This document shows, in pieces, positions 1-64,000 of a DNA stretch of 64,000 bases (position 1 is its first letter; every line of letters begins with the position of its first letter). Source of the stretch: Tubulanus polymorphus (Eukaryota > Animalia > Nemertea); contig NC_134026.1 in NCBI RefSeq assembly GCF_964204645.1, forward strand, positions 19,440,150 through 19,504,149, in the 5' to 3' direction. The translations under genes and the position numbers were made by a program. The notes below the pieces were generated by a model that worked only from the letters and a program-made list of their open reading frames with translations, did not search any database and had not been told where the DNA came from.

Positions 1-395
1 TTATATGCTCATCCTCGACGCACTTGTAATCCACATTTACGGTGACAAAACAGCGCCAGGTTCGTTTCGCTTTATTTCCTGTCGAGTAAGCGTGAAAATC
101 GCGAAAATGATTGTCTCATTTTCGATTAAATCCGTCGATATAGTTCGATTTCATAGGTTTTGGGGAGCTACTTAATTCTGAATCACTCGCATTACTGATA
201 TTTGTTTGGAATTGGTAAAAAAAACTCAGGTCTCAGTCTCAGGTTGAGCTTTTTATTTCAACTTATTTATTTAAAAAAAGCAATAAAGATAAAATTCGCC
301 CGCCCTCGTCACTTTCCAGAAAAAAATCTGATGAGAACCTAGGGTATTTCTTTGTGTGGCCTAAACTATGATCTTGATCTCTTTGTGTTTTCCAG

Positions 396-2477
396 GTGAG
401 TTGTTTCAGATATTTGAACCATTGCTTGGAGCGAAGTCGTTACAGTTTGCTAACGGCGAGGATGGTCGCCAGAGGAGAAAGCTGTATGACGGATGCTACA
501 GTCATTTAGAAGTCAGCGCATTGAACCCATTATTCAATGAAGTAAACTAAAAAAAGAACATTAAAAAGAATTTAGAAATTTAGAAAAGACATTCTCTTTC
601 TCATTTTATGGGCTATAAACCGGATTACGTTTGTGTAAATGAGATATTAAGACTCGTTATCGGCCGAAGTCTATTTGAGAAAAACTGCTTAATATTTGGA
701 TTTTGTAGACGTCAATTAATCATTTGCACAGCCGCAAATATTGTATTTAATGCAGACATAATTCTGGCATTGTATTGTTGTAGTCGATATCCGAATGGTG
801 CGTGTCAAAATATTTTTCCAGACTGTCGGAAAATTGCTCGACAAATGGGCTACAATGGCTGATGATCAACGTATTCCTGTGAAAGAAAGCATGACCGCCC
901 TAGCTTTGAAATCGATTGCACAGGGAAGCTATGGAGATTATTTCAATGACGATAAAGCGATAATGAAATTCCGCAAATTCTTTGATGTTGTAAGTTATAC
1001 ATTGCTAATTATAGTGAGCTACGAACTGTGTTTCATCTATCCCAAATAACAATTTTGATTATTCATAGTGCTGGACGGAAATGGAGAATACGTTCGCCGC
1101 TACACCTTCAGCGCCAGGAAGTGCGGAGGAAAAGCTCTATAAATCAGGTGCTTCTTTGATAATGATTAGAATAATAATGAATTTGTCAATGAATTCTCAT
1201 TCGTTAAGTGTTTATGCTGTATTTGCGCAAATGCCAAACGGGCCTGGGGAAGATCTGCATGTAGCATCAGTAAGCGAAAAGAAATCCCTTGAAGGAAAAT
1301 CCTAGAAAATATTGTATCCCAAATTCGGATGTATTTATTCAAATTTCACTCCCTATTTTACAGCTCTTGCACATTTGAAGTCAGTGGTTGCAGAAATAAT
1401 AGACCATCGCCGAACCAATCCACCCACTGATGGAAGACGACTCCTCATTGATGTTATACTCGAATCAGATTATGAGGAGGAGCAGATTGCTTGTGACGCC
1501 TTGATTTATATGATCGGAGGGTTCCACACGATGGCAAGTTGTAAGTAATCGTGAGAGGTGATGCATAGAAGTATAAACCGTTTAAACTTCTATGGGTGAT
1601 GTTACCGTAAATGATGCGATTTAATTTTATCCCACTATCAAAACCAATATATATGATTTCTTTTTCAGTAATGACATGGGCATTATACTTCCTAGCAACG
1701 CATACTGATGTCCAAGGCAAACTTTATGAAGAAGTGTCAAAAGTAATGGATAAAAATGAATATGTTACTCACGATGTCATTAAACAGATGCCGTAAGACA
1801 TAAGAATCGATAAACTCATACTTGTTTATTGATCCTTATTATTCAATCGAAATAATTCGTCAATCTTTTAGATATTTACATCAAGTTATCAACGAAACCT
1901 TGCGCTGCGCTATTGTTGGTCCCATGGCTGCTCGGTACAACCCAGATAGTGACACTATGCTTGGTGGTCACGTCCTTCCTAAGGGAGTAAGAATTTCTTT
2001 TGAAAAATCATGTATTTTCTACGAGTTATGGAGGGAAATTAGTGCTTAATTTCAGTTCTGATTTTTCATTGTAGACACCAGTAGTTCACGCATTGGGATC
2101 TTGCTTTCGTAATGAGAGGTTATACCCCGATCCATGCAAGTAAGTATACAATGTCCTGTTTCATTTTGAAATTGGCCAACTTCTCAGAAAGAGGAAACAA
2201 AATTCTCGAATCAATTTTCAGATTTGACCCCGAGAGGTTCTCGATTGAACAAGTCAAAGCACGACCGTTACATTCATTCGAGCCGTTTGGATTCGCTGGG
2301 AGGAGAAAATGTCCCGGATACAGATTTTCCCAAACCGAAAGTTGTATTTTTATCGCACGTATTATAAGACGGTTTGAGATGAAGATAGTACCTGACCAAG
2401 TTATCACTCCAGTATATGGTTTGGTCACTCATCCGGACAGAGAGATCTGGGTGACCATCTCTGAGAGAAAGGCATAA
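396..2477 (+). CDS. CYP20A1: Cytochrome P450 CYP20A1-like, 5'-partial; exons 396-541, 822-989, 1069-1147, 1364-1540, 1669-1792, 1872-1986, 2075-2139, 2222-2477
   Basis: GT-AG introns join in frame. ExxR motif (ETLR), FDPERF, and the CYP20-type heme motif FGFAGRRKCPG. Segments KLLDKW, TWALYFL and WVTISER parallel vertebrate CYP20A1 (from recall). Confidence 0.9.
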
Positions 2478-3039
2478 TATAGAGCATGTTGGAGTTTAAT
2501 TGGTAATCAAAATATATACTCCCAAAATATGAAGCTCTAAAGAACCCACACTTTATTTTACCGTTTATGTAACTATACGGAACATGAAAATTAACTCGTA
2601 ATCCATTCTAGTGTACTTCAACCGACGAATATAGCGCTGTTATAAGCATTACCCGTTCGGGATGAAAATAGAAATGTATGAAATGTTTCAACTTGACCAA
2701 TATAAATTCTTGTTCTTTGAATTTTGTATGCTAAACGAATACCCTCATCTATATCCGTTGCTATCGTGATCAATTATGAGGCTACCAGAATTTTTGAAAG
2801 GGGCGTTCTTAAATCATAAAAAGGGCACTTTTGCATATTTTGTATCCCAGGAAAGCGAGCCTAGCATCGTATGCTTAAAAACGGCATTTTGTAGCTATTC
2901 CACAAACAATAAAAACACAACAAATGAATTTCAGTATAATCATTTAAAATGTGAACGAAATTTATTCACCACTTATTCATAGTAAGTAACTCTGAATTCA
3001 ATTCAAAATGAGGGCCAAAGAGATTAACCTATCTTGCCT

Positions 3040-3917
3040 CATCGAACATCGCACGTAGTTGTTTAATGTCCTTAAAACTCACCACAATCATAGACGATGT
3101 CACGAGCTACAACTTTGCAATTGTGGTAACAAAATATGCATAGGTACGAATATAATATAGAAATACTAAGATATTGTATTATTAAACGCCCCCCGTGGCC
3201 ATATACAAAAACCAATGACCTTGAAACTCACCAAAATCATAGAATACGTAATGGGCTACAACTTTCTAATTGATTGTGGTAATGAAATAGGCTTGTATCA
3301 ATATAATGTGGAAAAACTTTTTCCCACCAACGAATGAGTACTGATGACACCAAGATGGCCACCAATTGCGTCATAATTGGCTGATCAAAAATAGCTGTCT
3401 CAGGTATAAAACATCCCTTTCCAAAGAATACCCATCACAAATTGAAATGAGAAATGGCAAACAAGTAGGAAGCTACAGGACTCAGAATTTGGGCCAAAAT
3501 TTACATTTTTGGGCACTAAAAAGGTCATAGGACGGCCATCTTGAGTCCGATCGACCCATATTTTCTTATGCTGATGGGCCCTTGGATTCAAATATATACG
3601 AAAGATCAAGGTAATTGATCGAAGCGTCTTCAAAATTTCCCTCAACAAGTTCTAAAATTTGTAAAAAGTGCTGATTTTGGCGAAAAACAATGGCTGCCAG
3701 TCGGTCATCTTGATTCTGACAGGGCCAGTTTTTGGGCTGAAGATGTGTCTAGGGTAGATACATGTGTAACCCAAATATCAACCCATTACATTTAAGCGTC
3801 TTCAAAACTTCCCAAAATAACTGGATTCCGACTACGGACGGACGGTTGGCCGGACGGACGAAAAGTGAATGCATTAGCCCGCTGGGACTTAAGTCCCAAG
3901 TGGGCGAAAAAAAAAAC
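3040..3917 (+). mobile_element. Non-autonomous Helentron/HINE-like element(s)
   Basis: Repeated core (ccttgaaactcaccaaaatcatag, about 3070 and 3220), a GGAC microsatellite (about 3835-3860), and a terminal hairpin CCCGCTGGGACTTAAGTCCCAAGTGGG followed by an A-run. Related core copies lie inverted at about 4450-4665. Confidence 0.5.
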
Positions 3918-4774
3918 ATCTACAGAATCAGTGAAATGTAATTAAAAAGAATACTATGATGAAAATGTTATTAAAGAAATATGAAAAGAGTTTCTTTAAT
4001 TCGTCAACTGTGTTACTGTGTGAGCCTAGTGTCAGCTGAGTCGCTGGTAGGATGTGGCCTACACTAACTAAACATCTCAAGTGGTGCCTCTGAACCTGAT
4101 ACATATACGATAGCTCAGACAGTAGTGCTTCAATGGATGTGGAAAAGCGATAATCAATTGACAACAAGTGTAATATAGCGTGCCCTCTTACACATAGGGC
4201 ATTCTATGAGGCAGACAACTTTTTTGGCGGCTGAATTGTGTTTCAATTACTTACTACGTAGTAGGATATTCGTTTTTAGATGTAACCTACGAGCAATTAT
4301 CTATTAGATAATTGCTCGTAGATGTAACTTACCACACCTAATTTGTAACAAGTTGGCTAATTAAGAATTTACCAAAATCGCGAAGGGCACTTTCTAAAAA
4401 GGGGCATCCGTTCGAACGGACGAACCCCCTGGCTACGAGCTTGATGCGTTTCATGACATGTTCTATGATTGTGGTGGGTTTCAATGTCATTGGGTTTTGC
4501 ATATGGTCACCAGGGGGCATTGAATAGATGAAGAACTTAGTATTTCCATATCAAATTGGTAACGAGGCATATTTTGTTATCAAAATCGTAGCTGCTGACA
4601 TGTTCTATGATTGTGGTGAGTTTCAAGGTCATTGGTTTTTGTATATGGTAACCAGGGGTGTTGCCCACTGGCAACAGTTTTTCTTTCAGGTCTGTTAAGT
4701 TTCAGTGAATTTAGTTTATTATTTTTTTTGGTCTTTATTTTGCGTGCTTTATGTTAGTATGTTGTTGTTAGGTA

Positions 4775-4910
4775 GTATTGGTAAGCTGTTTTGTGTGGTT
4801 TGAATTCATATTAATCTGGTATTATGTAGTGTTGGTGAGCTGTTTTGTGTGGTTTGAATTCATATAAACTGATATTGTGCAGTGTAGGTAAGCTGTTTCA
4901 TGGGTGGTTT
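4775..4910. repeat. Minisatellite, about 55-bp unit, 2.5 copies
   Basis: ggt(a/g)agctgttttgtgtggtttgaattcatat recurs, and the third copy is diverged. Confidence 0.7.
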
Positions 4911-5725
4911 AATTTTCCTTTACGTTTGCTCTGTACAACAGTACTTCTGGGCATTCGCCACAGTATTCTGATAGAGGAAAGACATAGGCTCTCTACAACT
5001 AAAAAGAGTTGTAAGTTAAAATTATACATTTCTAAATGTCAACCATTTATTGTATTTATCGAGGTTTTTTTTCTCCGTAATTTGAATTATTATTTATCAA
5101 ATTTTTAGGGTTTAATTGTGTATTTTTCAGTTAACCACTCGCTCGTATTCACTGTGTATCTGTAACCTGTGCGTTTCACACATTCGGAAATAAAGTGCGT
5201 TAGACCTTTTATGATTGTAGCCGTCTTGTCCTCGATTTGATAAGTTCTATGTCCAACTCTGGTTTGGGACAAGGGGACATTAGAATGTTGAATTTGTTAG
5301 ATTGTTGAGCATTTGAAACCACATGCCAAGTGGGCATGGTGTCCCTGGACCCCTAGTTTCATCTTATATCTGTATTTTTGTTACTCAGTGGTCGATAAAA
5401 TGAATATTATTATCATGATTTTGTAAAGATACGCTCATGTACCCCTTGCAAAAAGATGACCATGCATTAAAGATTTGAATTTCCCCATTAATTTTTATTT
5501 CAATTTTTTATCCTAGTCGAAGAAGTTAGAACCCGATTTTTCTTGTTTTCTTGTGTTCACAAAAACATGTGTTCAATGAAAATCGATAGGCTTTTACAAG
5601 TTGGTTTGGTGCCCCTGCAGTGTTGGGAACGTTTATCAACATCAGTCAAAACAACTGTTGCCATCATTTTTCTGTAGTATGCATTCATTTCGTGTCAAAT
5701 GCCCTTATAGAAGACCCAGACTTGT

Positions 5726-5954
5726 CAGGGTCCAAAGGCTACTTGTCCGGGGGCAAGCATATCGGAAATTTACTTGCCCCCTCAAATATCTACTTGCCCT
5801 ACACCGACTGGCGGCAAATCATCCGTTTTATCGATTAGGAGAATTGCTTTGAGACATAAAAATGCACTAAAGCCCGGTGGACAAGTGATGATGGTAACCA
5901 ACTTGCTATATCGAGAATATATCCCGGGCAACCAGATGCTTAATTCGGACCCTG
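5726..5954. mobile_element. Old hAT-like MITE
   Basis: TIR CAGGGTCC...GGACCCTG with subterminal ACTTGCCC/GGCAAG motifs; no TSD recognisable. Confidence 0.5.
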
Positions 5955-6815
5955 CAAGGAGCCTATTCCGGATACCACGCAGTCTTGTTTCCAACGTTTC
6001 CATGCGCGGTTTGCTCAAATCGACCATTTAGGATTGGATTACAAAGAGGAATAGAAACTACGCACACAGTGCAATATAGTAATATATTATATATATATAT
6101 ATATATATTTATCTCTATGATATAAATATACTCCCTAAATATCATGAATATAAATATCAATCTCAATACGTAACCCATGGAAAAATATGAATATATCTAC
6201 GTACTTTAAAAAAGCTAAATACACGTAGGCCTAGTTTGTCATGTCAGAATATCCAGCCAAAAACCTGGAATATACTAAGTAAGGCCTTTACCCGGTGAAC
6301 AAAAAAAAAGATAAGCGCTCAAAGTGTGCGCTGGTGGGCTTAGCCTTTGGACTGAGAAAGGGTTATCATAATAAAAATAATAATAATAATAATAATCTTG
6401 AAATAAAAACATCTTAAAGATATCAAACGGTCTTTTTTTAACTGGACTTGATGAATTTGTCTCCTAAGTCTTATTCCAGGGCTTTTCATTCGACAGTTGA
6501 CTAAGCTTATATCGTATGCCGGGACTGGCAATATCCATACAATATCCATACAATATAAGTGTTATACGAAATAAGGTAGCATATTACATAGAAAAGAACA
6601 ATAAAATATATGATATAAACATTTCTATGATACGGCATATGCGATGACTATATATGAGCATAGTCAACTGTATTACAATTGCTGTGTATTTCAAATTAAC
6701 TGGTACTTTGTAATATATATGTAGCTCTGCTGCCCGATCAATCAGGATCCAGTTCTATGGTTCTTGGTTATGTTTGACCCTTTGAGTCAAAACTAGTTCA
6801 GTATCAACGTGTTAA

Positions 6816-7073
6816 CCCTTTCAGTGTGTCTACATCGCACTGTGGTGTATAAATTGGTGATGGACTTTCCTAGTACGCCGCATTGTGGTGTATTGATGTT
6901 ATTAGTAGTTAGTTTGTATCTATTAAAAGATGGCAGTACCTGTCATACAGTGAAATATTTGTAACTAACGATACACCGCGTATGCCAGTTATTCAACACA
7001 CTAGGATGGTGGAATTTCAAAAAATTGTCAAATTATCTCTCCTTCGGGTATAAATTAGTCAGCGCTGAAAGGG
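6816..7073. mobile_element. piggyBac-type MITE, family A
   Basis: TTAA|CCCTTTCAG...CTGAAAGGG|TTAA; homologous copies at 40926-41214 and (interrupted) 46748-48215. Confidence 0.85.
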
Positions 7074-8795
7074 TTAACTCAATCCTAGGCAGGGGCAGAT
7101 CTAAGTACATTTTAGTTTTGAACACAAACATCCATTTGTTCTGAGATAACGTGTAAATAACGTATAAACAGCTCTGTATCGTATTTAAGCATGTTGAACT
7201 TTGATGATATATATTGTAATGGGTTTTCCTTATAACTCACCTCATGGCACATGGCAGAACAGGGCGTACTTCTTTATCAGATCGGAGAATCCGTTTGCCG
7301 TTAGGAGTATCCAAAACCTCCTTTCTGTCGAGGTGGTGTGATTTAGATTTTGTTTGGAGCCAACCGGAGATTTTGTACGGAGACTTCGGAGGTCATAAAA
7401 GAGTACGCCCTATGTTCTTAATGCATGTGCTTGATAATGATGTCACTGGGAAAGCCCTTCAGCATCCTTTATTGAACTTGGAAGCTGAACGGCTTTCCCA
7501 GTGACGTCATCATCAAGAATCAAGGTCAAGCATCGATTAGTAGAATGGGAAAAAATTCATTGAAATGTTGCTCATTTTCGTCCAGTATTTCCAAATGGCT
7601 TAGAGCTGATGGACAAAACTTTCTTTATTAATTTCAACCCATATTTCCCTCCTAATGACAACATATCAGCTGTGTATATCCATTGGTTACAATTTGTGCC
7701 ACCAAGAGCTAACAGAAAGTTACTCTCAGAACAAGGATCAACACCGATCAGTTGCTTTTAAAAATGTCTTAGTCACACAAGACCTACGTATAAAAGTAGT
7801 CGTTGGATTTGCCCCTGAGACTTATCGATCTAGAATTAAAAACGATGATTATTCCACAACCTGATGAAATCCCTTTTTAAGTACAGTACATGAGACTTGT
7901 TGAACACATATTGACTAAAAGCATCATAGCAAATATCGATGCAAATATCGTTCATAGTTCCTATGATAGATGAGATTGGCACCCAAACACCTCTACAATG
8001 ATATGCTGGATAAGATCACAATCAATCATGTTCAGATGTCCACTAATAATAATAATTGTTGCCCATCGACAAAACAACCATCAGTCCAATTTCACATGCA
8101 TACTGCGTACTTAAATACGCTAGAAGCTGTCTATGCAAATACTGATGCATGCAGATGGGCCTGACCAAAAACGTCAGACCCGGCCCCCAAGCCAAATTTT
8201 AGTACAGGACATATTATTGCATATGAATTGCAATGGGACAAATTATTGCATAAGAATTGCAACCCTCTAATTACGCACGTGCCACATTTTCTCTGTGTGA
8301 TCGCGGCTATAGTCTAGTCTCAGCTAATTCTATTTACCTGGTACGTGATTGAGATTCAGATTTTAGACCAGCTTTTACATTAAGGCGTAACTGGACGACC
8401 CATGATTTGTGATTAATGAGTATTGCACCATAGCGTCATGCGCTTTGGATTTAAAATAGAATTTGAAATCAGGAACCAAGAACTTATCCATTCCACTTGT
8501 GTGCAATAAACAATACAATAAGCAATGAACAATAAACAATGAACGGTATCAGCTACTTGTTCAGTAACAAGTTGTCCAGTAACCCTGTAGTAGTCACTCT
8601 GAAATAGTTTTGTCATGTTGGCCATGTGAGTCTAAGCAACTTGAATTGTAAATAAACAAATTCATACTAAAAATAGTAACGACTTAAAAGTAATATAACG
8701 ACTTATCTGATGGCGACTAAACGGAATTTGACACACACCATATAAACATCACCCTGATGTACATAACAGACTGGTTCATAATGGTACGTAAACTA

Positions 8796-11700
8796 TCATG
8801 ACGAATCAGCCTTCTTTTGTTTGTCTAAACTCACTGGTAGAAACAGATCACAGAAAATACATATCGCGAAACATATGCTCAGCATTACGAATGCAAAGTT
8901 TACGTCGAATGGATATCCGAGATTCACTCCGCTTGATATTGACCACGCAAACATACTACCACTGAACAATGGCCCGATACCCCTGAAATGAAAATTGAAA
9001 AGTAAAATGTAAATAACAAAGCTCAGATGTTTCTCAGAGAATACAGAACTATTTTCGTTCTCTTTTAGCCAAGTTTGAAAAATTGAAGGTATTCCGAGAA
9101 CAGTGAGCCTGGTGCTGTATTCTAAAGCCAGGCGTAGGTCGGCCTTGCGATGCGATGCGACACGATCGACGTTGCGTCGCAAGTGGGGGTGTAAGTCGGT
9201 TGCAACGCGATTATCGGCGACTGAGTGCAACTAGTTTCTGCCAGTAGCAAAAGTGCGTAGGTCGAAGCGACCCAATCCGCGATTCTGGTTGTCACGTGGT
9301 AAATAAAATTGACACCAAACCACGCAAAGATAGAAAGTATCGAATTCCTCGCTATTACAAGAGAAAAGTCGGTTTCTAACACTCAGAACAAACATAACAA
9401 CTCGCTTGTTGCTTTCTTCTGCAATTTATATTACCACCGACCAGTTCTATTCCATAATTGATAGGCTATTTAGTAATTGTCTTGACAGCTAAAATAATGG
9501 TCTTTATGGTCGAAGCAACATGAATCAAAATGGAGGAGATTAAATTCTCGATAAGAAATTGCATGGAGCCTTGAAAAAAATCTATTTTAAAATGCATCTC
9601 ATTACCATTGTGGGTTCGAATCCCAGTATTACTGGAAATCGCGTCGCTCCCAGTCGCAAGAGCGCGTAGGTCGGTTGCCTCGCAGAAAGTAGAACATCTT
9701 CGACCCATTGCGACTGGTGTCACTGGCAGTCGCAACCAGTCGCAAGCTAGCGCAGGTCGGCGGGTCGTTGTGACGCGATCATCGCTGGTGGTCGCAGTGA
9801 GTCGCAAGCCGTCGCAATGCCGACCTACGCCCGCCTTAACCATCTGAAACAGTTTCCTAGTTGGACATTCTTAAGGGATGCGAATTAGTGACCTATTCAT
9901 TAGGCTCGTTCACACAACGAAATTTAGACCGGACCAAGTGTTCACACGGGCAAAAATACCATTCCAAATTAGACCGGTCTAGTTTAGACCGGTCTAATTT
10001 GGCACGGTCTAAAAGAGCGAACAAGGTCCGGTCAAAATTTTGGGCTGGTGTAAATCTATGCGTGTGGACAGAAACTGGTACCAGGTCCGGTCTAAATCGT
10101 AAATCTGAATCTCTGCGGTAGAGTGTGAGTCCAGTTGATTATGTTTTAGATGCTTTAATTACCGTTTATGTAATTATTTGTAAGTAGTGTTTTTCCTCCC
10201 TATACTATGGAAATGTTAGGAGTGTGATTCGTATTCATATGTTGCGATCATCATCAGTTTTCTTCCATGTTTAAACGACACTTAGAGTTTCATCGTGATA
10301 GAATAGAATCGAATTCGCAAAAATGTCTAAACCTGACAGAGGATTGAATTGGTCTAATGAAGAATGTCCTGCTCTACTTTGAATCTGGAAGCAAGACTCC
10401 ATCCAGGCCCAGTTAATTATCTAGCAGATGGCGACATCTTGTTGGCCCGGTGACAAGCCATTTTATCAACGCGTGTCAAAATGCCTCGTGAACGCTCAGC
10501 AAAATTTGGTCCGGTCTTAATTTGGACCGAACCAGGTACGGACCCATTTAGACCTGTCTAACTAGTTGTCATGTGAACGAGTTATCGTTTGAACGCATAC
10601 ATGTACATATTGTTTGTGAAATATCTGATTGTGAAACGGGACCACAATCCACCTGAAATCATCTACTAGAGAAAGTGATGGCTGTCAATGCCATCGTTCA
10701 ATAGGAGATACTTTCAGCACCACACATGCGAAAACCAAAATAAAGATTCCTGCTATCATTTGAAGACAATCGCAAGGTTGGAAATAAGAAGTCAGTCATG
10801 GTCATTGACCAACGAAATTTTACAAGGTGTTCGAACATGCATCAATCTGTCAGTCACTGCATAGAAATCCCGGCAATTCTGCTTGTATGAGTCAGAAAGT
10901 AGAAATACAATAACCCTAACCCTAAGGACACCCTAGACTCTAAACTACCGGGCATAGATCCTAAGCCTTCTGTGATTCAAAAGCCATCATTTCAAATGCC
11001 TAAATTTCCAAAAGATCGGTCAAAAAATGGATGACAAGATTTCACGACCTGCTGGTCGATGGCTTAACCTTCTCCGTTGTTTTAAGATTTAATTCAGTTT
11101 CGAGTTTATTTTCATAAATAATTCATAGATCATTCTGTGTGTAAAACGGATTTACTCCATATCGCATTAATTCAAGCTCTTAACCTTTCTCCTAATTTGA
11201 AAAGCACTAAAAATCATGGTGCCTGTTATATGGCAGGCACTCTGAAAAAATTACTCGAAAGATATTCGACATACAATTCTAAATGAAATGATTCCAATAT
11301 CCAGGCAAAATGCGACAATGAATAAATATTGCTTACCTTCCAAATGAAATCAATACCAGTGATACTCCATTTATAGCTCCAGACATGTCAGGACTGGAGC
11401 AGTTATTGACGAACATAGATACCGCTGACAGACAGCAAGCGCCTGACAGCCGGATAATGCCAAGGATAAAAACCAATGATATCCACAGCAAGACTGTTCT
11501 GAAATATCAAAATCATCCATATTTGTACTACACCCATGTGAAACAAAAAAAACACGTTTTTTTCAAAACCCACTATCTTATCTGTGACAATAATCTGGAC
11601 TATGAGAAATCTGATTACATTTTGGTATTCGAGATTTCATAAAATATTTGGAATAGGGACTAAGAATACTTTTAATTCAGACAAATCTTTGGTCCCATCC

Positions 11701-14700
11701 AACACTGCAGGGACAAAATAGGGCTAAAACTTGAACTACCAGTTGAAGACGGTGTTTGACTATTCGAACCACACTCAATTTCTACGCTCTATTTTTCCAA
11801 AATCCTGTTTTAACTCTTTTACAGTAAACCTTGCTTTACTTGGACATGACCATCTGGGCTTTTGCCTAGCTCGGACAAAAACGGTATCAATTTTTTTATT
11901 TCCTAACATATTTTCCTATCCTCAACTCGGGCTTTGCATACCTTGCTCCAATTTTGTGCCAGTCTCAGTTAGTCAGGGTCAGCCCCAGTTCAGCAAGGTT
12001 TATTGTAATAAACAGTATTTCCTCGATATCTTAACAACCATTTCTAGAACGCAATGAAGCTGCAACACTTACTTGTCTTGAATGAGGTGAGTAATTGGTA
12101 GAAGCGCTGTCATAATCATTGCTAAGAGGCAGACAATCATGAAAGTCTGAAAGATTTAAGCATCGTGATGTGACTCTTGTTCATAGAATAGGAATTCAAT
12201 TTTGCAATACTCAAGTTTTTGAAATGCACAGGGATTGATCATGATATTTTCAACAAGGGCACTCCATTTCTAGATAATGCCTGGACATATAGCGGATTCA
12301 GTAAAAAAATCTATCCGACTTCATTTTGTAAGAAGACAGTTAAGGATCAAGCAGACATGCTTTCGAATATTCATTGAAGAATCATCTTTCAAGAAAACAT
12401 TTTACCTGATCGGTCTTTTACTGGTTTTGAACTGCCTAATTTCATTTTTGTGTTTTATCCTTATTAGATTGTTATCATAATTTATATTTTGTAAAGCACC
12501 TTAACCCTTTCGCTACGTGTGACGTTTTGGAAACGTCATATGGAGTGACACGTGCTGTGCGTATGACGTTGTAGAAACGTCATGCACCTATTGATTTATA
12601 ACTCGAACGCGTACACAGCAAACAGTATGGAAACGCATGTAAGACAAGATAGTTAGCTTTCTAAACAACAGATGGCGAAAATGCGTCAGTAGTTGGTGCT
12701 GTCAGCCTGTTGAGCACATGGTAATTTGCGCGGGATTGAGATGGCTGCTCGAAAGAAAGTTTTCAGTGCTAATCAAGTTTTAGGCAAGATTTACGCCGAC
12801 GACGACAGTGAAGATGACGATTTAGATGACGGGGGTGATTTCGGACTGGGCGGAGACGACTCTTGGGACGAACTGAAAAAAAAAATTTCTAACCCATCCT
12901 CACCCCCCCCCAACACGCCCCCCTACAGAAAAGGCTGTTGGTATGATTTTTTACTGATTTTCACTAAATAACATCATAATCTTCGATAAAAACGCGAAAA
13001 ATCGGGGTTAAAAACAATTTGAAAAAAATCGAATTTTTCGGAAAATACCTTACGTACGGGGCGGTGCAAGCGTGTACGTAGCGAAAGGGTTAATGAAAAC
13101 GATCTGAAAATCATGAATGTTTAAAAGAAAACCAGACGATACCTTTCTAGCACCAATTTTTCGTTCCAAAAAAGCAAACAAAAACAGCTGTATAATCAAC
13201 ACGGGCACGGATAATATTCCAAGCACCGATCCAATATCATTTGTTTCAAAGCCGAGTCCATCTAGAAAGTAAATAAATATTATCCAATAATTATCAATCA
13301 TTCCAATACTAATGAATATTATTATTGTATTTGAAATCTAAAACGTTGTCAAGCTGGTACTCAACGTGCTAAAAACTGCCACCAGAAAGCAACATCACAG
13401 AATAACTTCTACATGTGATAAATGTCCACCTCATGGCAAACAACTGATTGCTGCTGTGGAATTACATGTATCTGGTGATACTCAGTCTCAGGAGTCCAGT
13501 TACCCCATAAACCTTCGGGGGGAAGCGTAACGCGTGTATTCATTCTCTGGGATACAATAATGCAACGATGCTAGGTTTGACAATAGGAACTAACATTGTT
13601 AAGACTAACAAAAACAGGATAAATCAATTCTATGCTCAAAACGGCAAGATTTTTGCAGAAGCGAGAGACGTTTGAAATAGGAATCCAAACCTAAATGAGT
13701 AGCAGTGGATGCCCAGACCGGAAAAACTTCGTCAATACCAGTTACGGCAGCAGCCATTACAGCATATAGAATGACACTTATTCTAACTTCATGGCTCCTG
13801 AAATAAGTGTAAGTTATAATAGATTTATGTGCATGGTTGATGACGGGTGGTAGTAACCACCCAAAATATTTCTATCCTTCTTATAAACCATTTTAGTCAG
13901 TTCATAATCAAGTAATTTTTATGTTAAGGCAAGCCTATGTGGCCTCAAAGCTGGACGAACTGGAACAAGCACTGTTCATAATATGACAAGCACGTCATCT
14001 GAACCTGGCCTTAAGATGAATCAGAATTTGTAATTAAACATCAGTCGACATGGCTATTAAATCATGGCCACACAATAAATGTACATCTCGCATAGGTAGG
14101 AATAACCTGCTACAAAAAGAATGGTACATTTTACACTTCTGCCCTAAGTGAGCTTTACGAGATTTTCAGAAAACCATTTCAGAAATTTGATAAGTTTTAA
14201 TATTCAACTAGACCTACGTTAACTTGCCTATTTCAACACTGCTTTAAAACCACCGACATTACAATCACAAATCCAAATAAAATATGATTTATGGTCCTAC
14301 GTTATAACCGGAAGTACCAGAAGTACTGGTCGGAGCTATTACACTTACGTTATTGATAGATAAAGCGCACTTTTCTTGAATTTCGACATACGCGATTCTT
14401 CACATTCCGGCGAAATACCCGACGAGTTTCCCGCCATATTTTCTGTCTCATCTTTTGAACACAGTAAACACGTTCTCTTCACATCAGCTTGCATTAAAGG
14501 TTTCATGTTTTCCGACGATTCAGAGTATCGATGATTCTTCGCTCCATTAGTCAGGTTAGGAGCGCTGAATGACATCGAGCGGTCGTTTTTCAAATGCCAA
14601 GGATATTTGTAACGCATCTGATTAAGATCGTGAGTAGATCGGTTCGAGTTCTGTACATCCAGAAGAGCAGATGGAGACTTGCTATACGTCTCATAAAACA

Positions 14701-17700
14701 TGTTCAGCGTTTCGCAACTTTTCATATAGTCATTGATTTTTCTTTGAGACTGTAATATCTGACACTTCTCACAGACATAAAGGCCATTTTCTTTTTCGCC
14801 TGGTCTGAAATGAATAATTCATGATGAAAGGTAAGAGACCCGTTAAATGACAATGTAAGCCTTTCAGATCATCGATAAAGTGTGTACGTATAGTAGTGGT
14901 ATCAAATATCTAACCCCTCAATTTACTTACAAGTTCTCCCATTCTTTTTGAAGTTTTGGTATGCCCCGCTTGGCCGTGCAAAACCTTTCTACTTAATCAT
15001 CTTAGAACCCCAGACTCAGAATTGGGTTTTTACTGCATATGCTGAACTTAATGGACAGCAAATAAAGCAATTGGATGCATATGCTGAATGCTATACAAAG
15101 TACTTGTATCTGCATGAATATCCCAGCGAAGCAGGCATGGACCATCGAAATAATACCACACAAAAAATTCCAGATAATTCTGTATATGTAGGGTAGGAAC
15201 TCTTTGCCTGCCTTTTCAAGAAGTGCTGCCCTTTCGCCAGGATTTCAGTGTTCTTCGGGAATCAATATAATAAGAATATTTTCATCAAATTGGTTTTAAT
15301 TGCTTTTTCAGGTCGAATTAGTAGCATTTCTTCTTAGATTTACAGTCTGTTGCAATCAACAGAACAGAAGTGTATTTTGCAGGTTTTGAATAGATATGCT
15401 ACATCCTTGGAATTCCACGTATCTTTCAAACCCTGCAGGGCCTCTGCTTTCTATTCTTTGCGATTGTCTACTTACTAGCATAAGGCATGAAACTTACAGG
15501 TATTTTGCATGACTTCACAAGAAACAACTTTTAGAAACAAGTCAACCATACCAGTGTGGTTTTGGCAGACAAGTTTCAGTCGTACCAGTACGTGTTTGGC
15601 AGGCAACAACGAGTTAATGAAATGAAATGGGTAAATACACTGGCATGTATGATACTTACTTGTTTTTCTGAAGCGTTTCCTTCAGATGTATAACGGCGTG
15701 AATGATGGCAACGATATATACGAAAAACACGGGTAAACATGGCAGGATGAAAGGGAACTGAGAGAAGAAACCTCCTGCTGCAAACGTATTCGGGTATTTC
15801 TCGACGGGCTGGGCTAGAAATCCTGTAAAACATGAATACTAAAATATTTGTACGTTGTGCATGTAAAAGAGTTTGATAAAATTACAAACGAAAAGAAAAT
15901 ACAATGTTATTTTTTTGGTATTTCCGGAAATGATATGGTGTCCCTTATAAGTGATAGTTTTGTTGTACGGCATGTTATTAAATCTTAGGTTTCTCATTAT
16001 TGTGATAGAATCATAATCACAGGGGCTTATCACATTTGATAATGTATTTGTCCACTCTGAATGACCACTTTCCCTATAAAGTATATATAAAATTATTATT
16101 ATCTTTAAATCTATATGTATAGGAATGTGATAAGCCCCTGCAATCGCCAAGTAGAATTATACAATGTTCATAGTAACAGTTTTTAAATCGAAATTTAACG
16201 TACCAGATATCGCAGGTCCAATCATTTTGCCACATCCAAATCCGAGCACCATAATCGAAATATAAGCACCTTGATTGGAGTTGTCGGATGATTCGTAAAT
16301 AACAGCTTTGATCACCCCGATCACTCCTGAAAAACAAAGAAACAAAGTTTCCATGATGGACAATCTTAGCTGACATGCAAACCAAATTCATCCAGAACAA
16401 ACTTTCATCATCCTCGCTTGGCAGGGATTTGAACCAGACAGCATTGCGCAACTCTGTTGATGAAACCTGCCACAGTACCTCCAATGAGATGGTATGTTCA
16501 ATCACAAATAAATGGATAGCTATAAATTGAATATTACAGGCTTAAAAGAAACTTGATTTGTGATTGGCTAATCATGATATCAGGGCTAAGTGCGCAAATA
16601 GCTGCGCGTTAGGGCTAATCAGGCAAGGTTTCATGCCTTGGTTGAGTCTAAATGCCATAAGGTTCAAATCCATGGTGCCTTATGATGTCATCAAATGCCA
16701 CGACTAAGATATTTTTGGAACTAACCCATGTGGATACATGGATATAAAATAAAACAAACATCGCCTAACACTATATTTGATGAGATTTATGAACTGATAA
16801 TACTGTTACTTTCCTTGTCTTTGACTGATTTAAACCATCTTACTACTGTACAGAAAAGTACTGATTTTCAAGATCAAAGACTCTTATTTTGCTTTGACTT
16901 AAAATGTGGCTGAAGCAATAAAGTGTCTCCAATGATTGCGTGCATGGATTTCAAAAATGGAAAATAAAAATCACCATATGTTAATCCAAAGAAAAATCTG
17001 TTTATGAGAGCAATGATCATTGTCGGGCAAAATCCAAATGTGACTGTCGTCAATGTTTGTAGAGCGAGTGTGATGAGTATGATGGGACGTCGACCGACTC
17101 TGTCAGATAACCAACCCCAGAAATAACTGAAAATATTAACAAACAAGCTCAAAATGATATCGTCGCAAAGCTCAATCCGCTGGGTCCCACCTGATTCTGG
17201 GTTGTGTCATGGTGGATGGGTAGATCATCCTTGGCTTTAGAAGGCTGGGTAATGCTCATAGCATATTCTATACTATAATGATTTTTGTAAAAGGTCTTTG
17301 CAATGATTTCAAGTCGGTTAAAAATGTGTTGATCCTTAGACAGTATATCTATCATATTATCGATCATATTCTACTAAAACCTTGCACGTAATGAACTCTT
17401 ACCTGGCCATAACCCTTCCTCCGTACATCGCAAATAACAAAATTCCTACGTAGTAACCTTTATCTTCTTCTTTATGTCCAATGAACTATCATGAAAGTTA
17501 CATTTTATGTAGTACGCACATCGGGACTAGCGGCGAAACATTGTGGTAAAAGTTTTTGTAAGAGTCAAACCCTGATCTAACGTGCGAATAAACCGAAACA
17601 TTGTGGTAAAATATAACCCTGATCTAACGTGCGAATAATGTGATAAGTTGACTAGAAAATGTTTGTGTTAAGAGGATAATCTTTATGATTAGAATCAGTT

Positions 17701-18874
17701 TTTCCTGAAGCATAAGAATCAAAATCATACAAAGCGCTACTTACCAAAATGTAGGCAGGCAAAAAGGAGGACATGAAGCTTATTGACATTGCCGTTGCAA
17801 ACTGTAATAAATCATCGGTATTTCTTCTGGGGTCATTTGCTCAGAAGTTGGTTTAAGATAATCAGGATAGTTGACGTAGTGACAATTCAGATTTCATTGT
17901 TATTATCGTACTTATCCGCCAGTTAACCAACTTTTGAGCAACTGGTCCCTGGATTTCTTATGAACTGAGTCAATTTTCGTAAGTTCCAAATGATTTGGAT
18001 TAAGTGAAATTTAGCATTTAGTGACGTAGAAGTCACAACTGGATTTTTTCTGAAGAACTTGGAATAGCAGAGTTGAAGGAAAAAAATCATGGGGGATTCC
18101 AGACGTCCTTGAATCCCCCCGAGCATTCAGGACTTGGTTCAATAGCTGTTCGTAAAAGTTCGACTCAGGATTTAAAACACTGCATATGAACTAAGGCCTA
18201 TTTCAACTTATGAGAGTCAAACTTCACCAACTGAGTTATCGGTTATTCTACAGCGGGACAGCGGCTTTTTGGATTATAAAATCAATGAAAGATTTCTCAT
18301 GGAATTCTCATGGTGAATTCGAGAGGTACTTGTGAACTATGTTGAAAAAAACCTTCATGATTTCATGAATCTCTTGGTATATTTAGCGTGAATTTCTCGG
18401 TGATTAACAAATCAATTGGGACGGGGACGTTATTTGGTCAAGTTGAATGGTTTATCGGTATAAAATGGCAAGTGAGATTATGTCCTAATGGGTTGATACA
18501 ACTGTAAGGCACTGTTGATTTCATAAAAAGCAATTTTCATGAATTTAACGCGGGAAATTTTAAACTATCCAAAATATGGCTGTGAAATCGTGAATGTCTC
18601 CATTTTCTTCCGTGAAAATGTGAATTCATAGGCCTACCCCTATTAGTCCCACCTGATTCTACTATTAGACAGTCCGATATAAATTTTCGGTTGGCTTTCA
18701 GAAGGCTAGCAATTATTCTTTGAAAGGATATATCCATGAAAAAACGAGTAAATAAACTTGCTTAAAACTTACCATTGCCGACAACACTACACCTAGTACT
18801 TTCCAATCTAGGGGAGTAGCACCTTCCCTTGAAAGGCGGCAAAGCCCGATCAATTTGGCTTTGACAGACGCCAT
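8796..18874 (-). CDS. ZIFL (zinc-induced facilitator-like) MFS transporter, paralogue 1, 594 aa; exons 18874-18773, 17801-17745, 17485-17403, 17126-16975, 16326-16204, 15822-15660, 14804-14349, 13797-13691, 13261-13143, 12146-12073, 11498-11337, 8982-8796
   Basis: Twelve GT-AG exons sum to 1785 nt in frame. MFS motif A (WGWLSDRVGRRP) and the ZIFL signature GPAISGFLAQPVEKYP...FPFILPC. Exon sizes match paralogue 2. Confidence 0.9.
9126..9836. mobile_element. PIF/Harbinger-type MITE
   Basis: TAA on both flanks; imperfect TIR of about 25 bp (AGCCAGGCGTAGGTCGGC / GCCGACCTACGCCCGCCT); GTCGCA-rich subterminal repeats. Confidence 0.75.
9903..10583. mobile_element. PIF/Harbinger-type MITE
   Basis: TIR GGCTCGTTCACA...TGTGAACGAG; many subterminal TAGACCGGTCTA-like palindromes. 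Confidence 0.7.
12505..13089 (+). mobile_element. Internally deleted piggyBac transposon
   Basis: TTAA TSD; 14-bp TIR CCCTTTCGCTACGT; retains an acidic N-terminus-like ORF stub (MAARKKVFSANQVLGKIYADDDSEDDDLDD). Confidence 0.85.
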
Positions 18875-19985
18875 ATCAGCTGAATTTCATCTCAAATTTG
18901 GTGATTCTGAAAAGCAGAAGAAAAGCTTTGTACTCAAGGTTCAGGTATTGCTGACTGACAAACTGAGAAAATCTAATCTAAATGTTAAGGCTAGGCAGAT
19001 GCACAAAACCATTGAAAATCTTAGTGCATCACTGCCATTACTAGTGTAGCGGTTGTAGTGTAAACATATAAAATAGTAATTCAGGTAGTGACTGCTGTTG
19101 TCCATAGGTAGCGTAGTCGTAGTCACTCTGCTGTGCCGGGGCGCTCGCTACACGGGTCCGCCTGGGTCGACCGCACTCGGGTAGTGAATACGGCAAGGAG
19201 ACTCTTGTCTTCCCCAGGAAAGTAAATGGTATAAAATATGTAGAATCTGTTCCTCTATTGAAAAATGTCGCTAAAAAGGGCGCTTAAGCAGTACGCTCTC
19301 CTCCAAACAGTCGCCTCCCTACTCCACGTAGCCTTAATCTGTGTGGCCAATACAGACCCCCCAACCCGCTCTCCTCAGAGTAATCCGCTTTAGGGGCTTT
19401 CCTCGGACGAAACTCGCAGTGTTGATTACTCGGCGGATATGGCTACCCCCATTCCAAGTGCCCTCTCGCACATAGCTGTCCCCCGACATCTCAGGAGCTA
19501 ATTGCGACTCATGCCAGATCTGTCAAACTAGTCGTATGCATAAGTGTTGTCCGTAGCGACGGTCAATAGGGGAACGATCCTCACGTAGAACTAAATGGGT
19601 TCGATGCAGCAGGAAAACAAACAGAAATCCTCGTCCTTCCTTCCAGTGCCGGCGAATCAAATAAACGCAAGATTCGAAGTTTGATTGGAATGTAGTACGA
19701 ATTATTAAATATATATATTTTCTTATAATACAAAGTTCATCGTTCTTGATGCCAAGGGGACATCATGTCCACACGCAAAACACCTTGATTATTTACATTT
19801 CGATATATAAAAAGAATGTGCCCTTCATGGCTTGCAAAGCCTTGGTACAGTCAATGTACGGTAGCATACAAAGGAGACGACCGAACGTCGAATAGAAGCG
19901 GTGGCGCGGCGGACTCCGGTGTGTATCTAATATCACTTAGGTCTCAGTAAACGAGCGTCGAAGCTAATCAACGATTAAGATGTTA

Positions 19986-20329
19986 ACGACGGAGCGTCAA
20001 GTAGTTAACGACGAGCGTTGTCGTTAATCAACGATAAGAATTATACGACGGAGCGTCAAATAGTTAACGACGAGCGTTGTCGTTAATCAACGATATGAAT
20101 TATACGACGGAGCGTCAAATAGCTAACGACGAGCGTTGTCGTTAATCAACGATATGAATTATACGACGGAGCGTCAAATAGTTAACGACGAGCGTTGTCG
20201 TCAATCAACGATAAGAATTATACGACGGAGCGTCAAATAGTTAACGACGAGCGTTGTCGTTAATCAACGATAAGAATTATACGACGGAGCGTCAAATAGT
20301 TAACGACGAGCGTTGTCGTTAATCAACGA
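19986..20329. repeat. Tandem array of six 59-bp hairpin-containing units (3' LTR copy)
   Basis: Units start at 19986, 20045, 20104, 20163, 20222 and 20281; consensus stem TTAACGAC-N7-GTCGTTAA. Confidence 0.95.
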
Positions 20330-21449
20330 CTGCGCGCCAAATTCAAAATGTCGGTGACGCGAACTCAAAGAGTCGAAATTCAGAGGCGACGTCAAGAAGA
20401 TGAAACGACCGCGCGTTCGTTCGAAAAAGGAGTTACTGAATACAGGTGATTTTCATGGTCAGCAGAAAGGACATCTCGGAGTAAAATTACGGAAATAGCA
20501 CAGAAGATATAGGCCTACCATACTATTATTATTACTATTACTAATTACAGCGACGAGAGCGTTAAGTCGGCATCGTTAGAGGATTGAATTTAAACAGACG
20601 ATGAACTGACGGAGAATTTACAATATTTACAGGATTGTAAGGGACGAGTTTATCGGCAGCCCATGGCCGACGACTACACGACCCCCGGGTGCGTCGGCAC
20701 TCGGGACTCACTGAGGGCGGGATGTCAAAAACCACTGCAGCGATCCCGGGGTCAGACGACCCGGAGGCCCGTGTCTTAATTAGAGAGTAAAATTGTCTTC
20801 TTACATGATCTGTACGATTTACAGCGTCCGATTCGTAGAACGGTGAAGAGGCAGCAAGAAGAGTTTCTAATGTGGCTCTGCCAGAGCCAAGTTGCCAATG
20901 AGCGCGATTGCGCCAAATTTATAGTTTTAATGCGGTCAACGCACGCGGTGATTGGTCAAGCGTGACGAGCAGTGATACGATCCGCGGACAAAGTAGAGCA
21001 CGCGAAATCATTCGACCGTGACGAATGATAAACCCTAAATAAAGACTTCATACGCGAGAAATAGAATTAAGTTCTATAATATTTTAAGATTAACGCGAAA
21101 AATGACGACTATAAGACCGATACGGAGATATTTACTAAAAATAAACCGGAGCTAACCGCACCACCGCGAAAACGCTCACACGGAAGTGAGGCGGCGCCAG
21201 CGAACGGCGTCGTAAAAACGAGCGTAAACACGAGCAGGGCTGGAGAATTCTCCGGCGACGAGACGGAACCAAAACGGCCCAAAATCAAAGAAGTTGGGTC
21301 TCGAATATAAAAAGGAGAACACACACTAATAGGTAGGTGGGGGATAAAAGAATGGCCTGGACAGGCGCCGAAAAATCGCTAATGTCACCGCGATGTGGCG
21401 TGGCCAACACCGCGGGGGCCTGCCCAGGTCGTGAAATTGGAATCTGACA

Positions 21450-22605
21450 CACAGGGGCTCGTTACGATAGCTGGGGGTCCAAAATCAAAGATTTGACCCA
21501 GTATCCTAGGTACCACCTATAAAAAAAGAAAAGGGAGCTAACATTTTGACATACTAGAATTGACCTTCTCATTTCAATCGCTGATTACTTCGTAACCCAT
21601 CGACCGATTCGCTCGAAATTGGTTTCGTTTCATTCCTAAGAGGTTACTTTTTCGTTTGAGACCTTCCGCGACAAAATCGGATAAGAGACACCCGAGAAAT
21701 CACGACTCAAATCCGAAAAAACGAGTCAAAATAGCCAAAGCCGGAATTACTAGGACGTCTCGGAGTAGTCGATTTCCGACGAAAAACGATGATTTGACGC
21801 GGTTCCCGGACGTTAATCTTCACATATCATACATCGCTGGAAAGCTTATGAACTGACCTTATTGACAGACGCGTTTATTTGATAATCCGTTCCGATACCC
21901 GCGACTGGCGAGCTGATAATCCAGATTGATGCGATAAATACGATTTCCAAGTGTATTCCGGCCGCCATTAACTGCGTGACGTCATGAGAAATCCCAGCAT
22001 GCAACGCTAGATAATTGACATATTCAGTCGACCAATCACGTATCGCGAATTTATCAGTCCTCAGAGCCCGTGACGTCACACCCTCAATGGCGGTTCAGTG
22101 ACGCTTAAAGTGCGTATTTATCGGTTCGGTGCGTATTATCACCTCGCTTGTCGCCGGTTTCGGAACGGATTATCAAATAAACGCATTTTTCAATAAGGTC
22201 AGTTCATAAGCTTTCCAGCGATGTATGATATGTGAAGATTAACGTCCGGGAACCGCGTCAACTCATCGTTTTTCGTCGGAAATCGACTACTCCGAGACGT
22301 CCTAGTAATTCCGGCTTTGGCTATTTTGACCCGTTTTTTCGGATTTGAGTCGTGATTTCTCGGGTGTCTCTTATCCGATTTTGTCGCGGAAGGTCTCAAA
22401 CGAAAAAGTAACCTCTTAGGAATGAAACGAAACCAATTTCGAGCGAATCGGTCGATGGGTTACGAAGTAATCAGCGATTGAAATGAGAAGGTCAATTCTA
22501 GTATGTCAAAATGTTAGCTCCCTTTTCTTTTTTTATAGGTGGTACCTAGGATACTGGGTCAAATCTTTGATTTTGGACCCCCAGCTATCGTAACGAGCCC
22601 CTGTG
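21450..22605. mobile_element. Foldback non-autonomous DNA transposon (possibly P superfamily) nested in the 3' LTR
   Basis: 8-bp TSD ATCTGACA (21442-21449 and 22606-22613); the other LTR has a single copy of this site. Termini CACAGGGG...CCCCTGTG; near-perfect TIRs of about 415 bp. Confidence 0.93.
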
Positions 22606-22825
22606 ATCTGACAGGACTGCCAAAAATCTGTCAGATTGAAATTGAGCCGAAAAGATCCCGAAACATCGCCGCAGAACACCCAGCCCCGCCCCGGAATACG
22701 TACATCTAAAAAGAAACAATGAGAAAAGAACGGCTTAAGGCCATTCCGAAATACATAATATAATTTCACAAAAGACCGACATTTTGTGGTCAAACCCACC
22801 CCAGATATTGACAATTTTCGCCACA

Positions 22826-22845
22826 AAAACCCCCGCCCAGCCTCA
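22826..22845 (-). other. Putative polypurine tract
   Basis: Minus strand TGAGGCTGGGCGGGGG-TTTT immediately 5' of the 3' LTR; G-rich but imperfect. Confidence 0.6.
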
Positions 22846-23160
22846 TACTACGCCTTAAGGCGATGAGGCGAAATGAATTTAAAGAAAATTGGATGTCATA
22901 ATGACAAAAAGCGAAAAAGGCCTAATCAAAAAGCAAGCCCGAAAGTAGAAGACCCGAAAATAGTACAAATTACAATTAATATTACATTTACAGGAAACGG
23001 GGTTCCGAGGTCCCGGCAAGCGGGCGGAGCTGAAGAGAACCGACGAGGGGACCAGGCACTCATCCGGAGTGCTCCGAATCAGCCTCCTCTCGGCCCTCAA
23101 CGACCCCCACCAGATCCCCGGAACATACGGAACACCGTAAAAACAGGTAAAAACAGACCA

Positions 23161-24436
23161 CTAATATACGTAAGGGATCTTGGCGGATTTGCAATCGATG
23201 GCGCACAGGACGCACGGACTGGGCCGACGGTCCAGGCCCCAGGTGGCGACGGGTCCGTGCGGAGTCGGATGTTGGTGTCGCAGGCCAAATACTGCTACGC
23301 GTCGCGGAGTGATCTCGTTCTCGGCGGGAGGCCATTCAATCCCATGGTGGGCTGCGAGGACCCGACACGCTGTGCAGGCGAAGGTTTCGGTAGGAGTCCC
23401 ACAGTATTGATACGCGGTACCCATCGCAGAGGGGTGATAGTGTAATGTCACATGCAGGCTACGGGTGGACGCCGAGCCAACCTCCTCGTCGCGTACAAGC
23501 ATGACGTGCTGGCCCGTGCCAACACCTACCAGTTCGTTCGTTCCTACGATAACTTCTGGCACACCAGCGTCAGCCAGGGCGAGCAGCCGCTGTTCCTCCT
23601 CTTCAATGCTCCTGGTGGGTATCACCGGCGTGATTTGGTTGTTCATCACCTGGAACTTGCCCGCTCCGGCCTCCGTCTCCGCGACGACTATCGGTGCAAC
23701 GACGGGAATGTCGGCCGACGAATTTGGAGAAGTCGCAGAAGGAGGGGCGTCCCCCTTGCTCAAAACGTGGTCAAAATCGGCCGGCATGTCCGGGCCGATA
23801 TCAGACGCGTGTGTCGTCTTCGGTGGCGACGCAATAGGAGTTAACACGGTCGGAGGCGTCGCGATCAGGGGCGGAGATGTTGATATCGGTTGCGGCGCAA
23901 TCTGGGGCGTCGCGATCGGTGTCGGTTTACCGGGTTCAAGCCGAGCTATCGCCTTCCTGGCTTCGAGGTCTCGACGAATCTCTAACCCTATACTGGTCTG
24001 TTGCGCCAGAAAGGCCGAGTCGAGCTGGCGGGCCTCCTCCGCGATGCGGTCGCTTGCAATCATGTTGGCCTTAACGCGTGCCCGATGGGCCCGGTCGGCC
24101 TCGCGTCGCGCCCGACGGTAGTCAGTGTGGCCGGGAGATTCTGAGATGGATAGAGCTGGATCTCGGTCCCACTCCTCAGTGCGCACGATTTTGCGCGGAG
24201 GTGAATTCTCGTCGCCCTCGGTGACGACCTCGTACCCCGGGTCGCGATTGGTCGTTTTTACATGATATTTTCCATGCTGCCGCGCGGAAAGTTTAGTACG
24301 TGAAATACGGCCGCAGTCGCGGCATTTGTAGCTGCGGCCTGCGACAGGCCGCCCCTCACACCCATCAGCATGCGCGTCGATCGCTTCTGAACGGAAATGC
24401 TTATAGCAAAAGCGACATTTAGTCTTGATGCTCGAC
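23161..24436 (-). CDS. Retrotransposon ORF3: zinc-finger/Arg-rich accessory protein, predicted 425 aa from a spliced mRNA
   Basis: Open frame of over 420 codons with CRFC-x11-H-x3-C and CRDC-x12-H-x3-H fingers, RRARREADRAHRARVK, a Pro/Thr linker and C-terminal CTAC...CVLC. A splice acceptor TTGTTATTACAG|G lies at 24437/24436. No AUG precedes the fingers (the track start is TTG). Confidence 0.8.
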
Positions 24437-24476
24437 CTGTAATAACAAAGTTGCAGATTTATATAAGAAAACCAGA

Positions 24477-27400
24477 TTAGACGGTCCAATCCCCGAACCT
24501 ATCGGGCAAGCGGGTTCTTCGATCAGATCTTCTACTAGAAAGGCCCTCAGAGGGCATCGCACCTAGGGGCGAATCAACGGCCACATAGGGCTTCAATCGA
24601 TCGAAATGTATATATTTGACATTGTGGTTTTCGAGATTCTCAACACCAAAGACCACGTCGTTGACAATGCGCGTGACTGAAAACGGACCAGTCCAAAGAC
24701 AGGACAATTTCTTGGTCTGTCGGGCCGAAATGGCGGGCGTGTAAACCCAGACTAAATCTCCGATATTATAAGTAGAGCCGCTCTGTCGCAAATCGTAACT
24801 TCTCTTATTTCGTTTCGTTCTTATTTCCAGGTTGCGTCGAGTCAATGCAAACGCGGTTTCAAGACGCTCTTTAACTTCGATCGCATACGATTTAGTTGGA
24901 AGAGGAGAGTGTTCCGCCGCGGATGTACCGGATACAATTTGAAGCGGTAAGTTAATTTCACGCCCGAACATCAAATAATTCGGAGTAAAACCAGTGCTAT
25001 CATGCACGGAAGCACGGTACGCCATAGTTAAGAAAGGTAATTGTTCGTCCCAGTCAGTCTGGTTAGAATTCACAGTCATAGCGAGGCCGTCTAAAAGAGT
25101 CCGATTGTACTTCTCGCACAACCCGTCGGATTGCGGGTGATAGGCCGTTGTACGGGTTTTCTGCATCTCGAGCAGTTCGCATATCTCTCTAACTAGTTTC
25201 GATTGGAAGTTCGTGCCTTGGTCACTATGGAATTGGCGGGCTACCCCATACCTCGAAATGAATTCTCTCACTAAGGTCGTTGCCACGGTAACAGCTGTCT
25301 GATTGGGTAGAGCATAGGCTTCTACCCACCGAGTGAAATAGTCGGTCACAACTAAGATAACTGTATTGCCAGAGTCAGTCTCGGGGAGAGGACCTAGAAT
25401 GTCGAGTGCGATTCGTTCGAGTGGTAGTCCCACTCTGTAATCTTTCATAGCGGCCCTTCTCTTCTTAGGGGTGGTCTTTCTTGACGCGCAGATATGACAC
25501 TGTTGACACCAGAGTTTAATGTCCTCATGGATTCCGTGCCAGAAATATTGACCATGGACGGCGGCGAGAGTCTTCTTTACTCCGAAATGTGCCGAAGTAC
25601 GGGAGTTATGGATGGAGTTAAAGACTTCTTTTCGATACTTTCTCGGGAGGAGTAGGAGCGTTGAATCGGGATGTCCAGCGCGTTCCTTGCTTATAAATAG
25701 TTTACCGTCAATCAGTTTTAATTGTGTCCATCGAGCCCAGTAGAACTTGGTCGAAAGCCCAAGGCTGGAGACATCTTGCCAGGCAGGCCTGTCGCCGGAC
25801 TTGAATCTTTCCACTATCCAAGATAGCTCCGAGTCAACTGCCTGTTCATTTATCAATTGCTGAGTCGTCCATTCGGTTGAACTTAACAGGGTGGTCCCAG
25901 ATCTAGGTATATTTCGTTGTTCGATGTTAATGTTTCTAATTTTGGTTCTGTCATTACAGGGAGAAATATCGCCCTGAAAGTTTGAAGAAGAACGGAGGCA
26001 GCTTGCACACTCTCGGCGTGAAAGACCATCAGCATTGGTGTGAAAACGACCGGGTCGATGTTGAATCTTGAATCGATACTCGGCCAAGGCGGTTATCCAT
26101 CTTGCGGTCTGTCCCTCTGGCTCCTTGAATGACATCAGCCACCGAAGTGACGCGTGGTCAGTCCTGAGGAGGAATTCTCTCCCAAGTAAGTAGTGTCGAA
26201 AATGTTTCACATAAGTTATAACTGCGAGCAACTCTCGCCTAGTGGTACAATAGTTTCTCTCCGGTTTGGAAAGGACACGGCTACCATACGCGATCACCCT
26301 TTCCTGTCCGTCCTGCGGCTGAGATAGCACTCCTCCGAGCCCCACTCCAGAAGCATCGCAATCTAGAATGAATGGTAAATCGGGGTCAGGATAGGCTAAG
26401 ACTGGTGGCGACATCAACATCTCTTTCAATCGGATGAACGCATCTTCGCAGTCTGATGTCCAGGTAAACTTCCTGTCTTTCTCGGTTAATTTATACATCG
26501 AGTGAGCGACGGAAGAGAAATCCGGGCAGAAATTTCGATAATACGACGCCAGGCCGAGGAATGATCGGACATCAGTTGGACACTTCGGTGTAGGCCAGTT
26601 CTTGATGGCTTCAATCTTAACAGGATCGCAGGCGACTCCCTCTTCTGAGACGATATGGCCTAGGAAAGTGACGCTTCTCTGGAAAAATTGACACTTCTTA
26701 GGTTTGAGCTTCAACCCGGAACGTCTGATTCGGTCAAAGACCGCCCGTAGATTCTGCAGAGTCTCGTCGAAGGATCTTCCGTATACGATGATATCGTCGA
26801 GATAAATTAAACAAATCTCATTTTGCAGCCCGCGCAAAACCTGCTCCATCAATCTTTCAAACGTGGCGCCCGCGTTGCATAGACCGAACGGCATACGCTT
26901 AAACTGATAAAGGCCATTTCGTACTACGAATGCTGTTTTCTCTTTAGCTTCTTCAGACAACTCCACCTGCCAATATCCTGAGGCTAAGTCCATCGTGCAA
27001 AAGTATTTCGATCCTGACAAAGAGCGAATCGAATCATCTATTCGGGGAAGCGGGTACGAGTCAAGCTGCGTACACGAGTTCAATGCCCGGAAATCTACGC
27101 AGAACCGTGTGGAACCATCTTTCTTCCCGACCAACACGATATTCGAGCACCAAGGGCTGGATGAAGGTTCTATCACGTCTCGGTTTAGCATGTCTTCCAC
27201 CATTTCGTCTGCTGTCTCTTGTTTCGATATGGGCATCCGCCTCGCCCGCTGTTTGATAGGGCGGCTCCCATTGGTGTCAATGTCGTGTGTCACGCCCTGG
27301 GCTAAACCCAAATCAGTGTCCGATTTCGAAAATATGTCAGAGTATTCTAGTATGAGCTGTCTCGCTTGTTCTCCCTCAGTAGGACTCAAATTCTCAAGGG

Positions 27401-28346
27401 TTCTCGCAATTAAGTCCACTAAATGATCAGGCTCTCTCTGGTCGGGTTGTAATTCTAGCTCGGTTATGCCGATCTGATTCATGCTTGAGCCGCCAACTCG
27501 GCTGATGGTGCTGAGATAGCCCAGGGTTGAACCCTTATGAATGGTTATCGTTTCCGGGGTCGGATTCATAACCCTTGCTGGTAGAAATTTCTTCTCTGTG
27601 TCTACAAGACTACGTGCGGTGAGAAATTGGTGTTTATGGGAAAGTCGCGATGACTCTATTATTGCCCATTTTCCAGTATGGTGTTGAACATCTACGAGTC
27701 CATCAACTATCTGTTCCGAAAATGGCTGAAGGATAACTTTCCGCCGGCTTCGTACTCGAGTGTTATTCTCGTCAAGATTACAGTGCTTTCCGTAAAACAG
27801 TTGCTCATCACCCAAAATCAAGCTCTTCCGTCCGGGAAATATCTTACAGTCGAAAAATTCTAGAAAGTCCATGCCGAGTATGACATCTTCTGATATATCA
27901 GCAATCACGAATTTCCAGGGAGTCGATTTATCGAAGATCTTAGCGTCGATCTCCATCTGACCTTTGACCTCAATACCTAAGCCATTGGCCGTACTCAATG
28001 CAACATCTGACATCTCTAATTTATCTTTCATCGCAGGACGAAGTCGATTATAAATCTTGCTATTTACAACGGAGACGCAAGCTCCCGTGTCAATCAAATA
28101 ATTTACATTGATTTCTCCTATTTTTCCGTGTATGATTATGCTCGTTGAATTTCTGCTCATTTGATAAATCTTTCTGATTTCTTTAATTTTAGGAGTTGGA
28201 GTATGATGATTTAATGAAGGAAATGAGAGTTCTTCTACTTGCGCGGCTGGCCGGACTCTCGAGGAGCCAACCGTCCCTCGTTTCCCTGATGCCTTGATCT
28301 GCGACATTCTCGAGAAATGTGGCCGGGCTCTCCGCAGGCGTAACAA
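24477..28346 (-). CDS. pol: Pol polyprotein (protease, RT, RNase H, integrase) in the -1 frame relative to gag
   Basis: LIDTGA protease, YLDD RT, CDAS RNase H, HHCC plus HSDQG integrase core, WTGPF module; no chromodomain. Confidence 0.97.
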   Translation of the reverse strand: MLRLRRARPHFSRMSQIKASGKRGTVGSSRVRPAAQVEELSFPSLNHHTPTPKIKEIRKIYQMSRNSTSIIIHGKIGEINVNYLIDTGACVSVVNSKIYNRLRPAMKDKLEMSDVALSTANGLGIEVKGQMEIDAKIFDKSTPWKFVIADISEDVILGMDFLEFFDCKIFPGRKSLILGDEQLFYGKHCNLDENNTRVRSRRKVILQPFSEQIVDGLVDVQHHTGKWAIIESSRLSHKHQFLTARSLVDTEKKFLPARVMNPTPETITIHKGSTLGYLSTISRVGGSSMNQIGITELELQPDQREPDHLVDLIARTLENLSPTEGEQARQLILEYSDIFSKSDTDLGLAQGVTHDIDTNGSRPIKQRARRMPISKQETADEMVEDMLNRDVIEPSSSPWCSNIVLVGKKDGSTRFCVDFRALNSCTQLDSYPLPRIDDSIRSLSGSKYFCTMDLASGYWQVELSEEAKEKTAFVVRNGLYQFKRMPFGLCNAGATFERLMEQVLRGLQNEICLIYLDDIIVYGRSFDETLQNLRAVFDRIRRSGLKLKPKKCQFFQRSVTFLGHIVSEEGVACDPVKIEAIKNWPTPKCPTDVRSFLGLASYYRNFCPDFSSVAHSMYKLTEKDRKFTWTSDCEDAFIRLKEMLMSPPVLAYPDPDLPFILDCDASGVGLGGVLSQPQDGQERVIAYGSRVLSKPERNYCTTRRELLAVITYVKHFRHYLLGREFLLRTDHASLRWLMSFKEPEGQTARWITALAEYRFKIQHRPGRFHTNADGLSRRECASCLRSSSNFQGDISPCNDRTKIRNINIEQRNIPRSGTTLLSSTEWTTQQLINEQAVDSELSWIVERFKSGDRPAWQDVSSLGLSTKFYWARWTQLKLIDGKLFISKERAGHPDSTLLLLPRKYRKEVFNSIHNSRTSAHFGVKKTLAAVHGQYFWHGIHEDIKLWCQQCHICASRKTTPKKRRAAMKDYRVGLPLERIALDILGPLPETDSGNTVILVVTDYFTRWVEAYALPNQTAVTVATTLVREFISRYGVARQFHSDQGTNFQSKLVREICELLEMQKTRTTAYHPQSDGLCEKYNRTLLDGLAMTVNSNQTDWDEQLPFLTMAYRASVHDSTGFTPNYLMFGREINLPLQIVSGTSAAEHSPLPTKSYAIEVKERLETAFALTRRNLEIRTKRNKRSYDLRQSGSTYNIGDLVWVYTPAISARQTKKLSCLWTGPFSVTRIVNDVVFGVENLENHNVKYIHFDRLKPYVAVDSPLGAMPSEGLSSRRSDRRTRLPDRFGDWTV

Positions 28347-29353
28347 ACGATGCGATTAGGGAGACGCCTACCGGCATCCGCAGGGGGGCGTTGCTGAGTC
28401 AACACTTGCTTCACCATTGAGGTTAGTTGAGCGACTTGTTCTTTTAACCCTTCAATTTCTCCACGGGGTTCCGATTTAACCTGATTCACGAAGCCATGCG
28501 AGTTTCTCTCCCGAACATCTTCTAGTTTCTCGAATGCCTCGAGTTCTACCGCTAATTTCACGACCTCATCTAATGACGTACTATGACTCTGATGAAGGCG
28601 CATTCTCAAATCTCTATCATCCAAAGCATCGATAAAATGGTTTCGTGTTAATCGGTCTCGTTGAGTCGGAGTTAAATCAGGGTAAGCCTTGGTTGCCAAG
28701 GTGATTAATACCTGCGAGAGCTCTCTCAGGCCTTCATTTCGTTTACGACGTCTGTTTCTTATTTCAGCCAAAAATAGTTCAGCCTGATGACCATGTCCAA
28801 AGCGATTGTCGAGCACTCTGACCAGTTGCTGAAAATCTCGCCTCTCCTCGTCGACGAGTGTACATACTAGTTGTCGGGCTGGACCACGAAGATGAGCAAA
28901 CAGGATATCGGCTTTAAGACGTCCGTTCCAGCCATTAATTCGGGCTACAGTCGCGAAAACTTGGAGATAATCAGGCCATGAGCCGTCTCCGGAAAACGTC
29001 TCGGGTCTGATATTATATAAATTATGAACAGTCGAGCTATAGCCGGCGGTTGCTGGGCCGATCGGTGCTGTCTCACGCTCAAAGGGCCTCGGTCGGTCGA
29101 TTTCATCATTGAAAGGAAGGTCAGTGATGTCGTCCCTCGATTCTGTCATCGTACGAGTCTCATCACTGGTAAGTCGGCTTAATGACCCGTCTTGAGAACC
29201 GTCGCCGGAGGCTGATTGAGTAACCTCGCGATCTCTATTAAGGTCAAGGTCTTGATCAAATCGTACATGTCGTTCATCTCCCTGACTATGGGATCTGCTC
29301 TTTGCCTTGCCTCGGGTACGTGAGCGACCTCTCGTCATGTCATTATTTTCCAT
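28235..29353 (-). CDS. gag: Gag, 372 aa
   Basis: PETFSGDGSW and LRGPA capsid-like motifs; CCHC knuckle CYACGEPGHISREC. Confidence 0.95.
   Translation of the reverse strand: MENNDMTRGRSRTRGKAKSRSHSQGDERHVRFDQDLDLNRDREVTQSASGDGSQDGSLSRLTSDETRTMTESRDDITDLPFNDEIDRPRPFERETAPIGPATAGYSSTVHNLYNIRPETFSGDGSWPDYLQVFATVARINGWNGRLKADILFAHLRGPARQLVCTLVDEERRDFQQLVRVLDNRFGHGHQAELFLAEIRNRRRKRNEGLRELSQVLITLATKAYPDLTPTQRDRLTRNHFIDALDDRDLRMRLHQSHSTSLDEVVKLAVELEAFEKLEDVRERNSHGFVNQVKSEPRGEIEGLKEQVAQLTSMVKQVLTQQRPPADAGRRLPNRIVCYACGEPGHISRECRRSRHQGNEGRLAPRESGQPRK
28244..28286 (-). promoter_or_regulatory. Programmed -1 ribosomal frameshift signal
   Basis: G GGA AAC heptamer in gag phase (28286-28280), a 6-nt spacer, then stem CGGTTGGC/GCCAGCCG. 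Confidence 0.85.
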
Positions 29354-29562
29354 TTTTACTTATAGCTGAATTAGAAGACGAACGATTAGAATGACGCCGC
29401 GCAAGAAGGTTGAAAGGAAAAACCAATTTAAATATATATGATAAGCTGATCACTGGAAGAAGGATTTCTGCTGCATCGGAAAAATAAACTAGCCCTAACC
29501 CGTCACTCGTCAAGTCAAACGAAAATTAATACTTTCAATAAGGGAAGTATTTTGATAAATAG

Positions 29563-29580
29563 ATCCCACCGCTGCCACCA
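29563..29580 (-). other. Primer binding site for tRNA-Leu
   Basis: TGGTGGCAGCGGTGGGAT is complementary to the metazoan tRNA-Leu(AAG/TAG) 3' end ATCCCACCGCTGCCA+CCA; it lies 4 nt from the 5' LTR. Confidence 0.9.
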
Positions 29581-30525
29581 TTTTTGTAGCGGTTGTAGTG
29601 TAAACATATAAAATAGTAATTCAGGTAGTGACTGCTGTTGTCCATAGGTAGCGTAGTCGTAGTCACTCTGCTGTGCCGGGGCGCTCGCTACACGGGTCCG
29701 CCTGGGTCGACCGCACTCGGGTAGTGAATACGGCAAGGAGACTCTTGTCTTCCCCAGGAAAGTAAATGGTATAAAATATGTAGAATCTGTTCCTCTATTG
29801 AAAAATGTCGCTAAAAAGGGCGCTTAAGCAGTACGCTCTCCTCCAAACAGTCGCCTCCCTACTCCACGTAGCCTTAATCTGTGTGGCCAATACAGACCCC
29901 CCAACCCGCTCTCCTCAGAGTAATCCGCTTTAGGGGCTTTCCTCGGACGAAACTCGCAGTGTTGATTACTCGGCGGATATGGCTACCCCCATTCCAAGTG
30001 CCCTCTCGCACATAGCTGTCCCCCGACATCTCAGGAGCTAATTGCGACTCATGCCAGATCTGTCAAACTAGTCGTATGCATAAGTGTTGTCCGTAGCGAC
30101 GGTCAATAGGGGAACGATCCTCACGTAGAACTAAATGGGTTCGATGCAGCAGGAAAACAAACAGAAATCCTCGTCCTTCCTTCCAGTGCCGGCGAATCAA
30201 ATAAACGCAAGATTCGAAGTTTGATTGGAATGTAGTACGAATTATTAAATATATATATTTTCTTATAATACAAAGTTCATCGTTCTTGATGCCAAGGGGA
30301 CATCATGTCCACACGCAAAACACCTTGATTATTTACATTTCGATATATAAAAAGAATGTGCCCTTCATGGCTTGCAAAGCCTTGGTACAGTCAATGTACG
30401 GTAGCATACAAAGGAGACGACCGAACGTCGAATAGAAGCGGTGGCGCGGCGGACTCCGGTGTGTATCTAATATCACTTAGGTCTCAGTAAACGAGCGTCG
30501 AAGCTAATCAACGATTAAGATGTTA

Positions 30526-30869
30526 ACGACGGAGCGTCAAGTAGTTAACGACGAGCGTTGTCGTTAATCAACGATAAGAATTATACGACGGAGCGTCAAA
30601 TAGTTAACGACGAGCGTTGTCGTTAATCAACGATATGAATTATACGACGGAGCGTCAAATAGCTAACGACGAGCGTTGTCGTTAATCAACGATATGAATT
30701 ATACGACGGAGCGTCAAATAGTTAACGACGAGCGTTGTCGTCAATCAACGATAAGAATTATACGACGGAGCGTCAAATAGTTAACGACGAGCGTTGTCGT
30801 TAATCAACGATAAGAATTATACGACGGAGCGTCAAATAGTTAACGACGAGCGTTGTCGTTAATCAACGA
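30526..30869. repeat. Tandem array of six 59-bp units (5' LTR copy)
   Basis: Same units and same variant positions as 19986-20329. Confidence 0.95.
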
Positions 30870-31338
30870 CTGCGCGCCAAATTCAAAATGTCGGTGACGC
30901 GAACTCAAAGAGTCGAAATTCAGAGGCGACGTCAAGAAGATGAAACGACCGCGCGTTCGTTCGAAAAAGGAGTTACTGAATACAGGTGATTTTCATGGTC
31001 AGCAGAAAGGACATCTCGGAGTAAAATTACGGAAATAGCACAGAAGATATAGGCCTACCATACTATTATTATTACTATTACTAATTACAGCGACGAGAGC
31101 GTTAAGTCGGCATCGTTAGAGGATTGAATTTAAACAGACGATGAACTGACGGAGAATTTACAATATTTACAGGATTGTAAGGGACGAGTTTATCGGCAGC
31201 CCATGGCCGACGACTACACGACCCCCGGGTGCGTCGGCACTCGGGACTCACTGAGGGCGGGATGTCAAAAACCACTGCAGCGATCCCGGGGTCAGACGAC
31301 CCGGAGGCCCGTGTCTTAATTAGAGAGTAAAATTGTCT

Positions 31339-31497
31339 TCTTACATGATCTGTACGATTTACAGCGTCCGATTCGTAGAACGGTGAAGAGGCAGCAAGAA
31401 GAGTTTCTAATGTGGCTCTGCCAGAGCCAAGTTGCCAATGAGCGCGATTGCGCCAAATTTATAGTTTTAATGCGGTCAACGCACGCGGTGATTGGTC
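31339..31497 (-). promoter_or_regulatory. Predicted LTR promoter, first exon and splice donor
   Basis: CCAAT (31495-31491), TATAAA (31463-31458), Inr-like TCATT about 25 nt downstream, donor AT|GTAAGA at 31345/31344. Confidence 0.65.
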
Positions 31498-32826
31498 AAG
31501 CGTGACGAGCAGTGATACGATCCGCGGACAAAGTAGAGCACGCGAAATCATTCGACCGTGACGAATGATAAACCCTAAATAAAGACTTCATACGCGAGAA
31601 ATAGAATTAAGTTCTATAATATTTTAAGATTAACGCGAAAAATGACGACTATAAGACCGATACGGAGATATTTACTAAAAATAAACCGGAGCTAACCGCA
31701 CCACCGCGAAAACGCTCACACGGAAGTGAGGCGGCGCCAGCGAACGGCGTCGTAAAAACGAGCGTAAACACGAGCAGGGCTGGAGAATTCTCCGGCGACG
31801 AGACGGAACCAAAACGGCCCAAAATCAAAGAAGTTGGGTCTCGAATATAAAAAGGAGAACACACACTAATAGGTAGGTGGGGGATAAAAGAATGGCCTGG
31901 ACAGGCGCCGAAAAATCGCTAATGTCACCGCGATGTGGCGTGGCCAACACCGCGGGGGCCTGCCCAGGTCGTGAAATTGGAATCTGACAGGACTGCCAAA
32001 AATCTGTCAGATTGAAATTGAGCCGAAAAGATCCCGAAACATCGCCGCAGAACACCCAGCCCCGCCCCGGAATACGTACATCTAAAAAGAAACAATGAGA
32101 AAAGAACGGCTTAAGGCCATTCCGAAATACATAATATAATTTCACAAAAGACCGACATTTTGTGGTCAAACCCACCCCAGATATTGACAATTTTCGCCAC
32201 ACTAGTCTTTTTCAGTATCTGCATTTTTCATTCATCTTTGCTTGAGAGGACGTTGGGTGGCCTAACACAAGTCAGTTTAGGTACGGCATACCTGATATAG
32301 GGCTTCAAAGGACCAGCAAAGCTAAACCAAAACATTGATTTTCAATTCATTTTACTCACTGTAGGCCTGTAAAAGGATTGCCAAAAAGTTCATTGAATGG
32401 GGTTGCATCATATGAGCATGAGGGGTTTTTACAAGTATTTTCTGAAATCTTAATAAAAAGACGAAAACGTGTTAAATTTTGCCAGGGGAAATGCTCTGGA
32501 GAGGGGTGTGACATTATATGTGGTAGTGAAGAAGTTATTACCGGTATTTAGTCTAATAGTAAACCGTAACATTAGGCCTAACTACAAATGATATTCAGAC
32601 TATATCGGTATGTGCTACCAAAACTGCCCGAGCTAGAGCTTAGACCACCTGCTTGCAGTCTGAAAGCTAGTTGTCGTTACGGGTTCCCCTACATCCTACA
32701 TCTGTTGTTTGTTTGAGGAACAACGGCTAATTAGGTACTAGACTAACCCACGTGCCGCCAGGCCAGGGGCAAGTTTTTAAATAGTGACATTCAGGCCTAC
32801 TTTTTATTTGAATTTGCATTGTAGTG

Positions 32827-33779
32827 TAGTTAGTTACCTAATCGTTGGTGGTAAGCTTTTTATAATCGGATGGGCTTTGAAAATAGGCCTATCCGATCGT
32901 GAAACTAACTGTCAGGTGACTGACTAATTGTTGTAGTGCCCAGTGGACTGGTGCATGCATTGATAATGCTTGTCAATATTGACACTACGTACTGGGTCCT
33001 CGTCAGCAACTGTGAAAAGTGGGTTTGATGCGAGTTACTTAAAAAACAATAGAAAAAATTCAATTTGTCAATTTAATTGACAACCAGCTGACAATCAGAC
33101 GACGATCAGCTGTGCCCTTCTTTCGGTCCGCAACCTTGAGATTGTTGATACCTTGACTTAGATATTCTCGGAGTTACCCCTTCCGTACGATGATCTTTTT
33201 GTTTGAGCTTGTAGAACCGATCTCTGGTGGTATGATAACGCTTTTGTTTTCTGCTGGAACTGTATACTGATACAATTAATGACTAGATAGCAGTGTAAAT
33301 ATTTTTTATAGTTAAACTGGTTTGAATCCAAAATAACGGGTAACTCCGAAGGTAACCGAATCAGGACATCCATATCGCTGCAGTGATCACTAATTCAAAT
33401 ACAAAATAGATTGCAACACACACTGTCACATGCAAAGAACCGGCCGGCAAAGAACATGAAAATAAGTAACAGAACCTTTCGACAGGATAAAATGATCCTA
33501 CGCAACAGCAATAACGGTAATAATTAAAATCAATCATTATTTAATGGTGATAATAGAATACATAGGGAACACATTTTAAATGATACTAGTAATTTTGTTG
33601 AATGAAATGATATCTGTGATCAAGCAAGAAGACACAATTTTTTTAAAGTACAGCAATCCCCTAGTCAGTAACCTGTCTGTGGTTTAGTTTCACGATCGGA
33701 TATTTTCACAAACCACATAAGCTGGTATAAGCCCATCCGATTATAAAAAGCTTACCACCAACGATTAGGTAACTAACTA
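32827..33779. mobile_element. Non-autonomous TIR element
   Basis: Inverted repeats of about 100 bp; the outer ~50 bp are perfect (TAGTTAGTTACCTAATCGTTGGTGGTAAGCTTTTTATAATCGGATGGGCTT). Confidence 0.7.
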
Positions 33780-34887
33780 AGCAATCGGCCTAGCATGATC
33801 ATACCGGAATATGTCGGGTAGGGGCCGGTCCGTGTCGGAACAGAACTCTGCAAAAGCTCTATATCAGGGAATAATTGAATCCAATCACAAAAATGTTCAA
33901 TTATAACTGCATCACTCGACGAGATGAATTATCTTTTGTGATACAAATCAATATCAAGAACTTTTTCACGCGCTATCCCCAGACCCGAATGGAGTAGTTT
34001 CAGTAGCATATCCAAATGGGGGCGGTGCCGAGGTGGTTGCGTAGAGATTTTCCGAGGTAAAAACCCTTTCAGCCTGCCTAAACCGGCGGCTATGGTAAAA
34101 TTCAAGAATACCTTTCACACAAATTCCCTTTCCTAATCAAAATCAATTTATTGGCAGTTTCACAATTTCGAGTTTTTACAGTGGAGTGCGATTCAGACGA
34201 GTAGTCGGATCGTAAAAGGTTTGTCAATGTTATCATCATAATAATCCCACAGATCAAGAATATTTAACAATTTTTATCTGATCTTCGTCGTCCATAGAAG
34301 AAAGTTGTTTGAAGTTGTATTGTTTGGAGGGCAGGCGAGAACGAAACTACCAGAAATATGTTTTTTTAGATTTAATCATTTTAGCTTTCTTTTTGGTTTG
34401 ATTTTTGTTTCATTTGCTGGCTCATTAAAAAGATTCATCCCGAAGGGCTGTCCATAAAAGATGTCCAAAGTCGAAGGGGGAGGGGGTTTGTGAACTTTTG
34501 TGGACAAGGGAGAGGGATGGTTGTTCGGAAGCCAGAACACATCATGTAGTGTATTACCTGGATGACTATACTTCAACTTCGAAGAGAAATAGAGGACTTA
34601 CAGAAGTAATAGTTCACATATATGTTTTCAGATAATGTATGGAATAACAAACTGTAGTCCAGAGTGTATAAATGATTAAGTGAAAAAAATGATGAATAAT
34701 TTGCATATGATTGGATATCCGATGTATTTGATTGCATTTATGCTTTCTATGGACAGACGTCGTGTGTATATTATTTTTGTAAAAAACAATTATCAAAATC
34801 CTTATGAATCAAATGCATGTAATTGAACACATTTTCTAAGTTAAACTGATTAATATTCTTATGTATTCTCAATACAAACATTTGGCA

Positions 34888-35218
34888 CAGCGGTGGGTCT
34901 CCAGTGGGGGGGGGGGAGGTGCACAGGGGGTACGTGTACCCCCCTAAAGTCCTCACTAATTTTTATGGACTGACCTTTTTCGTGAAAACGATGACAAGCA
35001 TGTAAAAAATCTCTCAAAATGTGTAAACTTATGTCGTCGTTTACAATAACCAGCGCTTTTTTACGGCAGTCCTACATCGTTCATGAAAGTTGTGAAAATC
35101 ACTATTCAAATAGCGATATAAATCGTACGCTGATCATGCCCAGAACGGGTCTCCGCGCGTCTAATTTTCTGGGGGAGGACCCCCACACCCCCTATTTGGA
35201 ATCCTGGATCCGCCGCTG
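34888..35218. mobile_element. hAT-like MITE
   Basis: CAGCGGTGGGTC...GGATCCGCCGCTG imperfect TIR with G/C-run subterminal regions. Confidence 0.55.
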
Positions 35219-35240
35219 TGCACTTGACTTTCTCGTGGTA

Positions 35241-36040
35241 GTTACATTACATTTATTCTTTATTGCTCCAAATTGTACATAATTTTTCGAGCACAAAAAC
35301 AACAGTAATATACATAGGAATAAAAGTTACATACTTCTGCATAATATTTCAACATAACTGCAAGTTTTCTTATCACATTTCTATCATTTGTATTGAATAA
35401 TTTCCTAAATTTGTGAGTAGTTGGGTTTACTGTGAAAAATTCGGGTATATACGCATTTCGCAAGTTCAAAAAGTAATTGCATTCCAAAACAATGGAATTC
35501 GTCACCAATTTTGTTTAGGTTACATTTGGTACATAAGCGATCGCCCCTTGGTATGTTTTGGTATCTACCAGTTTCAATAGGTAGCGGGTGATTAGAGCAT
35601 CTAAATCGGATAAGAGCCGAACGTAAATCCATTGGTAGGTTAAGTAAAAATGGCTCTGCTCCCCATTCTAATTTAATGCTACGGTAAGTGTCTAGTTTTG
35701 AGTAATATTCGAGAGATTGATGCCAATTTTGTTTAAAACCATCCTGTAGTCGTTGTTTCACTAACTCCGTTAGATATCGAATGTTTGGGAAGGACTACTC
35801 GTACCAAATGTAACCTAGGCCAGAATTTTCTAACGTTGATTTTACGCATGATATCCATTTACTACTATTGCCATTAACATGATTATCTAGCAAAACTCTA
35901 TACATTTTCCCAGAGTGAGACGACTCCTGCATGATGAGATGGCCCCAAAATTTAACCATTTTTATTCTTATTTGATTTTGAATAGGGAATCGCCCTAGCT
36001 CAACATATACCATTGCGCTTGGTGTAGCGCGTTTCAGCTT
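35241..36040 (-). mobile_element. 5'-truncated degenerate LINE (CR1/L2 group, Crack/Daphne-like) ORF2 C-terminus
   Basis: TPSAMVYVELGRFP, RFRCSNHPLPIETGRY, CTKC...GDEFH..LEC; one stop and one frameshift; AATAAA plus a short repeat tail. Confidence 0.85.
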
Positions 36041-36059
36041 CGTGCATTCCCTAAATTCG

Positions 36060-37127
36060 CGGACACTGATTAGCTATGTTACTGTAGAATGACCTGTGTT
36101 AGTGGGCTTAAATTAGGACTTTGCAGTGGCCTTGCGATCCATTCTTATTTAACGACTAAAACCTGTGTTGCATTTGGGGTTTCAAACAGAATAAAAGCCA
36201 CGATAACCATCGCAATCATACTTGTTGCCTTGACAACAGATCGTCGGCCGCTTTTTTGGTGCGGTGTCTGCCCCATGTCACGTCAAATGAAATATGTGAC
36301 GAGAAAAATCATAAGGATTGAATATTTTACGACAAGACAAGTGAACGGTAAAATAAAACCGAATAGCGCCATCGACATCAGGAAAACGATTCCTTCCATG
36401 GGCTCGTATGTATAGAAATATGACTGATGGAAAACATAAGTGCATGACATTGAGTACATGTAATACGCTTTTCTGTACATAAATACGTAAAAACTTCCAC
36501 AAGTGACAGTGACGTATAACATATTGCGGCACGTGGCAAATATATCTTGGTAAGCCATAGTCCAGATTTTAGGGGGAAGTAGACTGCAAGTAGACGCTCA
36601 AGACTCAAAAACACTATCAAAGTTTCTAGTAACAACCATGAAAATATGTTGCAAATGTGTTAATACATTAACCTCTGGTAGATAGCTCTTCCGATCTCTG
36701 TACTTGTAATATTCTCCGAATCTCCAATACCCCCACAGTACCCCGCAGAGCAACGGCATCGAGACGAGTAGAAACAAAGCATCAGCGACGGATAGCAGGT
36801 ACTTGTAATATTCTCCGAATCTCCAATACCCCCACAGTACCCCGCAGAGCAACGGCATCGAGACGAGTAGAAACAAAGCATCAGCGACGGATAGCATTTT
36901 TAGAACGTAATAACCGGAATTGAACGGCAACTTTCGCAAAACGCAGTAGCAAACCATATTCAAAACGAATCCGACAAACTCTATCGGTAAACCTACAATA
37001 TTGTCTCGTATCATTATGTACTCTGTCGAACTGCGAATTTTACAGTCGTGGTAAGGATCTGGAGTCGTGGCGATGGTTGTAGTTGCATTTATGGTAGCCA
37101 AAAGTAGTTGCACAGCGTAAACATCAT
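36060..37127 (-). pseudogene. Intronless rhodopsin-class peptide GPCR pseudogene
   Basis: TM1 GFVLN, TM2 LSVAD, TM3 SLERLLAVYFPL, TM5 FILPF, TM6 FILFETP. Frameshifts, stops, no recognisable TM4, and the 3' end abuts the LINE. Confidence 0.85.
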
Positions 37128-37769
37128 GTATTCACTTCATCGCACAGTAATCGTTTCACTTTATCACTTAGCAATTCAATTGGCCTAGGAAGATATTCAG
37201 AAACGTACGTTATTTCAACGCGTAACACTTAAAAGCTAGAGAGAGAGGAGAAAACTATTTTGCACGCATTGAACTACCACGTATTACAGAGGACTCGAAA
37301 GGACAGCCAGCAATGATTTTAGAAGTCTCCTATGACGACACTGACGGAATCATTTCAGGGAATCCAGAGGATGGGCAAAATTGACACTCATATTTCAATC
37401 ATCTATTTGTAACATGAATCTAATCCGAATATTTCTTAATTCCCAACAAGTTCATAATTTTTCCCATCAAAAGTCATGTGCAAATGTGTACAACTACGTT
37501 TAACATTAAATTGAATTGCAAAGTTTGTCAATCGAGAGACAAAATCACAATTATCCTACTTGGAATATATGGTGGTGGGAATTCTGCGGCGTAGGGGCCA
37601 CTAAAATATTAAAATGGGGGAAGTTACGGTCATCTCGGAAGAGTCGAAATATCCAAATATGGGAAGGCGTAAACTTTTTCGGCTTAAGACACCAATTATT
37701 TTTGGCCTTCCAATTTTTCTAGATCCCCAGTTTTTGGTTTTGACCCATCAGTACTAGCCAACAGCTTAA

Positions 37770-37918
37770 GTAGACTCCGCCCAAGTTGTATCCAATCAAC
37801 TTGGATGAACGTTCAACTCGGATGTTTTCGTAAATATTTTTTTGTGACCAACTTGGATATTACTGAAGTTGGACACAATTTTACAGTCCTAAGAGATCTG
37901 ACTTGGGCAAAGTCTACT
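37770..37918. mobile_element. Short MITE
   Basis: TIR AGTAGACTCCGCCCAAGT / ACTTGGGCAAAGTCTACT. Confidence 0.55.
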
Positions 37919-39828
37919 GCACTACATTCTTGGATTTGATGCCTTAGCATGCCCATGGGGCCACTAGATAAATTAAGAATAAAGAAGCTCTCTAAACACA
38001 GCAGAGCTATGTAAGCCTATATCAACATCAACTCTTAATTCAATAAAGAGATAAACACATAAAATAAGAAACTTATACCTTTAAAATGTATATACCCTAT
38101 AAATTTATTCAATTTATAACAACTAAATATATATCTATGTATATATATATACCTGCTTAATCATATTTCTTAGGAAGAAAGACAAGCTCTTAGGCACTTA
38201 TCTGAGAACAGCATTACTGGTATCTAATAATATCAACTAAAACAGGCTAAGCCTTTGTATACGTAACATCATTGAGATAAGTACATTGAAAAATACATCA
38301 CTGAGATAAGTACATTGAAATACATGAATAAGTAGGCCACACAAATGTTGTATTATGTATATCAGATCTACGTACACTTAAAATATAAAGCACATGCACA
38401 AAAATTCCACTACATACATAATAATAATGATACACATAGTGGAAATACAATATCTGCCTTCTTTGGTAGCGTTCGGCGTGTATATATTTCTGGGTTGAGG
38501 ATCAGGGATTCCAGCTGAATTTCCATTAGCCAAAACTCCATTAGTATCGTCATACTCGCTAGTTCGGATACTGAATTGAATAGCCTACTCGGTTATATTT
38601 GTAACACCGAACAAATTATAAGCGAAAATACGATACCTAATCGAATGAAATGCTCACCATTTTGTTTTGGGTTCCACATTGGGCTTACCCAATTACATCA
38701 GAAGCGCCGAAATTCCCGGATACTCACATATATCCCACCAACAGCCAATCACATTCATTGTAGCTCAGGTAACAAGGTCAACTCAGATAAATAGAAGCGA
38801 GGAAATTTAGGGGGTTAATAAAGAGAGGGCCTGTAGGTCAAAAAGCACATTGAAATGAGTCGCACAAAAAACGGCAACACTTCCAGGAAGGATTGAACTT
38901 TTATATATTTCAATTCCAAGTATGCAAATTCTCATATGTGAAAACGTGCCATCACTTAGTGCTAAAAAGCAGGGTTTTTACGTGTTTTTCAAGAATAAGT
39001 CCCCTAATAATAACTCGATCGCTATGAAATTTTTGTGGGCTCGAGAACACGTTAAGCCACAAAATGACACAAAACATCAACACTATTGGTTCAATAGCCA
39101 ATGTTTGTGCCTTGTTGACACACCGGTACTCTATTCATTTTCAATGAAAACTGCTTCACCAGACCGTTTGCATAGGCAAACCTACGGTTCGCAAAAACCG
39201 ATGGAATTGTTGTCTGAGGTTCACAGCAGTAGTCAATACAATGGCAATGATTAATAGGAGCAGAGAAACAAGGATGGGATATTGAGCAGAGAAACAATGG
39301 GATGTATCCACGATGCATAACTGAAGAAAATTAACATTTAATACAAAATTGTCAGAATGAAATATAACTTGTATAATATAAATAACAGACAAACCCTAGT
39401 TACTAAGGCCTAGAAATGAAAGTAAATGCTGCATCCTAAGTACACACATTTAGACTAAAAATGACATAGTGAATGCAAACAGTATATAAATACAATAGAT
39501 TAACTCCATTTATTACAGTTGACCTCAAACATCGGAATAAGTCATGTGTATTATATAATTCATTCTACTAAGTGTAAGTCATTTGGACAAGTTGGCAACA
39601 TCATGATGTTCCAAGGCTAAAAGTGGTACCTTGTTTCTCCTATCTGCTGAGCTGTCCCAGTCGGCCGCCTATCAGCCCTGTAGATTACTTATTTAAAAAA
39701 TCAAGATCCGGCTAATCATAAAAGAATTCTCTTGCGGTTAACAAAAATCTTGAGCCTAACATAACTGATGGTCAACTGTATCTTCATAATTCAAAACTCT
39801 CCCACACAGTATCTCATCTGAGTACATA

Positions 39829-42800
39829 TCACGAAAATGTATCGGCCTTCTTTTGTTTGTCTAAACTCACTGGTAGAAACAGATCACAGAAAATACATAT
39901 TGCGAAACATATGCTCAGCATTACGAATGCAAAGTTCACGTCGAAAGGATATCCGAGATTCACTCCGCTTGAGATCGACCATGCAAACATACTACCACTG
40001 AACAATGGCCCCAAACCCCTGAAATGAAAATGGAAATTTACGTAGATATACTGGTACTAGCCATAAACATCAAAGGGTCCGTAAGTTTCCATAGACAAGT
40101 GAGTGTCTGATATTTAACGAAGTAAAAATCCACAATATAATGAAACAGCAGCCTGTTGGCTGATATATCTCTGCCGCGTGTTGTTCATTTCATCATTCTT
40201 CATTTATCTAAATGCCCCAGGTTCCACGAGAAGGACTAGTAAAAGTTCCTATACTAGAGCAACTCCTGGAGGTCGAATCCCAAAACAAGGGTTGTATATG
40301 GGCCGAAGCAGAGCTGAAAGTTTTGATCCAATTCTATGGGCTATTTTCAAAAAATGAAGAAAAAGTTTTTGAAAATGGCTCATAGAATCAGGTCAAAACG
40401 TCAAATTCTCATTTAGTTTTTTCATTACATTGTGGATTTGTACTTCAACAAAGGGTCCGTCCAAATCAAATACAGTAAAAAATGTACCGTGATTTCCTAC
40501 TCATTTGAAGTGCCCTAAACAACATGAGGCTTGATATTTATTACCAATATACTTCAACCAAATGAAAATCCAGATCCACTGATAGGATGAAGCAAGTAAC
40601 CAATATGAAAACACTCCTGTCAGCTCCGCCAGAACAATGAATGATCAAATATACATTTTGACAAGAGAAATTTCGAGAATACCAGACTAAGGCAATTTGC
40701 AGAATCATGTCAAGTAACCCCCAGTTGCTTACCTTCCACAAGAAGACAACATAAGTGATAAGCCATTTATAGCTCCAGCCATTGCAGGGCTGCAACAGTT
40801 ATTCACGAAGATCGATGCCGCCGAAAAACAGCAAGCGCTTGCGATTTTTATAACACCAACGATGGAAACCAATAATACCCACAGCAAGACAGTTCTAAAA
40901 TATTGCAAAAAAAAGTTTTTCTTAACCCTCTCAGTGCTGACTTATTAATAGCCTATAGTGCTGGAGATAATTTGAAAATTTTGAATAATTCCACCCTAGT
41001 ACGTTGAACAACGGGAATACCACTATAGTGCGTCTACACCGCAGCGTGATGTATCATTAGTTACTATTATTTCAGTATGTTTGACATGAACTGCCATCTT
41101 TCAAGAGAGATAATTACTAATTACTTATTACATCAATACACCGCAATGCGGTGTACTAGCAAAGATCCATCACTGATTCATACACCGCACTGCGGTGTAG
41201 ATGCACTGAAAGGGTTGATATGCAGATTAGTATTGCCGCTCAAGTCAGGTCTTTTCGGAAAGTGAAAATTAATGTTCGAATTGATCTGAGTTGGCTGTAA
41301 CCGTATATGATTCATGTCGGGTGAAAAAAGTATTGCAAAAACACGCGAGCTAAACGATTGCATCAAGTTGATTGGATGCCTTCTTGAGTGGAGTCTACTG
41401 TAGTATATAGATGCATGGGCTAATTTGGTCCTTTCGTCTTCATTCAGCACATTCTGCGTTGCACCGCTCAAGATTTCTCATATAATTATGCGCTACATAT
41501 AATTTTAGATTTAGTTAGTCGACTTCAGCAAATTATATGGCTCATAATCACAACTGATCCCCAACTGGTACCTGACAGTAGATGCAGCAACACTTCAACT
41601 ACTGACAAAATGTGAGCTTTTTTTAATAGTAAACTCATTATCAAGATTCTTGTAGCACCAACCCAACAAAGGCATGTCATACTCACTGATCTTCTATGAG
41701 ATGAGTTATTGGCAGTAGCGCTGTCATGATCATCACCGTAACACAGGAAACGAGGAAAGTCTGAAAAATAGCAGTGTATATATTTTGGTTACTTATCCAT
41801 TTAGAAATTGTGGGTTTTGATATAAAATATGTACAATTTTGTAAGCGGTAGATCAATAATGAAAGTAAACTGGTAACAGCAAAAATACAGCATGTATCTA
41901 AAGACACAGCTTTTGACCGCTTAGTTCGATACATAAAAACTTTAATTCGGGAACAAGAAATGAGCTACCTAACCCTTATCTTGAAAAGATAATTTATGGA
42001 AGCATCCTGGATACATATTTGTAGAAAAAATTTCGAAGTTAGGCTAAAAAAATTTGATACCTTGTTTCTCCTTTCTGCTGAGCTTATCTACGCTGTACAT
42101 AAACTTTTTATTATACTAGGAGTCCGGGCACACCATGCCCACTTGGAAAGTTTCCGACATACTATTAACTTTTAAATAACAGACCATTTAAGATACAGTA
42201 CCTTTCTGGCACCAATTCTGCGTTCCAACAGTGCAAACAAAAACAGCTGTATAATCAATACAGGTGGGGACATTATTCCAAGCACCGATCCAATATCATT
42301 TGTATCGAAGCCAAGTCCATCTAGAAAATTTCAAGAAATTTATGAAAAGTTATAATTGGTCCATTTTGGACGAACAGGATATTTGGGTTTCATCCACTTG
42401 TTATTTGACTGACTTTACAATATTCACAAACGCATGTACATGTATGTAACGCGTATTCGAGATTGTGGCAAGTACGAAGTAAGTAAATATTCAAACCTAA
42501 ATGAGTTGCGGTGGATGCCCAAATTGGAAAAACTTCATCAATAGCAGTTACTGTAGCAGCCATGATTGTGTAGAGAGTCACTGTTATTCTAATTTCACTG
42601 CGCCTATAATTGAAGCAGTTATAGAAATTGCCAGGCATTAGTCCTGATATTCCACGTACACGCATACCAGTATAATCTTAACATATTTCATAATTCAAGT
42701 TTCTCCCATCAAACATGTTTTGACAGAAAATACCTAGAATGTGGCAACGCCACGGATGTCTCCATTGCAGGTAAGCCAACAATAAAGGGGCAAGAAATTG

Positions 42801-45800
42801 AAGACAGGTAACAACAATGTTGCAAACTTCATGAACAGCAGAGTTTACTTAATTGTTCATTGACTTAGTAAGAATTATTGGTTAAAGTCAAACACAGATA
42901 AATCTGTCTTTACTCTCGCGTCTTACTAAAATACCTACGTGATTATCATATAAAATGCACTATTCTTGAATTTCTTCAAACCAGATTCATTTTTGTCGGA
43001 TGAAACGTCGCTGCAGTCACCGCTCTGAACTTTATATTTAACGTCTTTCAAACATACGGCACATGTTCTTGTTTCTGTAGTACCGGTAGAAGGCATCAAG
43101 AGATTCACGCTTTCCGGGGTTCCCATACCGTTTACGCCAAATGATAGATCCGGTGCGCTGAACGACATTTTACGATCGTTTTGCAAACTGTGAGCAGGAT
43201 GGCGTTTATGCGCTTGGTCGAGGTTGTGAGCAGATCGGCACCACGAATTCGTTGTCACGGCCGACGGAGCCTTGCCGTAGGTCTCGTAAAACATGTTCAA
43301 CGTTTCGCAACTTCTTAAGTATTGATTGATATGAAGTTGGGATTGTAATATCCGACACTTTTCGCATAGATCGCGACCATTTTCCATTTCAAATGATCTG
43401 AAAATAGATGACGCATCACATTAGACGCATTGGTGAATAGGAAAAGCATCATTGAATTGGAATCAGCATGATTCCATTTACAGTAACGTACGTACACTCA
43501 GTCTTATTCAGTAGGATCGGGACTGTGAATACAGTCGATCAGATACCTGAAACTTAATTCATAATCAGGTTTTCGAAATATTTCTTGGGAAAAATAGAGA
43601 CGACTTGAGCATTTTACCAGAACCGAGTAAGGCAATGGAGTCTACTCTAGATGATTATTTCAAAAATTCAGCTTTCGTTTCCAAAATGCTGTGCACCCAG
43701 GAAAAAACCTTTTGCGATAAATTCTGCATAAACTATACCGTCATATGTGATTTTATTTTATGTAGAGTTAATTTGATGTTAGTTACGATGGGTAAAACAT
43801 GAAAGTCAGACGTGTAAAACATGAAAGTTTGATAGGTAAATTTGATTTTTCATTTTGACAGTGTATATCTATGCCTATTAAGAGAAGGCTATTGACAAGT
43901 TCCCCTTTCGCAGTTGGTAACAATGTACATGTATGAACAAAGTTCAAAGCATATTTCACAGGATAGCAACATTGTGGAAGTAATTCTAAATCAATTACCG
44001 ACTCAGACACTCACTTGTTTTTCTGACGAGTTTCGGTTAAATGCATCACAGCGTGAATGATGGCGACAATATACAGGACGAACACTGGCAAACATGGTAG
44101 GATGAACGGGAACTGTGAGAAGAAACCTTCCGCTGCGAACGTATTTGGGTATTTCTCGACGGGCTGGGCTAAAAACCCTGTGAAAAGTGCATAGCATAAC
44201 TATCAAAGGAATATTAACACATAAATTTTAATACTGGGTGAAGGTAGCTATTTTTTTGATCTTCCTGATTCTCCCTTTTTTTCGATCTTTCTGAAGGTAT
44301 GTATTAACTAGTGGGAACTGTACTTCGAATTTCGTTTTAGAGCTGATGGTTGCAGTGAGCGTGAATGAATTAAACAGGGGACACACCGGGTAATTTCTCC
44401 GGGCAATTTAGCGGCACATTTGGATCATCTGTAAAATCATTGGCACTTGAAGAACGCCTTTAGTGATTTAGTAGGCCGACTGAATCGCCAATGATTTTTT
44501 TAAGGATTGGGCAAGCACCCAGATATTTCACAACACCCGTGCGTATCGTAGGCACCCAATAGTGTTGCTTAAGAGCGTCTCTCGGCAATCAAATTGCTGA
44601 GAAAAACCATTGCAGACTGAGTCGCGTTGATGATCGCTTTGTATGTCCGTGCCTTGATGGGCACTCACAGAGGGGATTATATACAGAAGGCCAACCAGTC
44701 AATGCCAATAGAGCTAGTTATTACTGGGTTCTAATGAGTTTCCCAATTTAATTTAATTTACTAATTTAATTTAATTTTCCATAACTTCCCATTCATCTAA
44801 GTTACACATTGCAAACCTAGAACTGGCATATAGGCCCATTCAAACTAAACAAGTGCCATCGACAAAGGATTTTCATGAAGTTTGTTATCAAATGTATAGT
44901 TAGACATTAAGGCAAATAGCCTTAAATTGAAAAGAGGAGGAAAATTTTATTTTGAGTCTGAAAAAATGTCCCATTTTCCAAAACTTCCCAAAACCGCTAT
45001 AAGGAACCCCGTTATTTTAAACGATATAGGGCATGATAGGGCACTTAGCATAAACGATTTTTTGCATTTATGGGGTATGGAATATGTCACTCAGGCTATT
45101 GAGGTATGAATCAAACCTGAAACTGTAGGTCCAACCATTTTTCCAGATCCAAATCCGAGTACCATCATGGAAATATAAGCGCCTTGATTCGAGTTGTCCG
45201 ACAACTCTAAAACAACCGCCTTCGTCGGTCCGATCACTCCTGTAAGAAAATCATTCCTAGATTATAATTCTTTTAGAATAATCGCAGTCTCACCGCAATA
45301 AACTGATTGTAAAAACAAAAGCCACAATCACATGAAGAAAGATGCTGAGCTAATGTTTCTCGAAGAGTAGAATTGTTGATAATTGTTCAAAAGTTTTTTT
45401 AAAAGGATTCGAAGCTGATGACATGGATTCGCTCTGCAATCGTACATGGACTCCGGCTAAAGAAGCTATTCAAGCTTGTTAAATCATTGACTTAATGATC
45501 CATAGGTTTGTTAGGCAGCATTTCTTACTAGTGGTTTCCATGAAGATGCGGAAGAGGCAGAAAATTTGAATCTTGTGACAATTTCTTGTGGCTGACATGA
45601 GATATGTCATAACTGGAGATTGTATCAGGCTAATAGAGGGAGTGCCTACGTCATATTGGTTTGCGGACACAATAAGTGATTTACATGAGACACTAAAGGT
45701 TTGTAAATACTGGAGCTGCAGTTGCTTAAACCTCGGTTAAAGATAACTGACAGAAAAATACTGTAGTAACAATGAACTTTTAACTGTCACAAGTAAACTA

Positions 45801-48800
45801 TCCACTGGCTAACTCTAACCAACTACTTTTAATCAACTGTCAGAAACCCATCCGCCCATCTTCAAAGTATTCATCTAAATGATATGTTCCATTAGCCGGA
45901 ATCCATTACACAACAAACTTGATACCATCATATTCGAATCCGTGATTGAGAAAGCTTTAAGCATAACTAAGTTACCAAAGCTTAATCCGAATAAACATCG
46001 GTTGACGATAGCCGTGACCATATTTGGACAGAGTCCAAACGTCACAGTCGTCAACGACTGTAGAGCAAGAGTGATGAGTATGACGGGACGTCGACCAACT
46101 TTATCAGATAACCAACCCCAGAAATAACTGAAAATATGAAGCCAATACATGTGTTACATACAAATATTTTGTCCTTATTATAGATCTGAGAAATAACTGG
46201 CACAACTCCCCAATCCGATTTGATTAACCATTAACCCGCCACAGGCTATAACTGTTGACGCTTGAAGTTGTCCATAAGCCCAACTAATTTTCATAATCCC
46301 ATTTTCATTTAATATACCATTTTCTTACTCCAATTCATGTCACCCCATCTGCCCTGAAGTTCACTTTCCTCGGAAAAAATTCATTGGGCCCGTTAGATTC
46401 AAGGCACGCAGTCTACATTGGACTAAGGATTCTCAAATCTCATACACGATATGATTCTTAATTTCAAGTATAAAGTTCTAAATTTCCCTCCAGCACATTA
46501 AGGCCTAAATCCTCAATATTCTCTCCCATCAGGTCTATCCAACAGGTTCTAGCCTACGGGGTCAAGGTCCCGAAGAATAAAGCTACCACCATTATATGGC
46601 TGCAAGCTTGTAAGACGATGAAAACAACAAAGCTCTAATTAAATCAAGATATCCTTAGACCGTAGAAGAAAACTTCCATTTCCAACTCCAATTCTGCATC
46701 ATCAGGGATGAACTGAACTAGTATCGCAGTACAGAATACTAGCTTAACCTTTCATGACTGACTTATTAATACCCGAAAGTGTTGGAGATAATATGAAATC
46801 TCAATTAAATTCCACCCAGTGTGTTAAATAATGGGCATACCGATGTAGTGTATCTACACCATGGTGCGGTGTATCACTAGTTCCAAATATTTCAGTATCT
46901 TTGACCTTGGTGTTACCATCTTTCAATAGAGATAACAAGAAAATTAATTTTAGAAAATTATTTGACGCCTGCGAAAAAAATGTATAATTTCTGAGCTAAG
47001 CTAATGTGGAATTGCAAATTTGAAATCGAAGTTTTAAGAAATTTGGGGAATGATGAGATTTGGCGATTGGGTAGATGATACAGCGGGTCTTCGACTCTAG
47101 TAGTGGTTTAAATTTTTTTATTGAAAATTCTCAATAATTGATCGCGAACTTGCGACTGACTTCATTTACTTATGCCCCTAAGCTGGTCTGCAACTTCATT
47201 GCCTCCATGGTTGAAGAACGAGCTCTTCTGATGTCTGCTTCATCATGACTTCGAGCATATCGTGTGGCCTAGCCAGCCGGCCCGGGCCACGGGTTTGGCT
47301 GTCACTCGATATCCTAGAGTCTTGAGTCTGGGTGGGTTGAAGTAGACATTGTCATTTAAAATAACATGCTTATGTTGTTCTGTATGAATTACCCGTGTGT
47401 CATGTATGTTGTATTAATTTATTTTGAAATTTGTATTTATTGAATTTGGGAATTTTATCCCGAAATTTCAATGTAATAAGGATCAATAAAGAATTGAATT
47501 GAATTGTCACCTAATACACATGCCATCAGAGGACGCGGAGCCGTATATGATAGCTATGCTATTATAAATTGCTAATCTCACGAAACCTGCATACTCCTAA
47601 TATCAAACATATTTTCTAAAACGTTTGAATATTGAAATTATATGTTTACACATTTTCATATTGACCGCTTTTAGTCGTTGATGAAATTCACGCCGGCCCT
47701 ACACACATCGTAGATAGCTTCGTCATTCCACCGGCATGCCCACGTCAGGGTCTGACTTTTATATCAGACTTCCAAATCGTGTATACATCCGCCGTTTAAC
47801 CGAATAATCCGATTTACTTATCATTTCTATTTATGCCTGCCGCTTCTGATATAATCATACATCCTTTACTATTACAATACGTCTTCTAATGATATTCAAT
47901 GCAATATAACATTTTGACGTTCAAATATAGGTCATTATATAATCACAGGAAGCCATTCTACATCTATGTCAATAATATTTTGCCAGATAGCTTGTTTGGG
48001 TACACATAGACCTGTGACGTTTTGCACATCGATTTACGGCTGTCGTTTGTAAAATGACGCTGAATGGTTAACATTGTTTAGGTTTCATAATGGTAACGTT
48101 TTATAAGGCGTCAAAAAACTAATTACTAATAACATCAATACACCGTGTTGCTGTGTACAAGCAAATTTCATCAACAATTTATACACCGCACTACGGTGTA
48201 GTTACATTGAAAGGGTAAATTAATTCATAATGATGGCAGAATTAGAATGAACGCCGAAATATTGAGTTCACAAATGAAATTTTCTTCTCTTATTGGAACA
48301 AGGCAGTTTGCGTGTATATTTTTTATATTGCAGCATTTTTCGATATGCCCTTAACCTTTTCATAATTTATTTTGCACAAAACGAGTGCTGAAGATTAGCG
48401 AACAAAACATACACACTGCACAGACACCGTCTTATTTACCTTGCAAAGATCCGTCCTCCGTACATTGCCGAGATCAGGATTCCAACATAGTAACCTTTAT
48501 CTTCTTCTTTGAAGCCAAAGTACTACATATTATGTAATATTTCAAAAATACCTAGTTAGTGAAAACGCTTCAACATTCTAGATCAAACGTATTGTCAGGG
48601 ACGAATATGTGTAAGGATGATAAGTGAATTCAGGTTCATTGTCAAAATTTCAGAAGTCTCAAATTGTAGTACAGTCAACCCACTTAATTGGGTTCGATTT
48701 AATCCAGACATAGGTAAAATATGATTTTTGATCCAGAATTAATTCATTGGAATGGTAAAATTTCTAGCAAAACTTGAAAACATTTCCGATTTCATTTATT

Positions 48801-51615
48801 ATATTGAAGGTATTATGATCTGGGTAGCATGTGCAATACATCATTGATTGGTAAAAGCTTGATGAAGATGTGCCCCTTCAAACGGCCTTACACAGGTATG
48901 ATTTATACGATTTTCAAGGCATCACTTACCAAAATGTAGGCGGGTAGGAAAGAGGACATGAAGCTTATCGACATGGAAGTTACAAACTGAAATAAAATCA
49001 TTGTTAATGATCACACCAGGGTTAAAGGCTTAGGCATAAATAGGTATTATCAATCTACAGCGTGTAACCACCCCTTTGACATTTCGTGACACATTTTGGA
49101 AGTTTATGGCGATAAAAATCTATTTGTCCATTCGTTAGTTCAGTTTCAAGTAAAAATGTCTTGGATGAAGTAGCCAATGCAAGCTCCAAACAAGCATTTT
49201 TTAAGCCTGACCAAATAAGTCGGATTATGTGTGTGAACGCTAACTGGTAGCTCACCTCATTGTTACAGCATCGCAAAATCGAGCGAGTGCTTTACTTGTG
49301 AACGCGCTCTCTAATTCGCGCTCTCTAATTTACCCGGGCCAAATGGTTTCCGAATGATCGCGCTTCATAAGAAGCCTAGACGATCAAAAATGGGAAAAAT
49401 GGAGATGAATTTCGATTGTCAGAGGGGCGAATCCAGGCTGCAGCGCAAGGTCGTTCTGGTTATATAGGCAATCGTACATGTAGAACGCAGTATCGAATCA
49501 GTGTTCTCCGTATGCTGGGATCTAAAAAGGTTGCATTCATTCTTCTACAGAATGTGGATGATGACAGTAGCTAAGCTAACCATAGGTCCATGTTGTGACA
49601 GAGAATCCCACAAGTGATATGACGAGAAAGATGAAGTCCGAAAAGATGACTTTATTGATTCCACGTTTCAACTATAACCTCGTTCTTTCTCATTATATCA
49701 GCATAAGATTCTCTTATCTAATTACGTAGCTAAGCTTTTGATCTCCGCAAAAAAATTGAAAATCACAGTTAATGTTAGCGCAATCCCCTATTTTCCACAT
49801 TAGCTCGCTACTTGACAATAATCATTGTAAGCATCAATCATTGAGAGAATTGACGAAGCAGATTTTTTTTCTTATTTTTGGATCTATCTTTGAATAAAAA
49901 TTTATTTGAATGGTTGATTTCGATTCGATTTGAGTGCTGTGTCCATTACAAACCACCACACTCGCCGAGAGATTTTCTAACAGGGTTGGCTTATTTTCAG
50001 CGGGTGGATATAGAAATGACTGGCGTGGCCGGCCGGTTGTCCACAACCCCTCGAAGGAAAAACAAGTCAGTGCTGATTTCAGACCATTCTCGGATTATAA
50101 TCATAGCTGCGTGTAAGTGGTCCCTGAGGGTTTTGTTAGGCTACCAGCGGTCACATTAACGATTGGAGCTAGAACAATAAAGAACATTTTTTATCAAAAA
50201 ATTATTTAGGGCAATCACTGAGCGAAGAAAAATCAAACAATTAGGACATCAAGACTTTCCATGTAATGATCTCAACATCATATAAATCAGAACTTACAAA
50301 TCGAACTTCGATGCACATGCTTCCGTAAACATCTTTGAATAGACCTATTATTGTTAAAGTAACATTCATTTATTTCATTTTTCTGTAAAAAGGTTAACTA
50401 TTTCTGAAGTAACATTCCTCCATATCAGACCTGTTTCAACTCAGAGAAAATGCGGTTTTACAAGGTCTAATTATGGTCACACCGGGGGCAGTAATATGCA
50501 TCCTCCCTCGGCAGGGATTCGAACCTGATGGAATCGCTACACTATGGTGGCTGATATGGGACATGCGTGAAAAAAAACACGAATATGCAAATGAGGGCGA
50601 AATAACGACAAAACTAAAATAACGTGACAAAACAATAATTTTGGTTTCGTCGCCCGCGACATTTCATTATTTTGGTTTTGTCGCCCGCAACATTTCATTA
50701 TTTTGGTACAAGCACAGCTTTGCCGCACGAAAACTTGCGGCACCAATCAGATTGCTCGTTGTATAATCGCTGAGGTAAATTTCACGGAAGAACTATAAAT
50801 GGGAAAACCCGGGCTGAAAAAAAATAGGACTTCTGATTGGCTACTAATGACATCATCTAAGCTGCGCGTGTAGCCGCGCACTCGGTCTAGTGTGGCAGGG
50901 TTTCGTACCCTGGCAATCTCGATGCCATCAGGTTCTAATCCCTGTCAGGGAGGATGGTATAATGCTACAGTGGCGAATGAGGATTCCATAAGGATCCTAA
51001 CTCAATTTCTTATACATCTGAAAACGACCCACATTTTCAATTAGGAAGTAAATCACTATAAGCGCAGAATATCTAACAATCTGAATTCGATTCATTACCC
51101 GTATAGTTCATTCAATTAACCTAAAAGAATCGTCTGCTGAATATGGAAATAACAACAACAATTCAACAACAAAGTTTCAACACGCATACAATGCAGGTGC
51201 ACAATTCGACACAGCATTATAAGCTCTTCGTTAAAGCGACCACAGCATGACGTTTTTGTGAATTCATCTGATCAAAATTCAACGCTTATCCACTGTATAA
51301 TAGCTTATCTCAAAATAAAACAATAATCCAAGATGTTTTTGAAATCTGCCAGGAAAGTGTGCACTATACCGGCCAGGCCTTCGATTGATCCAGACGGGGA
51401 TGGATCTACGAGCCAGATGGCGCAATTCTCCTGAAATCCACGGTTGAAATAAAACTGTAATAATAATTGGATGGTCAGATTCTAATAGGCTAATATACTA
51501 AATCCAAACTCACCATTGTGGTAAATATCACGCATACAACTTTCCAGTTGAGTGGAGTAGCACCTTCTTTAGACAGACGGAACAGTCTCGACGTCTTTTT
51601 CATACAAGAAGCCAT
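39829..51615 (-). CDS. ZIFL-like MFS transporter, paralogue 2, 596 aa; exons 51615-51514, 48986-48930, 48522-48440, 46127-45976, 45239-45117, 44177-44015, 43397-42939, 42603-42497, 42320-42202, 41760-41687, 40894-40733, 40018-39829
   Basis: Same exon structure as paralogue 1, 1791 nt in frame; WGWLSDKVGRRP and FLAQPVEKYP motifs. Confidence 0.9.
40926..41214. mobile_element. piggyBac-type MITE, family A (reverse copy)
   Basis: TTAA|CCCTCTCAG...CTGAAAGGG|TTGA; homologous to 6816-7073. Confidence 0.8.
46748..48215. mobile_element. Family A piggyBac MITE split by nested insertions
   Basis: MITE halves at about 46748-46940 and 48118-48215. The insert is bounded by TTTGACGCCT...AGGCGTCAAA and contains a retroposon-like tail AATAAAGAATTGAATTGAATTG near 47500. 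Confidence 0.65.
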
Positions 51616-54600
51616 TTTTCTAAATACTTTATTCCTTAAAATACAGGAGCCGTAAGCATTCTTATAGGTAGAATAAAAAGAATGATTACTTCTGCGCGGT
51701 CTCAAAAATACCAGAAAAAATCTAGTGCTGATACCGGTATGTCTATATGGGTCAGTCAAATTTAGCTAATCCTGTATATTACCAACGGAATGATATGGAG
51801 CGTTTAGGTTAATAGAGGTCAGGCATTAGGACCAAATAAATACCACCTTTGACTTACCCGGTCATGGCCTCTTTGAAGTGGTACAGGTCAGCATGAACTT
51901 ATGGTACTGGGTATCCCAAGTATTACTAGGACAGCTCCACTTTTTTCAGGAAAGAGGGGATACCGTCTGAGAGTTATTAAAAACATCATAACTACTGTTT
52001 ACTTGCGGGTTAGGCCTACTCAATATTCAGTGAACTTGATTAGGCCTACTTCAATGATATTACTGCAGTGAAGATTTGAGTTCAGTGTGGATTCAGGGAT
52101 TATCACGAGACTTCCGTTAGAACCTTAAATTTCCCATTTATTCAAAGGCACTTGACCTAATGTCACAAAGGGCACAATAACCTTGTCGAAAATATACACG
52201 CAAAGGGCACTAAATCCTGTTAAGTCCGATGGCCACAATTTTTTCATAGCCTAATTGTCATAAAGGAGTTTTTACTGTAATAAGGGCACTGTCGGAATGC
52301 TTCTTTGAGGGCTAAAAAGTGCTGTCAGTAACAAATTGAATGTTTTTTCAGTAGCATTTAATTGAAATAATATGGAAGAAAATGTTAATCAATTAATCAG
52401 TAGGCCTTATTGATCTGCAGTATGACCCTCAGTAACATATTTCATATTTTTGTACGCATCAAACAAATCAATCAGTATTTCTCGCGATGAAATAGTAACA
52501 AATACTGAATATCAGGAACAGTTGGCAGCTCTGTCTTTTTTGGTAAAAATTTGGTATGACCCTCAGATCTTAACCCAGCAGTTACTGTCAGTTAATGATT
52601 ACTTCATAGCTGATTCTCTGAAAGCCTGAAACATGATGAAAGCGCTAACCCTTTTTTACTATCTTCTATCCATAGAACTCTGAGTTCTATGCCTCTATCT
52701 ATGGAACATCCATGGTACAAAATGTGGACATAGGGAATGGTAATCTGCAAAATGTGATTACATGTACGTTCTTTATGACTGAACACGAATCATTAACAGA
52801 GGTAAGTTCACAAATTTGATGCCCAGCTGCTTTTATGACGACATCATTTAGGCCTAACCTTTCGCTACTTGATAATTTTGCACGCACTGTACCAGATGGC
52901 GCTAGCGCAATTTTGATGTTGCTGGTATGTGATGAAGCCTATACAGTTGAAAAGGAGCTATAATGAAAGAAGGCAATCTTACTGCTAATCAATAAACACC
53001 TATGTACAGCGTAGTGGTGCGTTGTGCTTGCGTAGTAGTGCGCTGTGCTCTTCAACTAGCTCACTTTTACAGGTCATAGCCTAATTAGCGACTGAAATTT
53101 CACTAATGCCGGTAGCTAACACTAGCAGGTTAAGAATCTCCTACATTTCTTTCAATCAGTTATTTTCTAAAAAAATCTATATTTCTATTTCTTAAATCAT
53201 AGTCTCACAAGATCTTCGAAATTGTAAACATTAAATCATGACATAGGGGCCTAGGCCTATATTCATTATTCAACTGGCTAAAAATATGGCAGTCAGCGGA
53301 ATTAGGACCAGACCTTTGAACAGCAAAGATAAATGAGGGCATGCTTACTAAGGGTAAGGTCAACTTACTAAAAGTAACACTACACAGAGGTTTTGAAGTT
53401 CAGAGTCTTTTTTTTTAATATTCTCACCTTTTTCCTTTTTTAGACCTTATCTATCCATCAAAAATTCAAGCGAAAGTTTAGTAGACAGGTATTCTGGCAT
53501 TTCTTTCAAGGATTGTGAAACCAGAACTGTATAGATCAGCATTGTCAAGCCGCTAATTGGCTAATTGATGTGATTTCATCATCTCCGAGTGCATATGACT
53601 CGACTTGACTTTGCCGTGCAAAATCACGGCCATGGTCCACGACCTTGAGATTTCCGACATTTCTTCCCAAACAAGTAGCGGGAACGCTCAATTCGATAAC
53701 TTTACTGATCTTTGACCTAACGTTAGCACAAAAGAAAGGGAGCATTGCTTTGAAAATAACTATTTTTTAAAGCATAACTCACTTCAGAAAGTGAATACGA
53801 CATGATAAGATACTTTATTTTCAATCAATAAAGCTCATAAATTGAATTGGGTATTGAAGGTCGCGTGGTCAATGTGCATACATGAAGGTCCAGTTGATTT
53901 GACTCAAAAAAATCATATTTTTGAATGTTTGAGCGACAGCTTGACATGGTGAGTGATGAATTAAAATGAGATTGATCGGTTAAGTTAAGATCTGAAATTA
54001 CCGCAAAACTTTTGGTCGGCTGATGTCATGTTTTTATCAACAACAAGACGACAGTCACGACACCACCAGTCCTGCCTGTGTCACTGACCTGAGCGTGGAG
54101 ATCTAACAGTTCCACTGGAGAAATCAGTTCGATGCAGAGAAAGAATGAGAGAAGACCCTTTTCGTTTGCTATGCAAAATACAACTGTTTATTTCCGACTC
54201 CGCTGACAGCACATGCTCATGCTAATATGATTGACATGCAGGGCGGGGATACTACAGAGATGACCTATTTCTACTAACATAAACTGTTTACTGGCGTTCG
54301 CCACACTGAGAGGTGACAGACAGTGACACCACTCTCCGTAAAAACTCTAATGCACACCGCTCATCGCTCCACATTGTAACTATCCGCCACGCGAGTTTGT
54401 ACCATCTGCAATTTCAGCACTCGGATCCGAGTGCAGAAATTGCGAACTCCTGATTTTGGTATCACCCAGCAAGTCATCACGTGACATTATTGTCCGAAGA
54501 TACAAGGTAGTCATCATGGTGGTAGCAGGAGGATCAAAGCGTGCTGAGTAACTAGCAGGATCACAGGTGGCTACACTTCGTCTTCAAAAAAGGCCATCAT

Positions 54601-56744
54601 GCCGTGAAGTTAGATGAAAAATATGGTTACATACAGTCCAAATGACGTAAAGCAGAAACAAACAAAAAAACAGGATCCCGAAATAAATATGGAAGCCCTG
54701 AGATGACATCTCGTGTTCGTGAGTTCCTGACTTTTCAATTCATAATACATGTGAATGTGACATGAATAACCCTTATGGGTCTTGCGCCATATGAATTACT
54801 TTTCTTAAACTGCGAGAGAGAGGAAGCTCATCGATATATATCCGAGTTATGGTGAATAAAAACAGTACAAGGTTCTATAAGAGACAAGCGCAATTCCTTT
54901 AAAATGACACTACAAGTCCTCTTCCAAACACTAGTCCAGTGGCGATCCATTTTTTTTGTCATAAGCACTTCGCAATCTTTGATTAATATCGTAAATTTTA
55001 GAATTCCTATAAAATATTTATCTGAAAGCAGGAATATCTACTGGGCTAACTACTGGGTCTGTGATGTCATTTTAAGACCCCTGGGATGAAAGCAGGGCAT
55101 TGGAAGTGCAGGGACTACTGTGGCAAAAGTGGCGGCAATAATTTACTGAAGGACGTTTTTTTTTTTAATAGGCCTTCCATGTTTTGAAGAAATGAAGTAA
55201 ATTCGCCGCAGCAACTTATAAGAACCTGTAAAAAATCAGCAATTGGTGGCGGCAATCAAAAATTAGTTCCAACGCGCCTGAAGGGTCAACTGTCAATTCA
55301 TTTGTCTCACTGTAGACAGAATCCTCTTATTCTGGGAAGTTTTGGAGACACAATTGTCTTGATATTTGGTTTATTCATGTATCTTCTTTTTTTTTAATCT
55401 TAAAATAGGGATTGTCCTCATTATTTATTTATTTGGCTGGTAAATTTGGTTTGATTTTTCGATTGAGTGTCCCTTACAGACCCACCACACCTGCCGGGAG
55501 CGAAACAGGGGGTTTGATTTTGATCTTCCCTTGACACCTGCAGCCCAAATAATGAATCAGAATCAAGATGCCTGACTGGTGGCCATTGTTGTTTGCTGAA
55601 ATCAGTTCAAGATCATTGTATTAATTGGTTTCCTGTATATGTTCATTAGGGGACATAAGTCATGAATTATGAGATATCGTGGTATCTTTATATCAATCGG
55701 TACCTATAAATATTTTGTAAGCACCATGAGTTACAAATTTGTAGCTCATGACATATTCTGAATTTTACATGTAATACTTCTTTTTACAGGCACGAACGGG
55801 GATTCACTTCTTTTAGCGAGTAAGAAAGTGCCTTCAATGGTTTTGAACAAAGGGTCCGATTTTATTAAAATTTTTCTTTCATATCGATAGTTATACGGAA
55901 GCACAAAATGCCTGATTGTCAATTTTAATACAGTGAAGAGTCTCTTATACAAATATACAAAGATACAAAGATATCCTTGTTCTCATGCCTGAATCAGATT
56001 TACTTTTCGGTGAGAAGACGTTTCTTTCAGTTCTCCGGGGTTGTTTTTGTAATCACCTATTGATTAGCTATGCACTTTCATTTCACACGGCGTTTCACAA
56101 TTTCTATTGAACATTTTGTTTGCGTGCGTGTAATTACCTTGTTGAAAGTTGTCGCTTTTATGCGTTCAGAGGGCATAACGCACGCACAAAAAATTGCTCT
56201 GTAATATTGGTTTCGATCATAATTTTACTTACTTGGTGACAAGCCGCTGAGTTGCGATGATTTTATCCATCAAAGTAGAATCAGGTAGATTTATTTTCTA
56301 AAATTTAATTTTCAAGGAGCAAGGTTTTAGAGTTGGGAGGTAACCGCTGGTAAAGTAAGCAGTATTTGATTTTAAGATATTTTAACTCGTGTCAAATTTG
56401 AAAATGCAAAGTGTGGCACCTGTAATGATTGTAGGAAACAATGGCTTATTTTTCATGTTGCAAGTTAGTTTAGACAATTGAAATTCATTTAATGAGTAGC
56501 ATTAAGAAATAAGCAACAACAAATAACCGCAACGTAAGCAATTAGGGTACAGACTATTGTCTTAAATCATCAAAGGACATGATTACAATATAAATGCATT
56601 GAAATTGTGTTATAATTCATATAGCAAACTAGCTTACATACCTGTAAACCTAATTCAGTAAACTAATGGTGCTGTAACGAGAGAAATCCCACAATAAATT
56701 CAGGCAAAAATGAAGAGTCCTATATTATTAAAATGATTATATTT

Positions 56745-56787
56745 CGAGCAATGTTTCGGCTAAATTATATTAGCCATCATCAGGCTT
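56745..56787 (-). ncRNA. Degenerate minimal hammerhead ribozyme motif (Penelope-type)
   Basis: AGC-CUGAUGA-U-GGCUAA(UAUAAU)UUAGCC-GAAAC-AUU-GCU; stem III is not canonical. Confidence 0.45.
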
Positions 56788-57023
56788 ACTGAGAATAAAG
56801 TGAAGTAACGGAATATTTATATGTACAAACATCGAACAAGGGGATACAGATTGAAGGATTAAGATTAAAGACAAAACACAAGTTTGATATGATCACCGTA
56901 AATTTAACTAAACCAATTCAGAAATTGATCTAATAATCCCAATTAGTGACATTTCAAAAGATTGATGCATCTGATTTTATGGTTGTTAATGGAATGGTAG
57001 TTAATTATTCTAATCGATATTCC

Positions 57024-57354
57024 CGGTAACAATTAAAAATCCCCCCTGGTAAAAATCCCCAAAATTTGATTTCTCAGCAAAATATAGTAAAAAACTTAGG
57101 CCTAAATAGTTTTCAAAAATTTCAAGTTTTCACTGGTGTTTATCACAATAGGCCTATTTACCTTGGATAATCTATGTCTTTTATCAAGCTACGTGCATGA
57201 AAATCACATTATTCTGTGACTTTTAGCAAGCAACAATGCGTAAAAAATGATATAATTGTAGTTTTGAAAAACTCTATGAAGAAATCTAGTTTAAAAGTAA
57301 TAGTAGAATATCTTTGTACCCTAAAATTACCGGGGGGATTTTTACCTGTTAACG
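57024..57354. mobile_element. MITE with AAAAATCCCC subterminal repeats; diverged inverted copy at about 59390-59781
   Basis: GGTAAC...GTTAAC ends; internal homology in reverse (ccttggataatct/agattatccaagg, caagctac/gtagcttg). Confidence 0.6.
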
Positions 57355-58095
57355 CCCCGGATATCGCATCATGATATGCCCCATCCATGCTCAAACTCCC
57401 CCCAACTCCAGCAAGATCCAAGGCAAGCAGAGTCTATTGTAGATCCTTGCATACTACACATTCTGAAAAATTCAAATAAGGTTTATGAAAAGATAATCTT
57501 GAACGTAAATAGGGTGAAAGCAGAATTTTATGAACAGTGATCTTGATTAGATGAGATTGTGAATTAAGTAAATGAAATAGTGATTTTGAATTTAGATCAT
57601 GGCAAATTTCTACAGAAATATGATTTTAGGCATAAGAAATTCTTCAGTTTTGTTGTCATCGAAATTTTTTCATTTATATCCCCTGAATAAGAATGCCGCA
57701 GTACGAATTTTGATATATTTACGATCCCTGCAGGCATATTGTTTTTCAATATGCCGTTTTATTAGTACACGTATTTATAAATATAATGAAACGAATTTAC
57801 GTTGTTTTATTTTCAGACGTCCGATAGTTCGTTATTATATTCGATCGTCGACGCGAAGAACACGATCACAAAATAAAGCCGATTAACAACTACTCACTAC
57901 GTACGTGTACTTGGACTATAATATCGTGAAGTTCGGACGCTCGAATGCAGATCGCTGAACACAGATATATTAATGCTTAATACCCGGCTTTATAATACGC
58001 AGACATTAACGGTCGTCATATCAATCTAGTCAGCGCAAATAAGCGTAATTATTATTATCGGGCGAATGAACCGTACGTAGTCGATATATTTCATC

Positions 58096-61000
58096 ATGGC
58101 GAAAAGTAAGTTCGAATATGTGCGTCAGTACGAAGATGAGGATAAATTGTTGCCGAATTGTTGGATAGTCATTCGCATCGACGGAAAAGGCTTTCACAAG
58201 TAAGTTCGAGAAAGCGTGGTGCAACTCCGAAGGGCTGCAGTTTCACAGGGGCACGTCGGAACAAGCTGGAGCCCTCGTGCGGAAATTCTTTTCAAAAGTT
58301 TTTCGCATTCTGACCGCTTCTAGATTCAGTATCCTCTCAGTTGTCACTGTACTAAAATCATGTGCACAACAAGATGTATATCTGCCAGTTTGGGGCTGAC
58401 GGTTGATCCAAAAATATTGTTTTCAAACTATGAATAGACTGAGTGGTCAGGGTGGTTCAGGGGCCCCTGTTTCATGAAAAAAGCTACGCTTGAAAGGATT
58501 GATTTTGATGCTTGTGTAGCGAAAATATAAGGGGCCATGATTCATGTAAGTACATCACCGCGTGCATATGGGCTGGTGTAAAAAATCTTCTGATGTAAAA
58601 CTTCTGATGTATTACATGTACTTATTCATGTACCTTATTATTTACGAAATTATATCTAAAGAACTTGTTTTTTTATGATTTTTGTGTCATATTATAAATA
58701 GGAATATGTAGGAAATAAATCATGATAAGCTTTAGAATTGCCTATGGGACATGGAAGAGGGTGTTGAGAAGCGGTTACAATTTTGGAACGTTCTTTATGA
58801 ACAGGTCCCTGAAATACCTAATCAAACTCATGTTGGAAGGGGTATATAGGCCTATGTGACTGGGTTAGGCGGTGCATCATGAATACATACTCCCCGACCT
58901 ACTCCCCTGCAAAATCCAAATTACACATCTTTCTGCTACTGTGTATGGACCCACATTTATTACTATCAATCATCTTTGGCTACTGCAACAACAGGATGTC
59001 CAAATATCACCCATTGCATAACAGTAATCAAAAATTTTTAATTTTTCTCACAATAATGCCGCTAAATAGATGGAGAGTTTATGGAATAAATTGGCATACA
59101 TATTGTTATTTTTATTAGGGAAATTTGTGCATGTATCTTTGAACGGGTCACGGGATCTACTCGTAGGGAGCCCACGACTTGGTGTATCGGTGTTGATGTA
59201 CGCACAGTCGTTACGACCGATAACAACTGGTTGTTGGCGATTATCGCTGAATTCGATCTGAGTGCAATCTACGATAGTCGCCGACAGTTGAGTCGCGTGG
59301 TATGTCAATCGGAGCGGCTTCACTTGAACATATAGATCAAACAGTTCCTCAAACCTGATGAAACTAATGTAGATAATTAATAAGTCCCTGCGGTGAAAAT
59401 TCCACCTGGTAAAAAATACCCATCCCCATCCTACTGATAGAAACTAGAAACACTTATTACAACAATATTAATTTTTAGAAAAACATGTACATAGATAGTT
59501 TATTACTACTTTTAACCAATTTCTTCATAAAACTTTTTCAAAATTACGTTAATGTCACTTTTGATGCATGTAGCTTGCCTATAAAGTTTCAGATTATCCA
59601 AGGTGAACATTGTGACCAACACCATGAAGACTTAGAAATTTTCAAAATCTATCAAGAGTTTTCAACTTAAGAATATTGAAACATTTTGTGAATTTTGTTG
59701 TGAAATCAAATTTGGGGGGGGGGGGGGGTTTACCCATGGGCATATTTACCCGATTTTTACCAGGGGATATTTCCTGTTACCTGATGAAATGACTGTAAGT
59801 CTTATTGACTTCTTTTAGATAAGTTCATCTGGGGTGGCCCAGTGTGATGGTTCCATCAACTGCTGGAAGTCCGATAAGGGTGATCGCTGCTGATGAAGAG
59901 CAAATCTTAGGGCTAAGTCCCTGGCTCCCTTTAGGCACCTTGTTAAGGCCCATCCATGGCCGAATGTCTTCTCTGTAAAATAGAGTTAATTAGCAAAAAG
60001 CAGAGTAATCTGGATAACATCTGGTGAACTTCCAATTATGTACTTCCATTTAAAAATATTCTGTTAACTCGACCGCCGATCACACATCTATATCTGTACT
60101 TCGATTTCCGATTTCAAAATCAAACCCCCTGTTTCGCTCCCGGCAGGTGTGGTGGGTCTGTAAGGGACACTCAATCGAAAAATCAAACAAAATTTACCGG
60201 CCAAATAAATAAATAATGGGGACAATCCCTATTTTAAGATCAAACATCTGGTGAACTAATTAGTTTTCCGGTATGAGGGTCCAATGGCTCAGCTGTCGGG
60301 CCTGTTTGGAGAGTAAAATAATTGTGCACTGAAAAATCAAATGCTTGCATGAATACTTAATACTTATGCTGGCTTTTCCATTTCGTGCATTTACGTGTCT
60401 CAAATATACACTTCACAGAATGTTTTGGTATTCTTCAGGGTTATATATGTTTAGTTGGCAATCGATGCATTGTGAATTGTGTGTGTATAGGCCCTATTGT
60501 GTATTTTCACATTTTCATTCAAGATGTCGAACACAAGAGAGGATTTCATCTAAAAAAAATCATAGAACTCAAATCAAATTTATTTGAATTCTATGAACAA
60601 ATGAAGAATATACGATCATGAATATGACATTATTGTAAGTTTATTGATAAGCTTTGTGCTGAATACATTAGCATCTATTCGTGAAAAGAAACGGATAGCG
60701 AAACGTAGTTCATCACCTAATCATGAATTCTACTGAACAGTTGGGTCGCCCTTTCACTAGTTACAAAGTCCTCATGTATTTGGCAAACAAGTCTGGCATC
60801 TATCTTACGGTTACAATAATCATTCTGTCATTGTTGTTCTTGTTGGGAGCCTTCGGCAATTCAGCCACTTTTCTCATAATGATAAGTCGCAAATTTCGCA
60901 GTTTATCTTACGCTACTTATCTTATCGTTTGTCTCTGTCTGATTTCGTGGTCTGCACAAATTTTACGTTGATGCCTATTTTACAATTCGCGCTCTTGCGC

Positions 61001-63411
61001 GTGAAAATCAGGCCGATATTCTTGATGAATTCGCTAACGGGCTGTCGGATCTATGAATTTTTGTTGTATTTTATGGGTGGCAATAGTTCGTGGTTGATTA
61101 TAGCTATATCTCTCGAACGAGCGGCAGTCGTGCTTTTTCCGATCACGTCTCGTTCAATATGCACGCCTAAATTCGCCCGATGCGTGGTCGTTCTGATTTT
61201 CGTGATGAACGTCTTGGTGGATTTATCCGACGGTGATAATGAAATTTTCCGATGCATATTTTGGGTGTTACTACATATTACTGGAACATTAAAACCCTTT
61301 TTCAAACGTGTTCGTCGTCTATGTTTTTCTTCTACCTTTAACGTTGATTATTGCGTTGAATTCTGTGATAATTGTTCGGTTATTCGCGTCGTCAACGTTA
61401 CTTTCGTCCGATAATAAAAAAGCTACGAAATCGAAACGTACGACAATCATGCTCCTAACGGTTTCGTTCGCATTTACAATTTTTACGCTCCCGACGAGCG
61501 TTATTACATTTCTGCCAATCTCCTTGACTCTTAAAGCGCTTCTTTCAGATATATTCACTCAGTTCCAAACTTGTAACTTTTCAATTAATTTCTACATATA
61601 TCTCTTTCTGGGACAGGAAATTCGTGAATACGTTTTTACAAAGATTGCCTGTACACGTCGGTAGATGGAATTGAAATTCTCTCTTGCTCTTTTATTACGT
61701 TCGCCTTTATATGTCATACTAGTAAAGTACCGGTTCAAGGATGGGATTCTAATAAAATGAACAAGTAAGACATATCATCACTAAGAATACATACGTTATA
61801 TAATAATAATGATTTTATTTCCACAATCAATTACAGCATGTCATAAAGAGATATACAAGAATATACAAATATGAAATATTTTAATGTAATGTGGAGGTGA
61901 TTAGATGAAGCCAGTGAAGGCTTATAATATGAAGGCTTATATATGGTTGTATTTGAAGAATGAAGTAACAGGGAACCCGAAACCACTGAAAATGCCAATT
62001 TCCTGATTCAGAGTTAATATCGCCACTATAGGAATGAGAGAACTTGATGCTGAAGGTGGCCTTTGAGTACATATGTTGGAGAACTGATAGAAAGTTGCCA
62101 CCAATTCAATTTTTTAAAGGCTGGCTTATGTCAACCTTCGACTCATCGCCTACCGACGCAACTGGGTTTATCGGCGACTAGGGGCAACTTTAGGTCTACG
62201 GGAGGCTGCCAGTTACCATCATATCGGCTCGGCATAAGCCCACTTACGACAGCAACCTGATACCTAACGACCCGTAAGCTGCATCTGGCTAGTTGCCCAT
62301 GTTCTTTCTGGCCTACAGTAGGCAAAAAGTTGCTTTTGAGTGCAACCAGCCTGAGCTCAGCTACGACACAACAGAAATGAGCACAGGAATTCCAGCTACG
62401 ATTGCGGTTGCTCTTAGTTGCGTCAGGAGACATCGCATCACAGGTCGACATAAGCCAGCCTTTAGAAGTTTAAGTAGCTTACGTGGAACTGAATCAAAGG
62501 CTGCCTCAAAATCTACGAGGCAACACTGAAGATAAGATTTGGAAAGATTACTTCCAATTGCAATGCCCGGATAGTTGCTTTGTCATCCTTTTTACCCATC
62601 GGCTGAAAGGCACCAGGGGTATTGTCGTGCGTCTTGATGCCAGTGATCAGACAGAGAACCAGGACTTAAAACAATATGGAGCTGTTTTTGGACTTGATCC
62701 CCTGGGGATGCCCTAAGTGTGGGGCTCATATTTTTATGAAATACTAGTCCTACAGTTATCACCAGATCACCGATGATCGGTTGGCCAAGCCGTAATACAA
62801 TATAGAGCCAGGGTGGCTAATAACCTTTGAAATTGGAGAGGTCAGGGAATTTTTGTAATTTTCTTCTTAAAAACGTTGGGGTATAGTAAGGGAATTTTGT
62901 AAAAATAAAAGCTAAAAATCAGGGAAAAGTCGAGGGAAATTTGTTGAGATTGCTTGATTGCACGTAGATTCAAAGAGTTTCCATTTCTTACCTAATTCGA
63001 CTGATTAAATGATTGAATTCTTAGCAGATCAATTCAGGGAAAACAAAAGTGGCCACCCTGAGAGCTGCTTTTTGTATTCAAACCTTCCGTTATTTGTATG
63101 GATGAAATCTCTAATTCATGAAGACTAAGTTGGTATGAATTTTCGATAAAATGCAACACATCCTCAATTCCCCTGTTAAGTAAAACAAGATGTAAAGAAC
63201 TTTTGCCTTATTGGAATGAATTATTTTCTTGTAGATTTTCCGACGCGCACAATTTTATCAAACCAAATGATTCACGGGCATTACATTTGATGAACAAGGC
63301 AGCGGATGTAGTGATGAAAGAGTTTAAGGAGGTTATACTGGCTTACGGACAGAGCGACGAATACAGTTTCGTGTTCCGGAAGGAAACCAATCTGTACGGC
63401 CGACGGAAAAG
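58096..63411 (+). CDS. THG1L: tRNA(His) guanylyltransferase THG1L, 3'-partial; exons 58096-58199 and 63235-63411
   Basis: [10 protein letters not shown]...[22 protein letters not shown]...[12 protein letters not shown], with a GT-AG phase-2 intron. Confidence 0.95.
60031..60242. mobile_element. Short retroposon-like insertion with a 15-bp TSD
   Basis: AACATCTGGTGAACT at 60016-60030 and 60243-60257. A 127-bp part is nearly identical (inverted) to 55397-55523, with a diverged relative near 49900-50000. Confidence 0.7.
60723..61664 (+). pseudogene. Intronless rhodopsin-class GPCR pseudogene nested in THG1L intron 1
   Basis: [26 protein letters not shown] and NFSINFYIY motifs. Frameshifts near 60928 and 61215, and TAA at 61290. 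Confidence 0.85.
62118..62461. mobile_element. PIF/Harbinger-type MITE
   Basis: TIR AGGCTGGCTTATGTC / GACATAAGCCAGCCT; TAA/TTA flanks. Confidence 0.75.
62809..63060. mobile_element. hAT-like MITE with a 5-bp TSD
   Basis: AGAGC|CAGGGTGGC...GCCACCCTG|AGAGC; CAGGGAA subterminal repeats. Confidence 0.7.
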
Positions 63412-64000
63412 GTAGGCATAAATGAAATTCATGCATGTTCACGGACACAAAATAGGATGTGTAGTAGCAATAGTAATAAGTAAAACCTCTCAAAAGTGAA
63501 AACTTTTGGTTCTGGGTAGTCTGGGTAGTTCTCACTACAGGAAGGTTTGAACAATTGGCATTAAGCCACCTGGTGGTCATTCGAGGCATTAAATTCCAAG
63601 TATGTGTAAATGTTTCATTGTCGTACTGATCGAAATTGCCGGAAGTTCTACTCAGATCATAATGCACTTACTACAATTAAGATTAAGTGATTAACTAGTT
63701 ATTAACTAGTTATTATGATTTACAGTTAGAACATGTTAATCAACATCTTTTGGCTGTCCAGACATACTGCGCTTTCATTGTAGAGAGGAAAAATGTCTAT
63801 TTGGCACCAAAAGAAGTTTACTCTAAAGAGGGTTCACTCAATTGAAAGTGAACTAGAACTTTTGGTTCAGAGAAAATAGTGTTCATTAAATGAGTGAGGC
63901 GTTCGTGCTAAAGAGAGGTGCCCACTAAGGGTGTTTTCTGTATAGTAAACTCAGCCCTACTCCGTAGCATTGCAACAGTAAAATTTCAATTGAGAATCAG

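Follow-up and report, generated by a model that had tools for sequence, protein, structure and literature searches.

A predicted LTR splice donor that would complete the start codon of a zinc-finger gene in an env-less Gypsy element of Tubulanus polymorphus

How does a gene that has no AUG ahead of its conserved part come to be translated? The window analysed here, a 64,000-nt stretch of the genome of the nemertean Tubulanus polymorphus, contains an intact Ty3/Gypsy LTR retrotransposon that lacks env and has, in its place after pol, an ORF3 with zinc fingers. The first-pass annotation had pointed out that ORF3 has no AUG before its fingers, and this proved correct: the first in-frame ATG, at 24063, is residue 126, beyond both N-terminal fingers. 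It had proposed that a single splice donor in the LTR acts as a three-way switch between an AUG-stop, gag and ORF3. The element is organized as follows.

29585..32201, minus strand: 5' LTR of 2,617 bp with TG...CA ends
30491..30869, minus strand: tandem array of a 59-bp unit, 6.4 copies, within the LTR and the predicted intron
29563..29580, minus strand: primer-binding site (PBS), 4 nt past the 5' LTR
28235..29353, minus strand: gag, 372 amino acids, one CCHC knuckle
28280..28286, minus strand: slippery heptamer G GGA AAC in the gag frame, with a predicted -1 frameshift into pol
24477..28355, minus strand: pol, open for 1,292 codons, with protease, RT, RNase H and integrase in this order (Pfam)
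23161..24436, minus strand: ORF3, 425 amino acids if started at AT/G (the solidus marks the splice junction)
19045..22825, minus strand: 3' LTR, with 0 mismatches to the 5' LTR over 2,405 + 220 bp
21450..22605: insertion within the 3' LTR, non-coding and resembling a DNA transposon, with 493-bp inverted repeats and an 8-bp duplication

The element is young, and a 4-bp target duplication, CTAG, flanks it on both sides. The PBS, which we take to be that of tRNA-Leu, follows the 5' LTR, and a purine tract precedes the 3' LTR. A homologue search with gag returned no match at 1e-10. Among the best 120 matches of pol, those that carry a name include clam, sponge and pseudoscorpion sequences at 33-45% identity. 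A special stability of the 59-bp array was rejected, its folding being no better than that of shuffles (z -1.4), as was the reading of a 24616-28008 deletion as a splice, for which no register gives GT-AG ends.

The promoter and the first AUG were found on the minus strand as the first-pass annotation had described them.

31491..31495, minus strand: CCAAT box, in a 12-nt stretch with no change listed in diverged LTR copies
31457..31463, minus strand: TATA box TATAAAT, in a 13-nt stretch with no change listed in diverged LTR copies
31339..31347, minus strand: predicted donor CAT/GTAAGA, cut at 31345/31344, overlapping the first AUG
20923, minus strand: second copy of the promoter, in the 3' LTR, with a second donor copy at 20805/20804

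Transcription would start near 31433, downstream of the TATA box. The first AUG is the ATG-TAA at 31346, so that the unspliced RNA reads AUG-UAA at the very bases of the donor, which is also the first GTRAG past the TATA box. By chance such an overlap is rare, since T[AG]AG comes directly after only 10 of the window's 2,459 ATGs. The donor had been called strong; on a matrix built from 19 host donors it is moderate, scoring 5.4 bits, above 5 of the 19 and third among the 131 GTs of the leader, with near-equal competitors at 31251, 31063 and 30323. None of the changes listed in diverged LTR copies falls within 31336-31351, which is weak evidence and not significant alone (P 0.09); the listing leaves out three variant rows, and the counts per contig are higher than the rows listed. 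Four sequencing runs of unrecorded kind that contain the element (X1-X4) look like DNA, with LTR coverage far above that of the internal region and varied flanks at the LTR ends, and a fifth (X5), guessed to be RNA, gave no match. Among the joints listed, none falls at either predicted junction, which is uninformative where the contigs derive from DNA. The LTR contains no AATAAA, and an ATTAAA at 31471 was discarded as a poly(A) signal because most copies differ at 31469.

At the other end of the proposed splice stands the ORF3 acceptor.

24436..24480, minus strand: predicted ORF3 acceptor TTGTTATTACAG/G, whose branch-like CTAAT overlaps the pol stop

The G that follows the cut at 24437/24436, once joined to the donor, reads AT/G in frame with ORF3, as had been claimed, and from it 424 codons stay open to a stop at 23161. 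On a matrix built from 21 host acceptors within the window the site scores 9.2 bits, equal to the host median, and ranks second among 506 AGs. A site within pol, at 25974, is the strongest acceptor-like one of the element, and therefore motif strength is no proof of use. One diverged variant matches only 24424-24459, by loose ends, which corresponds to the acceptor with the first 13 exon bases. In the mechanism we propose, an 89-nt first exon (31433-31345) would be joined to 24436, the LTR donor giving "AT" and the ORF3 exon giving "G" to form the start codon on the spliced mRNA. The T at donor position -1 would then be there because the split codon forces it, and the donor may be deliberately middling, so that full-length, PBS-bearing RNA survives.

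Differences among copies bear on the region ahead of the first in-frame AUG. They show purifying selection on ORF3, and this extends to the 124 codons that precede that AUG. The test took the best-supported 40 of 312 variant rows, some of which may be linked to one another. Of the 22 differences listed in ORF3, 15 are synonymous, where 25-29% would be expected (p 3e-5 to 2e-4); before the first Met the count is 6 of 10 (p 0.02-0.04), and each of the other frames gives 3 of 22. The product would comprise two N-terminal zinc-finger-like motifs, an Arg-rich predicted helix, a Pro-rich linker and two C-terminal CxxC motifs. It has no membrane segment (the highest 19-residue hydropathy is 1.11), no envelope domain by Pfam and no match in the homologue searches. 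Atlas matches, which serve as leads only, link its N-terminus to unnamed clusters (0.91-0.93) and to C2H2/matrin-type fingers (0.88-0.89); for its C-terminus the value is 0.86. The single-sequence fold is poor, with a mean pLDDT of 42, except for one helix at 101-165.

Related elements were collected from metagenome contigs. Of 116 loci, 80 were kept, and these do not include the contig encoding P0001, the most similar protein (56% in integrase). A finger-led ORF follows pol in 38 of 58 loci. An acceptor-like AG lies within 15 nt of the ATG of the finger ORF in 13 of 22 families, compared with 15 of 615 control ATGs, and an independent host matrix finds an acceptor before the ORF3 of the same relatives in 11 of 22, compared with 54 of 477 controls. 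Before gag, an acceptor-like AG within 15 nt of the start occurs in 0 of 15 relatives, and none of the finger-ORF3 relatives showed an in-frame AT/G start. The finger-ORF3 relatives group in a clade that is sister to our element and does not contain it (support 97/92 in an integrase tree built without an errantivirus reference). No homology could be detected between their ORF3 and the one described here, nor do the profiles match. Given this sister position, the lack of ORF3 homology and the missing AT/G, the relatives lend the model no more than an analogy, and the p-values assume more independence than there is. CAT/GTAAGT motifs in three loci (L026, L041, L055) were rejected as conserved donors, being unanchored in position and giving no in-frame ORF3 start. 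Searches of viral contigs returned one unrelated locus, and those of prokaryote genome contigs 10 distant loci, in each case alongside a search that found nothing. In the open-licence literature, we found no description of a Gypsy clade whose third ORF begins with fingers and has acceptors ahead of it.

Taken together, the host-quality acceptor, the selection on the AUG-less N-terminal part and the acceptors before the relatives' ORF3 indirectly support a splice from the LTR donor to ORF3. On these sequence features we consider it probable that this two-way switch operates, with an AUG-stop on the unspliced RNA and an AT/G start on the spliced one.

Whether the same donor also serves gag is a separate matter. 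The leader contains 21 upstream ATGs in the 2,080 nt ahead of gag; scanning of the unspliced RNA to gag is unlikely, and gag-pol therefore probably needs a bypass.

29365..29390, minus strand: predicted weak gag acceptor, with a CTAAT branch-like motif at -21 and a 78-nt AG-free zone
29432..29438, minus strand: TATA-like box 85 nt upstream of the gag AUG, a candidate internal promoter
24465, minus strand: TATA-like box before ORF3

In the full three-way version, the donor would also join 29365, the PBS and the upstream AUGs would be lost, and genomic, gag-pol and ORF3 RNAs would be separate species. The motifs it invokes are present: the cut at 29366/29365 is followed by C, its CAG stands 12 nt ahead of the gag ATG at 29353, and the intron, announced as about 2 kb of leader including the PBS, would measure 1,979 nt with the PBS inside. 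The acceptor is among 3 of 525 AGs passing a filter that was picked after the data had been viewed, and so close an acceptor-like AG is seen at only 1-2% of control ATGs. However, it scores only 2.3 bits and ranks 14th of 506, below the weakest of the 21 host acceptors (3.1), which is in part due to the penalty for C at +1 and to the small training set. Among the relatives, which have shorter leaders and whose gag start was set at the first ATG of the frame, an acceptor-like AG lies within 30 nt of 1 of 15 gag starts, and on the host matrix one of the 15 has a strong score. We regard the complete three-way switch as unlikely. The proposal as a whole is partly supported: the ORF3 splice indirectly, by the acceptor, selection and relatives data, while the gag branch was weakened by its poor acceptor, the near absence of a counterpart in relatives and the rival TATA-like box. 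As for the bypass itself, we tentatively take splicing to the weak acceptor at 29366 as the single most likely route, though less likely than not, followed by ribosome shunting or internal entry, which we regard as doubtful, and by an internal promoter, which seems more doubtful still.

An internal-promoter scheme could also be extended to both genes, with gag-pol and ORF3 mRNAs made without splicing, as is the env of the Oikopleura elements Tor3b/4b (PMC4402516). Two of the seven TATA-like boxes in the element, at 29438 and 24465, are suitably placed; no ATG comes between the former and that of gag, and among relatives such a box precedes ORF3 in 6 of 22 cases compared with 14 of 477 controls. 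A transcript starting near 24435, however, would meet six out-of-frame ATGs, and its first in-frame AUG would come only at residue 126, leaving the selection on the finger region unexplained. An internal promoter suits gag better than ORF3, and as an account of both it is rather improbable.

ORF3 might instead be spliced at 24437 and take its start from another phase-2 donor, or be started at a near-cognate codon on unspliced RNA, with the AUG-stop at 31346 being incidental. AAT/GTAAAT motifs at 30336 and 28106 would also yield AT/G, the former with in-frame ATGs upstream, and TTG, ATC, ATA and CTG occur in frame at 24489-24456. Yet these donors are either preceded by many AUGs or located within pol, and it is at 31346 that the first AUG stands. 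No slippery site is visible at the overlap of pol and ORF3, for which reason a pol-ORF3 frameshift fusion was rejected; no AUG is visible there either, and relatives keep ORF3 55-1,744 nt from pol. We judge such alternative starts improbable. That the splice motifs are coincidental and ORF3 with its fingers is unexpressed is very improbable, because even though donor- and acceptor-like motifs are frequent and ORF3 has no homologue in the searches, the synonymous excess is confined to its frame and the 424-codon open frame has a host-quality acceptor at its 5' edge.

The favoured splice from the LTR donor to ORF3 would share traits with several known systems, compared here from excerpts of the cited papers. 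In Drosophila gypsy and in the springer subclade of errantiviruses, the env start codon is itself assembled from a spliced AT and G (PMC2585583; bioRxiv 10.1101/2023.08.03.551782). The first-pass annotation cited spliced errantivirus env as a precedent, and missed this published split start. The likeness lies in a third ORF after pol whose start codon an AT-to-G splice would make, as predicted here; their ORF3 is an F-type envelope protein, whereas ours is a soluble zinc-finger orphan, and the F-type envelope with signal peptide and anchor that defines errantiviruses is absent from it. The env donor is described as lying in the gag region in gypsy and 43 nt downstream of the 5' LTR in Springer (PMC13097621), unlike the donor predicted here, inside the LTR and upstream of the PBS. 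The env-less Gypsy element Cer1 of Caenorhabditis elegans encodes a Cys-rich protein, CERV, in the env slot and makes it from a spliced mRNA. Export of unspliced RNA requires CERV, which shares gag exons, and GAG/POL come from apparently unspliced RNA (PMC10309623; PMC3315495). Our element resembles Cer1 in its Cys-rich accessory ORF in the env slot, for which a spliced mRNA is predicted, and by analogy its product may be regulatory. Sharing of gag exons was not found: two donors with 7 of 9 consensus matches occur in or below gag-pol, neither of which would supply a start in the gag frame, and there was none in gag. The analogy with CERV makes control of the element's own RNA, by a nuclear protein that binds nucleic acid, the most likely role for ORF3, an assignment that we offer tentatively. 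The AT/G split start and the spliced Cys-rich accessory protein are each already published.

Foamy viruses have their major splice donor in the R region of the LTR, feeding several subgenomic mRNAs, and translate Gag from genomic RNA by shunting (PMC5035957; PMC5902531). They share with our element, where the donor is a predicted one, its position within the LTR upstream of the PBS and a long leader with short ORFs; they are retroviruses rather than Gypsy elements, and the excerpts describe no split start codon. BARE1 of barley and Arabidopsis Ty1/Copia have been described as keeping the RNA that is translated apart from the RNA that is packaged, and as splicing a gag RNA (PMC3735527; PMC5580714). 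These are Copia elements, however, and in BARE the spliced RNA codes for Gag alone, while cap and poly(A) distinguish the pools (PMC3735527). Mammalian MaLR/ERVL LTRs provide a promoter, a splice donor and sometimes an AUG, and can drive host genes (PMC5538554); there, the LTR exon holds a whole AUG, and the interest has been in host-gene co-option.

If the ORF3 splice is true, the split start codon known from endogenous retroviruses of flies would also be used in a distant Gypsy lineage, for an accessory gene that is not an envelope. Because the donor would work from inside the LTR, every solo LTR would carry a promoter and half a start codon, which splicing could join to host exons. Should the gag splice be true as well, the element would have a simple answer to the problem of separating RNA for translation from RNA for packaging. 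At its fullest, a single LTR donor would give three RNA species: a packaged AUG-stop RNA, a gag-pol mRNA without PBS and with an AUG-less leader, and a finger-protein mRNA whose Rev/CERV-like product exports unspliced RNA. This picture seems unlikely to us as a whole, but if the three-way switch is true, it would amount to control in the style of complex retroviruses in an env-less invertebrate Gypsy element, whose translated RNA would be physically unable to be reverse-transcribed.

According to our analysis, the minus strand carries a Ty3/Gypsy LTR retrotransposon with the following parts. Intron-rich neighbouring genes and the named pol hits point to an animal host.

19045-32201, minus strand: the Ty3/Gypsy LTR retrotransposon (two LTRs, gag, pol and ORF3)
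32201-29585, minus strand: 5' LTR, 2,617 bp
29580-29563, minus strand: PBS, following the 5' LTR
29353-28235, minus strand: gag, with a CCHC knuckle
within the gag frame, minus strand: G GGA AAC heptamer, a candidate slippery site
28355-24477, minus strand: pol (protease, RT, RNase H, integrase)
24436-23161, minus strand: ORF3, an open third frame
22825-19045, minus strand: 3' LTR, split by a 1,156-bp inverted-repeat element

The LTR pair shows zero mismatches across 2,405 + 220 bp and a CTAG duplication flanks the element, which marks the insertion as very young. The 1,156-bp element (21450-22605; 493-bp inverted repeats, 8-bp duplication) lies within U3 of the 3' LTR, which it entered after the retrotransposon had integrated. 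The heptamer suggests a -1 frameshift from gag into pol. In sequencing runs X2 and X3, a derivative lacks 24616-28008, and hence most of pol, while gag and ORF3 with its acceptor remain; the deletion ends share 6 nt of microhomology.

The first-pass annotation had proposed that one LTR splice donor acts as a three-way start-codon switch, and all its coordinates and reading frames agree with the sequence. The first ATG past the TATA box is ATG-TAA, overlapping the predicted donor AT/GTAAGA (31345/31344); T[AG]AG directly follows only 10 of the 2,459 ATGs in the window. The LTR exon would end in AT. In unspliced RNA the same bases would read AUG-UAA, and splicing to 24436 would build the ORF3 start codon, as this junction gives AT/G in frame with 424 more codons. 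The junction to 29365 gives AT/C, with the gag ATG 12 nt further on. Scored with matrices trained on the small sets of 21 acceptors and 19 donors from two paralogous host genes within the window, the ORF3 acceptor, at 9.2 bits, equals the host median, and only one of the 506 AGs in the predicted transcription unit scores higher. The LTR donor (5.4 bits) exceeds 5 of the 19 host donors and ranks third of 131 leader GTs, but is not among the top 12 of 442 GTs overall. A filter set post hoc, combining an AG-free zone, pyrimidines and a branch motif, passes 3 of 525 AGs, both named acceptors included. The strongest acceptor-like site of the element, in phase 0, lies at 25974, between RNase H and integrase.

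The ORF3 branch of the proposal is indirectly supported by its acceptor score and by selection on ORF3; the gag branch is weakened by an acceptor of 2.3 bits (rank 14 of 506), against 3.1 for the weakest host site. Full-length RNA carries 21 AUGs upstream of gag-pol, and splicing at this weak acceptor would strip them together with the PBS. We rank this bypass first, at somewhat less than an even chance. Below it stands the TATA-like box at 29438, whose next downstream ATG is that of gag and which would yield a leader-less gag RNA without splicing. Shunting past the leader, also ranked lower, would require neither the gag splice nor an internal promoter. The full reading, with three RNA species and Rev-like regulation, is unlikely.

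The first native in-frame ATG of ORF3 falls only at residue 126. The comparison of this copy with others in the runs used the best-supported 40 of 312 variant rows; 15 of the 22 differences in ORF3 are synonymous (25-29% expected), as are 6 of the 10 upstream of that methionine, against 3 of 22 in each of the other two frames. Given this synonymous excess, the AUG-less finger region appears to be translated, so its start would have to come from elsewhere. An internal promoter for ORF3 fits poorly, because it would leave the fingers untranslated. The most likely arrangement is a predicted two-state switch, AUG-UAA when unspliced and the ORF3 start when spliced. Searches of 5.8 billion clustered proteins and of 1.84 billion representatives gave no homologue of ORF3. 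It has no Pfam family over the cut-off and no membrane segment; its predicted structure contains one confident, Arg-rich helix.

Within the family, LTR copies diverged to about 84-92% identity have none of the listed changes in the donor stretch (31336-31351), with changes on both flanks, and none falls in the TATA or CCAAT box either. Permutation gives P 0.09 for the donor and P 0.04 for the two boxes. The listed differences leave out three rows and fall short of the contig-level counts, so that conservation of donor and promoter boxes is suggestive only. In distant relatives, no LTR donor could be anchored. A variant retaining only 13 exon bases and the ORF3 acceptor is indicated by loose ends at 24459 and 24424. 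The CCAAT-TATA-start region (31414-31535) is common to diverged LTR subfamilies in runs X1-X3, which differ downstream of 31414.

The split start codon itself is already published. In gypsy env, the 5' site contributes AT and the 3' site G (PMC2585583); for springer-subclade env, splicing is onto an AU dinucleotide (bioRxiv 2023.08.03.551782). The likeness is the predicted split-start expression of a third ORF. By the envelope test, this element is not an errantivirus. Other published systems show an env-slot Cys-rich export factor from spliced RNA in Cer1 (PMC10309623), a major donor in R (PMC5035957) and gag shunting (PMC5902531) in foamy viruses, separate RNA pools in BARE (PMC3735527), splicing or an internal promoter for Tor env (PMC4402516), and no splicing seen for MDG1 elements (PMC11952523). 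In the mostly open-access literature, we found no description of a finger ORF3 whose split start lies in the LTR, nor of a PBS-removing leader intron for Gypsy gag-pol.

Two paralogous multi-exon MFS-like transporter genes, both on the minus strand, flank the element (8805-18907 and about 39841-51580); one exon matches MFS_1 with an E-value of 2e-7, which falls short of the family cut-off. The first coding exon of one transporter has its acceptor at 18907; the retrotransposon lies 138 nt upstream of this site in shared orientation, and its 3' LTR donor 1,898 nt upstream of it. This donor could drive a host transporter isoform, as Springer does. A pair of 131-bp inverted repeats at 55393-60244, separated by 4.6 kb, may mark a DNA transposon.

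Distant relatives were drawn from 80 of 116 loci in one metagenome scan (integrase identity 26-46%). Their gag starts show an acceptor-like AG within 15 nt in 0 of 15 cases and within 30 nt in 1 of 15, so the gag acceptor has no comparable counterpart there. Among prokaryote genome contigs, the Gypsy retrotransposon contigs L002-L011 lie within bacterial genome bins, likely as host contamination. In one Gypsy subclade (L018, L020, L024, L027, L031, L032, L037, L041, L042, L060, L085, L087), the third ORF has a conserved C-terminal domain of about 100 aa, matching no Pfam family, in which about 63 residues separate two CxCxxCxxH motifs. In L025, L026 and L033 (near 9940 in L026), an ATG-less finger ORF3 follows a phase-0 acceptor, and here too an upstream exon may provide the start; the close relative L057 retains its ATG.

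In a tree of 46 rows, the finger-ORF3 families form a sister clade with this element outside; their ORF3 profiles do not recognize its ORF3, and no finger ORF was found in the closer loci L003, L006, L007 and L012. Of the 58 loci with at least 500 nt past the pol stop, a C2H2-like finger leads the post-pol ORF in 38, which fall into 24 DNA families. Under a rule set post hoc, an acceptor-like AG lies at most 15 nt upstream of the ORF3 ATG in 13 of 22 families with their own ATG, against 15 of 615 control ATGs. An independent host matrix gives 11 of the same 22, against 54 of 477 controls (up to three ATGs per family, one per control). Because acceptors are enriched before the relatives' ORF3 ATGs under both scorings, a spliced finger-ORF3 would be a recurring design among Gypsy relatives.

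Follow-up and report, generated by a model that had tools for sequence, protein, structure and literature searches.

Regulatory accessory genes are thought to be typical of complex retroviruses. The stretch of DNA analyzed here (64,000 nt of Tubulanus polymorphus; the window) contains a Gypsy element with a third open reading frame (ORF3) in the env position, which raises the question of what kind of protein is encoded there. A first-pass annotation had proposed a nucleic-acid-binding regulator, naming Rev-like, transactivator, and VANC-like functions as options. Since non-envelope ORF3s have been described in Gypsy elements (passages in PMC5408684 and PMC5718144), the kind of gene is already known. 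No description of a zinc-finger or TatD ORF3 in animal Gypsy elements came up in the literature covered, namely, main texts of freely accessible papers; the main text of PMC5408684 lacks the words zinc, C2H2, and finger, and the portions covered of PMC6238403, PMC8220671, PMC13524379, PMC12440569, PMC2774666, and PMC3383448 contain no zinc-finger ORF3.

Results

ORF3 is carried by a young Ty3/Gypsy element

The carrier of ORF3 is a Ty3/Gypsy LTR retrotransposon on the minus strand. Every feature defining this class was found: LTRs of the TG...CA type, a primer-binding site, a target-site duplication, gag, and pol ordered protease (PR), reverse transcriptase (RT), RNase H (RH), integrase (IN).

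19041..19044 (other copy 32202-32205), no strand: target-site duplication, 4 bp, CTAG
19045..22825, minus strand: 3′ LTR, with a second copy of the repeat array at 19951-20329
23161..24436, minus strand: ORF3 coding exon; predicted protein of 425 aa including the junction Met
24477..28355, minus strand: pol (protease, RT, RNase H, integrase), open frame of 1292 codons
28235..29353, minus strand: gag, one CCHC knuckle
29365..29381, minus strand: putative acceptor-like site 12 nt upstream of the gag ATG
29563..29580, minus strand: primer-binding site
29585..32201, minus strand: 5′ LTR, 2617 bp, TG...CA
31458..31463, minus strand: TATA-like box, candidate promoter

Over 2405 + 220 nt the two LTRs show no difference; the 3′ LTR was later interrupted by an insertion of 1156 bp. 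As the LTRs are identical and the CTAG duplication flanks the element, its insertion must have been very recent. The primer-binding site, which we take to be of the tRNA-Leu type, recurs as an 18-mer in three related loci (L008, L057, and L063), and the RT region is 61-68% identical to its top matches, which are unnamed proteins. The insert in the 3′ LTR (21450-22605; 493-nt inverted arms, 8-bp duplication) is a non-autonomous DNA transposon, presumably hAT-like, which arrived after the retrotransposon. An ATTAAA signal immediately precedes the TATA-like box (20923-20931 and 31463-31471); if it is used, R would be very short and U5 ∼1.85 kb long. Elsewhere in the window, two similar host gene copies lie ∼29-31 kb apart (about 8800-17800 and 39800-49000), with exon-sized repeats 73-95% identical; one frame in this duplicated region resembles, by eye, a major-facilitator transporter.

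ORF3 encodes a non-envelope protein with zinc-finger-like modules

From stop to stop, the ORF3 frame (24498-23161) spans 445 codons. When the region was shuffled 2000 times by mononucleotide, no shuffle gave an open frame of at least 400 codons, so the frame is too long to be due to chance. It differs from the pol frame and follows the pol stop. All features named in the first-pass annotation (C2HC and C2H2 fingers, Arg/Ala helix, PIATP-type linker, Cys/His-rich end) were present where it had placed them. Residue numbering starts at the predicted junction Met.

24358..24417, minus strand: finger 1, C2HC, C8-x2-C11-x11-H23-x3-C27
24262..24324, minus strand: finger 2, C2H2, basic, C39-x2-C42-x12-H55-x3-H59
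24151..24171, minus strand: WDxDPxL motif, at the same position in ORF3 of L008 and L062
23941..24135, minus strand: Arg/Ala-rich helix, 65 residues, pLDDT 64-90 by blocks of ten; predicted antiparallel homodimer
23464..23928, minus strand: Pro/Ser/Thr-rich low-complexity linker; in-frame indels tolerated among copies
23338..23442, minus strand: putative zinc module 1, H333-x-H335-P...C355-x2-C358-x7-GI
23176..23277, minus strand: putative zinc module 2, H388-x-H390-P...C409-x2-C412-x7-KI

Finger 2 had been called classical. Its ligand spacing, C-x2-C-x12-H-x3-H, is indeed that of PF00096, but its core has Ser and Ala where Phe and Leu are usual, and the Pfam score (15.8 bits) stays below the cut-off (25.2 bits). 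The best PDB matches of a three-row N-terminal profile were tandem C2H2 proteins such as ZFP568, PRDM9, and CTCF, known DNA binders; this match is generic because the PDB is rich in DNA-binding C2H2 proteins.

The helix begins YRRARREADRAHRARVK at residue 107 and was the only part that AlphaFold, run on the single sequence, predicted with confidence; single-sequence folds outside the helix were poor (pLDDT 42 and 37). Its predicted homodimer scored 0.43, compared with 0.05 for the best of three controls, with contacts agreeing by at least 97% between runs and pLDDT of at least 85; of 29 eukaryotic solved pairs, 17 attain the mark used to read such scores, as against none of 30 single chains, and the result may reflect memorization by the predictor. 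In this model, alanines lie at the interface, and six of the eight basic residues in 108-123 are outside the named interface residues.

The PIATP-type linker (residues about 171-325) leads to the Cys/His-rich end (residues 333-425), which had been taken for a single domain. Its presence stands; however, the last 100 residues contain two HxHP...CxxC-x7-[GK]I units, whose mutual alignment has a P of about 0.02-0.045, and two such HxH...CxxC motifs arose in 0 of 20,000 shuffles (the pattern was chosen post hoc). The region thus appears better read as two tandem HxH...CxxC modules, probably structural zinc modules of no described family. In the ESM Atlas, whole ORF3 was nearest to C2H2-type clusters (0.79-0.83) and its end to deaminase-like clusters (0.83-0.84), all below 0.9. 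A cytidine/dCMP deaminase was rejected: the motif is HxH, not HxE, hhalign gave a probability of 2.6% over 16 columns, and the HMM score was below that of shuffles. The likeness is limited to PCxxC and the following helix.

ORF3 is a non-envelope gene, as had been supposed. Neither a signal peptide nor a membrane anchor is evident (maximal 19-residue hydropathy 1.1; the N-terminus is a zinc finger), only one NxS/T site is present, and no homology to viral fusion proteins was found in Pfam, the PDB, or protein libraries.

ORF3 is under purifying selection

Variants were taken from the best 40 of 177 and the best 40 of 162 rows from read mapping, which yielded 44 distinct sites in ORF3; the variant-bearing runs are unphased and all from one study. 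Among these listed variants, 26 of 44 were synonymous compared with 25-31% expected (P 2e-6 to 1e-4), giving a rough dN/dS of 0.23-0.31. ORF3 is therefore under purifying selection, and the neutral evolution that would have spoken against the first-pass annotation was not seen. Synonymous and nonsynonymous listed variants were distributed 6:2 in the fingers, 5:0 in the C-terminal domain, 8:9 in the linker, and 1:4 in the helix, the least constrained part; no listed variant changed a Cys/His ligand. Three insertions (6, 15, and 15 nt) and a net 9-nt deletion preserve the frame; the deletion falls near C409, in an ambiguously aligned stretch. The frame is broken by two 1-nt deletions, one of them in the main contig of runs X2/X3. 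Together, these data support ORF3 as a real, conserved accessory gene.

A contig in runs X2/X3 skips 3391 nt of pol (window 24616-28008), and read depth in X1 and X2 is ∼2-fold higher outside pol; there seems to be a pol-deleted derivative retaining gag and ORF3. Divergence is 8-17% between haplotypes of ORF3 and <1% between listed pol contigs.

ORF3 is likely expressed from a spliced message

As the first in-frame Met of ORF3 (residue 126) follows both fingers, these would be lost without a splice.

31339..31346, minus strand: candidate splice donor AT/GTAAGA; the intron would begin at 31344
24437..24453, minus strand: splice-acceptor-like tract ending TACAG, 9/14 pyrimidines; first exon base 24436

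The donor lies ∼120 nt past the TATA-like box, with no other ATG in between. Its AT would supply two letters of the ORF3 start codon, and the unspliced reading is ATG-TAA. Of 356 GT sites, none has a higher simple consensus count (the top is shared), and past the TATA box this donor is the first to reach that count; a second AT/GT site at 30336, which has upstream ATGs, could serve likewise. The acceptor-like tract lies 40 nt past the pol stop (AG/G at 24436), and the predicted join, 31344 to 24436, would read ATG-TCG-AGC in the ORF3 frame. From these signals, ORF3 is likely made from a spliced message with a junction-made ATG. The acceptor passes the pyrimidine rule at 8 or 9 of 14 and fails the strictest version (10/14); the rule alone is weak, as 29 sites in 8.6 kb pass at nine pyrimidines. 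Drosophila gypsy env is described as gaining its start codon through splicing (methods passage of PMC8096092). This errantiviral gene resembles ORF3 in position, and its junction-made ATG (ATG/T donor, AG/G acceptor) parallels the one predicted for ORF3; unlike it, ORF3 lacks a signal peptide, furin site, and membrane anchor, and its predicted donor lies in the LTR, not at the start of gag.

A Gag-ORF3 fusion by splicing was rejected, as gag has no strong phase-2 donor (best, four of seven consensus letters). The leader of 2083 nt contains 21 ATGs. The acceptor-like site at 29365, along with the start-stop ATG-TAA at the donor (31344-31346), suggests that Gag-Pol may come from a leader-spliced RNA separate from the genomic RNA. 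The runs X1-X3 behave like DNA, with even cover of pol and LTR ends running into varied flanks.

Finger-bearing ORF3s recur among related Gypsy loci

Direct searches for ORF3 homologues came back blank: a word search among 7994 candidates of similar length, a phmmer run against 1.84 billion representatives, and scans of metagenome, genome, and viral contigs. Against PDB sequences the best E was 0.14, Foldseek gave no match, and PHROGs, phage tblastn, and a two-repeat profile gave nothing meaningful. A profile of the three-row N-terminal alignment returned nine matches, namely, the ORF of L062 itself and generic C2H2 proteins. Neither a described Gypsy ORF nor a host gene or exon, either of which would have spoken against the first-pass annotation, was matched in protein or profile searches.

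Because protein libraries yielded no ORF3 homologue, relatives were gathered through integrase. This yielded 126 loci, 68 of them with at least 900 nt beyond integrase. A sense ORF of at least 100 codons with a zinc-finger pattern was found within 2 kb after integrase in 20/68 loci, compared with 4/68 on the other strand; this pattern is permissive, and the matches in L073 and L099 could be fortuitous. Most of these ORF3s place a finger pair close to the N-terminus, with S/T/P-rich sequence behind it. An acceptor-like site at most 16 nt before an upstream Met accompanies 16 of the 20 (10 by the strictest rule), and such sites precede 20/51 upstream Mets of this kind versus 16/133 internal Mets (P 7e-5).

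A quick integrase tree was built from 71 rows, without L026 and further matches that were short. In it, every finger-bearing ORF3 fell within one 53-row group of moderate support (87), scattered within it, and none among the 18 rows outside. The nearest rows to the window element were P0020 and P0014. L008 and L062 have the order C2HC + C2H2 and the WDxxP motif in common with the window ORF3. With a 13-row finger profile, the window ORF3 was the best domain among 688 window frames, but at an E of 0.033; it was not among the top 12 rows with an L008+L062 profile, and a motif-only profile ranked it first at an E of 1.2. The post hoc pattern WDx[DE]Px[LIVM] arose in 8 of 20,000 shuffles. Sequence homology of the window ORF3 to its relatives is thus weak; a common architecture with L008 and L062 is shown, and descent from one ancestor is only suggested.

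Other ORF3s combine or replace the fingers. In four loci (L013:9251-11866, L014:2827-6129, L015:9097-11439, and L072:7372-9000) a TatD DNase domain (E 1e-33 to 2.5e-41) accompanies a zinc-finger-like motif, and these loci form one supported integrase-tree branch with L088, which has a GDSL domain. L098 (1020-1859), sister of three finger-bearing elements, has an ORF3 without fingers, consisting of Lys/Glu repeats, a coiled-coil-like part, and SPHRR repeats. In L008 (1060-2124) the pol frame continues without a stop into ORF3, and in L062 (1257-1997) the pol tail and ORF3 share a frame; each has kept its own acceptor and Met, and both a fusion and a free ORF3 protein could be made. Interchangeable non-envelope ORF3s are likewise seen in the Gypsy-like elements Juno and Vesta of bdelloid rotifers, with L088 having GDSL/SGNH in common with them; according to the passages covered in PMC5408684, theirs differ in being DEDDy, GDSL, coiled-coil, or membrane proteins. 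Many prokaryote-labelled genome contigs (within L003-L046) carry Gypsy integrases, the simplest interpretation being that host DNA was placed in metagenome bins.

A repeat array in the LTR is a candidate target

30491..30869, minus strand: array, 6.4 copies of a 59-nt unit; candidate ORF3 target

Each unit contains two inverted repeats, ACGAC-N7-GTCGT and GACG-N3-CGTC. As DNA, the array is a series of palindromes with a CpG observed/expected ratio of 3.15 (0.87-0.88 in flanking DNA); ACGAC-N7-GTCGT occurs 12 times in the element and nowhere outside. The array of the 5′ LTR falls within the predicted intron. As RNA, each unit folds into two hairpins; on the sense strand this fold is preserved in three unit variants, with G-U pairing possible at both changed stem positions. 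Two such changes are expected one time in four by chance, and the hairpins are no stabler than shuffles (z -1.0 to -1.5, sense strand). Tandem repeats also follow ORF3 in all eight relatives with >600 nt, except L013 (no control set).

Discussion

It is reasonable to infer from its fingers, its basic helix, and the dimer prediction that ORF3 is a nucleic-acid-binding regulator. We consider it probable that it serves the element as a functional self-regulator, at the level of either RNA or DNA, although the data cannot separate the Rev-like, transactivator, and VANC-like options. Our working explanation, held with less than even confidence, is by analogy a CERV- or Rev-like regulator that would bind the hairpin array of the intron-retaining leader and help unspliced RNA both to evade splicing and to be exported. 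It is favored because of the splice logic, the basic dimer helix, the intronic array, and the precedent of CERV from Cer1, a Ty3/Gypsy element of C. elegans. CERV is a spliced, Cys-containing, predicted-multimeric protein encoded in the interval that separates pol from the 3′ LTR and required for genomic RNA export, according to the passages covered in PMC10309623. As there described, it resembles ORF3 in occupying the env slot without being envelope-like, in having no outside homologues, in a Cys-based putative finger, and in helical parts; multimerization and spliced expression are predicted for ORF3 as well. CERV differs in its size (517 aa), its five exons, N-terminal exons shared with the gag frame, a C4-type loop, a ring-forming domain, and a G-protein-like domain (H, M, and G domains; PMC10309623). 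By that description, ORF3 is set apart by C2HC and C2H2 fingers, the predicted coiled-coil dimer, and tandem HxH...CxxC modules; library searches with ORF3 gave no match to CERV.

In an RNA-level switch, transcription would start near 31435, and by default the RNA would be spliced between the first strong donor, at 31344, and the 24436 acceptor, making the ATG of the 425-aa protein. ORF3 would pair through the antiparallel Ala-rich coiled coil; the interface would exclude most arginines, and each end would bear a finger pair. The dimer would then bind the 59-nt hairpin array, kept only in intron-retaining RNA, and host factors may be recruited by the acidic WDxDP motif or by the pair of zinc modules at the C-terminus, so that genomic RNA accumulates. 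Ser-Pro-Arg repeats in the relatives L098 and L063 count for this explanation. Against it count the acceptor failing the strictest rule, the ordinary stability of the hairpins and the chance expectation for their G-U changes, the weak constraint on the helix, the 1-nt deletion in one X2/X3 haplotype, the differences from CERV in finger type and N-terminal exons, the PDB matches to DNA-binding tandem C2H2 proteins, and the failure to identify a convincing nuclear export signal in ORF3.

The matches to DNA-binding tandem C2H2 proteins would suit a DNA-level self-regulator, a close rival in which we have only slightly less confidence: a dimer binding the CpG-rich palindromic LTR array would activate transcription or block silencing, like a foamy-virus-type transactivator or VANC. 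What favors such an activator or anti-silencer is the transcription-factor-like layout (fingers, disordered S/T/P region, and coiled coil), which recurs in L010, L016, L059, L066, and L120, together with the CpG palindromes, confined as ACGAC-N7-GTCGT to the element. The repeats after ORF3 in seven of eight relatives fit as well. However, the face of finger 1 is acidic, the core of finger 2 is degenerate, and the spacer between the two is 11 residues, whereas the canonical spacer between tandem C2H2 fingers is 7; the array, moreover, is downstream of the predicted start, not in U3. VANC works via a short tandem motif present at high copy in its element (passages in PMC6719617), and VANC21/VANC6 of VANDAL transposons are, like ORF3, element-encoded accessory proteins beside such a motif. 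Yet, these are plant DNA transposons, and Pfam scans revealed no VANC homology and protein searches no plant transposon match.

Regulation need not involve sequence-specific nucleic-acid binding if ORF3 were a protein adaptor or decoy neutralizing host restriction (piRNA, chromatin, or ubiquitin machinery). Ubiquitin-binding or TRAF-type fingers share the C2HC spacing of finger 1, the L062 finger pair scores 25.7 bits against zf-TRAF (cut-off 27), the short conserved WDxxP motif lies within a disordered region, and ORF3 types turn over fast among sister lineages. Still, finger 1 matches no solved ubiquitin-binding finger in the PDB, the Asp after its His is absent in L008 and L062, and the basic finger 2 and outward arginines fit nucleic acid, which makes an adaptor unlikely. 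Less likely again is a finger module steering the integrase or reverse-transcription complex to chromatin as an integration or particle accessory. The joined frames of L008 and L062 and the finger fused to the TatD domain in four loci point that way; the window ORF3, however, is out of the pol frame and after its stop, L008 and L062 retain their own acceptor and Met, and the pol-deleted derivative appears to retain ORF3. That ORF3 is a neutral passenger, either a recently captured host exon or a chance open frame, is largely refuted and very improbable. The blank in every protein library searched, a GC3 of 0.63 (0.49 in pol), and a frameshifted haplotype would agree with it, but the synonymous excess, the frame-keeping indels, the lack of a host gene match, and the same layout in 20/68 related loci do not.

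Among animal Gypsy elements, CERV is the one tested example of such a regulator found in the literature covered. The copy in the window suits a clean test, as it offers one predicted junction, one candidate target array, and one predicted dimer. More speculatively, and with limited credence on our part, many Gypsy elements of aquatic invertebrates may be "complex" retroelements, whose spliced third gene would combine a tandem-finger self-recognition module with swappable effectors (the duplicated HxH...CxxC zinc domain here, TatD or GDSL elsewhere), bind a family-specific LTR array, and act as a Rev/Tat-like or anti-silencing switch. The presence of a zinc-finger ORF3 in nearly a third of the sampled relatives suggests that regulators of this kind are common and have been overlooked, in part because the gene can lack an ATG of its own and so escapes gene callers.
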